Of a stretch of DNA of 63,259 nt, positions 1 to 63,259 are shown piece by piece (within the stretch, counting starts at the first letter, position 1; each line of letters opens with the position of its first letter). The position numbers and the translations under genes were made by a program. The notes under the pieces are model-generated. The model was given only the letters and a program-made list of their open reading frames with translations, did not search any database and had not been told where the DNA came from. Location of the stretch: positions 1 to 63,259 of the forward strand of contig CAWDOY010000040.1 in assembly GCA_963803975.1 (NCBI GenBank). Reading direction: 5' to 3'. This DNA comes from an uncultured delta proteobacterium. Its GTDB lineage: Bacteria; Desulfobacterota; WTBG01; CAIYCZ01.

Positions 1-3
1 CAT

Positions 4-883
4 GTGAAGGACATTTCCGTACTGTACGCGGGGCGGCGCATCGCAGAGCATGTTCCGGAAGACCTGATCGACCGGATGTACGCAGAGCCCTACCAGATCG
101 AGGCGGCGGTGCTTCCGCTGGCTGCACCGCTCATTCCCAATGAATACCTGATCATGCGCAATGACAAGAAGTCGGCTCTTGCGACCTATGATCCGCTCGG
201 AAAGGCCATCAGGCGCATTGATAAGGCCTCAGCCTATGGCATAACCCCGCGTAATGCCGAGCAGATATTCGCCCTGAATGCCCTGTTGAATCCTGACATC
301 CGCCTGGTCACTATTTCCCGGCAAGGCCGGCACGGGAAAGACGCTGCTGGCACTTGCCGCGGCACTGGAGAAGCGCAAATACTACCGCCAGATTTTATGT
401 CGCCCCGCAGCCATCGTTCCCCTGAGCAACAAGGACCTGGGATATCTGCCGGGCGATATCCAGGCCAAGCTTGACCCCTACGTGCAGCCGCTGTTTGACA
501 ACCTCGGCGTCATTCAGGACCAGTTCCAGGAAACCGATGCCAACCACCGCCGCATCAGGGAATTGCGTGAAGAAGGCAAGCTGGTGATTGCACCGCTGTC
601 CTACATCCGCGGCCGCAGCCTGGTGAAGATTTATTTTATCGTTGACGAAGCGCAGAACCTGACACCCCATGAAGTCAAGACTATTATCACTCGCGCCGGC
701 GAAGGCACCAAGGTGGTCTTAACCGGGGATATTTTCCAGATCGATCATCCCTATCTGAACAGCTATTCTAATGGCCTGAGCTATCTCATAGACAAGATGC
801 AGGGGCAGAACCTGTATGCCCATGTCAACCTTGAAAAAGGCGAGCGCTCAGAGCTTGCAGACCTTGCGAGCACTATCCTGTAA
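4..883 (+). CDS. PhoH-family ATPase (PIN-PhoH/YlaK type), 5'-partial, frameshift near 320
   Basis: PRNAEQ..ALNALL, Walker A (GKAGTGKT, shifted frame), [28 protein letters not shown] and ERSELA motifs across ORFs 4..474 and 482..883. Confidence 0.9.
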
Positions 884-927
884 GCCTGCCTATGCATGAT
901 GCAGCCACCCACCGCCCCGCTCAACCG

Positions 928-2175
928 ATGAAGCCTCCCCGGATGCCCCGGCGCCTGAACCTGGTGCTTCTTTTTCACCTGCAATCTCATCTGCTATATG
1001 GACCGGATCAACATCGCCGTCACTGCTCCGGTAATCATGAAAGAGCTGGGCTGGAACGAGGCAGCGCTGGGCATTATCCTCTCCTCATTTTTCTGGGGCT
1101 ATACCCTGCTGCAGATACCGGGCGGATGGCTGGCAGACCGCTACGGCGGAAAAAGGGTTTTAAGCATCGGGGTGCTGTGGTGGTCGTTTTTTACCCTGAT
1201 AACCCCGCTGGCGCGTACTGCCGGCGCGATGGCAATAATGCGCTCTCTGATGGGACTGGGCGAAGGGGTCAACTTTCCCTCCATTCAAAGCCTTGCTTCA
1301 AAGTGGATTCCGGTTGGCGAGCGGTCCCGGGTATCGGGCTTTATCCTGTCCGGCATTTCCGTGGGAAATATTACTTGCCTTTCCTCTGGCCACCTGGATC
1401 ATGACCGCTCTGGGCTGGCACTATGTTTTTTATATTTTCGGCCTGTTCGGCTTTTTCTGGTTTATCTTCTGGTACCGGTGCGCGGCGGAACGGCCCGACG
1501 CGTCCATAGATCCGCAGGAGCTTGCCTATATCACCGCAAACAGGCCGGAGCTTCCCGCCGGTGGAAAAAATTCCGTGGTCGCTGCTGCTTTCAAAGCTCC
1601 CGGTGTGGGCACTGGTGGTCAATCACTTTTGCGGGAGCTGGGGATTTTTTATGTTCCTGACCTGGCTCCCCACGTATCTGGTCAAGGCCCACGGCTTCTC
1701 CATTAAGGAGATGGGGCTCTACTCGATGCTGCCGTATCTGGTCATGGTGATTGGCAGCAACGGGGCAGGGTGGCTGGCGGATTACTGTATTAAAAAGAGC
1801 GGCAACATAACGCTTACGAGAAAAATTATTCATACCATCAGCCTGACCGGGGGCAGCATCGCGCTGATCTATCTGGCCGGTGCTGAAACAAAGACCGCCG
1901 TCATCACCCCTTCCTGCGCTCTGGGCTTTCTTTCCATGACCGGCAGCACCACCGGGCCCAATGCCATGGACATCGGCCCCCGCTATGCAGGCATCATCAT
2001 GGGCATGCAGACAACCGCCGGAAATATTGCTGGCATTGTCGTGCCGGTGGTGGTAGGTTTTATTGTATCAGCATACAACCGCTGGGACCTCATCTTCTAT
2101 ATTGCGGCCGGCGTGCTGATGTTTGGCGCTCTCGTTTGGGACCTGTTTGCAACCGGAGAACAGGTGCTGGATTAA
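928..2175 (+). CDS. MFS transporter, anion:cation symporter (ACS) family; split by frameshifts
   Basis: YMDRINI, SSFFWGY..QIPGGWLADRYGGKRV, GLGEGVNFP and FLTWLPTYL motifs across ORFs 892/998/1293/1522. Confidence 0.88.
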
Positions 2176-2288
2176 AATCAGCTCGGGGGTTAGGGGTTCG
2201 GGACTCGGGCGATACGGTGAAAAGTGAAAGGCTGAAAGCTGAGAGCTGACAGCTTCAACGCTTTCAGCCAGGAACAGGGAGGTGACGT

Positions 2289-2689
2289 ATGAAGCAAAGA
2301 GTATGTATCATTCTTGCCGCATGGCTGATCGCGGCTTTCGCGGGGTTGCTGGTGCCGGGTGTCCAGGCAGGCGATATCCCGCGCATTACCAAAGAGGAGC
2401 TGAAACAGAAGCTCTGCTGGCCGATATCCTTGATGCACGGGCTGCCGGGAGCTGGGGAAAAAGCAATCAAACGATTAAATGTTCAAAGCGGGTGGATCCG
2501 GACAACGTTGCCGCCTGGTCAGGCACGCTGCCAAAAAATAAGGAAATCGTTTTGTATTGCTCCTGAACAGCTGAGCACACCAGCGCCCGGGTGGCGCAGC
2601 TCTTGTCTAAAGGTTTCACCAAAGTGAAGGCCCTGAAAGGCGGCTGGAACGAGTGGGTGGAAAATAAATATCCGGTGGAGAATAAGTAG
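2289..2689 (+). CDS. Exported rhodanese-domain protein, probable selenoprotein (in-frame TGA 2564-2566); frameshift near 2415-2430
   Basis: Signal peptide; RITKEELK...LDARAAGSW...IVLYCS-TGA-TAEHTSARVAQLLSKGFTKVKALKGGWNEW..YPVENK*. The rhodanese fold continues in frame past the TGA. Confidence 0.82.
2574..2602 (+). promoter_or_regulatory. Putative bacterial SECIS hairpin
   Basis: GCGCC-cgggt-GGCGC stem-loop, extendable by GAGC/GCTC, starting ~15 nt after the in-frame TGA; the same 16-mer follows the TGA at 35647. Confidence 0.55.
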
Positions 2690-2786
2690 TATGAAGCTGT
2701 CAGCCGACAGCTGTTAGCTATCAGCTGCAATAATTTTTTCTCTGTGGTTCATTGTTGCTGCGCGTATTTCACATCAGGAGGGCGGA

Positions 2787-3523
2787 ATGGAAGAGAAGAC
2801 ACTGCCGATCAGGTTTAATGAGATTCTGAGGGACGAGATGGGGAAGGTTTTTGCGCTCAAGCCGCTGCCGCTTGATCCGGAGTTTGCTCTTAAATATCCC
2901 AGCGAAGAGGATAAAAGAGTCTGTCTCAAAAACGAGCTGCTGGCCTGCGACAAGACCTCCGGCATCCGCATCGGCGCCATGGATTTTGCCGGCTCCATGC
3001 TGGTGCACTTCGGCAGCGTGCAGCCGGGCAGTGATTATGATTTCCCGGTGTTTGGCTACACCTTTGCTTATTCCAGCAAATTTTTAATAGCTGTTCTTGA
3101 TCTGCACCCGGTTGCAAAAGACAGGGAATACACGGAGAAATATATTGCCCCGCTCCAGGCTATTTCTCAAAAATATGCCTGGATACCCAAGACAGAGGGC
3201 GGGCGCTCGGAAGTGCATGACTGGGCGAAAAAATATGACTCAGGCTGCGCCCTCTACCGCTGGTGCGACCCGCAGTATGTGCCGAACGTGGAAGAGGCAT
3301 TCCGGGATTACCTCCGGGCTTTTTGCCAGTGCATTAAAAAGGCGGAGCCGCTCACCGATCCGTCGCTGCGCCAAAAAGCGCGACCAGTATCTGGAGGACT
3401 ATCGTTCTGACTATATAACCTATGATCCCGGCAGCGCCCCGCTGCAGCATCATTTCGGCGAGGAATGGGGCGAGCGGTATCTGAAGGAGGAATTTTTTGT
3501 TCGCCGGGGAACAACGCAAATAG
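2787..3523 (+). CDS. Ferredoxin-dependent bilin reductase (FDBR/RCCR)-like protein; frameshifts near the 3' end
   Basis: YDFPVFGY, VLDLHPV, EAFRDYL, and YDPGSAPLQHHFGEEWGERYLKEFLF, which matches the PebA/PebB/HY2-type C-terminal signature. Confidence 0.72.
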
Positions 3524-3610
3524 TTAATAAATTCACTTGATATAATTTTGCAGGACTTGCAGCAGCTAAATTTTGTTGCAAGTCCTTTTTTATTAGTGGA
3601 TAACATTACT

Positions 3611-4063
3611 ATGTTCAGCGATAATCACAGATATATCAAAATATTTCTGCTCATCATTATTCTTGTGCAGTTCTGTGCTTGTACAGCTACCGGGAAAGCA
3701 AAAGAATATATATAGACCTTGAAATGTGCCTTGCCAATGCTGGACAGTTTGACGGGAGGGAAATCGTCCTGGAGGATTACGTTTAGTGAGCAGCGTCTCC
3801 AAAGACCGGTTTGCGATTGAGCAGGAGGGCAGCAGGATACCGGTCATGGGCGCACCCGAGGAGCTTGCGCCCGGTGACGGAATCAGCGATCCGGGCAATC
3901 TTTCACCGGGAGGGGTACATGATACTCCAGGAACTGCACGTCAAAAAATTGCGGAACATTAAGATTATTATATCCATTGCAGCTGCGCTGTTTGTTATCT
4001 GGCTGTTTTTCTCACGATACCGGTTTCACTCTCAAGGTTTTTCAGTTTGTGGAGCGCACCTGA
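3611..4063 (+). CDS. Hypothetical membrane protein with OB-fold-like domain; multiple frameshifts (intact copy at 61883-62332)
   Basis: Homology to the intact ORF in the right arm. Confidence 0.6.
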
Positions 4064-4517
4064 TGCCGGACTTGATTACGCACCTGTCCATCAGTTATTT
4101 TCTCAATAAGCCGTTTAAAATCTTCAGATACAGCACGCTTTTTATTGCGGAGCAGTGCTGCCGGATATTGCTACCCGGGCGGTATCTATACCATATCGTT
4201 CTGCTGAGTTTGCCGTGTATCCGCTGCATACGCCCTTGGGAATAGTGCTGCTGTGCCTGCTGCTTAGCTTTTTCTTTGCGGAAGCTGAGAGAAAACAGGT
4301 GTTCGTAAGCCTTATTGCCGGCTCGTCACTGCATCTTTTTCTTGACCTGTTTCAGAAGCATCTGCAGCCGGGCTACACCCTGCTGTTTCCCTTTTCCTGG
4401 AGAGCCTTTGAATTCGGCCTCCTCTGGCCGGAAACCATAGTAAGCATGGTACCGCTATGGCTTGTTATTAGGGGTGCAATTGAATTTCTTTCCAGGCTGA
4501 ATAAAGAAAAGTTCTGA
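4063..4517 (+). CDS. Membrane-bound metal-dependent hydrolase (YdjM-like); frameshift near 4140
   Basis: ITHL, GAVLPD, LHT and SLHLFLD motifs; intact in the right arm. Confidence 0.75.
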
Positions 4518-4658
4518 GTAACGAGTGCTGAGTGAAAGATTAGTGGCTCGGGACTAGGGATTCGTGGTTGGGGAAAAGGCAACCCGCCTTCGCCATCCTC
4601 TTCGGGGAAAGCGCGAAGGGTAAAAAGTACGGCGCGGCATGAAAAGGAGGACAGCATA

Positions 4659-5159
4659 ATGGATGCAATTCTTACCCGACGAAGTATTCGCCACTATACA
4701 GCTCAGCCGGTAGCGGAGGAGCTGATTACCGGTTTTCTCAAGGCGGCCATGGCAGCCCCATCAGCAGGAAACGAGCAGCCGTGGGAGTTTGTTGTGCTCA
4801 CCGAGCGAACAATTCTTGACCGCATCCCATCATTCCACCCCTACGCCGCAATGCTCAAGGAAGCTCCTGCAGCAATTCTTGTCTGCGGTGATTTGGCGCG
4901 CGAAAAGCATGAAGGATACTGGGTCCAGGACTGTTCGGCGGCCACGGAAAACATTTTAATCGCCGTGAATGAGAAAGGGCTGGGAGCAGTATGGCTGGGA
5001 ATATATCCCCGGGAGGAGCGGGTGCGGGGTTTGCGGCAGCTTCTCAGTATCCCGGAAACCATTGTGCCGTTTGCCCTGGTTGCAATCGGCTATCCCGCGG
5101 AAAAGAAAGAGCCTGCTGACCGGTTTGATGCTTCACGCCTGCACTATAATTCCTGGTGA
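4659..5159 (+). CDS. Nitroreductase family protein
   Basis: RRSIR.Y, APSAGNEQPWEF, GLGAVWLG; AAGGAGG RBS. Confidence 0.93.
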   Translation: MDAILTRRSIRHYTAQPVAEELITGFLKAAMAAPSAGNEQPWEFVVLTERTILDRIPSFHPYAAMLKEAPAAILVCGDLAREKHEGYWVQDCSAATENILIAVNEKGLGAVWLGIYPREERVRGLRQLLSIPETIVPFALVAIGYPAEKKEPADRFDASRLHYNSW

Positions 5160-5464
5160 CCGGAGCACACATTAATCAAGACTCCCTCTCAATTTTTATT
5201 TACTGTCGATATTGAACGCATGGGGTTAATAGCACGTGACCAGTGACTCGTGACACGGGACTCGAAAAAAGTGCTGAATGTAAAAAAGCGGGAATGGAAA
5301 ATCCATAACCCGGAAAACAGTGATATTTTCAATTTTCACCTTCCTGCCTCTTCACCTTTTTACCTCTTAACCTATTCACCATTTTCCTGTAATCATGCTG
5401 TTTGCCGGTTTTTGATGCGTAACTTTGAGAGAACCTTCATATATTAATCCCATATATTAATGGC

Positions 5465-5493
5465 TTGACTAAGATTCTGATACATTATAACAT
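5465..5493 (+). promoter_or_regulatory. Putative sigma70 promoter of tRNA-Arg
   Basis: TTGACT-17 nt-TAACAT, 10 nt upstream of the tRNA. Confidence 0.55.
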
Positions 5494-5503
5494 TGTAACA
5501 AGT

Positions 5504-5580
<77 letters not shown>

Positions 5581-5689
5581 TTTTTTTATAATGCGGCCCT
5601 CAATCTCGTGGCACGCTTGCGACATCACTAGGCGCATCCCCTGACGAGAGAGGGAACATTGAGCGCAATTACTCGCAAAAGGTAATGAG

Positions 5690-6445
5690 GTGCTGATCGG
5701 CGGGCGGGCGCACACGGTTGCAGAGGCTGAGTTCATAGCGCAGGCAGGGTTTCCCTTTGCGGAGATAAGCATCCGCACCCCTCAGGAATTAAAACGAGAG
5801 ATGGCTTCATTCAGGCGCCTGCAGGACCGGTTCGGGATCTTCTATGTGGCGCACGGGCCTGAGGAACTAAACACCTGGGAGCCGGAAAAGCTCCGGGCAG
5901 ACTTTCTGCCGCTGATCAGGTCGCTTCTTGACTGCGCGGCAGAGCTTGCAATTACGGTGTTCACCCTGCACTTCTGGCTTGACCGGCGCTTTGTTGCTGA
6001 TGACATCGCGTCAGAGAAGATAGAAATTTTAAAAGCCATGACGAGCCATGCTGACAAGTGCGGCATCAAGCTCTGCATAGAAAATCTGAGTGAGCAGGTT
6101 TCAGACTTTTCCCCGGTCTTTGCCGCAATTGAAGGACTGGGGATGACCCTTGATGTCGGCCACGGTGAGCTTCTGACAGCACGAAACACTGCGTATGAAT
6201 TTGCCGCCGGCTGGCTCCAGCGCATCTGGCATGTCCACCTGCATGATAACCGCGGCGGAGACACGGTTGAGGATGACCTCCATCTCCCCCTGGGAGAGGG
6301 TGTCATAGATTTTGCTGCTATACTTGGCTGCCTCAGGAAGCAGGGTTATGGCCGCACCATGACCCTTGAAATAGCGCCTGCAGCTCTCAAGAGCGGGAAA
6401 AACATAATTGAGCAGATCTGGCAGAAAGAGGCGCCGGCTGCTTAA
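5690..6445 (+). CDS. Sugar phosphate isomerase/epimerase (xylose isomerase-like TIM barrel)
   Basis: IENL, TLDVGH, HVHLHDN..DLHLPLGEGVIDF, TLE metal-binding motifs. Confidence 0.88.
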   Translation: MLIGGRAHTVAEAEFIAQAGFPFAEISIRTPQELKREMASFRRLQDRFGIFYVAHGPEELNTWEPEKLRADFLPLIRSLLDCAAELAITVFTLHFWLDRRFVADDIASEKIEILKAMTSHADKCGIKLCIENLSEQVSDFSPVFAAIEGLGMTLDVGHGELLTARNTAYEFAAGWLQRIWHVHLHDNRGGDTVEDDLHLPLGEGVIDFAAILGCLRKQGYGRTMTLEIAPAALKSGKNIIEQIWQKEAPAA

Positions 6446-6457
6446 GGAATCAACCCT

Positions 6458-6781
6458 ATGAAAGAATCGGAAATTTTACAGCACCTGGAAGAGATCGCGG
6501 AAAAGCTTGCTGTCAAGGTTCAGCAGGTGAACCTGCGGAAGGACTATTACAACTTAAAGAGCGGGCTGTGCAAAGTAAAGGGTGAACACCGGATTATTGT
6601 TGATAAACATCTCAACCTGTCTGAAAAGATAGATGTGCTCATCGACGCTCTTGGTGAATTTGATATTGAAGGTCTCTATATTAATCCCTATGTGCGCAGG
6701 CTGTTTGAAAAGCGCAGTGCTGCAGGCAGCGTTCCTCTCCTGATAGAGAGCGGCCCTGCAGATACCCACCCCTCCCCGTAA
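6458..6781 (+). CDS. Conserved hypothetical protein
   Basis: 107-aa ORF with RBS, directly after the TIM-barrel gene; conserved in both arms. Confidence 0.75.
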   Translation: MKESEILQHLEEIAEKLAVKVQQVNLRKDYYNLKSGLCKVKGEHRIIVDKHLNLSEKIDVLIDALGEFDIEGLYINPYVRRLFEKRSAAGSVPLLIESGPADTHPSP

Positions 6782-6887
6782 TTTTGACCTGCCCCGACCC
6801 TGTAACGCGCGTCATAGTGAATCGTAATCGTTCTCAGGTACTACACTATGCAGGCATCTACGAGTACATCCAGTCCGGAGGTTATGT

Positions 6888-8273
6888 ATGACGAAGGGAT
6901 TGCTTGAGCGGATGTTTAAACTGAGCGAGCGCAACACCACGGTCCGCACCGAGATCCTCGGCGGCGCAACCACGTTTGTTACCATGGCCTACATCATCAT
7001 TGTCAACCCCGCGATATTGAGCTTTGCCGGTATTCCCCACGGGCCGGGCACGGTTGCGACCATACTGGCTGCGGTGTTCGGCTCGCTCGTCATGGGGCTG
7101 TATGCCAACCGGCCGATTGCCGTGGCGCCGTACATGGGAGAAAACGCCTTTATCGCCTTCGGCTTGGCGCCCATGGGCATTGGCTGGCCGCAGCTGTTTG
7201 GCGCGGTCTTTGTGAGCGGCTGCGGTTTTTTTGTCATAACGCTGCTGCGCATCCGCTCCTGGCTGGCGAACTCCATTTCTGCGAGCATGAAGCACAGCTT
7301 TGCGGTCGGCATCGGGCTGTTCCTGGCGTTCATCGGCCTCTATGAAACCGGCATTGTGACCAGCTTTGTCACCGGCATGTCGCCGCAGGCGCTGCTCTAC
7401 CCGAACGCTACCGTGCTGCATGCCCCTGATGTGCCGGTCAAGATCGGCAACTTAAAAAGCCCCGAAGTGCTGCTGGCTTTGTTCGGATTCTTTCTTATCA
7501 GCATGCTGCTCTATCACCGGGTGCGGGGCGGGATACTGCTGGGCATTGCCCTCACCGCGCTGCTGGGATACATGGTAGGGCTGGGGCGGCCGCCGCGGGC
7601 TCTGATGGCGATGCCGTTTACCGGAGACTATAACCTGGCAGCAATCGCCTTCAAGCTGGATATTCCCGGCGTCTTCAAACTCAGCTTTCTTCCTGTGCTG
7701 CTCACCCTTTTTTTAATGGGCTTTCTGGACACCCTCGGCACGCTCGTTGGCGTGGGGGCGGCCGGCAACATGGTTGATGACAAGGGAAATTTTCCGCAGA
7801 TTGAGCGGCCGATGCTGGCGGACGCGCTCTCCTGCATGTTCAGCGGGGTGATCGGTACATCAACCAGCGGCGCCTATATTGAATCTGCCACCGGCATCAG
7901 TGAGGGAGCGCGCACCGGCCTGGCGTCGGTGGTTACCGCGGCGCTGTTTGCCGTGTCGCTGTTTTTCATCCCGCTCATAGAGCCGCTGCAGTATCTGCGC
8001 TATGCCTATGGCCCGGCTTTGATTGCCGTCGGCGTGATGATGATCGGCACAATCACTAAAATTGATTTCAACGATCTGACGGAGCTGATCCCGGCCTTTG
8101 CCACCATCGTGATGATGGTGTTTACCTACAACATCGCCAACGGCCTCACCGCCGGGCTGGTCATATATCCGCTGCTCAAGGTGTTTGCCGGCAGGATAAA
8201 AGAATTGAACTGGGGGGGCGTAGTGCTGGCGCTTCTCTGCAGCGTTTATTATGTCTTTGGATTGCCCCATTAA
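6888..8273 (+). CDS. NCS2/AzgA-family nucleobase (guanine/hypoxanthine-like) permease
   Basis: TEILGGATTFVTMAYIIIVNP, APYMGENAF, YIESATGISEGARTGL. Confidence 0.93.
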   Translation: MTKGLLERMFKLSERNTTVRTEILGGATTFVTMAYIIIVNPAILSFAGIPHGPGTVATILAAVFGSLVMGLYANRPIAVAPYMGENAFIAFGLAPMGIGWPQLFGAVFVSGCGFFVITLLRIRSWLANSISASMKHSFAVGIGLFLAFIGLYETGIVTSFVTGMSPQALLYPNATVLHAPDVPVKIGNLKSPEVLLALFGFFLISMLLYHRVRGGILLGIALTALLGYMVGLGRPPRALMAMPFTGDYNLAAIAFKLDIPGVFKLSFLPVLLTLFLMGFLDTLGTLVGVGAAGNMVDDKGNFPQIERPMLADALSCMFSGVIGTSTSGAYIESATGISEGARTGLASVVTAALFAVSLFFIPLIEPLQYLRYAYGPALIAVGVMMIGTITKIDFNDLTELIPAFATIVMMVFTYNIANGLTAGLVIYPLLKVFAGRIKELNWGGVVLALLCSVYYVFGLPH

Positions 8274-8384
8274 AACAGCTGCTGCTTAAGGCTTCTGTTG
8301 TCCCTCGCGAGAATTCCCTGTTGACATGAACGAAGATTATGATGCACAATTAATCGGTGCACAGGGAACCGGCGTACCGGTGCT

Positions 8385-8717
8385 GTGGAATTTGCAACAG
8401 TGAAGAAACAAAACGCTATGTATTTCAGAAGAATAACGCATGTTATCACCGTCCTGTTTATTTTACTCTGCGCCTTGGTATGTCCTTTGCCGCAGGTGCT
8501 GTGTGAAGAGTGGCTCGACTACGACCTTGCGCACTGTATAAAGAAAAGACACTGTAAACATGAGTTCGGATTTTATTGCATCAGTTTTCTGCAGAAGATG
8601 TTTCACCAAATAATCTCCGGGACTGACTGCTTATTCAATTTCCCGCTCTTTACTCCGTTACGCACCATCCCGGCCCTGTGCTCTTCATCACAGTCTTCAA
8701 CGATTCTCCTGCTATAA
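8385..8717 (+). CDS. Small exported/membrane-anchored Cys/His-rich protein (leader-like; start may be 8418)
   Basis: N-terminal hydrophobic helix, HCxxxxHCKH, C-terminus SSTILLL; identical in both arms. Confidence 0.55.
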   Translation: MEFATVKKQNAMYFRRITHVITVLFILLCALVCPLPQVLCEEWLDYDLAHCIKKRHCKHEFGFYCISFLQKMFHQIISGTDCLFNFPLFTPLRTIPALCSSSQSSTILLL

Positions 8718-8857
8718 CATTTCCCCCGCAGCAGAGCATAGTTTTCAATAGGCAGCGCTGTACGCAGATCTATTTACTGCCTGGCATGTCCGATTTTTTA
8801 TTACAGCAGGACATTGCAGTGCAGCATTATGTGTGAACCTTTGTCGAGGAGGTCTCT

Positions 8858-9301
8858 ATGCTGGTTTCACGACTAACGCTTATGGTTATTGCAGCATGTA
8901 TCTGGTATGGGGGAGGGATAGCATTATTGTTTAAAGGCGGTTCACTGGTAAAGGGTGCTTATGCATTAGATTCCCAGTCTGTATGGATTTATGCGGCACC
9001 GGTGCTGGGAGTTGTCATTGGTTTTGTCAAAGCACGGTTCATCTTCAATCATGCCTGCAAGAAAAACATTGTCAGAATCAGGGCATTAGTAAATCCCCGC
9101 ATCTGGCAATGCTTCAGACCGGGAATGCTGATTTTTCTTGCTATCATTATCCCGACCGGGGCGTGGATGTCCCGGGCCGCAGCCGGTAATTTTACCTATT
9201 TGTGCTGTGTTGCCGCTCTTGATCTTTCTATCGCGACGGCCCTCCTGACCTCGAGCCTGCTCTTCTGGAAAATGAAAGCATTCTCAAGCGCTGACAGGTA
9301 A
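8858..9301 (+). CDS. Hypothetical 4-TM membrane protein
   Basis: GAGGAGG RBS, four hydrophobic segments; conserved in both arms. Confidence 0.8.
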   Translation: MLVSRLTLMVIAACIWYGGGIALLFKGGSLVKGAYALDSQSVWIYAAPVLGVVIGFVKARFIFNHACKKNIVRIRALVNPRIWQCFRPGMLIFLAIIIPTGAWMSRAAAGNFTYLCCVAALDLSIATALLTSSLLFWKMKAFSSADR

Positions 9302-9344
9302 TATTTTTTAGAGCTGTCCGGTACGAATAAACAGGATTTAATAC

Positions 9345-9557
9345 ATGACAAATCAAGAGCTAAACGAGTTGAAGAAGCTGGCGAAGTTTCTCTGGAACCA
9401 GGCCAACCTTCTGGAAAAGGCTGATACCAATCGACAGCAGATGGTTGACTTGGTTGATTATAGCAGTCGGAGAGCAAAGGCAGATGCCTACCGGCACACC
9501 AGTACCCTGCTGTCAATGAAACTGGAAATACTGCAGCGCAACGGGAACAAACAGTAA
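9345..9557 (+). CDS. Hypothetical 70-aa protein (left arm only)
   Basis: ORF with AGGA RBS inside the arm-specific segment 9290-9656. Confidence 0.5.
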   Translation: MTNQELNELKKLAKFLWNQANLLEKADTNRQQMVDLVDYSSRRAKADAYRHTSTLLSMKLEILQRNGNKQ

Positions 9558-9656
9558 GGGCTGCGCATAGCGAAGGAAAATACCGGCTGGGTCATGGTAA
9601 TTGAAAATCATTCCATGGCTGCACGGTACAGGCAGCGCCAATGCTTTTCTTCTGAA

Positions 9657-9686
9657 ATTTACACTTTCTTAACACTTTTTACAAAC
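9657..9686 (+). promoter_or_regulatory. Tandem ~11-bp-period direct repeats, OmpR/PhoB-family regulator-type site
   Basis: TTTACAC-tttc-TTAACAC-ttt-TTACAAAC; retained in the right arm (56514-56543). Confidence 0.45.
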
Positions 9687-9729
9687 TTCCCTCACATTTC
9701 CCATCCATACTGTAGACGTCCCCAAGATA

Positions 9730-9795
9730 GAACCACAGAGTTCACGGGGAATTTCCCTGAGAACCCCTCCCAAGGCCCTGTGCACTCTGTGGTTC
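9730..9795. repeat. Palindromic intergenic element
   Basis: GAACCACAGAG ... CTCTGTGGTTC inverted termini; related partial motifs at ~2741 and ~37865. Confidence 0.55.
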
Positions 9796-9858
9796 ACACT
9801 ATTCGAAAAAATTGCTGCTGGGCTTGCTGTGGCAGTTAATTAAAAAAAAGGTAACCTG

Positions 9859-10164
9859 ATGTCAAGGCAGAAGAAGTTGCTGCAGATCTGTTTCCTCTTT
9901 GCATTCATCTATATGATGATGTGCCCGGTGGTTCATGCACTGCATGATCAATATATCGGGGATGCGGTGTTTAATTTTCCTCTGCACTCAATAGTCCAGA
10001 AATATACCGGGGAGTTAAAGTCACATCAGGAAGACCTGATATATACATTTCTGCCTGATTATGCTGTTGGTAAATCCGTTTTATCACAAAACCTGTCCAT
10101 CCTTTTTTTCGCTAACCCTTCAAACAATCTCTCCATCGTCACCACCACCAGACTTAACCTGTGA
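9859..10164 (+). CDS. Small exported protein (leader-like)
   Basis: Signal-like N-terminus (..MMCPVVHA), C-terminus SIVTTTRLNL; conserved in both arms. Confidence 0.6.
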   Translation: MSRQKKLLQICFLFAFIYMMMCPVVHALHDQYIGDAVFNFPLHSIVQKYTGELKSHQEDLIYTFLPDYAVGKSVLSQNLSILFFANPSNNLSIVTTTRLNL

Positions 10165-10338
10165 TGCTGTAAGGACTGAAGCGCTGGTTTCACAGAGCGA
10201 ACGAAGGCCCTTGTGTGCCGCTCCCATGATAACCGCGCATTCAGCCCAGGTTTCAATGCCATAACGGGTTGCACTTCTGTTTCATGCGGGTGTCAATAAA
10301 TATTAATATTTTGAAAAGCAAAAAGCTTTTCTGTAAGA

Positions 10339-11031
10339 ATGGAGGTACCAGTCATGCAGTATTCAATAAAACGTTTAAGTAAAACAATCACCGTGCTGGC
10401 ACTTGGCCTTTTTCTTCTTCTGCCGCTGCCTTCTTTTGCCGCGGACACCGCGACCGGGCAAACCCTGATTATCTATTATTCGCGCACCGGTAAAAGCAGG
10501 CTCATAAGCCAGGTCCTGCAGAAGGAACTTAACGCGCAGGTTCTTGAAATAAAAGACCTGGAGGACCGGTCCGGGACATTAGGGTATGCCGGTGCGGGAT
10601 TTGATGGTTTTTTTGATCGGCACACCACGATTGACCCGACGAAGGCCGACCTCTCCCCGTATTCCAATATCGTCATTGTATCACCCATCTGGAACTGGAA
10701 ACTGAGCACCCCCATCCACACCTTTATTGACAACAACCGGCTTGATGGAAAGACGGTGGTGCTGTTTACCAACGGTAACAATGACGTACGCAAATATGAA
10801 CAGTATGACGATAACGCCCCGTGGATTAAAAGATTTTTCCGCGATTACATACGCGGCAAAAGCAAGGGGAGCAGGGACTATGTTACCAGCACAGCCGGGG
10901 GAAATTATGTCCGGCATTGTAATGTTGACACCCTTGAGGCCTCAGATGACCAAATCATCCAGCGCACGCTCAAACAGGTCGGTGATGTGAAAAGCGCCTT
11001 CTCAATCAAAACGGCAACAGCAAGCCAGTAG
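10339..11031 (+). CDS. Exported flavodoxin-like protein
   Basis: Sec signal (..PSFA-A), IYYSRTGKS FMN loop, SPIWNWKLSTP. Confidence 0.82.
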   Translation: MEVPVMQYSIKRLSKTITVLALGLFLLLPLPSFAADTATGQTLIIYYSRTGKSRLISQVLQKELNAQVLEIKDLEDRSGTLGYAGAGFDGFFDRHTTIDPTKADLSPYSNIVIVSPIWNWKLSTPIHTFIDNNRLDGKTVVLFTNGNNDVRKYEQYDDNAPWIKRFFRDYIRGKSKGSRDYVTSTAGGNYVRHCNVDTLEASDDQIIQRTLKQVGDVKSAFSIKTATASQ

Positions 11032-11092
11032 CGCTATCAGTTTTCATGGGCAACGGTAAAGCGGGAATCATTCAGATAAACGGTTGGCCCTG

Positions 11093-11123
11093 GTGAAGCC
11101 CCGCCCGGCGGGCGGGGCTTCAC
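11093..11123. repeat. 31-bp GC-rich palindrome
   Basis: GTGAAGCCCCGCCCG-G-CGGGCGGGGCTTCAC; copy at 55077-55107. Confidence 0.8.
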
Positions 11124-11202
11124 AGATGTTTTTAAGCACGGGTTCTGCGCCGCAGCCGCACCAGGACAATGCAGGATAACACGCGAAGAAAGGAAAGGAT
11201 AG

Positions 11203-11643
11203 ATGATGGAGTCCAACAATGACACGCACATTATAAAAAGCTTCAAGCGTATCTGCAAGCAGCAGATTGCCATTGACTGTAATAATATGGATCCGGACCT
11301 CAGGATGTCTCAGATAAAAATGCTGTCAGCTTTTAACGGCAGCAGCAGCCTTTCGCTGCAGGAGCTTGCGGACAACAGCGGCGTTACGGTTCCCCGCATG
11401 GCCGCCATGGTAAAGAGACTGATAAAAGACGGCATCATTGCACGGTGCAAAGATGATAAAGACCGCAGGAGATCGGCGGTCAGCCTGACTCCGCAGGGGG
11501 AAAAGCTCCGCAATCAGATTGCCGCAAACCGCCGCAAAGCAGCAAAGGCTCTCTATGCTCACCTGAACAATAAAGACCGGGTGATACTCCTCAATTCACT
11601 CGATACCGCGTGCAAAATCCTTGAAAAAATAACGCGGCGCTGA
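11203..11643 (+). CDS. MarR-family transcriptional regulator
   Basis: LSLQELA..VKRL.KDG.I.R..D.KDRR..VSLTPQG winged helix. Confidence 0.92.
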   Translation: MMESNNDTHIIKSFKRICKQQIAIDCNNMDPDLRMSQIKMLSAFNGSSSLSLQELADNSGVTVPRMAAMVKRLIKDGIIARCKDDKDRRRSAVSLTPQGEKLRNQIAANRRKAAKALYAHLNNKDRVILLNSLDTACKILEKITRR

Positions 11644-11869
11644 AAGCAGCCTGACAGTGCGCGGAAGCCGGACAGTATGCCTGCGCACGGTATGGCGCTG
11701 AGACACGGGAGAGAATAGAGGGAATTGCTGGTGATTACCGTTTGCAATTCCCCGTATAACCGGCGCATGAGACACACGCTGCTGCCAGCAGGCACCGGCA
11801 GATGGAACCCAGCGCTATTCATGGCTCCATTACACGAATTAGAAATCACATACCATAAGGAGGATTATC

Positions 11870-12644
11870 ATGCTACGAGCTCTGACCATTGCTCTCTCCG
11901 GCATCGTCTATTTCATCCTTTCTCTTCTGATTTTTTTGCCATTCCGCATGAAGCCGATCGAAAATTATAACCTCTTTGCCCTTCCCTTTCTGGCTGCGGT
12001 TTTTATGGTTTTATTATATAAGGCCTGTACTGAAATAAAAGAAAGCAAGAGTTATCTCTTTGCCTATTTCGCCGGTATTCTCATGTGGCAGGTTGTGGGT
12101 GAAATTCCTTCCATACGGGTACCTTCCGGCATTATTCTGCAGTTCAGTGATATCAATATAAAATTGCTCGGCGGATACTTTTATGTGCTGGCGTCCTGGG
12201 TTCTGCTGTACCTTCTGTGGGTAACGAAATCAATAAAAGAACAGGCAGCATTTGCTTTTATGATTTTTCTGGGGATCTGGACCTTTGAAATCTATATGGA
12301 TAACTACTCATCGAAAGTGCCGCTGGATATGATGCCGGCAATCGCTAATATAATCATGGTTGCAGCGCTGATCGTCAGCAGCTTCATTCTCTACCTTGCC
12401 GAGAAATGCGGCCACCATCGTGCGTAAAACAGTTCTGGGAGGGCTTTTATATATAACCCTTTCCATTATAATCATGGCGTCAGGCCAGTGGAAAAAACCC
12501 CAGAGTTTTTATTTAAAATATGAGGGGGCTGCCATAGAGCATGAGATAAAAGTGCTGAAAGGGGAGTTGGAGTATATTAATTATTTAAAAAAACAGATGG
12601 GTATGGTAGAAGAAGGGACATCACCTGATGCACCCGATAAATAA
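11870..12644 (+). CDS. Hypothetical polytopic membrane protein; +1 frameshift near 12400 (intact in the right arm)
   Basis: ORFs 11870..12427 and 12396..12644 together equal the 257-aa ORF at 53556..54329. Confidence 0.8.
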
Positions 12645-12672
12645 TAAAAGCTGGGAGAGGAGTTAAACGTTT

Positions 12673-14490
12673 ATGGACAGAGTTGACGTAGCACGAAAAG
12701 ACTATGACCCGAAGGTATCACGCATTCCTGAGCTGATCGGCACACATCCCGGAACCATTGCGCCGCTGGTAATCTGGAAGCCCAATCCCATGCAGCTGGT
12801 CAAGCCGGCAAGCGGGTCACGCGTGAGCGGAAAAATAGAGGTGGAGCTGAAAATACGGGAGGGGAATGAAGAGCTGGAAAAAAACCTGAAAAAAATCGTC
12901 CTCACCATCGACGGCCAGCGTTTTGAGTTTGACAAGCCGCAGTGCCGGATTGAGTTTGATACCTCGCGCGCGCAGTACCGCCTGATAAAAATCAAGGCAG
13001 AGGCAATCGGCAGCAGTGAAGAGGAGAGCGAGGCGGTCCTTGCGTCCTATTACACGTACGTGATTGCTGAAAACGGTGTCTTTGATAAAACCAAACCCCT
13101 GCTTCTTTTCAGCGGTGTTATCGAGCCGAAGATAGATAATACACGGGGGACATGGACCCCGGAGATGTACGATGCTGCATTCAGGTTTTCAGAGAATATC
13201 ATGAGCCATTTAATGCACTATGGGTTCGTGCCTGATTTTCTGAAGGAGGTCGACATGTTTACCGCGCTTATTGACCCCACCCAGCTTGATAAAGGGCTGG
13301 AAGAATACACGCCGGCGAAGCTCGTGAATATCCTCGGGCAAGAGTCCGGCCCGGGCTGCGATGGACAAACCTACACGGACATGATCGGTGCAACGCAGTG
13401 GATGGAAAAGACCAAGACCAAGCTCGGCACGATACTGCGGGGGTACCATATCCCGGAGGCCGGCCTGTCGAACGACATAGCTGATATTTTTGAAGTGTTT
13501 ACCGCCCACGTTATCAGCAATTATTATAAATTTGCCCCGGTCGGCGGCATGCGGGGATGGGACCAGACACAGATGCTGTTTAACGACGTTATCGAGGACC
13601 TCCGGAAAAACGGCTTCAAGGGGCCATGGGATGTATACTCTCTTATCATCGGAAAGAAGCCGGTCTATCTCGTCGAGAAGATCAAACGGCACATCAAAGA
13701 AAATAATATCAGCGGTGTCGTGCTCTATGACTATATTCCCGATCTTTCGGATTTTGAAGACACCAAGGGCATGTGGGAAGAGGTGCAGCACGCTATCGAT
13801 ATTGTGGAGAAGGAGACCGGTAAGAGGCTGCCGCTGTCCATCGTCAACACCACGGAGGGCGAGCTCCTGGGTGTGCAGCCTGACTTTGCCGAGGCTGCCT
13901 TCAGAATTACCCGCAATGAGATCGCGACCTGCGGCATCGCTGACGATTTAAAAGTGGGGTTCATCCTGGGCGAGCACGGGTTTCCTCCCGGAAACGGCGA
14001 AGATGATGTTATTGATGTGAACATGAGAAGAGTGCGGCAGAATATCCGCAGGGTTTTCGACCGTGAGCTGCCGAAGCTGAGAAAAGGGGTTACTGAATAC
14101 GCCCTCGGGATGAATGAATTTAACAACCACCCTGATTCACCGCAGATGTCCTCCATGGAACGGATGGTCGATTACCTGCACCGGGGCTTTGACGTGATCA
14201 TCTTCCAGCCGTACTATTTCACCAATGAAACCATTGATCTTTTTGAACATCTGCGGCACTGGGCCTTTGAGCTTGACGGCCTTGATTATCACCATGAATT
14301 CCACGGCGGCCATGAGATAGCGCAGAACTACCGGAGCGATTTTAATTTCCGGGGCGCGCGCATTATTATTACCGGATCGCTCATGGGGCGGTATGAGAAG
14401 AACGGTAACGAGCCCCTGGTGAAGGAAGCGTACATGCTTTTCAAGGGCAGCATTGTTGATACCATAGCACGGAAAATAGCTGCGCTGTAA
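12673..14490 (+). CDS. 605-aa protein: N-terminal Ig-like domain plus ferrochelatase (class II chelatase)-like domain
   Basis: Ig-like KPASGSRVSGKIEV..LTIDG..FDTS; ILGEHGFP resembles HemH FSAHGLP; IFQPYYFTNETIDL resembles VPIGFVSDHIETL; His-rich HHEFHGGH. The ORF is certain; the function is inferred. Confidence 0.6.
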   Translation: MDRVDVARKDYDPKVSRIPELIGTHPGTIAPLVIWKPNPMQLVKPASGSRVSGKIEVELKIREGNEELEKNLKKIVLTIDGQRFEFDKPQCRIEFDTSRAQYRLIKIKAEAIGSSEEESEAVLASYYTYVIAENGVFDKTKPLLLFSGVIEPKIDNTRGTWTPEMYDAAFRFSENIMSHLMHYGFVPDFLKEVDMFTALIDPTQLDKGLEEYTPAKLVNILGQESGPGCDGQTYTDMIGATQWMEKTKTKLGTILRGYHIPEAGLSNDIADIFEVFTAHVISNYYKFAPVGGMRGWDQTQMLFNDVIEDLRKNGFKGPWDVYSLIIGKKPVYLVEKIKRHIKENNISGVVLYDYIPDLSDFEDTKGMWEEVQHAIDIVEKETGKRLPLSIVNTTEGELLGVQPDFAEAAFRITRNEIATCGIADDLKVGFILGEHGFPPGNGEDDVIDVNMRRVRQNIRRVFDRELPKLRKGVTEYALGMNEFNNHPDSPQMSSMERMVDYLHRGFDVIIFQPYYFTNETIDLFEHLRHWAFELDGLDYHHEFHGGHEIAQNYRSDFNFRGARIIITGSLMGRYEKNGNEPLVKEAYMLFKGSIVDTIARKIAAL

Positions 14491-14688
14491 AGCGCAATGG
14501 CCGACTTGCGATAGCGCTGGCCCGGCTTTTCATACCATCTGCGGCGCACAGGAGTTTCCTCCTCTTATTCCCTGTCTCCTTCCTATGAGCTGCGGATGTT
14601 TTTATTTCTGGCAACTAAGTGAAGGTCATATTGAGATGGTCAGGGAACTGCTGCAGCGCTGCGACGATATAAAGGAGCTATTGGTTCC

Positions 14689-15015
14689 ATGTTCATTGAG
14701 GTAACAACCGGAAATGCTGAAGATAAAAAAAACTATATGCGCAAGCTGCTCCGCACTTTCATTGAAACAAAAATGAAAACATATAGTGAGCTTGAGGCAC
14801 AGAGCGCGGACCATGCTGCTGCAAAAACAAAATACCTGGCAAGCCTGTGGATGGTTTTTTCTGTTACCGGGATCATGCAGCAGGAAGAGATATCACAGCT
14901 ATCAGGCATTGCACGCGGCCTTCTTCAGGGCTGGGAAAGCGATAAAGAATTTAACGCATCAGTGGAGTGCAACTATAAGGATTTCTTAATCTACATCGTA
15001 AATCTGTTTGCCTGA
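14689..15015 (+). CDS. Hypothetical protein
   Basis: AAGGAG RBS; 108 aa, conserved in both arms. Confidence 0.65.
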   Translation: MFIEVTTGNAEDKKNYMRKLLRTFIETKMKTYSELEAQSADHAAAKTKYLASLWMVFSVTGIMQQEEISQLSGIARGLLQGWESDKEFNASVECNYKDFLIYIVNLFA

Positions 15016-15078
15016 AATGTAAAAATTTAGATTTGAACTGGGGAAATAAGATTTTGATCGTATCAGACAATTGCATCT

Positions 15079-15253
15079 GACTTGGCGACGCTTCACGCCC
15101 ATAGTAGATGCCTATATCCCGCGCCTCCGGATATGCCATAAGTTCCCGGAGGTACGATTTTTCGCCACAACTCAAGGCAAGAGCCGTATGCGGTAGTTCC
15201 GCACGTACGGATCTGTACGGGGGGTGCTGGGTAACCGGTATTCCTACCGTGAC
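15079..15253 (+). mobile_element. 5'-truncated group II intron remnant (end of RT/maturase ORF, domain V, domain VI)
   Basis: TWRRFTPIVDAYIPRLRICHKFPEVRFFATTQGKSRMR*; DV GAGCCGTATGCGGTAGTTCCGCACGTACGGATC at 15181; DVI ending CTACCGTGAC. Confidence 0.9.
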
Positions 15254-15280
15254 TGATAAAAAATGTACCAACCCTTTTGT

Positions 15281-15685
15281 TTATGCTTTATCTGGAGATA
15301 AAATTACTTTTTGAGCTTTTTTGCGGTAATATATCTGAGCCACAGCAGTTCCGGCTAAAACCCCTGCTGAATCTGCCATAAAATCAAGCCAGTCACACTC
15401 ACGGTTCGGGATAACGAGCTGATGCAGTTCATCAAGCCCTGCGTAAATGATTCCAATCAGCAGACAGATCAAGAAGGCACGTGACAAGGTCTTTCCCGAA
15501 TAACTGTGCAAATACCTGAAGAGAAGCATGCTGAAAACAAAGAATTCAGCACCGTGAGCCACTTTGTCCCACTCCCAGAATGAAGCAACGTTCGGGATGG
15601 CGTCGCCTGGCAATGAGCTGCCAATGATCATCAGACCGGTCCACACAAACAGCGGCAATTTTATTGTTTTCCAGATGCGTTCCAT
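15281..15685 (-). CDS. VanZ-family membrane protein
   Basis: DKVAHGAEF, YAGLDELHQ..IPNR, DFMAD..G. Confidence 0.9.
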   Translation of the reverse strand: MERIWKTIKLPLFVWTGLMIIGSSLPGDAIPNVASFWEWDKVAHGAEFFVFSMLLFRYLHSYSGKTLSRAFLICLLIGIIYAGLDELHQLVIPNRECDWLDFMADSAGVLAGTAVAQIYYRKKAQKVILSPDKA

Positions 15686-15875
15686 AGGGTGCTGTCCCGT
15701 TAATGGTTTAGTGCAAGACTATATGCAGATGAAGCGAGTGTGTCAAATAATCAGGTATTCATACGAACTGATTGATTTCATTTTTTTTGCTATGTATGAA
15801 AAAATAGGGGTCTACATTCTTCACTGAACGATGAACGATTAACCCAAAACGGGCGATAGTTTCCGGAAAATCCTT

Positions 15876-17789
15876 TCAAACTTTTTCTACGCAGCCCGGC
15901 ACCGCAAAATCCTCTTCGCAGACATCGGGTTTCTGGTCCTGCATGCTGTAGAGCCGAGCGTAGAAACCGTCAGGTATGACCATCAAATCCTCGTGGGTGC
16001 CACTTTCGATAATCCGGTGATTATGAAGCACCAATACCTTATCTGCATTTTTGATAGTAGACAGACGGTGCGCGATCAGGAAACTGGTCCGGCCTTTCAT
16101 AAGACGAATAAGGCCTTCCTGTATATGCACTTCCGTAAGACTATCGACACTGGATGTCGCTTCGTCCAGGATCAGGATGCGCGGGTCGGCCAGGATGGCA
16201 CGCGCAATGCCCAGGAGCTGGCGTTCGCCCTGTGACAGGTTGCTGCCTCGCTCGGTCAACACGGTGTCATAACCGTCGGGAAGACGCGATATGAAATAGT
16301 GCGCATTAGCTGTTTTTGCCGCGGAAATCATCTGCTCATCGGTGGCGTCATGCCGGGCATAGAGCAGGTTTTCGCGGATGGTCGTGGCAAAAAAGAAGGG
16401 CTCCTGAAGAACCACCCCCATGCTGGTGCGCAAATCATCAACCTTGACATCGCGGATGTCGTTTCCATCTACCGTGATGGTGCCGCTGACCGCGTCATAA
16501 AAACGGGACAGCAGGTTGATGATGGTGGTCTTTCCCGCACCGGTTGGACCAACGATGGCGATCACCTGGCCTGGATGTGTTTCGAAATCGATGCCTTCCA
16601 GAACCGGTTTCCCCGCTGCGTAGGAAAAGTGCACATCCTTGAAGACCACATGACCGCGAACGTCCGTCAAAAGAAGCGGTCGCGGGTTTTCGTTGACTTC
16701 AGGTTTGGTGTCCCAGAGTTCGAATATGCGTTCCACCCCGGCCATGGCCGACTGCAGGACGTTGTAGACCTGGGTTATCTGGCGCAGGGGTTCAAAGAAG
16801 CGCTGCGAATAGAGGATAAAAGCCGTCAGCAACCCCACGGAGACACCCGCCGCAGCGCCCCCCAAAGCCAACCAACCGCCGACACCCACGATGAGTCCCA
16901 GGGTAAGCGAGGTCATGCCGTTCATGATCGGCATGAAAGCGTAGGATATCAGTTCAGCCTCAACACCGGCATCACGGGACGAGGCATTGAGTACTTCGAA
17001 CTTGTGGAACTCGGCTTCTTCCCGGTGGAAGGCCTTGATTACCTTCACACCCGAAACCGATTCTTCGATGCTGCCTGAAAGTCGGCCGACCCATTCCTGG
17101 TTCCGTTTGAAAGCACCACGGATCCGTTTTCCGATAAAACCGATCACGAACGCCATAATGGGTACTACGGTCAGCACCACCAGGGACAGGGGTACTGACA
17201 ACAGGAACATGGCGACGAGGACCCCGATCATGGAGAAACTGCCGGAAAACAGGCTTTGTACGCCGTTCATCATGGCATTGAAAATCATTTCCGTGTCGTT
17301 TGTCATGCGGGAGATGATGTCACCGATACCACGCTTGTCGAAGGTCCCCATGGAAAGGGATTGTACATGCGCAAAAGACTTGCTGCGGATACGCGTGACG
17401 ATTGACATGGAAACAACGTTCATGATGAAACCTGCCAGCACGTCCACAACCCAGGCGACGAGGTAGATCACCAGAATGATCACCATCTGGTTGACAAAGT
17501 GCGGCAGGTTATGACCCAGCTCCAGGTCGTTTTTTATAGCGCCGCCAATCAATGCAGGCGCGATCGTTTTCAGCACAACACTGACCAGAATGGCCAGGGC
17601 TGCACCGATCAAACGCCACATCTGGTCTTTGAACATGGATAAAAGACGCTTTAACGCTCCCTTGAAATCCTGGGCTGCCTCAATCCTCATGCTGCCATGA
17701 CCAATTGGCCCGCCACCGCCCCGGGAACGCTTACTGGACACTGGCGAACCGGATTGCGGTCTTGCTGAAGTAGTTTGATGGTCACTCAT
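15876..17789 (-). CDS. Heterodimeric ABC exporter, permease/ATPase subunit 2
   Basis: TMD plus GPTGAGKTT, LSQGERQ, ILDEATS, IAHRLST. Confidence 0.95.
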   Translation of the reverse strand: MSDHQTTSARPQSGSPVSSKRSRGGGGPIGHGSMRIEAAQDFKGALKRLLSMFKDQMWRLIGAALAILVSVVLKTIAPALIGGAIKNDLELGHNLPHFVNQMVIILVIYLVAWVVDVLAGFIMNVVSMSIVTRIRSKSFAHVQSLSMGTFDKRGIGDIISRMTNDTEMIFNAMMNGVQSLFSGSFSMIGVLVAMFLLSVPLSLVVLTVVPIMAFVIGFIGKRIRGAFKRNQEWVGRLSGSIEESVSGVKVIKAFHREEAEFHKFEVLNASSRDAGVEAELISYAFMPIMNGMTSLTLGLIVGVGGWLALGGAAAGVSVGLLTAFILYSQRFFEPLRQITQVYNVLQSAMAGVERIFELWDTKPEVNENPRPLLLTDVRGHVVFKDVHFSYAAGKPVLEGIDFETHPGQVIAIVGPTGAGKTTIINLLSRFYDAVSGTITVDGNDIRDVKVDDLRTSMGVVLQEPFFFATTIRENLLYARHDATDEQMISAAKTANAHYFISRLPDGYDTVLTERGSNLSQGERQLLGIARAILADPRILILDEATSSVDSLTEVHIQEGLIRLMKGRTSFLIAHRLSTIKNADKVLVLHNHRIIESGTHEDLMVIPDGFYARLYSMQDQKPDVCEEDFAVPGCVEKV

Positions 17790-19555
17790 ACCCGGCCTCC
17801 CGAGCGTGCCACAACCTGGGTTTCGCAGATCCTGCGGTAGGTGTCGTTTATTTCCACCAGTTCGTCGTGGGTACCAACCCCGATGATGTGTCCGTCTTCC
17901 ATCACCATGATACGGTCTGCGTCGCGGATGGTATTGATTTTTTGACTGATGATGATGGCCGTGCGATCGTAGAACTCTTCATACAGGGAGCTAACGATGG
18001 TGCGTTCTGTCGTTGCATCCAGCGACGAAGTGACGTCGTCCAAAATGATGATGTCCGGCCTGGCAGCAACCGCACGGGCAATCGCAATACGCTGCCGCTG
18101 CCCACCCGACAGACCGGCACCGCGTTCACCGATGTTTTCGTCCCAGGCGGCAGGCTTTTCGTTGATGAAATCGAGGGCACAGGAAAGCCCGGCGGCATGT
18201 TCCAGCTCTGCCTGGCTTGCGTCCGGCGCACCAAAAGCGACGTTCTCGCGCAGGGTACCCGTAAAAAGCACGGTTTCCTGCAGGACCATGGCAATACGGC
18301 TGCGCAACGTCTTGAAGGAGAGATCCTTTACATCGATCCCATCGATCAATACCTGGCCGTCTTCGGCATCATAAAACCGGGAGATCAGGTTCACCAGGCT
18401 CGTTTTGCCCGAACCGGTTGTTCCGATGATACCTACTTTTTCACCAGCGCGGATTGAGAAGGAAATACCGTCCAGCGCTTTCTCACCTGAGCCATAACGG
18501 AAGGATACATTGCGAAACTCGATTGATCCCTGCAGACAGGACAAATCGCGGGCATCCGCTTTTTCTTCGATTTCCGGCTTTTCGGACAGTACGCCATCCA
18601 GCCGCACGGCGGAAGCGATGGCCATGGAAATGAAATTGAGGACCAAACCCAGCATGAGCAGGGGAAACATCGCCATGGCTGCATAATTGTTGAAAGCCAC
18701 GAGTTTACCCAGGGTGAGCCCGCCTGAAGCAGCAGCCGCCGCGTCTGACAGCTGACCCAGCAGGGTAGTACCACCGGCCCACAACGCCACCAGCGCCGCG
18801 AAATTGCCGATCAGGAAAAAGAGTGGAAAGAAAATTGACAGCTTCCAGCCCACCTCGATTGAAATATCGTAGTTGGCCTTGTTACGCTCCTCGAATTTAC
18901 GGATTTCTTCTTCCTGCCGTGCGAAAGCCCGCACCACTTTGGCACCCGCCAGATTCTCCTGCATGGTATTATTCATGTCGTCCAGTGCTTTGCGGGCTTT
19001 CATGAACAGCGGCCGGATAAACGTTGCCGCAAAAGCAAACACCACCAGGGTCAAGGGCATGATGATGGCCATGATGCTCGCCAGCCCCACATCAGTCATG
19101 AACATGGCAATCAGGGTCCCAATGATCATCAAAATAGATTGAACGATCAGGAACGATCCCATGCGAACGAACATGCGCACGGTGTTCACATCCGAATTCA
19201 GGCGTACCATCAACTCGCCGGTACGCCATTTGTCCAGGTTGGCGAATGAAAAGCCCATGACTTTCCGGTATAGCGCATTGCGCAATTCGTAACCAAAACC
19301 CTGCGAGGACTTGATGAGGGCGAATCCTGAGAGCAGGTTGATTCCCGCCGCAAGCAGCGCTGACAGGATGATTCCACCCGCCCCGATAAGTACAAACGTC
19401 AGGGAACCGACCTTGATACCCTTGTCGATGGCCAGCTCGATCAAACGTGGCTGCACCAGACCGAGGCCAGTAGACACAATCAGCAGTACAAACGACACGA
19501 CAATAGCCCCCGCGTAGTTCCGCAGGAAGCGCATCAGCTTCATTAACGCATTCAT
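17786..19555 (-). CDS. Heterodimeric ABC exporter, permease/ATPase subunit 1 (degenerate site)
   Basis: GTTGSGKT, LSGGQRQR, ILDD (Asp for catalytic Glu), ISQK (Gln for switch His); TM287/288-like pair with 4-nt overlap. Confidence 0.95.
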   Translation of the reverse strand: MNALMKLMRFLRNYAGAIVVSFVLLIVSTGLGLVQPRLIELAIDKGIKVGSLTFVLIGAGGIILSALLAAGINLLSGFALIKSSQGFGYELRNALYRKVMGFSFANLDKWRTGELMVRLNSDVNTVRMFVRMGSFLIVQSILMIIGTLIAMFMTDVGLASIMAIIMPLTLVVFAFAATFIRPLFMKARKALDDMNNTMQENLAGAKVVRAFARQEEEIRKFEERNKANYDISIEVGWKLSIFFPLFFLIGNFAALVALWAGGTTLLGQLSDAAAAASGGLTLGKLVAFNNYAAMAMFPLLMLGLVLNFISMAIASAVRLDGVLSEKPEIEEKADARDLSCLQGSIEFRNVSFRYGSGEKALDGISFSIRAGEKVGIIGTTGSGKTSLVNLISRFYDAEDGQVLIDGIDVKDLSFKTLRSRIAMVLQETVLFTGTLRENVAFGAPDASQAELEHAAGLSCALDFINEKPAAWDENIGERGAGLSGGQRQRIAIARAVAARPDIIILDDVTSSLDATTERTIVSSLYEEFYDRTAIIISQKINTIRDADRIMVMEDGHIIGVGTHDELVEINDTYRRICETQVVARSGGRV

Positions 19556-20030
19556 GGTTTAATAATACGAAGTTTCCTGGTTGTCGGACAAAAAGAAATT
19601 GGGGTCAGGCTTAACAAAGTTTTTTTGGATTCCGCCTTAAGAGTTTGTTTCTGCAATGAACCAGCTTTTGTGCCAGCAGTTAACCATATCCCCTGCACTT
19701 CTCTCGCCAGCAAGGAGGCCACTGCCCGTGCCTCAGGTCGAATTGGCTGCTTGCCGCCTCCCCCAATTCATCGGGCACTATACCATAATGTTTGCTTGCC
19801 AGCGCTATAATTGCTTCTGTTGTTAATTTAGCATCTCCTCCGTCTAATCAGCCTATCTTCCATATTGCTATAGTTGTATACATGTTATATTATAGTTATT
19901 GTTTTCTGAAAAGGGCCGTTCCAGCACTGCGTGCAGCTGTTGACTTGCAGAGGTGTCCTGTTAGTCTGCTGCTTACTCTTTGCAAGGAAAGAGAATTGCC
20001 GAGGTTTTATAAAATTTATTGGAGAGAGCC

Positions 20031-21275
20031 ATGAAAAACAATTGCATTGAAATTTCCTGTAATGACCGTAAAAAGTCGCTGCCTGATGTGGCCTGTAATT
20101 CAGTAGAGAACAATTTTTTTGTTGTCTGGGCCGCCGTCCCGGGCGAAGACAAGCCAGACTGCAGATAACTTTATTTATGGACAGAAAATTTCAAGCCTGG
20201 GAGAGGCGCTGGGCGAGCCTGTTGAGGTGGTGAAAACCGAAGATGTGCTGATGCTGCCGCGCGTGCTGTACAACCCGAACAAAAATCAGTACCTGGTGAT
20301 CTACTGTCTGGGGGAAAGCTATTTCAATATTCGGGGCGTCATTCTGGATGCGGACGGCAGGGCTGTCGGGGGGCACTTCAAGGTAACCGATGTGCCTGCA
20401 AACCAGTTTCATTTCACCATGGCATTCAATTTCAGAAGAAATCAGTTTTTCATAACCTACAACGACTTCAGGGACGACGTCAGTAGTGTTTACGGGGTTA
20501 TCATAGATGACACCGGCGCGGCAGTGAAAGAAGAATTTCTCATCAGCAATGCGGCAGGGCATCAGGTGAACCCCGTGGCCTGCTACAACCCGCAGGATGA
20601 TACCTATCTTGTCAACTGGGAGGATTTCAGGGCTCACGGCGACAGCCTCCCTGCACTTGAAACGCTCGAAGTCACATGACCGATATCTACGGCGCGCTGC
20701 TTGCCGCAGACGGCACTGTTCTGGTCAATAATATCCCCATGTGCGCTGATGCCAACGGCATTGATGGCGATCAGCGCTTTAACGGTATCGCCTACAACTC
20801 AAAAACCAATCAGTTTCTGGCCAGCTGGACCGATAGCCGCGACAGCCTGCAAAACGTCGGCATTATGGGCAGAATCGTGAAAGCCGACGGCACCATGCCG
20901 GCGGGAGATTTTACCCTGGTTGATGCGCCCGGCGCACAGATGATAAGCCATACCCTGTATCTGCCGCAGGAGGATAAATACTTTATCGTCTTTGAGCGCG
21001 ACCGCAATGATGTGGATAAGTTTTATTTTAAGGACATTACCGCGCATCTGGATATAGCGGCCATGTGGCTTGATGCCAATGGTCAGCCCGAGGCCGGCAT
21101 GATCGATATTTTTAACGGTGACGGGAATCAGCGCTTTGTGCGCGTTGCCCATGACGCCAAAAGCAACACTTTTTTAATGGTCTGGCAGAGTGATTTTCCG
21201 GGCGTGTCCGATTCAGTAGAGGGACATATCATGAGCGCCGGCGGCAATATTTTGGGTAAAATATACAAAAAGTAA
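20031..21275 (+). CDS. Hypothetical repeat protein, probable beta-propeller; frameshifts near 20130 and 20676
   Basis: Recurring P.VAYN....YLV.W....I.G blades across three frames; GGAGA RBS before ATG 20031. Confidence 0.65.
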
Positions 21276-21295
21276 TCTGTCCTGATTCATGTACA

Positions 21296-21327
21296 ACAAA
21301 AGGAGCGGCGAAGACCGCTCCTTTTGT
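21296..21327. terminator. Bidirectional rho-independent terminator
   Basis: ACAAAAGGAGCGG-cgaaga-CCGCTCCTTTTGT between convergent genes. Confidence 0.85.
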
Positions 21328-21408
21328 ATGCTGCAAAATTTATCGGGTACACTAATTTTTTACATCCCCAGCTTCCCTACTGCCTCAGACAATCTCCAGG
21401 TTCCCTGA

Positions 21409-21909
21409 CTAATACCTGAGCATAAGCGGGACAGTGGGCCGGACCGGATTATTCGTATTTATGTCGTAGCCGTCATAGATGATCCGGTCCAGAGAGATGC
21501 CGTCACTATAGAGCTTTCCCCGCACCGTCACCTCGTCCCCGCTGCTTCGAGCTCTCAGCCCCACGTCAACTGCAAGCGAGTCCGGATACTGCCGGTACTT
21601 GTCCTCGTAGCAGCGCAGTTTCATCCCGTCTTTTTCCAGCATCAGGTACCAGGTCCAGAATAAACTTTTCCCGTAATAGGTAACCGGGGCGGACAGCTCA
21701 ATGTCTTTCCTCTTGTACAGATCATAATGCGCCATGACATCCTTTAGGGTGGTCACAATGACTACGTTCTTATCCTCGTATTGCGCCTGATTCTTCAAAT
21801 AGGTGTCAATATCAACCTTGATGAGCGGTTTCGGCGCGCAGCCTGCCATGCTCAAAAGCAGCACTATGGTAAGGGTATTTCTTTTTAGTAATTTAATCAT
21901 CTGAAACAT
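21409..21909 (-). CDS. Hypothetical lipoprotein (OB-fold-like)
   Basis: Lipobox MAG-C; beta-rich C-terminus (EVTVRGKL). Confidence 0.7.
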   Translation of the reverse strand: MFQMIKLLKRNTLTIVLLLSMAGCAPKPLIKVDIDTYLKNQAQYEDKNVVIVTTLKDVMAHYDLYKRKDIELSAPVTYYGKSLFWTWYLMLEKDGMKLRCYEDKYRQYPDSLAVDVGLRARSSGDEVTVRGKLYSDGISLDRIIYDGYDINTNNPVRPTVPLMLRY

Positions 21910-22146
21910 CTCCTGTTATTACCGGCCCTGCTTATTAATTTAATTAAGTTTAACATAAAGAGAGCATTGGAGCAATCTCTTGCACTTTGCTCCTAAAAAA
22001 CTGCGTTTCTTTCAAGAACAACCCCAAAGTACAGCACCGGGATCATTTGCCCGCAAGGACTATTCTATTGAAACCGGCGCAAAGATAGTATAGTGAACAT
22101 TTTCAGGACATATAACTCCCGCTGAGATGGCCAGAGCTTATTTACC

Positions 22147-22935
22147 ATGATACTTATTGCAGACAACCTGACCGTAACCAACAGGGCTGTGCAGAGGGCT
22201 CTTGATGAGAAAGACCCGGAGCCGATCCGGCACCTGGTGAAAAGATGCGAAGCCGCCGGAGCCGGGGCCATTGACATAAATCCGGGCCCCCTGGGCCGTG
22301 ACTCAGGCAGCAGGATGGCCTTTCTTGTCGAGACTGCGCAGGGCGTCACCGGTCTTCCCCTGTTCATTGACACGGCTGAGCCGCACGCCATGGAGGCAGG
22401 GCTTCGCGCGTGCAGGAACAGGGCGGTCATAAACGGCTTTTCCCTGGAGCCGGCAAAGCGGGAAGCAATACTTCCGCTGGCAAAAAAATATGATGCAGAC
22501 ATAATCGGCTATCTGCTGCGGCCGGACGGCCACGTGTCTTCCAGCGCTGAGGAACGGCTGCAGATTGCGTGCGCAGTATATGAAGCCTGCTGCAAAGCGG
22601 GGATTGAACGGGAGCGTCTGATACTTGACCCCATTATAGTTCCCGTGGCGTGGCAGGACGGAAATTTTCAGAACCGGGAGGTCCTTTCTGTCATCAGGCG
22701 GCTTCCCGATCTTTTAGGGTTTCCCGTGAGGACCGTTGCCGGCCTTTCAAACCTCACTGCTGCTGCCGGCCCTCAGGAAAAAAAATTGCTTCTGGAAAGC
22801 GCCTGCCTGTGCATGCTTGCTGAGGCCGGTCTTTCAATGGTGCTGATGAACATCTTTCATCAGGAAACAGTCAGAGCGGCCCGGGCCTGTCGCTCGCTTA
22901 TGCAGCCGGGCGTGTTTGCCTGGGAGGAAATTTAA
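22147..22935 (+). CDS. Pterin-binding methyltetrahydrofolate:corrinoid methyltransferase (AcsE/DHPS-like)
   Basis: GAGAIDIN.G, LPLFIDT, ING.S, LILDP, AGLSNL. Confidence 0.85.
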   Translation: MILIADNLTVTNRAVQRALDEKDPEPIRHLVKRCEAAGAGAIDINPGPLGRDSGSRMAFLVETAQGVTGLPLFIDTAEPHAMEAGLRACRNRAVINGFSLEPAKREAILPLAKKYDADIIGYLLRPDGHVSSSAEERLQIACAVYEACCKAGIERERLILDPIIVPVAWQDGNFQNREVLSVIRRLPDLLGFPVRTVAGLSNLTAAAGPQEKKLLLESACLCMLAEAGLSMVLMNIFHQETVRAARACRSLMQPGVFAWEEI

Positions 22936-23007
22936 TTATTGGATTTTTGGACCAGGCGTAAGACCTGGCACTGCCTGCGCTCTGTTTTTCTGCAAAATAG
23001 AACGTAA

Positions 23008-23066
23008 AATCTGGAACTCAAGGAATCAGGAAATTCCCCCCAGCGTGAGTTCCTGAGTTCCAGATT
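23008..23066. repeat. Palindromic intergenic element
   Basis: AATCTGGAACTCA ... TGAGTTCCAGATT; related copy at 41653-41714. Confidence 0.65.
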
Positions 23067-23132
23067 AAATAGTAGCAGGATAATTTTGCTCAGAGTTCTC
23101 CACCGTCAATTTATTCAGCGAAAGGAGAGGAT

Positions 23133-24649
23133 ATGAAGGCATTAAAAAGCGTTTTCTGTCTGGTTTGTATCTGCGGCTGCTCTTTTTCTGCGCCGCGCCG
23201 GCTGCTCACGCAGCTTCTCTTCCCCGGATGTATCCGACCTATTCCTACCAGGGAAGCTGGAAGGAGATCGGTAAACAGACCGCCATGCATTTCGGCGACA
23301 CCATAATGTATACCGGCATGGTTTTTAACACCTTTATGAATATTGGAGCAGATGAAACCCGGGCCTACTATGATGAGGTAAAAGAGCTCATCCCTGCATC
23401 CATACAGGAGCAGATGGAGGGCCTGGCACAGGGGCTGAATGAGTACTGGTCCGTTCCCTATGACACTGCCTGGACGTGGGTGCTGGTAGCAAACCTCGGC
23501 TTTGATATCATGAACAAGCACAGCCTGGAGAAAGAAGTGCAGGGGTGCACTGCGTTTGCCCTGCGCTCTGATCAGGGAACGTTTCTCTGTCACAACACCG
23601 ACAACTCCTCCGCCAATGTGGAGCTGGGTTCACTGATTTATTACCAGCCCGATAATGGCGACAATGCCTTCCTGTCCTTCTTCTCCCCTGCGTTTGTGGG
23701 CGCGGCGCTTGCCGTCAATGACAGCGGTCTCGCCGTCACCTACAATGTGGGCGGCCGGAATAAAAATCCTGCCGCAGGGCTGACCGTGCTGTTGAAAACC
23801 CGCGAGGTTATGGCCACCTGCAGCAGCGTTGCGGAAGCTGTTGAGAGCTTTACAGCATTTCTGGATGCGGGGGGGACCTATGGCTACAGCACGTCAAATT
23901 TCCTGTTTGTAGATTTTAAGGATTCCTCCATGGCCCGGCTCCAGGTCTGCTCGCATGAGATAAAAGTTACCTACGGACAGGAGCTGAAACCGGGGGTCAC
24001 CTATATCGGCTACACCAATGAGTTTGACGATGACTTCTCCCCTCGCACCGATGCGGACCTGGCCAAAGCCTCGGTTATCTCCTCGCAGGCGCGCTACAAA
24101 AGGCTTATGGAGCTTTTGCCCGGGTTTGAAAAATATGATCTTGAGACCTGCTGGAAAATACTGACTGACAGCTCAGGTGGAGAGTCCGACAATAATACCA
24201 TCTGCCGCAGGGGCGAGAGCACCATTACCACCATAGCAAATATTTTCTCCGGCACCACGGCCTACTACGCGGTGGGCCCGCCCTGCGAATATCTGTCGGA
24301 GTACGGCACACCCATGGCAGTAAACCTTGCCCAGAAGGTGCAGCCTGCAATTACCGGGCAGGTTACCGCTTTAGGCAAACCATTAGCCCATGCCCAGGTT
24401 TCCCTGGAGGGTAGCGCCGGTTCGGGGATAACGCTTAAAACCTACACTGATGAGAACGGCGCGTATCTGTTTAACAACCTGGAAAGCGGTACTTATAGAA
24501 TGCGGGTGAAAAAATTTCCGCATGTGCCCGGAAGAAAGGTTGTTGATTTTCAGAAAGGAAAACAGCAGACTGTGATATTAATTGCTCTGGCTTGTGGCCT
24601 CGTAACAGGCTGTTGCGAACAGCTTATCGCGCGAAGAACAGATCATTGA
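23133..24649 (+). CDS. Secreted C45-family Ntn-hydrolase with C-terminal carboxypeptidase-regulatory-like domain; frameshift in signal peptide
   Basis: QG-CTAF autocleavage site, HNTD, ITGQV..GKPL..TDENGAY; GGAGAGG RBS before ATG 23133. Confidence 0.8.
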
Positions 24650-25329
24650 CCCGTTCAAGGCCTCCCTGTTTGCCGAACAGTACGGAATAGAGCTTGACCG
24701 CCGGGTCGTGGTTTAAAACGGTCTGATGATAGTTCTCAAAATCCGTTTCAGCCTTTTTTCTCTCCTCTTCCGGGGCAGGAGCTGCCTGGTCAACCAGTTC
24801 CAGGAATATATCAAGGTATTCGTTGAACAGGTTAAGTGCCAGAGCATCACGTTCCGAGGGCACCTGCACATAACAATGGGCTTTTGACATGATATCGTTT
24901 ATCTTCCCTTTGAGCGTCAGGGGCTGCGCAAAGAGCTCCCGGTACCGGCCCTTTATGTCCAGCAGACGCTCCTCGACCCTGAGCCCGTCCCACCGCTCGC
25001 TGCGCACGGTCGGGTGAATGTCCACCAGAAACGCCCGCTTCGCTCCCATGAGAATTGTTTCCGAGGAAAATATGGGGAGATAGAATTCAGGCCTGGGCCC
25101 GAGAAAGATGGAGCGGGAGCACCGGGAAGAGGCCATGAAGTTTGTGGTAAGAACCATCACCCGCAGGAATTTATCAGATTCATATACCTTACCGTCAATT
25201 TTGATAATCCCCAGGGCCCGCAGGGGCCGCTCAGGAAACGGGTGCTTCAGGGCCATCTCCCTCAAGCGGTAACGGCTGGTAATCCGGTCAAGAAAAAGGT
25301 TATGAATATCTTTTAATTCTTCTGCCATG
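24624..25329 (-). CDS. Second FDBR/RCCR-like protein
   Basis: PEFYLPIFSSE, LVDIHPT, LFNEYLDIF, HDPAVKLYSVLFG..DLFF. Confidence 0.68.
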
Positions 25330-25354
25330 AAACCGGTCCCCCTGTGCAGCAATG

Positions 25355-25978
25355 TTAAGTGTCCTGTGCCTTTGCTATTTCTTCAACGAGGCGTACTCCC
25401 AGGGCAAAGGTCTGTTGCATTTTTTCCGCATACCGCTGTTCGTCGAAGTTGTGAATAAATCCGACGTAGAGTCGCTTGATGACCTCCACCTCCTCAACCA
25501 TGAAGTGCCCTGACATCACTTCAAAGCAGGGCTCGGCCATCTCCGCAAATTCATCCCGGGCACTTCCGGTAGCAATCAGCAGAGCCTTTTTCTTAAAATT
25601 CTGTTTTACCCGTGCATCAGGGATCCCAATATCACCTTTGGTTTTGTAAAACATGGGAAAGCGCCGTTCAATGAAAGCTTTCATGACAGCGGTAACGGTA
25701 AAGTCATACACCGGGCAGGCCATGATGTAGCCATCAGATTCCAGATATTCCCTGAGGATACCCGCCATATCATCCTTGAGAGGACATCTGCCGATGGGCA
25801 GCCCGTGGTTTTCATAGACACACTTATAACAGCCGCGGCAATAGGTGATATTATATTTTGCCAGATTAAACTGCTTAATTTCCGCACCTTTGCTGGCTGC
25901 ACCTCTTAAAACGCTTTCCGTAAACTGGGAGCAGAGACCCCTGGTGCGGGGACTTCCCATAAATCCTAAAATTTTCAT
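25355..25978 (-). CDS. Iron-sulfur flavoprotein / NADPH-dependent FMN reductase family
   Basis: GSPR, CxxCxxC...C, DDM, PVY..TAVMKAFIER. Confidence 0.9.
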   Translation of the reverse strand: MKILGFMGSPRTRGLCSQFTESVLRGAASKGAEIKQFNLAKYNITYCRGCYKCVYENHGLPIGRCPLKDDMAGILREYLESDGYIMACPVYDFTVTAVMKAFIERRFPMFYKTKGDIGIPDARVKQNFKKKALLIATGSARDEFAEMAEPCFEVMSGHFMVEEVEVIKRLYVGFIHNFDEQRYAEKMQQTFALGVRLVEEIAKAQDT

Positions 25979-26512
25979 AGACAGGTACTCCTTTGGAAAT
26001 GAATAATTATCAACGGAGCAATAATGTCTTTATAAATAAAAATGAGTATATGAGGATAAAAATGGAGTGTCAATTTTTATAAGAGCATTGCAGATCGAAT
26101 CCGGGAACCGGGGAACACAGGCCCGAGCTGGTGCAGATTTTTTTTCAATAAAGAACACGGTCGGGATAATTGATACCATTGCCGCAGGTAATTCCCTGTA
26201 GTCTGCAGGACTGGAGAGGTAGATATAAAAGCTGCTTAAAAGACTTAAGAAAATAAGAATAGCGCGGTGCCTTGCACATGGCTCCAGGTTGTGGTAAACT
26301 TCAAACCATATAAAGTCATGGCGGATAAGACGCTCAGTTTTACGGAATAGTGACACAGCGTTACACAAGCACAAGCAAAATATATACAATTTGAGAACTT
26401 TTCACGTGATTTTTAATATCTCTGTTCTGAAAAACACTCCTCTTTACGAGGGGCACTCACCGTATTTTAAATAATCGCTCTTCGCTGAAAAATATTGCCC
26501 TAATTCAGATAT

Positions 26513-26625
26513 ATCAGCTGGCGTCATCAGAGGCAGTGTGCAACAAGTGCCATACACTTGAGCGAAGCTATTGCAATGGCCCGTCATCATGCCATGACTG
26601 CCACAATGACGGTGACTATGGCTTC
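26513..26625 (+). pseudogene. Orphan copy of the 3' end of the multiheme cytochrome gene (direct repeat of ~31680-31788)
   Basis: Reads QLASSEAVCNKCHTLERSYCNGPSSCHDCHNDGD; no start codon. Confidence 0.85.
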
Positions 26626-26734
26626 TTCATTCTGTACAGTTGCCAAACATGGCAGTAGCGTAAAAAATTTCAGGGTATCGCTGACCGCTTGTCTGGGTCT
26701 GTAATGTATTCATCAAAGTAAGGGGTATAGTCTC

Positions 26735-27409
26735 TTGAAAATTCTGGTTGTAGAAGATGATAAAAGGATAGCCTCTTTTCTTTTGAAAGGGTTAAAGCAG
26801 GCAGGATTTGTCGTAGATCATGCGGACAATGGCGAGGACGGACTTGCCTTTGCACAGACTGGAATCTATGCCGCAGCAGTTATAGATATCATGCTGCCCA
26901 GGATGGACGGTTTGAGTCTTATTGAAGAGCTGAGGCGGGGAAAAGTAAATCTTCCGGTGATCATTCTGAGTGCCAAGCGTTCAGTAGATGACAGAGTTAA
27001 GGGACTTCAAAGCGGTAGTGACGATTATTTAACCAAGCCATTTGCCTTTTCTGAACTTCTGGCACGTTTACAAGCGATTATCCGCAGGTCAAGTGCTGCT
27101 ATTGAGCCGGCCCGTCTGATCGTGGGAGATATCTCTATGGACCTGCTAACCCGGGAAGTTATCCGGGAAGAAAAAGGGATCGACTTGCCGCTTCGTGAAT
27201 TTGCTCTCCTCGAATATTTAATGCGCAATGCAGGGAAGATCCTATCCAAGACTATGATTATAGAGAATGTCTGGGGCTATGACTATGACCCGCTAACGAA
27301 TGCTGTTGATGTGCTGGTGTGCAGATTGCGTAATAAGCTGGACAAAGATTTTGATAAAAAGGTGATTCACACCATCCGGGGAGTTGGGTATGTCCTTAAA
27401 GTTTCTTAA
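26735..27409 (+). CDS. OmpR-family response regulator (CusR/CopR-like)
   Basis: ILVVEDD, DIMLP, DDYLTKPFAFSEL, HTIRGVGY. Confidence 0.95.
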   Translation: MKILVVEDDKRIASFLLKGLKQAGFVVDHADNGEDGLAFAQTGIYAAAVIDIMLPRMDGLSLIEELRRGKVNLPVIILSAKRSVDDRVKGLQSGSDDYLTKPFAFSELLARLQAIIRRSSAAIEPARLIVGDISMDLLTREVIREEKGIDLPLREFALLEYLMRNAGKILSKTMIIENVWGYDYDPLTNAVDVLVCRLRNKLDKDFDKKVIHTIRGVGYVLKVS

Positions 27410-28808
27410 CCTTACCCGAAAAACTATCGGTTTCCGGTTGACCTTGTGGTATTCGATTGTGTTTATTCTGAGTTCTCTGCTTTTCTTTGCTCTTGCATAT
27501 TTTTTTCTTTCTGTATCTATCCAGCAAAAGGACAGGGAAGTTATTCAGTCTGAGCTCGAAGAGTATATAGCCCAGTATAATGAAGGGGGGGCCAGTGCCC
27601 TGCAACAAGGAGTTGACCTGCAGAAAGATCTCAGCGGTAAAAACCCTTTTTTAGTTCGGCTTGCCGGACCTGAAAACGAGACCGTTTTCTTGAATATCCC
27701 GGATAAATGGGCGGCGTTTGACCTTCGAAAGCTTGAAAAAAAAGATTACCGGAACAAAGGGCATTGGCTCTATCTGAAAACTAAAAACAACCAGGATATA
27801 TTAGAAGTAGCGCTGCAACGCCTCTCTGATGGTTCTGTGCTTCAGGTGGGCAAGAGCGTGGCAAACCGAACGGAACTTCTCGGCCGATTTAACAAAATCT
27901 TTGCCGGGGCTATACTGCTGGTAGTTTTTATAGGCTTAACCGGGGGTATTCTTTTTGCGGTCAAAACACTTCGACCGATTCGTCACTTACTGAGTACTAT
28001 CAACTCGATAATACATACAAGTAATATAAGTGCCCGGGTGCCTACCAGACATACCGGTGATGAACTTGATGAGATGAGTATTGCGTTTAACACAATGCTG
28101 GAAAGGATTGAAACGTTAATAACTGAACTGAAAATGGGGCTGGATAATGTTGCACACGATTTGCGCACCCCGATGATGCGATTGCGCGGTACTGCGGAAC
28201 TGGCGTTACAATCGGAACAGACTGAAGAAGTCCTCCGCGAAGCTTTAAGTGATTGTATAGAAGAGGCGGATAGAATTACTGCAATGTTAAATACTCTGAT
28301 GGACATTACCGAGGCAGAAACCGGGGTGATGAAACTGAATCTGGAGGAGGTTAATATTGTAACTCTGATCGAGGAGGCAGTCGATCTGTACGGTTATGAT
28401 GCTGAGGAAAAGCGCATTAAAATTCATACAACGCTGCCGGAAGAACTTTATTTGAACGCAGACTGTATCAGGTTGCGGCAGGTTCTTTCCAATTTGCTCG
28501 ATAATGCCGTTAAGTATACTCAGAGCGGTGGAACGATAGGTATTGAAGCTTTCAAAAAAAAACAACAAGCCACGGTAATTGTCAGGGATACCGGGATTGG
28601 AATTCCCGCTGAAGAAGTTTCCAAAATCTGGGACCGCCTGTATCGCGGTGACAAAAGCCGCTCACAGCGAGGGCTTGGCCTCGGGTTGAGTCTGGTTAAA
28701 GCTATTGTTCAGGCACACCAGGGATACATTGAGGTTAGCAGTAAGCCGGGTTCCGGCTCTTTATTCTCCATACACCTTCCCCTACTAACCGCTCCGCATC
28801 CTTCCTGA
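27390..28808 (+). CDS. Sensor histidine kinase (CusS-like; 2 TM, HAMP, HisKA, HATPase)
   Basis: RLTLWY, GDELDE, AHDLRTP, NLLDNAVKY, DTGIGI, GLGLGL. Confidence 0.95.
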   Translation: MSLKFLNLTRKTIGFRLTLWYSIVFILSSLLFFALAYFFLSVSIQQKDREVIQSELEEYIAQYNEGGASALQQGVDLQKDLSGKNPFLVRLAGPENETVFLNIPDKWAAFDLRKLEKKDYRNKGHWLYLKTKNNQDILEVALQRLSDGSVLQVGKSVANRTELLGRFNKIFAGAILLVVFIGLTGGILFAVKTLRPIRHLLSTINSIIHTSNISARVPTRHTGDELDEMSIAFNTMLERIETLITELKMGLDNVAHDLRTPMMRLRGTAELALQSEQTEEVLREALSDCIEEADRITAMLNTLMDITEAETGVMKLNLEEVNIVTLIEEAVDLYGYDAEEKRIKIHTTLPEELYLNADCIRLRQVLSNLLDNAVKYTQSGGTIGIEAFKKKQQATVIVRDTGIGIPAEEVSKIWDRLYRGDKSRSQRGLGLGLSLVKAIVQAHQGYIEVSSKPGSGSLFSIHLPLLTAPHPS

Positions 28809-28813
28809 TAACA

Positions 28814-28905
28814 CTTTCATCATTGTAATGTTTTAGAAAGAATCTTGTAAGCTCCGTGCTGTATTGTAGGATTATAGGATAAAGCAAGTTCCTGTCAATG
28901 AGCCA
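28814..28905 (+). promoter_or_regulatory. Putative response-regulator-controlled promoter, copy 1
   Basis: TTTCATCATTGTAAT plus 11-bp-period TGTAAT/GAAAG/TGTAAG boxes; ungapped homolog at 36571-36662. Confidence 0.55.
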
Positions 28906-29253
28906 TTATTGGTCATGACGATATAGTCTCTCAATAATTTTCCCGAAGGGTGCATGATGAAATATGCTCTAAATAAGAAGGGCGGGATTTTTTCTATTGC
29001 TGCCCTTGCACATTCAAAAAAAATGTATTACATACACATAAACTGCGTATACATAAATTTTTCCATACCTGTAAATCATTTTTGTCATTACATTCGCTTA
29101 CTCGATTATCCCCGTTGTTAAAAATTATTTAAAAACAGATGTAACAATTTTTGTCCTACCGTTAACAATAATGCATACCTTTATCGTGGAGAATGGCAGG
29201 TTGAAAAAATATAAACAAAGCTAAAACAACATATTAAGCATAATTCAACCACG

Positions 29254-29269
29254 TGGCACACTTTTTGTT
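29254..29269 (+). promoter_or_regulatory. Possible sigma54 promoter upstream of the cytochrome
   Basis: TGGCAC-N5-TTGT; -24 matches, -12 has GT instead of GC. Confidence 0.3.
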
Positions 29270-29347
29270 AGTTGATGAAACAATTTTTCAAAGTAAGAAA
29301 ACCATATAATTATAAAACACTAACTGATTAATAATTCATTTTATAAG

Positions 29348-31782
29348 TTGAGGAACATGCCTATGGATAATAAAGAAAGCTTAAACAGTTCAATGCGCAG
29401 ACGCTATGTAGTGGCGCTGAGCGCCCTGGTGATGGCAACCGCTCTTTTGTCAGGTGCCTGCAAACCCTGGACACATGATGCAGAATGGACTAACCCCCAG
29501 TTAAAAGGCACCAAAGACTTTCATGGAACGGTAGTAATCAACCGGGGCAGTTCTACGCTGTGCAAAGCATGCCATGGCTCTGATCTGAAGGGATTAGGGG
29601 AGATACCGGGTTGCTATAAGTGCCATTTTGGGCCCGAGGGCAGCCGTTCTCCGTCAGGTTCATCATGGAATCATGGAATGGCTCAGCATGAAAATCTGCG
29701 CGCTGAAGAACCGATGTGCAATACCTGCCACGAGCTGTACCGGAGTAACGGGTTAGCGCCAAATACATGCCATGACTGTCACAGTATTTCCCCGGAGACT
29801 CATCCCCTGGGTCAGTCCTGGCTGGATAAAAAAAGCCCTGATTTTCATGGTAAAAGCACCCTTGATTGCAGCACGTGCCATGATCTGAAAACCAAATGTT
29901 CAACCTGTCATTTCGGGGCAACAGGAAGTCAATCGCCATCCGGTTCAGGATGGAGCCATGGCACCACCCCGCATAATCAACTGGCATCATCCGAGGCAGT
30001 ATGCAGTAAATGCCATACGCTTGATAGAAGCTATGGCAATGGCCCGGCCACTTGTCATGACTGTCATGGTACGCCTCCCAGTCACGTTCTGGGAGAGCCG
30101 TGGTTAAATCAGAAAAGTCCCCAGTTTCACGGCAAGAGCACGCTTAACTGCGCCTCGTGTCATGATCTGAAAACCAAATGTTCAAACTGCCATTTCGGGG
30201 CAACAGGAAGCCAGTCGCCATCCGGGTCGGGATGGAGCCATGGCACCACCCCGCATAATCAACTGGAATCATCGGGGGCTGTTTGCAATATCTGCCACGA
30301 GCTTGATCGGGGCTATGGTAATGGTCCTGCAACATGCCATGACTGTCACGTTAAGCCACCCCATGTGCTGGGGCAGCCGTGGCTGGATCAGAAAAGCTCT
30401 CAGTTCCACGGTAGAAGCACCCTTGACTGCAGCTCGTGTCATGATCCGAACACTGAATGCGCATCCTGTCATTTCGGGGCATCGGGCAGTAAATCACCAT
30501 CCTCGGGATGGCTTCATGGGACAACGCCGCACAATCAGCTGGCATCATCTGAGGCAGTTTGTAATAAATGCCATAAACTTGATCGAAGCTACGGCAATGG
30601 CCCGGCAACATGCCATGATTGTCATAGCGGTGTTGGCGGAGGCGGAAGTGGTGGCGGACATGTTCTGGGAAAGCCGTGGCTGGATCCCAAGAGCGCGCAG
30701 TTTCACGGCAACAGCACACTCAACTGCAGCTCGTGTCATGATCTGAACACCAAATGCGCAACCTGTCATTTCGGGGCAACGGGAAGGAAGGCTCCAGTCG
30801 GGTCTACCTGGAGCCATGGCACCACGCCGCATAATCAGCTGGCATCATCTGAGGCAGTTTGCAGTAAATGCCATACACTTGAGCGAAGCTATGGCAATGG
30901 CCCTGCAACATGCCATGACTGCCACGCTCAGCAGACCCATGTTTTAGGAAAGCCGTGGCTGGACCCAAAGAGTTCGCAGTTTCACGGCAACAGTTCACTC
31001 AACTGCAGCTCGTGTCATGATCTGAACACCAAATGCGCAACCTGTCATTTCGGGGCGATCGGGAAGTAAAGCACCATCCGGTTCAGGCTGGAGCCATGGG
31101 ACCACGCCGCACAATCAGCTGGCATCATCCGAGGCAGTGTGCAACCAATGTCATACACTTGAGCGAAGCTATGGCAATGGCCCTGCAACATGCCATGACT
31201 GCCACGCCCAGCAGACCCATGTTTTAGGAAAGCCGTGGCTGGATCCCAAAAAGTTCGCAGTTTCACGGCAACAGCACACTCAACTGCAGCTCGTGTCATA
31301 ATCTGAGCTACCGAAATGCTCAAGCTGTCATTTCGGGGCATCGGGAAATAAAGCACCATCCGGTTCAGGCTGGAGCCATGGCACCACGCCGCATAATCAG
31401 ATGGCATCATCCGAGGCAGTGTGCAACCAATGTCACACACTTGAGCGAAGCTATGGCAATGGCCCTGCAACATGCCATGACTGCCACGCTCAGCAGACCC
31501 ATGTTTTAGGAAAGCCGTGGCTGGATCCCAAGAGCTCCCAGTTTCACGGCGACAGTTCACTCAACTGCAGCTCATGTCACAACACCGAGCACAGAATGCT
31601 CAACCTGTCATTTCGGGCCAACGGGAAGGAAGGCTCCGGTAGGGTCAAGCTGGAGCCACGGCTCATCATCGCATAAGAGCATGGAATCATACCAGGCAGT
31701 ATGCAATAAATGTCATACGCTTGAACGAAGCTATGGCCATGGCCCGTCATCATGCCATGACTGCCACGGTGACGGTGATTAG
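29348..31782 (+). CDS. Lipoprotein multiheme cytochrome c of 8 tandem tetraheme modules (~32 CxxCH); frameshifts after ~31060
   Basis: Lipobox LSGA-C; 22 CxxCH in the 573-aa ORF and 10 more in shifted frames up to ..CHDCHGDGD* (TAG 31780-31782). Confidence 0.9.
29801..31770 (+). repeat. Intragenic tandem repeat, ~280-bp period
   Basis: Module starts (H-P/V-L-G) at about 29801, 30083, 30362, 30659, 30938, 31218 and 31500. Confidence 0.92.
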
Positions 31783-32028
31783 GGCTTCGCAGGGTACTAT
31801 TTCCCGAACAGCGTGAAAAAAAGGGATCCCTTCCCAAACTAATCTAAGTAGTATGGGAAGGGTCCCTTACTATCAACAGAGCTGACCCCAATTAAGCAGC
31901 ATTTCCCCTTTCCCCCTTTTTTTGCTAATTCTGCTTGCATCAACACCGTTTGCCCTCTATACTTTTTAAAATCTTTTATTACAGCACCTGCGCACTATTA
32001 TCAGTGATTCCCTGAACAGGAGAAACCT

Positions 32029-34012
32029 ATGGAAAAAAAGGCCGTGGAACAGCAAGATATTTTTGGCTGGAGAGGAAAAATACTGCGGGTTGATCTCTCG
32101 CAGGCAAAAATATGGGATGAAGAGCTTTCCCGCGCATACATGGACGGTTATATCGGCGGGCGCAGGAATAAATGCCCGTCTGCTCTATGATCTCATGCGC
32201 AACAATCCCCAGGCAGATGCCCTGTCACCGGAGAACCCGCTCATTTTCGGCTGCGGGCCGCTGGTTGGCACCACTTTCCCGTGCGCAAGCCGCTTTACCG
32301 TAACCGGCAAAAGCCCGCTTACCGGGATCTTTGGTGACACCAATGCCGGCGGGTGGTTCCCGGTACGGCTCAAGCAGGCAGGCTATGACCACATCGTCAT
32401 CCAGGGAAAAGCCGCGCGTCCGGCAGCGCTTCTTATTGAACCGGGCGCCGCGCCGCAGCTTGTCGATGCAGCTGATATATGGGGTCTTGATATCTTTGAT
32501 ACCGATAAAAAGCTCCATGAAAAATACGGCGACTGTGAAACTGCCCGGATCGGGCCGGCCGGGGAAAACCTGGTGCGGTTTGCAAGTATTTTATCAGGCA
32601 CCAAACGGACCAGCTCCAATGGCCGCACCGGCATGGGCTGCGTCATGGGCTCAAAGAACCTGAAGGCCATTATTATAAAAGTTAAGAAGGGCGTCGGCAT
32701 GGTGCCGGTTGCCGATGAACAGGCGGTAGAAAAGATTGCAAAACATTATCGGGACGTCTGGCTCAAAGGCCCGGGAACCTCGCTTAAACGGCAGTACGGC
32801 ACACTGACGAATTTTTCACAGATTGCCGAGCACACCCGCATCAAAAACGAGCAGGAGCCTTTGACCACCGAGCAGATTGATGCCTATGATCTGGACCTTT
32901 TTGTGAACAATTTTAAAACCGGACAAACCGCCTGCTATCGCTGCCCGGTGGCCTGCTCCCAGAAATGGGAAATAAAAGAAGGTCCCTATCAGGGGGAGAA
33001 GGGTGACAAGGTTGAATACGGGCACCTGCTCAATCTGGGGCCGAATCTCGGGATTTTTGATTTCGCGACCATGCTGCACCTTGCGGATTTGAGCAACCGG
33101 CTGGGCATGGACTGTATCCAGTTCGGCTATAATATGGCCATTGCCATGGAGTGCTTCCAGCGCGGCATTTTAAGCAGCGAGGCAACCGGCGGCATTGAAC
33201 TGAACTGGGGCAACAGCCAGACCGTGGAAACACTGATGCGAAAAACCGCCTTTCGCGAGGGCTTCGGCAACCTGCTGGCGGAAAATGCCCCGACCATGGC
33301 CTCCCGCATCGGGCCGGATGCCGAGCAGTACGGCTCGCATACCAAGGGCATGTCCTTTCCCTTCAGCTGCACCTATGCGCTGCCCATGAGCCTGGCCTCG
33401 TCAGTGGCGACACGGGGAGGCGACCACCTGAAGGGCCATCCGTTTGCAGCCATAATCGGGCACCAGGAAATGCTGGAAAAAATGTTCGGCAAAGATATTC
33501 CCCCTGAAGCAAGCGATCACACCAGCCCAATTGCCAAGGGAAGGGTTGTCTGGTGGCAGGAAAACTACAAGATGATCATGGACTGCCTCGGGCTGTGCTT
33601 TCTTCCCATCATTAACTCCAACGTGTGGAGCGACCCCCTGATTATGATAAAGGAGATGGCCGAGATGTATCAGACCATAACCGGCCGGGACGCCTCCGGG
33701 CTGTTTACTGCGGCTGAGCGGGCCTACCAGATTGAGCGCTGCTTCAACACGCTGCAGGGCATCACACGGAAAGACGACACGAGAAAGGGAACCCTGCGGG
33801 GAGAGAAAAATCCCATCGATCTTCCGGGCATGCTCGATGAATATTATCTCTACCGAGGCTGCTCTTCGGACGGGCTGCCGACGCGCAAGCGGCTGCAGGA
33901 AATAGGGCTTGCCGATGTGGCCGAAGAAATGGCCGGAACTAAAAAACTCTCGGAAGAGGAGCGACCGGCGATAGCCGAGCTGCTGCAGGATTCTACTGAT
34001 GTGAGGGGGTAG
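32029..34012 (+). CDS. aor: Aldehyde:ferredoxin oxidoreductase family (tungsten-type); frameshifts in the first ~130 nt
   Basis: GWRGKILRVDLS (shifted frame), KSPLTG, IGPAGENLV, GRTGMGCVMGSKNLKA, CYRCPVAC, RGGDHL. Confidence 0.92.
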
Positions 34013-34068
34013 AGTAAAACAGGCTCTGACCCTCCTTCCCGTCGACACCCGTATGAGCAACAACAGGT

Positions 34069-34932
34069 ATGGCTCAATTTCATGTAACAAAAGATGGCAG
34101 GCTGATTGATTATCTGACCGGCCTGGGCTACTCACGAACCAAAATAAAGCAGCTTGTGAAATACCGGGCTATTGAGGTGAACGGGCAGGTGGTAACGAGC
34201 CTCAACCATCCGGTGCTGACGGGGCATACGGTTGCAATCAGGACAGAAAAAAGAGAACCAGTGAAGGAACCGTCTCTGGGGATCAGTGTCGTTTATGAGG
34301 ACGACGCGGTCATTGTCATAGAAAAGCCCGCGGGACTTCTGACCATCGCCTCTGAGACGGAAAAAGTAAAGACCGCCTATTACCAGCTGAATGAATTCCT
34401 GAAACAGCGCTCACCCGGGACGCGGGAGAGGATCTTCATCGTCCACCGCCTGGACCGGGACACGTCGGGCCTGATGGTGTTTGCAAAGAGCGAGGCAGTA
34501 AAAATGACACTCCAGAGCAGCTGGAAAACGGCTGAGAAACGCTACTACGCAATAGTAGAGGGCACGCCCGTAAAGAAGGAGGGCGAGATCGAGAGCAACC
34601 TGAGCGAGACGAAATCCCTTAAAGTCTACAGCAGCCGGAAGCAGGATCAGGCAAAACGTGCTAAAACAAAATACCGGGTCCTGAAGCGCAGCCGGGAGTA
34701 TGCCCTGCTCGATATACTGCTTGAAACCGGGCGCAAGAACCAGATCCGCGTCCATCTTGCGGACATCGGCCATCCCGTGGCTGGTGATAAAAAATACGGG
34801 GCACGAACCGACCCATTCAAACGGCTCGGACTGCATGCATGCCTTCTCTCGTTCAATCACCCGGTTACCGGGGAGCGCAAGCGTTTCGAGAGCACCATGC
34901 CCGACCGGTTCAATATGCTTATGATGAGATGA
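34069..34932 (+). CDS. RluA-family pseudouridine synthase with S4 domain
   Basis: KPAGL, HRLDRDTSG, TGRKNQIRVH, GDKKYG, LHA. Confidence 0.95.
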   Translation: MAQFHVTKDGRLIDYLTGLGYSRTKIKQLVKYRAIEVNGQVVTSLNHPVLTGHTVAIRTEKREPVKEPSLGISVVYEDDAVIVIEKPAGLLTIASETEKVKTAYYQLNEFLKQRSPGTRERIFIVHRLDRDTSGLMVFAKSEAVKMTLQSSWKTAEKRYYAIVEGTPVKKEGEIESNLSETKSLKVYSSRKQDQAKRAKTKYRVLKRSREYALLDILLETGRKNQIRVHLADIGHPVAGDKKYGARTDPFKRLGLHACLLSFNHPVTGERKRFESTMPDRFNMLMMR

Positions 34933-34961
34933 GGGAACGGCTGCGGTGAACAGTTGAGAAT

Positions 34962-35192
34962 ATGGAATCCTGCAAACACGAAGTCCTGACGCTGGTACCA
35001 ATTAAGAGCAATAAGCTTCGCTGCCGGCATTGTCATCTTACCATTACAGAGGAAGAGCTTGCCGGCGGCTGCTGCCCGGAATGCCTTGCAGTGCACAAGG
35101 TGCGGCGCAATGATTTTGAAAAAATCACTGCAGCAGACAGCGGCACCACTCGCTACTGCTGCGAGCGCTGCGGCATGGTTATTGACTGTTAG
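34962..35192 (+). CDS. Small Cys-rich zinc-ribbon protein
   Basis: CKH, CRHC, CPEC and CERC in 76 aa. Confidence 0.7.
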   Translation: MESCKHEVLTLVPIKSNKLRCRHCHLTITEEELAGGCCPECLAVHKVRRNDFEKITAADSGTTRYCCERCGMVIDC

Positions 35193-35358
35193 AGGGTCAG
35201 GGGATTGGGATTCGAGAATCAGGAAAAGTTAGAAAACTATCGTGAGTCTCAGGTACAAATTGATGAGTAGTTCGGTATGAAAAATATGCATAGAGCCTGA
35301 AGCAACTGGACGATAGCTGACGGCTGAAAGCTTTTTAACCAGTCAGACAGGAGAAGAC

Positions 35359-35772
35359 GTGACGATAAAAAATATACGGCCCATGGTACTTGCTGCCAGC
35401 CTGCTCTTAGCCGCTGCACTGCTGCTGCCCCGCACTGCCGGCGCTGAAATTGAGCGCATAGAAAAGGAAGAGCTCAGCGCCATGCTCTGTTCCCCGCAGA
35501 TTATATTGCTTGACGTGCGGACCGGGGAGGTCTGGGAAAAAAGTAAAATCAAAATTAAATGTTCCCGCCGCGTCGACCCGTATAACGTTGAATCCTGGAT
35601 TGCTACCATCCCGCAAGACAAACAAATTGTGCTTTACTGCTGCTCCTGAAGCGGAAACAGCAGCGCCCGGGTGGCGAAAAAGATGATAAAAAAAGGGTTC
35701 ACGAACGTGAAAATACTCGAAGGCGGATGGAAAGGCTGGCTTGACGCCAAACTGCCGATTGAGGCGAAATAA
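35359..35772 (+). CDS. Exported rhodanese-domain protein, probable selenoprotein (in-frame TGA 35647-35649)
   Basis: Signal peptide; LLDVRT...IVLYCCS-TGA-SGNSSARVAKKMIKKGFTNVKILEGGWKGWLDAKLPIEAK*. Confidence 0.82.
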
Positions 35773-35832
35773 AAAAATAATGCACAGTTGGCAAGACAGG
35801 CTCTGAGCCTGAATTACTGGTAAGGAATCTGT

Positions 35833-36177
35833 ATGGCAGATAACGATATCAAGGAAAAGACCCGGGAGATCCTGGCGTACCGGACGAAATTCGCAGAGAA
35901 ATACCCTGGCGTTGCGCACGGCTTTGCAGCGCTGCAAAAAAGCGTGATGCAGGATGGCAGGATACGGGCCAGGGAAAAAGAGCTTATCGCGGTAGGGATC
36001 TCGGTGGGCCTGCGCTGTGCTCCCTGCATCTATGCCCATATTCGTTCGGCTCTGAAACTCGGCGCAACACCGGAAGAGATAATGGAAGCAGCATCAGTAG
36101 CAGTTCTTATGGCAGGAGGGCCGGGTATGGCGCATGTTGTCGAGGCCTTGAAGGCCATTGATGCCTTTACCGGATAA
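35833..36177 (+). CDS. Carboxymuconolactone decarboxylase/AhpD-family protein
   Basis: KELIAVG, CAPCIYAH, GAT.EEI.EA, MAGGP. Confidence 0.9.
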   Translation: MADNDIKEKTREILAYRTKFAEKYPGVAHGFAALQKSVMQDGRIRAREKELIAVGISVGLRCAPCIYAHIRSALKLGATPEEIMEAASVAVLMAGGPGMAHVVEALKAIDAFTG

Positions 36178-36570
36178 TCCTTGGTAACGAGCACAACAGC
36201 GCGCGACAGGTTTACACAGGATACATGGCATGACCAGGCTGCTCATCCCCGGCAGCAGCATTGCGGCAGGATATAAAGCCTATACTTTTGCGATACCAAA
36301 AGGACGTACTAGCATCTTTATTTCTAATATTGTGTCCTATAATAAAAAAGAGGCTCACCCGTGGAAAATCAAGGTGGACGATTACGGCTATGATTTTTCT
36401 AAACCGGCACGGATGCTTTACAGAACAAGCCTGCAATGATTTTAGTCTGATTAACTACTCGCATACCTGATACATAGTCTGCAGTTTTCCGCCTTTGATC
36501 CCCACCACAAGATATTGGTAGGAAGTCAACACGCTTAGTAAGTATTTATTTGACACCACATCTGACATCT

Positions 36571-36662
36571 CTTTCATCATTGTAATGTTTTGGAAAGGGC
36601 ATTGTAATTTTTATAAGGCATTGTAGTACTATGACAAATAGTAAGTTCCTATTTATGAGCCA
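36571..36662 (+). promoter_or_regulatory. Putative response-regulator-controlled promoter, copy 2
   Basis: 67/92 nt identical (my count) to 28814-28905; first 21 nt identical. Confidence 0.55.
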
Positions 36663-36907
36663 CGACGACCTGGTTCCAATAATGCCACGCTGAGTTAATA
36701 ATCACAGATTAAAAGCAGTTGACTCCCCAGAGTCAATGGCCAAACCAGAGTACCCAGGCATTAATAATCGAAAAAATCCACTCAGGCTGTTGATTTGAAA
36801 TTATTTTATTATTAAGTTTCCAATAAGAAGATTTCGAAATTAAGCGTGAAAAATACAGTCACCATTTTTTTTAAAGGTCATACAAGCACAAGAAAGGAGT
36901 AACGGAA

Positions 36908-37000
36908 ATGAACTTATTTTATGCATCTATAGTATGGGCATTACCAATTTCTCTTTTTCTTTGGTTTATCGTTATTCAAATGATTTCAATCTTTATTTAG
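36908..37000 (+). CDS. 30-aa hydrophobic single-helix peptide
   Basis: AAGGAG RBS; MNLFYASIVWALPISLFLWFIVIQMISIFI*. Confidence 0.5.
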   Translation: MNLFYASIVWALPISLFLWFIVIQMISIFI

Positions 37001-37149
37001 AGGGAAGCAAAGGGTCAGGTTTTGGCAGGAAAAGGGGGAAGGGGACAGATTAATTTTCTTGTAGAAACGGGGAAAAATCAGCGCCATATATATTTAGTAA
37101 TTTAATATATGGCGCTGACTCAACAGGATAAACCACATCACGCACCAGA

Positions 37150-37182
37150 GGCAGGGTCACTTAGACCCTGCCGTTTTTTTTT
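37150..37182 (+). terminator. Rho-independent terminator
   Basis: GGCAGGGTC-actta-GACCCTGCC followed by G and T9. Confidence 0.85.
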
Positions 37183-37387
37183 ACATCTACCTATTGTGGT
37201 TACTGGTTAAGCACAAAGCCTACATGCTTCTGCTACTATACGCAACAATTCTCACTGCTTAAACAATTCACTCCTTCATTAAGAAGTCATCTCTAATATG
37301 TCAGAGCGAATTCAAATTACTGCTATACTGCTGTCATATTCAAGCTAAGTTATTAGAAATATTATGTAGCCGCCGCCGGCCCTCAAC

Positions 37388-37813
37388 TCACTCGTTTTCC
37401 TCAACCAGTTCTATGAGAATGCCGTCTGTGTCGTTGGGGTCAAGGTAGGCAAGCTTGGTTTTTCCTGTGTCAAAGATTCCATCCTTGGTAATGTGTCCCA
37501 GGTGAATCCCTTTTTCCTCAAGCGCCTTGACCTCTGCTTCCACATCATTTACCTGAAAGGCTATGTGGTTAATCCCCGGAGGCGGGTCGCCGGTCATCTC
37601 CCGGAAAAAATCCGACATGGGCTGGATCAGCTCAAGCTCTGTGCCGCCTATCTTTACAAACGCAAACGCGCCCGCGCCGCCGGTATCGTCCGCGCTCATC
37701 AGACGGACGTCCTCATCCGTCAGGTCGAAGAATTTTTTAAACATGTTTACCGACTTGTCCAGGTCATTGGTTATATAGCCTACGTGCCGCAGCTTTCTCT
37801 TCTGATCATTCAT
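37388..37813 (-). CDS. VOC/glyoxalase family protein (methylmalonyl-CoA epimerase-like)
   Basis: HVG, ELELIQP, GINHIAF, GILIELVE; AAGGA RBS before MNDQK. Confidence 0.88.
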   Translation of the reverse strand: MNDQKRKLRHVGYITNDLDKSVNMFKKFFDLTDEDVRLMSADDTGGAGAFAFVKIGGTELELIQPMSDFFREMTGDPPPGINHIAFQVNDVEAEVKALEEKGIHLGHITKDGIFDTGKTKLAYLDPNDTDGILIELVEENE

Positions 37814-38124
37814 GCTTTTTATTTTCCTTTCTGTCAGGTTTATCAAATTATAACAATAAAAACAGAACCACTGAGGACACAGAGATGTTACGGTTTTGTA
37901 TATTGAACTTTCCGTGCCCCGTGTAGACATTACCTGAATTATTAAACATATTTCTCGTTAAGTAAAGAGGGGAGAAAAGACATTTTTTATTCGTGCTCCG
38001 TATAAGACCACGGGAATAAAAAGCTTGCCGGGCATGAATGTCCTGAGATATACAGCATCTCATAATGCCTCAGGGCAGGCCAAAACAGTCGACTATAAAT
38101 AAATCACCGGTATTCTAAAACACC

Positions 38125-39690
38125 ATGAAACCCTTATCCGAGCTTATCCTGAAAAATGAGCAGTGGCTGATGAAAAGGACCCTTTCCTATGCCATCACGC
38201 TCAACTATGCAAAATACACCTCCACACTGGAAGAAGCATGGCGAACGTCCATAGCCGGGCTATCGCAATCTCTCACGGAAGCGTTTGAACAGAACGAGGC
38301 GATACCGGAGATGAATATGGACGAAGATTTCCTGGCAGACCCCATGGCGGCATTCGGTATTCTTGAAGCCCGGCGGCACCGCTCCCGCGGGGTGACCCTG
38401 ATCATGTTTCTCGGCCTGATGAAATACTACCGCCAGAGCTATATAGACCTCATCATGCAAGCAGATATGGCCCCTTTATGCCGGGAGCACAGCCATCTTT
38501 TTATCGAGCGCTTTTTCGACCGGGTGGAACTCGGCTTTGTATCCGAGTGGACCGGCACAACAAAGGACGCGCGCCTGGTAGAGCTGCAGGAAAAAAATCG
38601 TTTCATGACCAATGAAAAGAACAAATATCTCACTATTTTTGAAAGCCTTTCCAACCCGGTGATCCTGCTGAATGAAGACCATAAGATTACCAACCTGAAC
38701 TATGCCGCCGCCGAGCTGTTTTTCGGGCAGAAATCACCCGGGGCGGTTTACTATGGCGAGAACCTGATAGAAGAAACGCTTCCGTGGCTGTCAAAGAGCC
38801 TGTCGGCGTTTATTGAGAGCGGCTCAGGCGAGGCGCGTTTTGAAACAGACATCGATACTGAAAAAGGCTGGAAATATTTTGAGATAAAGCTCATGCGCAT
38901 GCTTGATGTGAGTGAAAAGTTCAAGGGATTCACCGTAATTTGTAATGATATCAGCGAGCGCAGGCTGCTCGAGATTGAGCGGGAAAAATTTATTGCCGAG
39001 CTTGAGACCAAGAACCATGAGCTGGAACTGTTTTCCTACTCCATCTCCCATGATCTGCGCGGCCCGCTGCTTACCATTAAAGAACTGACCGAAACGCTTG
39101 CCGCGCGCCACCGGAAAATTTTGACTGAGGAAGAACGGAATTATCCTGATGATATCAACCGCGCAGTTGACCGCATGAGCCGTTTTATTGACGACCTGCT
39201 TAACTACGCACGCCTTGGGCGCAAAAGCGTATCGCTGCGGCCGCTGCCGCTCAGCTTCGTTATCGCCCAGGTGATGGAGGTACTGTCTTCACGCAGGCAG
39301 GAAGCAGGTGCAACGATAATCATGGCTGATGACCTCCCGGATATATCGGGTGACCAGACCCTGCTGCTGCAGATCTTCTCGAACCTGTTTGACAACGCAA
39401 TCACCTATCGTTCGGATCAGCGCAGTCCGGAGATAGCGATAACCTGGCAACAGGACAACCGGCAGGCCATTATCTGCGTGGCTGACAATGGCCTCGGGAT
39501 TCCTCCGGAACAGCAGGAACATATTTTCGAGATGTTCTACCGCCTGCACAGCGAAGACGAGTATCCCGGCACCGGCATCGGGCTTGCCATCGTGAAGAAG
39601 GCCGTGGAGATGCAGGGCGGCAGAGTATGGATTGAGTCGGAGGTTAACCGGGGCAGTAAATTTTATCTCTCGTTTTTACTGCCCGGGTAA
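38125..39690 (+). CDS. Cytoplasmic PAS-domain sensor histidine kinase
   Basis: PAS (IFESL..PV.LLN), FSYSISHDLRGPL, NLFDNA, DNGLGI, GTGIGL. Confidence 0.93.
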   Translation: MKPLSELILKNEQWLMKRTLSYAITLNYAKYTSTLEEAWRTSIAGLSQSLTEAFEQNEAIPEMNMDEDFLADPMAAFGILEARRHRSRGVTLIMFLGLMKYYRQSYIDLIMQADMAPLCREHSHLFIERFFDRVELGFVSEWTGTTKDARLVELQEKNRFMTNEKNKYLTIFESLSNPVILLNEDHKITNLNYAAAELFFGQKSPGAVYYGENLIEETLPWLSKSLSAFIESGSGEARFETDIDTEKGWKYFEIKLMRMLDVSEKFKGFTVICNDISERRLLEIEREKFIAELETKNHELELFSYSISHDLRGPLLTIKELTETLAARHRKILTEEERNYPDDINRAVDRMSRFIDDLLNYARLGRKSVSLRPLPLSFVIAQVMEVLSSRRQEAGATIIMADDLPDISGDQTLLLQIFSNLFDNAITYRSDQRSPEIAITWQQDNRQAIICVADNGLGIPPEQQEHIFEMFYRLHSEDEYPGTGIGLAIVKKAVEMQGGRVWIESEVNRGSKFYLSFLLPG

Positions 39691-39787
39691 TCCGCAGGAC
39701 AGGAGTTGACGGGGATTTGCTTTTTTAAGATTGCTGCATTACGCTCTGCACCCGGAGCAGGCTCACCGGGGCGTCGATACAGGTATC

Positions 39788-40150
39788 CTATGCCAAACTT
39801 TCGAATATATCTGTATCAAGTATTGTTACGAACAAGCTGCCAACCAGAACACTTTCGTCCGTGTGCTGGCTCCACACTACGCGTGCCTCAAGATTTATTT
39901 TATTCATTTCCCTGTTTAATACTTCAATAAAAATCGGGGCGCCTGCCGCAAAATCATCATCCCTGGGAAGTTTTAGACAAGCGCCATTCACACTCATGTC
40001 AAGCACGGTACACTCTCTCTGCCTGCTGCGCTGTTCATGAGAATAGTTACCTTTCAGAACGAACTTAAAGCGGTCCCATGATCTTTTATCTTCGCTGGTT
40101 CTTTCAAGTTTGCTCATAATTCGTGCCTCAATTTTATTGATAGGGGTCAT
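39788..40150 (-). CDS. PilZ-domain protein
   Basis: KRSWDR (RxxxR) and DMSVNG (DxSxxG). Confidence 0.88.
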   Translation of the reverse strand: MTPINKIEARIMSKLERTSEDKRSWDRFKFVLKGNYSHEQRSRQRECTVLDMSVNGACLKLPRDDDFAAGAPIFIEVLNREMNKINLEARVVWSQHTDESVLVGSLFVTILDTDIFESLA

Positions 40151-40316
40151 CGCAAAATTCCACCAATTTCTAAACTATATATCGGCATAACCATGAAATG
40201 GTCAATAACCAAAGCTGGTTATTTTGAAAGATATTTTGCATTAGCAGCGCACTGTTTTTGTAGTAATCGCCGCAAATCGGTGCAGGGTAAAAGGGAACGT
40301 GAAAGGAGACGCGCAA

Positions 40317-41558
40317 TCACTTGGAGCGCATGAATAAAACCCAGGCTATAAGGATCGAAGCGGCTGCGACCCAGATCGGCACGGTGTAATGCTGGCCGAC
40401 AATGAACCCGCCGATGAGCGGCGGCAGAAACTGGGTCATGGCCTGTACGGACTGGTTGATGCCGAGTATCTCCCCCTGTCGTTCGTCACCGCCAAGGCCG
40501 GAAATGAGCGCCGTTAAATTCGGGTTGGACAGGCCGTTGGTAAGCGGTATGCAGGCAAGAACCGCAAACAGGAGCGGGTAATTCGGCACCAGCAGCAGCA
40601 CCGGGAATATGCCCGCCGACAGCAGGAGCGTAACGGTCAGGACCTGCGGCGGCCTGAATTTTTTTGATACCTTCGGCACAATCACGGCCTGGGTGAGTAT
40701 CGACCAGATGCCGATGTAGGAAAAAATCATGCCGAGCTGGGACCGGGTCGCGGCGAACTGATCGATGAGAAAGACCTGGAAGAACTGCGTGAAGAAATTG
40801 AAGCCGAAGCCGAGGAAAAAGACAACCAAAAACATGTTGCGGCTCACGGCTTCCTGAAAGGCCCTCATAATGTTGAGCGGGCCGATCAGAAGGTGAAAGT
40901 CAGCATGCCTCCTTCTTTCCGGGGGCAGGGTTTCAGATAGCTGCCACGCCACCTGCCCGATATTCGCGAGCGTTAACAGAGAAGACAGCCAGAACGGGGT
41001 AGCATAATTAAACCAGGGTCGGATGGCAGGATCGGAAAGAAACCCGCCGAGCGCCGGCCCGATAAACAGGCTCGCACCGAACGCAGCGCCGATGAGCCCG
41101 AAATTCTTCGCCCGGGACGTCTCGTCGCTTAAGTCCGCGATGGCTGACTGCGTTACCGCAATGCTTCCGGAAAAGCACCCCATGACGATGCGGCTGAAGA
41201 ATGCGAGCGCAAGGCTTGCGCGCATGATGCTCACCGCCATGATGACAGAGCCTGCCAGCATGCCGGCAAGGGAGAAGAGCAGTATCTTTTTCCGGCCAAA
41301 GCGGTCGGAAAGCGTGCCGAGCATCGGAGAAGCGAAGAACTGGCAGAGCGGGAATATCCCCAGGATAAATCCCAGTATGGTTGTCCGGACCGGGATGCTG
41401 GTGCCGACCGCGATTATGCCGCCGCTCTGGTCCAGGCACAGCGGCGTAAAAATGGGAATGGCAATGGTCAGTCCGATAAAATTGAGGAACGCCGTAAAGG
41501 CAATGACGGCGAGGTCCCGCCGGAGATGTTTTTGTTCCATAGTAAGTAATCGGGACAA
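40317..41558 (-). CDS. MFS drug:H+ antiporter (TetA/DHA1-like)
   Basis: QFFASP.LG.LSDRFGRK, RAKNFGLIGAAFG, GPALGG. Confidence 0.9.
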   Translation of the reverse strand: MSRLLTMEQKHLRRDLAVIAFTAFLNFIGLTIAIPIFTPLCLDQSGGIIAVGTSIPVRTTILGFILGIFPLCQFFASPMLGTLSDRFGRKKILLFSLAGMLAGSVIMAVSIMRASLALAFFSRIVMGCFSGSIAVTQSAIADLSDETSRAKNFGLIGAAFGASLFIGPALGGFLSDPAIRPWFNYATPFWLSSLLTLANIGQVAWQLSETLPPERRRHADFHLLIGPLNIMRAFQEAVSRNMFLVVFFLGFGFNFFTQFFQVFLIDQFAATRSQLGMIFSYIGIWSILTQAVIVPKVSKKFRPPQVLTVTLLLSAGIFPVLLLVPNYPLLFAVLACIPLTNGLSNPNLTALISGLGGDERQGEILGINQSVQAMTQFLPPLIGGFIVGQHYTVPIWVAAASILIAWVLFMRSK

Positions 41559-41768
41559 CGCCCGGTATCAGTCAGTCAATACGGATTTGAGACTTCTGCT
41601 GTGGAGAAACCGGAAACAAACGTTAGCCGCAAAGAGGCACAATAATAATTTCAATCTAAAACTCAGAAAATAAGGGTACTTTGATTTACTTTATGATTTC
41701 CTGAGTTCCAGATTATTCATCTTAACACACTGATATGTTCAGATAACAATTCGTTGATACCCGTACTG

Positions 41769-42341
41769 CTATTTTTTTCTGAGTGCATCCTTAAGCTTCA
41801 GGCCGAGTTCCCGTGCCTGTTCCATGAATTCCGGCTTCTCCCGGACGTCATCCATACCCGCAATGGCCCCGAGTTTGCCCACGACCTTCATCTCGCTGTA
41901 ACCAAGAAACTTCTCCATGACCTCCAGTGTGTGTTCAATCCCGTGGCCTGCCACGGCGCCCACCACGGCGCCGGGTTTACCCGCGAGGGGTTTCCTGCCG
42001 TGCATGGGATTTTCCGATTCTTTGCCGATCCCCATGTAGCCCAGGGCGATGCTCCTATCCATCATGCTCTTCATCAGCCCCGAGACTTCGCCGTAATAGC
42101 AGGGTGAGCCGAGGACGATGGCTTCGGCATCAAGCATCTTCTTATAGAGGATGTTGGTCATCCCGTCCTGCTGCCAGCAGTTCTCCTCCACCACACAGCG
42201 CATGCATCCCGTGCAGTAGCCGAGGTTTAAGTCTATGAGCCATATAAGCTCTGATTCACCGCCGGTCGCTTTCAGGACTTCTTCAATGAGGCCGCCGGTA
42301 TTTCCCTCTTTTCTTCCGCTCCCGCAGATCCCAAGTATCAT
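41769..42341 (-). CDS. Iron-sulfur flavoprotein / flavodoxin family
   Basis: GSGRKEGNT, CTGCMRC..C, GSPCYYG..SGLMKSMMDR. Confidence 0.9.
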   Translation of the reverse strand: MILGICGSGRKEGNTGGLIEEVLKATGGESELIWLIDLNLGYCTGCMRCVVEENCWQQDGMTNILYKKMLDAEAIVLGSPCYYGEVSGLMKSMMDRSIALGYMGIGKESENPMHGRKPLAGKPGAVVGAVAGHGIEHTLEVMEKFLGYSEMKVVGKLGAIAGMDDVREKPEFMEQARELGLKLKDALRKK

Positions 42342-42412
42342 GGAGTTCTCCTTTCAAAGTGATGTTATCTTAGCCGTTCACCCTCAGTCTGCGAAGGGCT
42401 ATGGTTTTCTGA

Positions 42413-43714
42413 TCAGGTGTTCTGCAGATGGCCCGCAAAATAAGAATCATAGGCCCCCAGATCAAGCATGCCGTGACCGCTCAAATTAAAGAGTATGACC
42501 CGCTGTTTCCCTTCAGCTTTTGCCTCCAGCGCCTCGTCAATTGCAGCTTTTATAGCATGAGCTGATTCCGGCGCAGGGACAATTCCTTCACACCGGGCAA
42601 AAAGAATCGCTGCATCAAAAATCTCAAGCTGGCCATATGCCACGCCATCGATGAGTTTCATGTTATAGAGCTGGCTTACCAGCGGCGACATGCCATGATA
42701 GCGAAGGCCGCCGGCATGAATGCCGGGCGGAATAAAATCAGACCCCAGCGTATACATCTTCAACAGCGGCGTCTGCTGCGCGGTATCGCCGAAATCATAG
42801 CGGTACTCGCCTCCGGTTAACGAGGCGCAGGCTTTTGGTTCAACCGCAAGGGCGCGGACTTGTTTGCCGGAAAACTTATCCGCCAAAAAGGGGAATGCCA
42901 GGCCCGCGAAATTGCTGCCCCCGCCCACGCAGCCAATGATGACATCCGGATATTCCCCGGCAAGCTCCATTTGCTGCTTTGCTTCAAGCCCGATAATGGT
43001 TTGATGATGCACCACATGATTCACCACGCTGCCAATTGCATATTTGACCCCTTTGGAAGTCACCGCGTCCTCTATGGCTTCACTGATGGCAATGCCAAGA
43101 CTCCCGGGGGTATCAGGGTCCTCTGCGCTCAGCTTGCGGCCAAATGCTGTCTGGTCACTGGGGCTCGGATAAATGGTCGCGCCAAAGGTCTGCATGAGTG
43201 ATTTACGGTAGGGCTTCTGATAAAAGCTGACCTTAACCATATAAACCGTGCACTCAAGGCCAAAAAAACTGCACGCCATAGCCAGGGCACAGCCCCACTG
43301 GCCCGCGCCGGTTTCCGTCGCCAGACGCTTGATGCCTTCCTTTTTGTTATAATAGGCCTGAGCAACCGAGGTGTTTGATTTGTGGCTTGCCACCGGGCTG
43401 GTGCCTTCATATTTATAGTAGATTTTTGCCGGAGTGCCAAGGGCCTGTTCCAGCCGTATGGCCCGGTATAAGGGGGTAGGCCGCCACAGGGCAAGCATGC
43501 CGAGCACTTCCTCCGGGATGGTAATCCACCGGGCGCTGCTCACCTCCTGCTCAATAATGGAATCAGGAAATATCGGCTGCAAGGCATCGGGGCCGCATGG
43601 CTGCATGGTTCCGGGATAAAGCGGCGGCGCCGGCGGCACGCCCATGTCAGCGACAATATTATACCATTGTTTGGGAATATCTTTCTGCTGCAAAATAAAC
43701 TGTCTCTGTTCCAT
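42413..43714 (-). CDS. trpB2: TrpB2 (tryptophan synthase beta-like, type 2)
   Basis: IPKQWYN, WRPTPL, SHK(PLP)[33 protein letters not shown]; own GGGAGA RBS before ATG 43714. Confidence 0.93.
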
Positions 43715-43728
43715 AGCGTGTCTCCCTT

Positions 43729-44503
43729 TTACCATTCTTTTTTCGCGCTTATATTTTACCATGCTTCTTATAAAATAGCCCATGGGGCAGAGGAGGCTGC
43801 AGTAGCTTCTTCCGCCCAGCAGCGGTATTCCTATCACGAAGTAGAAAAGCTCGGCAGTAAAGAAATATACCAGTTTCTGCGCAGAGCGCAAGGGGTAGAT
43901 GGAGCCCGGCAGGGAAATGGCGGCAAGGAGCGCTGCGGTCATCAGGAAAAAATAGGCAGGAGGGATAACCTTTGCGACCCGGAGCAGGCGCAGGGGCTTC
44001 GGAGAAAAGACCCTGCCGTAGGTTTCAGAGAAGAACGCGCCGTGCGGGCAGAGATAGCCGCAGAAAGCTTTCGCGCCCCACTTATAAGTGATGAGCGGTA
44101 CAATGGCAAAACCCATAAACACGCTTACATAGAAGGCCGTTCTCGGGGTTGCCGGGTCAAAGGCCTGCAGGGAGTGGGGCCAGGGGTAGAGCAGGCACGT
44201 CCAGCTCCAGCTGTCGAGAAGCATCGGGAGCGCGAGGATGACTGTGAAGTGGCATGCCGAGAGGATGATGAGGCGTAGCCTGCGTGTTGGGTATTTGACG
44301 ATAAAATAGATGACCAGGCCCGCCATGATCATCTCGATCAGGAACAGGCTTGACCAGAAAAAGGCGTTCGCCATGCGCAGGGGTTTATGGCCGAAATCCG
44401 GATTGAGCTCAAAGATGATTTTTACAAACTCGGAAGCGAAGGTGACGAAGAAGATCAGCCAGAGCAGGAATTTTAAACTGTTCTTGAATTTTTCCATCCA
44501 CAC
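43729..44503 (-). CDS. Membrane protein with 4Fe-4S-binding (NapH/CcoG-like CxxxCP) motifs; runs in frame into trpB2 as assembled
   Basis: FCGYLCPHG and YCSLLCPMG with TM helices. Confidence 0.75.
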
Positions 44504-44685
44504 CCCCTCCTGTGAGGTGAAATAAATAAGCAGTCAGTCCCGAATCCCGAAGGCTTTCGGGATCAGCCGTCAGCGTTTTGAACACATAAAGCGTAAATCG
44601 GGACGGTTCTATTTATTACAACCCCTTCACAAATACAGCGTTTTTTTGCATCATCACAAATTCTTCTGCAGAATAAAGAGTTACC

Positions 44686-45099
44686 TTATATGTCTGTGAG
44701 TTCAATGCCGTTATCCGCACACCACTGGCGAAGCGCTTCTTTTGTATGCTGGTTTTCATAGTCATACCATTTTTCAAGCAGATCCTTTGAATCAAGCAAC
44801 TCTTTGTATCTGGAATAAGCACCCTTCCGCTTGAAAATAGCATGTACTTTTTCCAGCAACTCGGGACACTGTTCAGCGACGAAGTCCATAACCAGCCTGT
44901 TGCCAAGGTCCAGCTCATTTTTGTGGGGTATTTCAATGTACTCGTCAGAGTCTTCTATGTCTTCCGGCAAATCATCGGAATCACCCATGCCAGAAATATA
45001 GAATATCTCACCCGTCTTTTGAGACAATAGTGCACTGTTAGTAAATTGTGGCGCACTACTTACATAAAGGAAAGCATCTTCTATCTCATCAAGTTTCAT
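44686..45099 (-). CDS. UPF0158-family protein
   Basis: TGEIFY, YIEIP, KGAYSRYK, W.DYE..LRQWC..NGI. Confidence 0.88.
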   Translation of the reverse strand: MKLDEIEDAFLYVSSAPQFTNSALLSQKTGEIFYISGMGDSDDLPEDIEDSDEYIEIPHKNELDLGNRLVMDFVAEQCPELLEKVHAIFKRKGAYSRYKELLDSKDLLEKWYDYENQHTKEALRQWCADNGIELTDI

Positions 45100-45158
45100 A
45101 GCGCATCCTCCAACAGGTTGATTCCTGCTCCATTAATAGATACGTTTATTTTTTTAAT

Positions 45159-45314
45159 TCAGAAAGCCTGTACTTCTGTTTGATTCGTCAAGAGCCTGTC
45201 TTGTTTACGGCGCTTATGATTACTCTGCTTTTTCGCGTCAGCCTTTCTGCCCCAGTATGCTCCGCAACCCTTTTTAGCACCAGAGTGTTCTGTCTTCTTT
45301 ACTTCGTATCCCAT
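45159..45314 (-). CDS. Small basic hypothetical protein (frameshifted)
   Basis: GAGGT RBS; MGYEVKKTEHSGAKKGCGAYW..., needs indel correction to reach the stop at 45159. Confidence 0.35.
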   Translation of the reverse strand: MGYEVKKTEHSGAKKGCGAYWGRKADAKKQSNHKRRKQDRLLTNQTEVQAF

Positions 45315-45515
45315 ATCAATTTGACCTCGTCAATGAGTGAATTGGGCGGCAACCACAGTTTTTAAAAGCAATGAGTTATTAGGGTTAAATTTCCTATGTC
45401 GCTGGGGCAGAGGAGGAATAAGCTTTCATCTGGAGGGTTAAAAAATGGGTCAGTTAATTCCATTTTGCGCCTCAATTTGGAAGTTTAACTACCAATTTTA
45501 ATGATAAATGGTTAA

Positions 45516-45615
45516 GGGCACCTCTAATAATTTGGTTTTACGCTAAACAGCAGGAAGAAAAAACAATATGTTACATTCATTGAGGGCTTTGAAAATTCTA
45601 TTTTTAGAGTTCCCC
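45516..45615. mobile_element. 100-bp MITE-like element
   Basis: Terminal IRs GGGCACCTCTAATAAT / ATTTTTAGAGTTCCCC (13/16 match), flanked by TTAA on both sides. Confidence 0.55.
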
Positions 45616-45782
45616 TTAAATGTCAAACGCTAAAAAGGTTAACAGTGGAGCGGGGAAAAGGGGTGCTTTTAATTATCGGGATGGCGCTATTTCAAATGCC
45701 CCTTTTTTTTATTCTTTTTACTGGAGCCCCAGGTTTTAATGAAAAGCGGAGATAATTGCTGTCAGCTATAAAGCAGCGCGCA

Positions 45783-47588
45783 CTACCCCCGCGCGGCGCG
45801 TTTGCGCTTGCTGGCATCAAGCTCTTTTTTCCGCAGGCGTATGGACTGGGGCGTCACCTCCACCAGCTCATCTTCCTCGATAAACTCCAGCGCCTGCTCA
45901 AGCGTCAGCACGCGCGCCGGGGTGAGCTTGATGGCATCATCCGAGCCTGAGGCGCGCATGTTGGTGAGCTTTTTTCCCTTGCAGGGGTTGACCACCAGAT
46001 CGTTTTCCATGGCGTGCTGGCCGACAATCATCCCGGCATAGACCTCGAATCCCGGGCCGACAAAAAGAATTCCCCGCGGCTGCAGCGCGTCAAGGGAATA
46101 GGCAGTGGTCTGCCCGTGCTCCAGCGCGAGCAGCACCCCGTTCTTGCGCCCCGGAAGATCGCCCCGGTAGGGTGCGTACTCGTGGAAGATGTGGGTCATG
46201 ACCGCGGTGCCGCGGGTCTCGGTCATGAACTCGCTGCGCAGCCCGATGAGCCCCCGCGCCGGTATTATAAACTCAAAGCGCACGGTTTCAGCTATGGGAT
46301 GCAGGGAGACCATGTCAGCCTTGCGCGGCCCCATCTTCTCGATGATCGCGCCCTGGTATTCCGCAGGTACGTCAACCACCAGGTACTCCATGGGCTCGAG
46401 TTTTTTACCATCCTTTTCCCGCAGTATTACCTCGGGCTTGGAGACCGCGAGCTCAAACCCTTCGCGCCGCATGTTCTCGATGAGGATAGACAGGTGCAGC
46501 TCACCGCGGCCTGAGACCTTGAAGGTGTCGGGGCTGTCGGTATCCTCAACCGTCAGCGACACGTTGGTGCGCAGCTCCTTTAGCAGCCGCTCGCGGATGG
46601 TCCGGGCAGTGACGAATTTTCCCTCGCGTCCGGCAAAGGGGGACGTGTTCAGCATGAAATTCATGGAGATGGTCGGCTCGTCAATGGAGACGTAGGGAAT
46701 GGCAATGGGATTGTCTGCCGCGGCCAGGGTGTCGCCGATGCCTACCTCATCAAACCCGGCAACGGTGATGATATCGCCGGTCAGAGACTCCTGGATCTCG
46801 ACCTGCTTCAGCCCTTCATACCCGAGGAGCTTTGAAACCCGGCCGGTGGTTATTTCGCCGCCGCGCTTTATCAGCGCCACGGTCTCGCCGGTTTTCACCC
46901 TGCCGTTGAAGACCTTGCCGGTAGCGATGCGGCCGATGTAATCGTTGTAGTCGATATTTGCCACCAGCATCTGGAACGGTGCCGCGGGGCTTCCTCCGGG
47001 AGGGCGGACATTGCTTTCAATCACGGCAAAGAGCGGCTCCATGCTGGTGGAGGCGGTGTTTAAGTCAAGGGTTGTGCAGCCACGCCGGGCATTGGAGTAG
47101 ACGATCGGGAAATCGAGCTGTTCATCGGAGGCATTGAGCTCGCAGAACAGATCAAACACCATGTCCAACACTTCGTGCGGCCGGGCGCCGACACGGTCGA
47201 TCTTATTGATCACCACGATGGGCCTCAAACCCAGATCAAGAGATTTTTTCAGGACAAAACGGGTCTGGGGCATGGGGCCGTCAAAAGCGTCCACGAGCAG
47301 CAGCACCGAGTCGACCATCTTCAGCACCCGCTCCACCTCGCCGCCGAAATCAGCGTGGCCCGGCGTGTCCACGATATTTATCTTGTAGCGGCCGTGGTGG
47401 ATGGAGAGGTTCTTGGCGAGGATGGTGATCCCGCGCTCCCGCTCCAGATCGTTGGAGTCCATGACCCGCTCGGTGATAACCTCGTTGTCACGGAAGACAC
47501 CTGCATGGCGGAGCATGGCGTCCACCAGGGTGGTCTTGCCGTGGTCAACATGGGCGATGATGGCGATATTTCTGATTCTTTCCTGCAT
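45783..47588 (-). CDS. typA: Translational GTPase TypA/BipA
   Basis: [50 protein letters not shown]. Confidence 0.98.
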
Positions 47589-47917
47589 GAGTGAGCTATC
47601 TCCTTCTATAAAATCTATTGCGTCCCCGGTAATAACGCCCGGGTGAATTTCATTTTCTCCCAGGGCCCTGATTTCTTCGGCGCCTGTCTTCATCTATGGG
47701 TACTGTTTCTTAAAATGGAACTGCCGGTGATAGACTGTTTTGATAACCCCCATTATTGAACATATTTACCATTAAGTAAACAGGAGAGATTTGCCCCGCC
47801 GCGATACTGCGACGGTTACCCTGATTCCAGGCAATGGATTAGGACCATGTCTCAATATTGTAATTACTGTGGACTTCTGATATGCTGTTCTCTAAAGGCC
47901 TTCTTCGATTAAACACT

Positions 47918-48610
47918 ATGCAAAAAATCCTCATCATCGATGACGATGCGCGGCTGGTAAAAAATGTCGAGACCTATCTGAAGGAGTTTAACTACCGGAT
48001 AGACTCGGCCTTGAATGGTGCGGACGGGCTGCGCAAGGTGCAGGCTCTGCAGCCGGACCTGGTGCTGCTGGACCTGATGATGCCGGGGCTTGACGGACTT
48101 GAAGTGTGCCGGGAAATCAGGAAGGACAGCACGGTGCCCATCATCATGCTCACCGCCCGCGGCGAGGAATCAGACGTGGTCTCAGGCCTTGAGGTGGGCG
48201 CTGATGACTACCTCACCAAGCCGTTCAGCCTGCGCGAGCTTGCCGCGCGCGTTAAAGCGGCGCTCAGGCGGGTTAAGGCGGCTGAGGCTCCCCCGCCTGC
48301 TGCGGAAAAGCCGCTCACTTTCGGCGACCTCTTCATAGACCCGGCCACCCGGTCTGTCACGCGGAAAAAGAAAGCCATAAGCCTCACCAACACTGAATTC
48401 AAGCTGCTCATGCTGTTTGCCGCACACCCCGGCGTGGTCTTCAGCCGCGACCGGCTCCTTGATGAAGTGCGGGACCGGGAGCTTGAGCCGTTTGACCGCT
48501 CCATTGACGCGCACATCAGCAACCTGCGCAACAAAATAGAGGATTTGCCCAGAAAGCCCCGCTACATCATAACCGTGTGGGGCGCAGGATATAAATTTCA
48601 GGTCTCCTGA
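47918..48610 (+). CDS. OmpR-family response regulator
   Basis: ILIIDDD, LDLMMP, ADDYLTKPF, DRSIDAHISNLR, TVWGAGY. Confidence 0.95.
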   Translation: MQKILIIDDDARLVKNVETYLKEFNYRIDSALNGADGLRKVQALQPDLVLLDLMMPGLDGLEVCREIRKDSTVPIIMLTARGEESDVVSGLEVGADDYLTKPFSLRELAARVKAALRRVKAAEAPPPAAEKPLTFGDLFIDPATRSVTRKKKAISLTNTEFKLLMLFAAHPGVVFSRDRLLDEVRDRELEPFDRSIDAHISNLRNKIEDLPRKPRYIITVWGAGYKFQVS

Positions 48611-48613
48611 TAT

Positions 48614-49993
48614 ATGAAAGGCTTCAGCAAAAGCATTTACGGGAAGCTGTTTCTGGCTTTTCTTGCCTCAATTATTCTGACCGCTTCCGTCATGGTGCTC
48701 ACCTATTTTATCTTTGCCCCTGAAATTGAGGTGCACCCCCATATTAAAAAAAGCCTTATTGATGAAACCCGCTCCATTGCCGAACGGATTACGGCTTCAC
48801 TCTCCGCACCATCTGCATCCCTCGCCGATATCACCAGAACCATCCATGTGAATGAGCAGGCCAACATCCGGGTCTTTGACACGCAGGGCAGGGAATTGGC
48901 CGCATGGATGGAACCCCGTCTCAGGGACACGCGCAGGATCTCCACGACCGTTATTGAGGAAACGCTTCGCTCTGGTGAACATCTGGCCCTGATTTTTCCC
49001 CGCTGGATCCATGTGGTATCCATGCCTCTGAAGCGCGGTCAGCAGCCAATAGCAGTGCTGCAGGTTTACTACCCGCTCATTGAAAAAAGCATCTTTCCCC
49101 AGGGCGCGCCCACACTCATCCTGCTTTTTCTCCTCGCAGGCATGACCGCTGTTTTCTCCCGCTGGCTGACCAAACCCATTCGCGAATTAACCAAAGGGGC
49201 ACGCAGGATGTCCATGGGCAGATTCGGGGTGCAGGTCAATATCCGCTCGCGGGACGAAATCGGTGAACTGGGGAGCGCCTTTAATGATATGTCCCGGCGC
49301 CTGGCTGATTTTCACAAATCGCGCACCGAACTGCTTGCTGACATTTCACACGAAATCCGCTCGCCGCTGGCGCGCATCCAGACCGACGCTGAAATCCTCA
49401 TTGACCGGGAGATGGAAAAAGAGGCGCAGTCCAAGCACCTGCAGGCGATATGCGAGGAAGTAAACCACATTGATCATCTGATTGATGATTTCCTGATGCT
49501 TTCGCGCCTGGAAAATAACGAGCTGACCATTGAGCGCTCCCGCGTTGCACTAGGCGAGGTCTTGTCCCGCGAGGTCTCGCGGTTTCTCCTTCAGGCCGAA
49601 GAGAAGGCCATCACGCTCAAACAGGAGATTGCGTCCGGCCTTCCCGCGGTTATGATAGACGAGAAGCGCATCGGCCAGGTTATTTCCAACCTGCTCGCCA
49701 ATGCCATCCGCTACACCCCGCCAAACGGCACCATAGAGGTAGGAACAAAATCCAGCGCTTCAGAAATTCAGCTCTGGGTCAGTGATACCGGCGCGGGAAT
49801 CCCACCGGAAGACCTTCCCTATATTTTTGACCGGCTCTACCGGGTGGACAAATCAAGGTCGCGCTCGACCGGCGGCACCGGCCTCGGCCTTGCAATTGCG
49901 AGACGCTTTGTTGAGGCACATGGCGGGCATATCAGGGCGGAGAGTGAGGTTGGCAAGGGGACTATGATTGTAGTTACGCTACCTCTGGGCTAA
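48614..49993 (+). CDS. HAMP-domain sensor histidine kinase (BaeS/CpxA-like)
   Basis: SRDEIGEL, SHEIRSPL, NLLANA, DTGAGI, GGTGLGL. Confidence 0.95.
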   Translation: MKGFSKSIYGKLFLAFLASIILTASVMVLTYFIFAPEIEVHPHIKKSLIDETRSIAERITASLSAPSASLADITRTIHVNEQANIRVFDTQGRELAAWMEPRLRDTRRISTTVIEETLRSGEHLALIFPRWIHVVSMPLKRGQQPIAVLQVYYPLIEKSIFPQGAPTLILLFLLAGMTAVFSRWLTKPIRELTKGARRMSMGRFGVQVNIRSRDEIGELGSAFNDMSRRLADFHKSRTELLADISHEIRSPLARIQTDAEILIDREMEKEAQSKHLQAICEEVNHIDHLIDDFLMLSRLENNELTIERSRVALGEVLSREVSRFLLQAEEKAITLKQEIASGLPAVMIDEKRIGQVISNLLANAIRYTPPNGTIEVGTKSSASEIQLWVSDTGAGIPPEDLPYIFDRLYRVDKSRSRSTGGTGLGLAIARRFVEAHGGHIRAESEVGKGTMIVVTLPLG

Positions 49994-50023
49994 GACGGGC
50001 AGGCACTGCTTCCGTGCTGCAGT

Positions 50024-50167
50024 TCATTCAACAAACGACTCGACAACAGCATCCGCGAAACTTGACTGCTCCATCACGCCGTACACCACCAGCGCAATTA
50101 AGAGCACTATGGCCGCGAGATAGACGGTGATTTGCACATAACGGCGCTGTTTAAAAAATTTCAGCAT
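50024..50167 (-). CDS. 47-aa single-TM membrane protein
   Basis: MLKFFKQRRYVQITVYLAAIVLLIALVVYGVMEQSSFADAVVESFVE*; below the ORF-track cutoff. Confidence 0.5.
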   Translation of the reverse strand: MLKFFKQRRYVQITVYLAAIVLLIALVVYGVMEQSSFADAVVESFVE

Positions 50168-50459
50168 ACATCTTCTACTGTTTTTCCGTTTCCTCTTTGA
50201 GCCCGCTTATTCTGCAGGGAGATATAAGCACATGCTGCTATAGTTTTGAACTTAAAATAAGCATCTGTCAATAGTCGGCGAAGATTCTACGCCACTTTTT
50301 TTCAAGGCTCTCCTTGTCAAGCATCGCATCTTCTTCCTTGGCTAAAAAAGCGCCGGCAGCACCGTGACAACCTTGTCGCAGAAATAGTCAGGCGCAGACA
50401 CAAGGTTTTCATAGCCCTGCGATAGACACAGCGAGCAATACTGCTTTGCCGCCAAGAAC

Positions 50460-51014
50460 TTGCCTCACACGGCAACAAACAGCCCGAGAACAGGTAATTG
50501 TGACAATGATTTATGGTCAATCACCATTTCCCTGCAAGAAGTGGAAACAAAAGACCTTACGGGAGCGTTAAAATCTTTAAAGCTGCTGTACAGTACTCCG
50601 GTTAATGCGCGTCACTTTTATGAACGGCTTGTTATATCAGTTTCCGGCTATGATAACGATAGCCGCAATCTGGAGGAAATTGGTGAGGTAAAAGAATTCA
50701 TCACATTACTTGATGAGCAGTTTCCCTACTGGTTTTATTTTTTTAACAATGAGGAGTTCAATTCAGTTGAGTGGATAACATTATGTCTGTGTGATTTTCA
50801 AAAGCAGGGCAAGTTTTACAGCATTGAAAATGATACTTTTAATGACTTTCTTGAAAAACATTTGGCAGCAATGTTTTTTATGTGTCAGCTGGCAGGGTTC
50901 AGTAAGGATGAAACAGATGCCTTAACCAGAAAGATATTTAACTGTTATCAGTCAGCATTGAAAGTTGCCGCACGAACTTGTGCTAAATCCATAAAGATAA
51001 AAATAGGCGAATAG
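50460..51014 (+). CDS. CRR6 (chlororespiratory reduction 6)/DUF1817-like protein; start uncertain
   Basis: L.ISVSGYDNDSR.L.EI.EV..F...LDEQFPYWFYF. Confidence 0.65.
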   Translation: MPHTATNSPRTGNCDNDLWSITISLQEVETKDLTGALKSLKLLYSTPVNARHFYERLVISVSGYDNDSRNLEEIGEVKEFITLLDEQFPYWFYFFNNEEFNSVEWITLCLCDFQKQGKFYSIENDTFNDFLEKHLAAMFFMCQLAGFSKDETDALTRKIFNCYQSALKVAARTCAKSIKIKIGE

Positions 51015-51184
51015 TTTTTGTCCCTGCGGCAGCGGGTTAAAATATAAAAAATGTTGCGGGAGAAATTATCAACCTCAGACAGTGCAACAAAGTAGATGCT
51101 GACTTCTTAATGTAAGATGCAATTGTCTGATACGATCAAAATCTTATTTTAAAAACTGCCAGTTCAAATCCATATTTTTACATT

Positions 51185-51511
51185 TCAGGCAAACAGATTT
51201 ACGATGTAGATTAAAAAATCCTTATAGTTGCACTCCACTGATGCGTTAAATTCTTTATCGCTTTCCCAGCCCTGAAGAAGGCCGCGTGCAATGCCTGATA
51301 GCTGCGATATCTCTTCCTGCTGCATGATCCCGGTAACAGAAAAAACCATCCACAGGCTTGCCAGGTATTTTGTTTTTGCAGCAGCATGGTCCGCGTTCTG
51401 TGCCTCAAGCTCACTATATGTTTTCATTTTTGTTTCAATGAATGTGCGGAGCAGCTTGCGCATATAGTTCTTTTTATCTTCAGCATTTCCGGTTGTTACC
51501 TCAATGAACAT
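51185..51511 (-). CDS. Hypothetical protein (copy of 14689-15015)
   Basis: One aa difference. Confidence 0.65.
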   Translation of the reverse strand: MFIEVTTGNAEDKKNYMRKLLRTFIETKMKTYSELEAQNADHAAAKTKYLASLWMVFSVTGIMQQEEISQLSGIARGLLQGWESDKEFNASVECNYKDFLIYIVNLFA

Positions 51512-51709
51512 AGAACCAATAGCTCCTTTATATCGTCGCAGCGCTGCAGCAGTTCCCTGACCATCTCAATATGACCTTCACTTAGTTGCCAGAAATAAAA
51601 ACATCCGCAGCTCATAGGAAGGAGATAGGGAATAAGAGGAGGAAACTCCTATGCGCCGCAGATGGTATGAAAAGCCGGGCCAGCGCTATCGCAAGTCGGC
51701 CATTGCGCT

Positions 51710-53527
51710 TTACAGCGCAGCTATTTTCCGTGCTATGGTATCAACAATGCTGCCCTTGAAAAGCGTGTAGGCTTCCTTCACCAGGGGCTCGTTACCGTTC
51801 TTCTCATACCGCCCCATGAGCGATCCGGTAATAATAATGCGCGCGCCCCGGAAATTAAAATCGCTCCGGTAGTTCTGCGCTATCTCATGGCCGCCGTGGA
51901 ATTCATGGTGATAATCAAGACCGTCAACCTCAAAGGCCCAGTGCCGCAGGTGCTCAAAGAGATCAATGGTTTCATTGGTGAAATAGTACGGCTGGAAGAT
52001 GATAACATCAAAGCCCCGGTGCAGGTAGTCCACCATCCGCTCCATGGAGGACATCTGCGGTGAATCAGGGTGGTTGTTGAATTCATTCATACTGAGGGCG
52101 TACTCAGTAACCCCTTTGCGCAGCTTCGGCAGTTCCTTATCATACACCCTGCGAATGTTTTGCCGCACTCTTCTCATGTTCACATCAATAACATCATCTT
52201 CGCCGTTTCCGGGAGGGAACCCGTGCTCGCCCAGGATGAATCCCACTTTTAAATCGTCGGCGATGCCGCAGGTCTCGATCTCGTTGCGGGCAATTCTGAA
52301 GGCAGCCTCGGCAAAGTCAGGCTGCACGCCCAGGAGTTCTCCCTCCGTGGTGTGGACGATGGACAGCGGCAGCCTCTTGCCGGTCTCCTTCTCCACGATA
52401 TCAATCGCGTGCTGCACCTCTTCCCACATGCCCTTGGTGTCTTCAAAGTCTGAAAGATCCGATATATAGTCATAGAGCACAATGCCGGTAATATTATTCT
52501 CTTTCATGTGCCGCTTGATCTTGTCGACCAGGTAGTCCGGCTTCTTTCCGATGATAAGAGAGTATACATCCCATGGCCCCTTGAAGCCCTTGTTCCGGAG
52601 GTCCTCGATAACGTCGCTGAACAGTATCTGGGTCTGGTCCCATCCCCGCATGCCGCCGACCGGGGCGAATTTATAATAATTGCTGATAACGTGGGCGGTA
52701 AACACTTCAAAGATATCAGCTATGTCGTTCGACAGGCCTGCCTCCGGGATATGGTACCCCCGCAGTATCGTGCCGAGCTTGGTCTTGGTCTTTTCCATCC
52801 ACTGCGTTGAACCGATCATGTCCGTGTAGGTTTGTCCATCGCATCCGGGTCCGGTCTCGTTACCCAGCATATTCACCAGCTTCTGCGGCGTGTATTCTTC
52901 CAGCCCTTTATCAAGCTGAGTGGGGTCAATAAGCGCGGTAAACATATCGACCTCCTTCAGAAAATCCGGCACGAACCCGTAGTGCATCAAATGACTCATG
53001 ATATTTTCTGAAAACCTGAAGGCAGCATCGTACATCTCCGGCGTCCAGTCCCCGCGCGTGTTATCAATCTTCGGCTCGATAACGCCGCTGAAAAGAAGCA
53101 GGGGGTTTGTTTTATCAAACACACCGTTTTCAGCTATCACGAAGGTATAATAGGAAGCAAGTACCGCATCGCTTTCCTCTTCATTGCTGCCGATTGCCTC
53201 CGCCTTGATCCTCAGCAGCCGGTACTGCGCGCGCGAGGTATCAAACTCAATCCGGCACTGCGGCTTGTCAAACTCAAAACGCTGGCCGTCTATGGTGAGG
53301 ACGATTTTTTTCAGGTTTTTTTCCAGCTCTTCATTCCCCTCCCGTATTTTCAGCTCCACCTCTATTTTTCCGCTCACGCGTGATCCGCTTACCGGCTTGA
53401 CCAGCTGCATGGGATTGGGCTTCCAGATTACCAGCGGCGCAATGGTTCCGGGATGGGTGCCGATCAGCTCAGGAATGCGTGATACCTTCGGGTCATAGTC
53501 TTTTCGTGCTACGTCAACTCTGTCCAT
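51710..53527 (-). CDS. Ig-like + ferrochelatase-like protein (copy 2)
   Basis: About 31 aa differences from the left copy. Confidence 0.6.
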   Translation of the reverse strand: MDRVDVARKDYDPKVSRIPELIGTHPGTIAPLVIWKPNPMQLVKPVSGSRVSGKIEVELKIREGNEELEKNLKKIVLTIDGQRFEFDKPQCRIEFDTSRAQYRLLRIKAEAIGSNEEESDAVLASYYTFVIAENGVFDKTNPLLLFSGVIEPKIDNTRGDWTPEMYDAAFRFSENIMSHLMHYGFVPDFLKEVDMFTALIDPTQLDKGLEEYTPQKLVNMLGNETGPGCDGQTYTDMIGSTQWMEKTKTKLGTILRGYHIPEAGLSNDIADIFEVFTAHVISNYYKFAPVGGMRGWDQTQILFSDVIEDLRNKGFKGPWDVYSLIIGKKPDYLVDKIKRHMKENNITGIVLYDYISDLSDFEDTKGMWEEVQHAIDIVEKETGKRLPLSIVHTTEGELLGVQPDFAEAAFRIARNEIETCGIADDLKVGFILGEHGFPPGNGEDDVIDVNMRRVRQNIRRVYDKELPKLRKGVTEYALSMNEFNNHPDSPQMSSMERMVDYLHRGFDVIIFQPYYFTNETIDLFEHLRHWAFEVDGLDYHHEFHGGHEIAQNYRSDFNFRGARIIITGSLMGRYEKNGNEPLVKEAYTLFKGSIVDTIARKIAAL

Positions 53528-53555
53528 AAACATTTAACTCCTCTCCCAGCTTTTA

Positions 53556-54329
53556 TTATTTATCGGGTGCATCAGGTGATGTCCCTTCTTCTACCATACC
53601 CATCTGTTTTTTTAAATAATTAATATACTCCAACTCCCCTTTCAGCACTTTTATCTCATGCTCTATGGCAGCCCCCTCATATTTTAAATAAAAACTCTGG
53701 GGTTTTTTCCACTGGCCTGACGCCATGATTATAATGGAAAGGGTTATATATAAAAGCCCTCCCAGAACTGTTTTACGCACGATGGTGGCCGCATTTCTGG
53801 CAAGGTAGAGAATGAAGCTGCTGACGATCAGCGCTGCAACCATGATTATATTAGCGATTGCCGGCATCATATCCAGCGGCACTTTCGATGAGTAGTTATC
53901 CATATAGATTTCAAAGGTCCAGATCCCCAGAAAAATCATAAAAGCAAATGCTGCCTGTTCTTTTATTGATTTCGTTACCCACAGAAGGTACAGCAGAACC
54001 CAGGACGCCAGCACATAAAAGTATCCGCCGAGCAATTTTATATTGATATCACTGAACTGCAGAATAATGCCGGAAGGTACCCGTATGGAAGGAATTTCAC
54101 CCACAACCTGCCACATGAGAATACCGGCGAAATAGGCAAAGAGATAACTCTTGCTTTCTTTTATTTCAGTACAGGCCTTATATAATAAAACCATAAAAAC
54201 CGCAGCCAGAAAGGGAAGGGCAAAGAGGTTATAATTTTCGATCGGCTTCATGCGGAATGGCAAAAAAATCAGAAGAGAAAGGATGAAATAGACGATGCCG
54301 GAGAGAGCAATGGTCAGAGCTCGTAGCAT
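53556..54329 (-). CDS. Hypothetical polytopic membrane protein (intact copy)
   Basis: 257 aa, ~7 hydrophobic segments; AAGGAGG RBS. Confidence 0.82.
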   Translation of the reverse strand: MLRALTIALSGIVYFILSLLIFLPFRMKPIENYNLFALPFLAAVFMVLLYKACTEIKESKSYLFAYFAGILMWQVVGEIPSIRVPSGIILQFSDINIKLLGGYFYVLASWVLLYLLWVTKSIKEQAAFAFMIFLGIWTFEIYMDNYSSKVPLDMMPAIANIIMVAALIVSSFILYLARNAATIVRKTVLGGLLYITLSIIIMASGQWKKPQSFYLKYEGAAIEHEIKVLKGELEYINYLKKQMGMVEEGTSPDAPDK

Positions 54330-54556
54330 GATAATCCTCCTTATGGTATGTGATTTCTAATTCGTGTAATGGAGCCATGAATAGCGCTGGGTTCCATCTG
54401 CCGGTGCCTGCTGGCAGCAGCGTGTGTCTCATGCGCCGGTTATACGGGGAATTGCAAACGGTAATCACCAGCAATTCCCTCTATTCTCTCCCGTGTCTCA
54501 GCGCCATACCGTGCGCAGGCATACCTGTCCGGCTTCCGCGCACTGTCAGGCTGCTT

Positions 54557-54997
54557 TCAGCGCCGCGTTATTTTTTCAAGGATTTTGCACGCGGTATCGA
54601 GTGAATTGAGGAGTATCACCCGGTCTTTATTGTTCAGGTGAGCATAGAGAGCCTTTGCTGCTTTGCGGCGGTTTGCGGCAATCTGATTGCGGAGCTTTTC
54701 CCCCTGCGGAGTCAGGCTGACCGCCGATCTCCTGCGGTCTTTATCATCTTTGCACCGTGCAATGATGCCGTCTTTTATCAGTCTCTTTACCATGGCGGCC
54801 ATGCGGGGAACCGTAACGCCGCTGTTGTCCGCAAGCTCCTGCAGCGAAAGGCTGCTGCTGCCGTTAAAAGCTGACAGCATTTTTATCTGAGACATCCTGA
54901 GGTCCGGATCCATATTATTACAGTCAATGGCAATCTGCTGCTTGCAGATACGCTTGAAGCTTTTTATAATGTGCGTGTCATTGTTGGACTCCATCAT
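54557..54997 (-). CDS. MarR-family regulator (copy 2)
   Basis: Protein identical to 11203-11643. Confidence 0.92.
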   Translation of the reverse strand: MMESNNDTHIIKSFKRICKQQIAIDCNNMDPDLRMSQIKMLSAFNGSSSLSLQELADNSGVTVPRMAAMVKRLIKDGIIARCKDDKDRRRSAVSLTPQGEKLRNQIAANRRKAAKALYAHLNNKDRVILLNSLDTACKILEKITRR

Positions 54998-55168
54998 CTA
55001 TCCTTTCCTTTCTTCGCGTGTTATCCTGCATTGTCCTGGTGCGGCAGCGGTGCAGAACCCGTGCTTAAAAACATCTGTGAAGCCCCGCCCGGCGGGCGGG
55101 GCTTCACCAGGGCCAACCGTTTATCTGAATGATTCCCGCTTTACCGTTGCCCATGAAAACTGATAGCG

Positions 55169-55861
55169 CTACTGGCTTGCTGTTGCCGTTTTGATTGAGA
55201 AGGCGCTTTTCACATCACCGACCTGTTTGAGCGTGCGCTGGATGATTTGGTCATCTGAGGCCTCAAGGGTGTCAACATTACAATGCCGGACATAATTTCC
55301 CCCGGCAGTGCTGGTAACATAGTCCCTGCTCCCCTTGCTTTTGCCGCGTATGTAATCGCGGAAAAATCTTTTAATCCACGGGGCGTTATCGTCATACTGT
55401 TCATATTTGCGTACGTCATTGTTGCCGTTGGTAAACAGCACCACCGTCTTTCCATCAAGCCGGTTGTTGTCAATAAAGGTGTGGATGGGGGTGCTCAGTT
55501 TCCAGTTCCAGATGGGTGATACAATGACGATATTGGAATACGGGGAGAGGTCGGCCTTCGTCGGGTCAATCGTGGTGTGCCGGTCAAAAAAACCATCAAA
55601 TCCCGCACCGGCATACCCTAATGTCCCGGACCGGTCCTCCAGGTCTTTTATTTCAAGAACCTGCGCGTTAAGTTCCTTCTGCAGGACCTGGCTTATGAGC
55701 CTGCTTTTACCGGTGCGCGAATAATAGATAATCAGGGTTTGCCCGGTCGCGGTGTCCGCGGCAAAAGAAGGCAGCGGCAGAAGAAGAAAAAGGCCAAGTG
55801 CCAGCACGGTGATTGTTTTACTTAAACGTTTTATTGAATACTGCATGACTGGTACCTCCAT
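55169..55861 (-). CDS. Exported flavodoxin-like protein (copy 2)
   Basis: Protein identical; synonymous changes only. Confidence 0.82.
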   Translation of the reverse strand: MEVPVMQYSIKRLSKTITVLALGLFLLLPLPSFAADTATGQTLIIYYSRTGKSRLISQVLQKELNAQVLEIKDLEDRSGTLGYAGAGFDGFFDRHTTIDPTKADLSPYSNIVIVSPIWNWKLSTPIHTFIDNNRLDGKTVVLFTNGNNDVRKYEQYDDNAPWIKRFFRDYIRGKSKGSRDYVTSTAGGNYVRHCNVDTLEASDDQIIQRTLKQVGDVKSAFSIKTATASQ

Positions 55862-56035
55862 TCTTACAGAAAAGCTTTTTGCTTTTCAAAATATTAATAT
55901 TTATTGACACCCGCATGAAACAGAAGTGCAACCCGTTATGGCATTGAAACCTGGGCTGAATGCGCGGTTATCATGGGAGCGGCACACAAGGGCCTTCGTT
56001 CGCTCTGTGAAACCAGCGCTTCAGTCCTTACAGCA

Positions 56036-56341
56036 TCACAGGTTAAGTCGGGTGGTGGTGACGATGGAGAGATTGTTTGAAGGGTTAGCGAAAAAAAGGA
56101 TGGGCAGGTTTTGTGATAAAACGGATTTACCAACAGCATAATCAGGCAGAAATGTATATATCAGGTCTTCCTGATGTGACTTTAACTCCCCGGTATATTT
56201 CTGGACTATTGAGTGCAGAGGAAAATTAAACACCGCATCCCCGATATATTGATCATGCAGTGCATGAACCACTGGGCACATCATCATATAGATGAAAGCA
56301 AAGAGGAAACAGATCTGCAGCAACTTCTTCTGCCTTGACAT
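56036..56341 (-). CDS. Small exported leader-like protein (copy 2)
   Basis: One aa difference from 9859-10164. Confidence 0.6.
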   Translation of the reverse strand: MSRQKKLLQICFLFAFIYMMMCPVVHALHDQYIGDAVFNFPLHSIVQKYTGELKSHQEDLIYTFLPDYAVGKSVLSQNLPILFFANPSNNLSIVTTTRLNL

Positions 56342-56640
56342 CAGGTTACCTTTTTTTAATTAACTGCCACAGCAAGCCCATGCATCATTTTTTTCGAATA
56401 GTGTGAACCACAGAGCGCACAGGGCCTTGGGAGGGGTTCTCAGGGAAATTCCCCGTGAACTCTGTGGTTCTATCTTGGGGACGTCTACAGTATGGATGGG
56501 AAATGTGAGGAAAGTTTGTAAAAAGTGTTAAGAAAGTGTAAATCTTTTACCAGTCCGACAAATAGTGAAACTCCCCGCCTATCCCGAAGTCCCGAGAGCA
56601 TTCGGGATTCGGGACGGGGCTTGCGAGGCATGAAGCCTGC

Positions 56641-57084
56641 CTAACCGGCGGTGCTTGAGAATGCTTTCATTTTCCAGAAGAGCAGGCTCGAGGTCAGGAG
56701 GGCCGTCGCGATAGAAAGATCAAGAGCGGCAACCCCGCACAAATAGGTAAAATTACCGGCTGCGGCCCGGGACATCCACGCCCCGGTCGGAATAATGATA
56801 GCAAGAAAAATCAGCATTCCCGGTCTGAAGCATTGCCAGATGCGGGGATTTATTAATGCCCTGATTCTGACAATGTTTTTTTTGCAGGCATGATTGAAGA
56901 TGAACCGTGCTTTGACAAAACCAATGACAACTCCCAGCACCGGTGCCGCATAAATCCATACAGACTGGGAATCTAATGCATAAGCACCCTTTACCAGTGA
57001 ACCGCCTTTAAACAATAATGCTATCCCTCCCCCATACCAGATGCATGCTGCAATAACCATAAGCGTTAGTCGTGAAACCAGCAT
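56641..57084 (-). CDS. Hypothetical 4-TM membrane protein (copy 2)
   Basis: Matches 8858-9301 except two internal residues and the last three. Confidence 0.8.
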   Translation of the reverse strand: MLVSRLTLMVIAACIWYGGGIALLFKGGSLVKGAYALDSQSVWIYAAPVLGVVIGFVKARFIFNHACKKNIVRIRALINPRIWQCFRPGMLIFLAIIIPTGAWMSRAAAGNFTYLCGVAALDLSIATALLTSSLLFWKMKAFSSTAG

Positions 57085-57224
57085 AGAGACCTCCTCGACA
57101 AAGGTTCACACATAATGCTGCACTGCAATGTCCTGCTGTAATAAAAAATCGGACATGCCAGGCAGTAAATAGATCTGCGTACAGCGCTGCCTATTGAAAA
57201 CTATGCTCTGCTGCGGGGGAAATG

Positions 57225-57557
57225 TTATAGCAGGAGAATCGTTGAAGACTGTGATGAAGAGCACAGGGCCGGGATGGTGCGTAACGGAGTAAAGAGCGGG
57301 AAATTGAATAAGCAGTCAGTCCCGGAGATTATTTGGTGAAACATCTTCTGCAGAAAACTGATGCAATAAAATCCGAACTCATGTTTACAGTGTCTTTTCT
57401 TTATACAGTGCGCAAGGTCGTAGTCGAGCCACTCTTCACACAGCACCTGCGGCAAAGGACATACCAAGGCGCAGAGTAAAATAAACAGGACGGTGATAAC
57501 ATGCGTTATTCTTCTGAAATACATAGCGTTTTGTTTCTTCACTGTTGCAAATTCCAC
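57225..57557 (-). CDS. Small Cys/His-rich exported protein (copy 2)
   Basis: Identical to 8385-8717. Confidence 0.55.
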   Translation of the reverse strand: MEFATVKKQNAMYFRRITHVITVLFILLCALVCPLPQVLCEEWLDYDLAHCIKKRHCKHEFGFYCISFLQKMFHQIISGTDCLFNFPLFTPLRTIPALCSSSQSSTILLL

Positions 57558-57668
57558 AGCACCGGTACGCCGGTTCCCTGTGCACCGATTAATTGTGCAT
57601 CATAATCTTCGTTCATGTCAACAGGGAATTCTCGCGAGGGACAACAGAAGCCTTAAGCAGCAGCTGTT

Positions 57669-59053
57669 TTAATGGGGCAATCCAAAGACATAGTAAACGC
57701 TGCACAGCAGCGCCAGCACTACACCCCCCAGTTCAATTCTTTTATCCTGCCGGCAAACACCTTGAGCAGCGGATATATGACCAGCCCGGCGGTGAGGCCG
57801 TTGGCGATGTTGTAGGTAAACACCATCATCACGATGGTGGCAAAGGCCGGGATCAGCTCCGTCAGATCGTTGAAATCAATTTTAGTGATTGTGCCGATCA
57901 TCATCACGCCGACGGCGATCAAAGCCGGGCCATAGGCATAGCGCAGATACTGCAGCGGCTCTATGAGCGGGATGAAAAACAGCGACACGGCAAACAGCGC
58001 CGCGGTAACCACCGACGCCAGGCCGGTGCGCGCTCCCTCACTGATGCCGGTGGCAGATTCAATATAGGCGCCGCTGGTTGATGTACCGATCACCCCGCTG
58101 AACATGCAGGAGAGTGCGTCCGCCAGCATCGGACGCTCAATCTGCGGAAAATTTCCCTTGTCATCAACCATGTTGCCGGCCGCCCCCACGCCAACGAGCG
58201 TGCCGAGGGTGTCCAGAAAGCCCATTAAAAAAAGGGTGAGCAGCACAGGAAGAAAGCTGAGTTTGAAGACGCCGGGAATATCCAGCTTGAAGGCGATTGC
58301 TGTCAGGTTATAGTCTCCGGTAAACGGCATCGCCATCAGGGCCCGCGGCGGCCGCCCCAGCCCTACCATGTATCCCAGCAGCGCGGTGAGGGCAATGCCC
58401 AGCAGTATCCCGCCCCGCACCCGGTGATAGAGCAGCATGCTGATGAGAATGAATCCGAACAACGCCAGCAGCACCTCGGGGCTTTTTAAGTTGCCGATCT
58501 TGACCGGCACATCAGGGGCATGCAAGACGCTGGCATTCGGGTAGAGCAGGGCCTGCGGCGACATGCCGGTGACAAAGCTGGTCACAATGCCGGTTTCATA
58601 GAGGCCGATGAACGCCAGGAACAGCCCGATGCCGACCGCAAAGCTGTGCTTCATGCTCGCAGAAATGGAGTTCGCCAGCCAGGAGCGGATGCGCAGCAGC
58701 GTTATGACAAAAAAACCGCAGCCGCTCACAAAGACCGCGCCAAACAGCTGCGGCCAGCCAATGCCCATGGGTGCCAGGCCGAAGGCAATAAAGGCGTTTT
58801 CCCCCATGTACGGTGCCACGGCAATCGGCCGGTTGGCATACAGCCCCATGACGAGCGAGCCAAACACCGCAGCCAGTATGGTCGCAACCGTGCCCGGCCC
58901 GTGGGGAATACCGGCAAAGCTCAATATCGCGGGGTTGACAATGATGATGTAGGCCATGGTAACAAACGTGGTTGCGCCGCCGAGGATCTCGGTGCGGACT
59001 GTGGTGTTGCGCTCGCTCAGTTTAAACATCCGCTCAAGCAATCCCTTCGTCAT
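57669..59053 (-). CDS. NCS2/AzgA permease (copy 2); frameshift in a G-run near 57725
   Basis: Near-identical to 6888-8273. Confidence 0.9.
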
Positions 59054-59159
59054 ACATAACCTCCGGACTGGATGTACTCGTAGATGCCTGCATAGTGTAG
59101 TACCTGAGAACGATTACGATTCACTATGACGCGCGTTACAGGGTCGGGGCAGGGCAAAA

Positions 59160-59483
59160 TTACGGGGAGGGGTGGGTATCTGCAGGGCCGCTCTCTATCG
59201 GGAGAGGAACGCTGCCTGCAGCACTGCGCTTTTCAAACAGCCTGCGCACATAGGGATTAATATAGAGACCTTCAATATCAAATTCACCAAGAGCGTCGAT
59301 GAGCACATCTATCTTTTCAGACAGGTTGAGATGTTTATCAACAATAATCCGGTGTTCACCCTTTACTTTGCACAGCCCGCTCTTTAAGTTGTAATAGTCC
59401 TTCCGCAGGTTCACCTGCTGAACCTTGACAGCAAGCTTTTCCGCGATCTCTTCCAGGTGCTGTAAAATTTCCGATTCTTTCAT
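59160..59483 (-). CDS. Conserved hypothetical protein (copy 2)
   Basis: One aa difference from 6458-6781. Confidence 0.75.
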   Translation of the reverse strand: MKESEILQHLEEIAEKLAVKVQQVNLRKDYYNLKSGLCKVKGEHRIIVDKHLNLSEKIDVLIDALGEFDIEGLYINPYVRRLFEKRSAAGSVPLPIESGPADTHPSP

Positions 59484-59495
59484 AGGGTTGATTCC

Positions 59496-60251
59496 TTAAG
59501 CAGCCGGCGCCTCTTTCTGCCAGATCTGCTCAATTATGTTTTTCCCGCTCTTGAGAGCTGCAGGCGCTATTTCAAGGGTCATGGTACGGCCATAACCCTG
59601 CTTCCTGAGGCAGCCAAGTATAGCGGCAAAATCTATGACACCCTCTCCCAGGGGGAGATGGAGGTCATCCTCAACCGTGTCTCCGCCGCGGTTATCATGC
59701 AGGTGGACATGCCAGATGCGCTGGAGCCAGCCGGCGGCAAATTCATACGCAGTGTTTCGTGCTGTCAGAAGCTCACCGTGGCCGACATCAAGGGTCATCC
59801 CCAGTCCTTCAATTGCGGCAAAGACCGGGGAAAAGTCTGAAACCTGCTCACTCAGATTTTCTATGCAGAGCTTGATGCCGCACTTGTCAGCATGGCTCGT
59901 CATGGCTTTTAAAATTTCTATCTTCTCTGACGCGATGTCATCAGCAACAAAGCGCCGGTCAAGCCAGAAGTGCAGGGTGAACACCGTAATTGCAAGCTCT
60001 GCCGCGCAGTCAAGAAGCGACCTGATCAGCGGCAGAAAGTCTGCCCGGAGCTTTTCCGGCTCCCAGGTGTTTAGTTCCTCAGGCCCGTGCGCCACATAGA
60101 AGATCCCGAACCGGTCCTGCAGGCGCCTGAATGAAGCCATCTCTCGTTTTAATTCCTGAGGGGTGCGGATGCTTATCTCCGCAAAGGGAAACCCTGCCTG
60201 CGCTATGAACTCAGCCTCTGCAACCGTGTGCGCCCGCCCGCCGATCAGCAC
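59496..60251 (-). CDS. Sugar phosphate isomerase/epimerase (copy 2)
   Basis: Protein identical to 5690-6445. Confidence 0.88.
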   Translation of the reverse strand: MLIGGRAHTVAEAEFIAQAGFPFAEISIRTPQELKREMASFRRLQDRFGIFYVAHGPEELNTWEPEKLRADFLPLIRSLLDCAAELAITVFTLHFWLDRRFVADDIASEKIEILKAMTSHADKCGIKLCIENLSEQVSDFSPVFAAIEGLGMTLDVGHGELLTARNTAYEFAAGWLQRIWHVHLHDNRGGDTVEDDLHLPLGEGVIDFAAILGCLRKQGYGRTMTLEIAPAALKSGKNIIEQIWQKEAPAA

Positions 60252-60360
60252 CTCATTACCTTTTGCGAGTAATTGCGCTCAATGTTCCCTCTCTCGTCAG
60301 GGGATGCGCCTAGTGATGTCGCAAGCGTGCCACGAGATTGAGGGCCGCATTATAAAAAAA

Positions 60361-60437
<77 letters not shown>

Positions 60438-60781
60438 ACTTGTTACAATGTTATAATGTATCAGAATCTTAGTCAAGCCATTAATATATGGGATTAATAT
60501 ATGAAGGTTCTCTCAAAGTTACGCATCAAAAACCGGCAAACAGCATGATTACAGGAAAATGGTGAATAGGTTAAGAGGTAAAAAGGTGAAGAGGCAGGAA
60601 GGTGAAAATTGAAAATATCACTGTTTTCCGGGTTATGGATTTTCCATTCCCGCTTTTTTACATTCAGCACTTTTTTCGAGTCCCGTGTCACGAGTCACTG
60701 GTCACGTGCTATTAACCCCATGCGTTCAATATCGACAGTAAATAAAAATTGAGAGGGAGTCTTGATTAATGTGTGCTCCGG

Positions 60782-61282
60782 TCACCAGGAATTATAGTGC
60801 AGGCGTGAAGCATCAAACCGGTCAGCAGGCTCTTTCTTTTCCGCGGGATAGCCGATTGCAACCAGGGCAAACGGCACAATGGTTTCCGGGATACTGAGAA
60901 GCTGCCGCAAACCCCGCACCCGCTCCTCCCGGGGATATATCCCCAGCCATACTGCTCCCAGCCCTTTCTCATTCACGGCGATTAAAATGTTTTCCGTGGC
61001 CGCCGAACAGTCCTGGACCCAGTATCCTTCATGCTTTTCGCGCGCCAAATCACCGCAGACAAGAATTGCTGCAGGAGCTTCCTTGAGCATTGCGGCGTAG
61101 GGGTGGAATGATGGGATGCGGTCAAGAATAGTTCGCTCGGTGAGCACAACAAACTCCCACGGCTGCTCGTTTCCTGCTGATGGGGCTGCCATGGCCGCCT
61201 TGAGAAAACCGGTAATCAGCTCCTCCGCTACCGGCTGAGCTGTATAGCGGCGAATACTCCGCCGGGTAAGAATTGCATCCAT
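60782..61282 (-). CDS. Nitroreductase family protein (copy 2)
   Basis: One aa difference from 4659-5159. Confidence 0.93.
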   Translation of the reverse strand: MDAILTRRSIRRYTAQPVAEELITGFLKAAMAAPSAGNEQPWEFVVLTERTILDRIPSFHPYAAMLKEAPAAILVCGDLAREKHEGYWVQDCSAATENILIAVNEKGLGAVWLGIYPREERVRGLRQLLSIPETIVPFALVAIGYPAEKKEPADRFDASRLHYNSW

Positions 61283-61427
61283 GATACTGCCCTCCCTTTC
61301 TATGCCGCGCCGTAGCCTTTTATCCCTCTGCGCTTTCTGCAAAGGAGGATGGCGAAGGCGGGTTGCCTTTCCCCCAACCACGAATCCCAAGCCCCGAGCC
61401 ACTAATCTTTCACTCAGCACTCGTTAC

Positions 61428-61883
61428 TCAGAACTTTTCTTTATTCAGCCTGTTAAGCAATGCCAGCACCCCTATTATAAGAATCCATAGCGGTACCATG
61501 CTTACTATGGTTTCCGGCCAGAGGAGGCCGAATTCAAAGGCTCTCCAGGAAAAGGGAAACAGCAGGGTGTAGCCCGGCTGCAGATGCTTCTGAAACAGGT
61601 CAAGAAAAAGATGCAGTGACGAGCCGGCAATAAGGCTTACGAACACCTGTTTTCTCTCAGCTTCCGCAAAGAAAAAGCTGAGCAGCAGGCACAGCAGCAC
61701 TATTCCCAAGGGCGTATGCAGCGGATACACGGCAAACTCAGCAGGACGATATGGTATAGATACCGCCCGGGTAGCAATATCCGGCAGCACTGCTCCGCAA
61801 TAAAAAAGCGTGCTGTATCTGAAGATTTTAAACGGCCTATTGAGAATATAACTGATGGACAGGTGCGTAATCAGGTCCGGCAT
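61428..61883 (-). CDS. Membrane metal-dependent hydrolase, YdjM-like (intact copy)
   Basis: ITHL, GAVLPD, LHT, HLFLD. Confidence 0.8.
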   Translation of the reverse strand: MPDLITHLSISYILNRPFKIFRYSTLFYCGAVLPDIATRAVSIPYRPAEFAVYPLHTPLGIVLLCLLLSFFFAEAERKQVFVSLIAGSSLHLFLDLFQKHLQPGYTLLFPFSWRAFEFGLLWPETIVSMVPLWILIIGVLALLNRLNKEKF

Positions 61884-62332
61884 CAGGTGCGCTCCAAAAA
61901 CTGAAAATCCTTGAGAGTAAACCGGTATCGTGAGAAAAACAGCCAGATAACAAACAGCGCTGCTGCAATGGATATAATAATCTTAATGTTCCGCAATTTT
62001 TTGATGTGCATCTCCTGGAGCAAGAGATAGCCCTCCCGGTGAAAGATTGCCCGGAGCGCTATTTCATCACCGGGCGCAAGCTCCTCGGGCGCGCCCATGA
62101 CCGGTATCCTGCTGCCCTCCTGCTCTATTTCAAACCGGTCGCTGGAGACGCTGCTCACTATGACGTAATCCTCCAGAATGATTTCTTTCCCGTCAAACTG
62201 TCCGGCATTGGCAAGGCACATTTCAAGGTCTATATATATTTTTTTACTTTCCCGGTAGCTGTACAAGCACAGGACTGAAAGAATAAGGATGAGCAGAGAT
62301 ATTTTTATATATCTGTGGTTATCGCTGAACAT
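61883..62332 (-). CDS. Hypothetical membrane protein with OB-fold-like domain (intact copy)
   Basis: TM-soluble beta domain-TM; stop overlaps the next start. Confidence 0.7.
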   Translation of the reverse strand: MFSDNHRYIKISLLILILSVLCLYSYRESKKIYIDLEMCLANAGQFDGKEIILEDYVIVSSVSSDRFEIEQEGSRIPVMGAPEELAPGDEIALRAIFHREGYLLLQEMHIKKLRNIKIIISIAAALFVIWLFFSRYRFTLKDFQFLERT

Positions 62333-62419
62333 AGTAAGGTTATTCAATAATAAAAAAAGACTTGCAACAAAATTTAGCTGCCGCAAGTCCTGCAAAATTA
62401 TATCAAGTGAATTTATTAA

Positions 62420-63145
62420 CTATTTGCGTTGTTCCCCGGCGAATAAAAACTCCTTCAGATACCGCTCGCCCATTCCTCGCCGAAATGATGCTGCAGCGGC
62501 GCGCTGCCGGGATCATAGGTTATATAGTCACAGCGATAGTCCTCCAGATACTGGTCGCCGCAGCAACGGATCGGTGAGCGGCTCCGCCTTTTTAATGCAC
62601 TGGCAAAAGGCCCGGAGGTAATCCCGGAATGCCTCTTCCACGTTCGGTACATACTGCGGGTCGCACCAGCGATAGAGGGCACAGCCTGAGTCATATTTTT
62701 TCGCCCAGTCATGCACTTCCGAGCGTCCGCCCTCGGTCTTGGGTATCCAGGCATATTTTTGAGAAATAGCCTGGAGCGGGGCAATGTATTTCTCCGTGTA
62801 TTCCCTGTCTTTTGCAACGGGGTGCAGATCAAGAACAGCTATTAAAAATTTGCTGGAATAAGCAAAGGTGTAGCCAAACACCGGGAAATCATAATCTTTA
62901 CCCGGCTGCACATGCCGAAGTGCACCAGCATGGAGCCGGCAAAATCCATGGCGCCGATGCGGATGCCGGAGGTCTTGTCGCAGGCCAGCAGCTTCGCGTT
63001 TGAGACAGACGCTTTTATCTTCTTCGCTGGGATATTTAAGGGTAAAGTCCGGATCAAGCGGTGCAACGGCTTCAGCTTCAAAAACCTTCCCCATCTCCTC
63101 CCTCAGAATCTCATTAAACCTGATCGGCAGTGTCTTCTCTTCCAT
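62420..63145 (-). CDS. FDBR-like protein (copy 2 of 2787-3523); several frameshifts
   Basis: Same motifs spread over ORFs 62528/62842/62455. Confidence 0.68.
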
Positions 63146-63259
63146 TCCGCCCTCCTGATGTGAAATACGCGCAGCAACAATGAACCACAAAGAAAAAATT
63201 ATTGCAGCTGATAGCTAACAGCTGTCGGCTCACAGCTTCATACTACTTATTCTCCACCG

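Follow-up and report, generated by a model that had tools for sequence, protein, structure and literature searches.

A predicted lipid-anchored cytochrome of eight tetraheme modules and its near-identical alleles of differing module number

The window analyzed here covers positions 1 to 63,259 of contig CAWDOY010000040.1 (C40) of assembly GCA_963803975.1, a genome labelled G000 in the following. It carries a cytochrome gene encoding a signal peptide with a Cys, eight tetraheme modules and, counted over all frames, 32 CxxCH motifs (Table 1). A preliminary description had placed the gene at 29348..31782; this agrees with its true end, TAG 31780-31782, and reading of the sequence sets the likely start at ATG 29363, with GAGGA located 8 nt upstream. 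The lipobox LSGA-C reported there follows a hydrophobic signal and offers a Cys at 29459, although it is slightly non-canonical owing to the Ser at -3.

Table 1. Genes, repeat units and other features of the cytochrome locus (positions within the window).
Feature	Position	Strand	Evidence
Islet of 5.8 kb: relic, regulator, kinase, cytochrome	26086..31917		Replaced by 80 bp in the same-genus genome G001
Relic, 3' end of the same cytochrome gene (last two hemes and cap), no start	26509..26625	+	Sequence; also in C41, L123 and short-read contigs
OmpR-type response regulator, best family CztR/SilR/CopR (below cut-off)	26735..27409	+	Profile scores
HAMP sensor histidine kinase, best family CztS/SilS/CopS (below cut-off)	27384..28808	+	Profile scores
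Signal peptide ending in lipobox-like LSGA-C	29363..29461	+	Sequence; Cys 29459-29461, Lys at +2
Module M1, divergent; hemes 1 and 2 separated by a 12-residue spacer	29474..29782	+	Pfam PF14537 at residues 70-146
Module M2	29801..30067	+	Sequence
Module M3	30083..30349	+	Sequence
Module M4	30362..30625	+	Sequence
Gly-rich linker, 11 residues	30626..30658	+	Sequence; also in alleles P0002, P0208, P0213, P0222, P0227
Module M5	30659..30925	+	Sequence
Module M6, extra base 31057 leading to stop 31067-31069	30938..31205	+	Sequence
Module M7, extra bases 31248, 31309, 31313	31218..31487	+	Sequence
Module M8, short acidic cap (GDGD) and stop, extra base ~31583-31587	31500..31782	+	Sequence; short-read contigs

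Tandem Repeats Finder reports an array with a period of 282 nt and 6.9 copies (29819-31768), to which M1 adds a divergent eighth unit. The earlier count of one divergent and seven further modules thus stands; near-identity is confined to M5-M7 (90-95% DNA identity), the remaining module pairs sharing 72-85%, and substitutions between modules fall mostly at third codon positions. Most inter-module linkers comprise just 4-6 residues, and the Gly-rich linker noticed previously does sit in mid-chain. The array is not due to chance: its open frame contains 22 CxxCH, whereas 2000 shuffles averaged 0.3 and never exceeded 4. Read through, the mature protein would measure ~772 aa or ~24 aa per heme, close to the ~23 aa given before and likewise leaving no room for a catalytic domain. 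The GDGD cap also ends the intact six-module proteins P0004, P0215 and P0216.

Each module of ~93 aa binds four hemes according to its motifs and follows the pattern H-x5-W-x7-FHG-x5-CxxCH-x5-CxxCH-FG-x11-W-x-HG-x3-H-x9-CxxCH-x12-CHDCH. Instead of the four invariant extra His proposed initially, we count five conserved non-motif His, as the H inside CHDCH is conserved as well. Among 421 distinct modules from 157 proteins, parsed without any requirement for spare His, five are kept in 406, four in 14 and three in a single N-truncated one, so that 420 of the 421 offer enough spare His for one distal ligand per heme. The CHDCH His is lost most often (9 cases) and still kept in about 98% of modules, and Met is absent in M2-M5. 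All four hemes per module are therefore likely bis-His ligated and low-spin, as had been predicted, with His1, His16, His53 and His58 as probable distal ligands and the CHDCH His in a structural or spare role. Since the first and last modules retain their His about as well as the internal ones, ligation presumably takes place within each module.

An AlphaFold2 model of M1-M4 (70 sequences, no hemes) reached a mean pLDDT of 82.6 with dips at the linkers and a pTM of 0.38. It depicts the modules as ordered beads joined by low-confidence linkers, their relative placement not being fixed by the model. In 12 of 156 full-module proteins a single module occurs with no other heme, and several of these are small and secreted, which suggests that the module folds alone. 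It aligns over two diheme units of the pure diheme-repeat protein P0295 (probability 96%) and hence likely arose by diheme duplication; its two halves resemble diverged versions of one diheme unit that ExtG-type proteins share. Searches with M2-M4 against PDB sequences gave zero matches at E 10, and comparison of fold (heme-free models) and sequence with solved structures likewise returned zero matches for the module.

The earlier statement that the module is not of c3, c7, OmcS/E/Z or MtrA type is borne out by sequence. Nanowire subunits (OmcS/OmcE/OmcZ) are absent among the profile matches, which are weak matches of CxxCH spacing. The module lacks both the CxxCHH motif of cytochrome c3 (class III) and the FxHxxH ligand pair that precedes heme 1 in that class, although PF14537 passes its cut-off on M1. 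Some likeness exists to the small tetraheme cytochrome STC/CctA: four hemes are carried on ~90 aa, heme 1 is preceded by an FH motif, and two His are placed between the second and third hemes. Here, the family profile scored E 1e-4 over the whole chain of STC and a single-module profile only E 4, and lipid anchor and tandem array are features of neither STC nor cytochrome c3. The tandem cytochrome c7 dodecaheme GSU1996 and the predicted long wires OmcA/OmcG/OmcH are likewise single chains of linker-joined heme modules, proposed as wires (PMC11492766). The c7/GSU1996 repeat is however triheme, in contrast to the unit of four hemes and five spare His in the window; the best c7 match to the module profile had an E of 1.3, and PF14522 found no match in the window ORF.

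The closest known kin of the module is ExtG (GSU2724) of the Geobacter sulfurreducens extEFG porin-cytochrome conduit, a link that had been overlooked before. This unit is described with a porin-pentaheme-cytochrome gene order and a contribution to metal-oxide reduction (PMC6148476). By eye, the window cytochrome shares with ExtG its secreted, multiheme character, a Cys following the signal and His-Trp-His-Gly-CxxCH-CxxCH diheme units. In 10 of 18 related loci, moreover, the module protein comes third, after genes for a porin-like protein (430 aa) and a pentaheme lipoprotein (157 aa), the latter matching by eye the OmaV/OmaW sequences printed in supplement file 5 of PMC11492766. Several alleles of the gene even end in an ExtG-type tail: the ten hemes at the end of C41, L123 and P0227 follow the C-terminal part of ExtG motif by motif (by eye), and the CxxxxCH/CxxCH profile TIGR01904 is matched by P0213, P0227 and C41. 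The window allele, unlike ExtG, consists of modules only and ends in GDGD without a TIGR01904 match; it does not hold the third position of a porin-pentaheme-cytochrome operon, and neither porin nor pentaheme is adjacent or found in the genome. Lacking both this tail and this operon position, it is not filed here as ExtG. ExtG for its part appears to lack the second half of the tetraheme module, judging from a survey whose reference set has no CHFG (PMC11492766), and differs further in that module number varies among near-identical alleles of the window gene. An enlarged cytochrome with 24 CxxCH in the ExtG position was reported (PMC13013709). In its mode of action, the window cytochrome would resemble ExtG or GSU1996.

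The tetraheme module is rare. A word-based search retrieved 82 relatives of 315-1003 aa plus seven longer ones, and a profile built from the five in-frame modules of the window, run against 1.84 billion representatives, retrieved 111 clusters with E 0.001 or better. Modules per protein range from 1 to 15, in line with the suggested change of length by repeat; P0083 carries 15 in 1832 aa with 66 CxxCH, and P0001 is an intact eight-module, 32-heme relative. A lipobox-like Cys precedes module 1 in 116 of 128 N-complete members (loose pattern). Strong matches were obtained in 5 of 40 genomes of relatives (one more marginal) and in 5 of 400 genomes sampled from the phylum (eight weaker). Taken together with the absence of the gene from the congeneric G001, this distribution marks it as dispensable. 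In L048 (5487-7064, minus strand), P0077 and P0299, a molybdopterin oxidoreductase (PF00174) protein carries one module fused at its C-terminal end; the Geobacter extEFG unit is described as including a YedY-family gene (PMC6148476). Further relatives (P0297, P0301, P0302 and L052 3290-4159, minus strand) are secreted single-module proteins with His-, Glu- and Arg-rich tails.

The neighbours of the cytochrome gene are the kinase and an aldehyde:ferredoxin oxidoreductase gene (32030-34012), the latter intact with 660 aa in L123 and G001. The regulator and kinase part of the islet has a GC content of 40-47% versus about 54% in the flanks. The adjacent pair may regulate the cytochrome gene, and its best-scoring families invite the alternative of a surface metal-binding or metal-reducing detoxification protein under a heavy-metal-type two-component system, in which the fifth His would form a metal site and variation would stem from surface selection rather than electron reach. 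The pair travels with the cytochrome gene on one islet, the fifth His is retained in nearly all modules, and some single-module relatives bear His- and acid-rich tails. The scores, however, stay under the metal-sensor cut-offs, G001 carries the orthologous pair beside unrelated, non-heme genes, and the family context elsewhere is that of a porin-cytochrome conduit; we hold this explanation to be very improbable. A related regulator-kinase pair adjoins a nine-heme cytochrome gene in L101 (9412-14061) of genome G003. On the minus strand, a perfect sigma-70 consensus promoter (28898-28871) points antisense into the kinase gene, and a strong hairpin, recognized by eye, follows the cap-type stop at 31823-31866, where the tail-type allele L123 has other sequence.

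The preliminary description spoke of a single chain with 32 hemes and missed that the frame is broken: although 32 CxxCH are present in all, the assembled ORF stops at TAA 31067-31069 after 573 aa (counted from TTG) and 22 CxxCH, the remaining ten lying in two shifted frames up to the final TAG. Alignment to M5 traces this to five single extra bases (Table 1), and in the same alignment M6-M8 show zero nonsense changes and retain every Cys and His. The gene is very probably intact, the extra bases being likely consensus errors. As a control, 300 ORFs were taken from stretches of the relatives G001 and G003; among the 187 conserved genes scorable in G000, 47 were frameshifted, which amounts to 0.28 shifts per kb (60 over 216 kb). 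The window sequence GCG-A-TCG at 31057 combines the GCG-AGC and GCA-TCG variants of other copies, as expected if reads of mixed repeats or strains were merged. Base 31587 is missing from short-read contigs of runs X4 and X7, and an X1 contig spans 31601 through the M8 stop to 32044; such bridging contigs covered this one of the five extra bases, so that the other four, like the eight-module count, rest on the assembly rather than on the sample's raw reads. The neighbouring oxidoreductase gene contains an extra base at 32160 which is missing in the syntenic contig L123, and the cytochrome gene of C41 likewise gains gaps from M4 onward.

Alternatively, the strain could make a truly truncated, 22-heme protein of 5.5 modules, the 3' modules being a recent pseudogenic remainder of an orphaned ExtG. 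Break density does exceed the genome background (four break sites in 2.4 kb, Poisson p 0.005) and the different allele P0222 stops at the same point in M6, which a real shared truncation would fit too; the partner porin was not found, and a relic gene end lies upstream. Against this, breaks fall where repeat variants differ, one of them is absent in two runs, the ligands of M6-M8 are all in place, and other long assemblies of the gene (P0002, P0005, P0225) break elsewhere, whereas the short-read alleles P0208, P0213 and P0215 are intact. Decay or true truncation of this allele appears quite unlikely. An intact gene would also mean that genes of this kind are under-called in long-read bins, since its database entry shows 22 hemes instead of 32.

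A further caveat, compatible with the other readings, concerns the count itself: haplotypes with different 3' halves may have been merged, in which case M6-M8 would overstate the array of any single strain. This is suggested by the two copies of the locus (C40 and C41) within one genome bin, by break sites that look like unions of two variants and by joints in short-read contigs that skip 1, 2 or 4 modules. Yet a divergence of 5-10%, including many synonymous changes, separates M5, M6 and M7 from one another, and an intact eight-module relative as well as proteins of 9-15 modules exist. We regard a count inflated by assembly as unlikely. A ~12 kb inverted repeat of 97% identity (2673-15081 and 51112-63259), both arms of which match the end of contig C39, likely represents two strain haplotypes joined in one contig.

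Near-identical alleles of the gene carry 3, 5, 6 or 8 modules, corresponding to 12 to about 33 hemes. C41, from the same genome bin, has the locus in a second copy (93.5% identity), in which six modules precede the ExtG-type tail. L123, with the same gene order and a downstream flank of 97-99% identity, carries an intact 827-aa allele of five modules plus tail. Over signal, M1 and half of M2, the alleles P0217 (three modules plus cap), P0208 and P0213 (five plus tail) and P0227 (six plus tail) share 94-97% identity; P0215 (73%) has six modules and the cap. The switch between cap and tail and the counts of 5, 6 and 8 rest on independent contigs; flanks were checked for L123 and, upstream only, for C41, L122 and L124. 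In P0217, M1 is succeeded by a middle module in which the first half of M2 (100%) is joined to the second half of M5 (98%), and this by the cap module, which would be the mark of a crossover, but collapse in short-read assembly could give the same, and short alleles from such assemblies could in general be collapsed repeats. Unequal crossing-over inside modules would add or remove four hemes per event and exchange the tail for the cap. A 779-aa gene in L123 (1452-3788), located between the bilin reductase-like and flavodoxin genes, is absent from the window, and C41 shows an alignment gap there (9813 to 6963), so that the region varies in gene content between strains.

Giant multiheme cytochromes, with hemes numbering from 24 to more than 100, have been described along with their modular growth, for the most part by comparing species. 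What stands out here is that alleles of a single locus, otherwise near-identical, vary in their number of whole tetraheme units and in their terminal domain. Published examples include a modular cytochrome of 86 hemes (PMC12133095), predicted single-chain wires (PMC11492766) and modular gain and loss (bioRxiv 2025.05.29.656830; PMC9250108). Our literature search found no description of the tetraheme module or of heme-number variation at strain level; among 8 CHFGP/CHFGA passages of the survey, a single module-bearing protein from Geopsychrobacter is marked No ID (PMC11492766). It is a tentative and rather doubtful extension of these data that one locus, in strains of a single species, provides a wire of 12 to about 33 hemes in steps of four, switched by recombination between capped and ExtG-tailed forms made of a tetraheme bead that folds by itself, with an undescribed fold, and working without the ancestral porin: a natural heme ruler. 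Such a ruler, if real, would be a ready series relating chain length to the reach, rate and capacity of multiheme electron transfer, and the bead a stackable part for designed wires. Given the near-identical series and the one-module proteins, constructs of 1, 2, 4 and 8 modules would be directly comparable.

For the window cytochrome itself, we favor, at somewhat better than even odds (roughly 55%), a lipid-anchored string of eight bis-His tetraheme beads which relays electrons in the cell envelope and descends from the ExtG conduit component, now served by another donor. Its length likely changes from strain to strain through recombination between modules. The intact 32-heme protein, with its self-contained beads, would relay or buffer electrons; its ancestor may have been the third component of an ExtEFG-type conduit, of which this lineage kept the cytochrome without the porin. 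Neither an ExtE-type porin nor an OmaV-type pentaheme was found in G000, and the porin profile returned nothing in G000, G001, G013, G014 and G020, while the positive control G101 matched. The known docking partner is thus missing, which counts against the relay, and electrons would have to come from another partner or from periplasmic carriers. One candidate is encoded on contig C20 (38147-40800; also L061), where a GSU2203-type decaheme adjoins a GSU2204/MtrB-like porin gene; the examined locus shows no large cytochrome further downstream. From the dimensions of tetraheme cytochromes we estimate that eight extended beads could span ~25-30 nm. As for the membrane-anchored wire of the preliminary description, continuity of hemes between modules stays putative, as the heme-free model joins confident modules by low-confidence linkers (pTM 0.38) and ligands appear intramodular.

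The same properties would suit a periplasmic heme capacitor, in which the beads serve a slow-growing anaerobe as an electron store that soluble carriers fill and empty, without directional conduction, copy number meaning capacity and not reach. Flexible linkers (including the 11-residue Gly linker), the low pTM, ligands predicted entirely inside modules and the lack of a detected ExtE-type porin are in keeping with such a store, and ExtG is predicted to be periplasmic (PMC6148476). Conversely, another report treats the ExtG position as an outer-membrane cytochrome (PMC13013709), most linkers are short enough for contact between modules, and a strict ancestral coupling to a porin is not needed for storage. 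A pure store of electrons seems unlikely, and the anchored relay remains our preferred reading.

Several observations concern the remainder of the window and genome. A ferredoxin-dependent bilin reductase-like gene (PF05996; 24624-25352, minus strand) lies in an anaerobic, apparently non-phototrophic genome, and two abutting ORFs of 186 and 199 aa (20119-21275) look like one frameshift-split gene. In G000, dsrA was not found. Cytochrome c assembly is represented there by two genes, and 32 open stretches each contain at least four CxxCH. Ten such open stretches, with 4-16 CxxCH each, cluster on contig C19 (13900-37400), and contig C53 (15018-18032, minus strand) encodes a secreted protein of ~970 aa with 28 CxxCH, whose non-heme N-terminal domain appears cohesin-like by eye.
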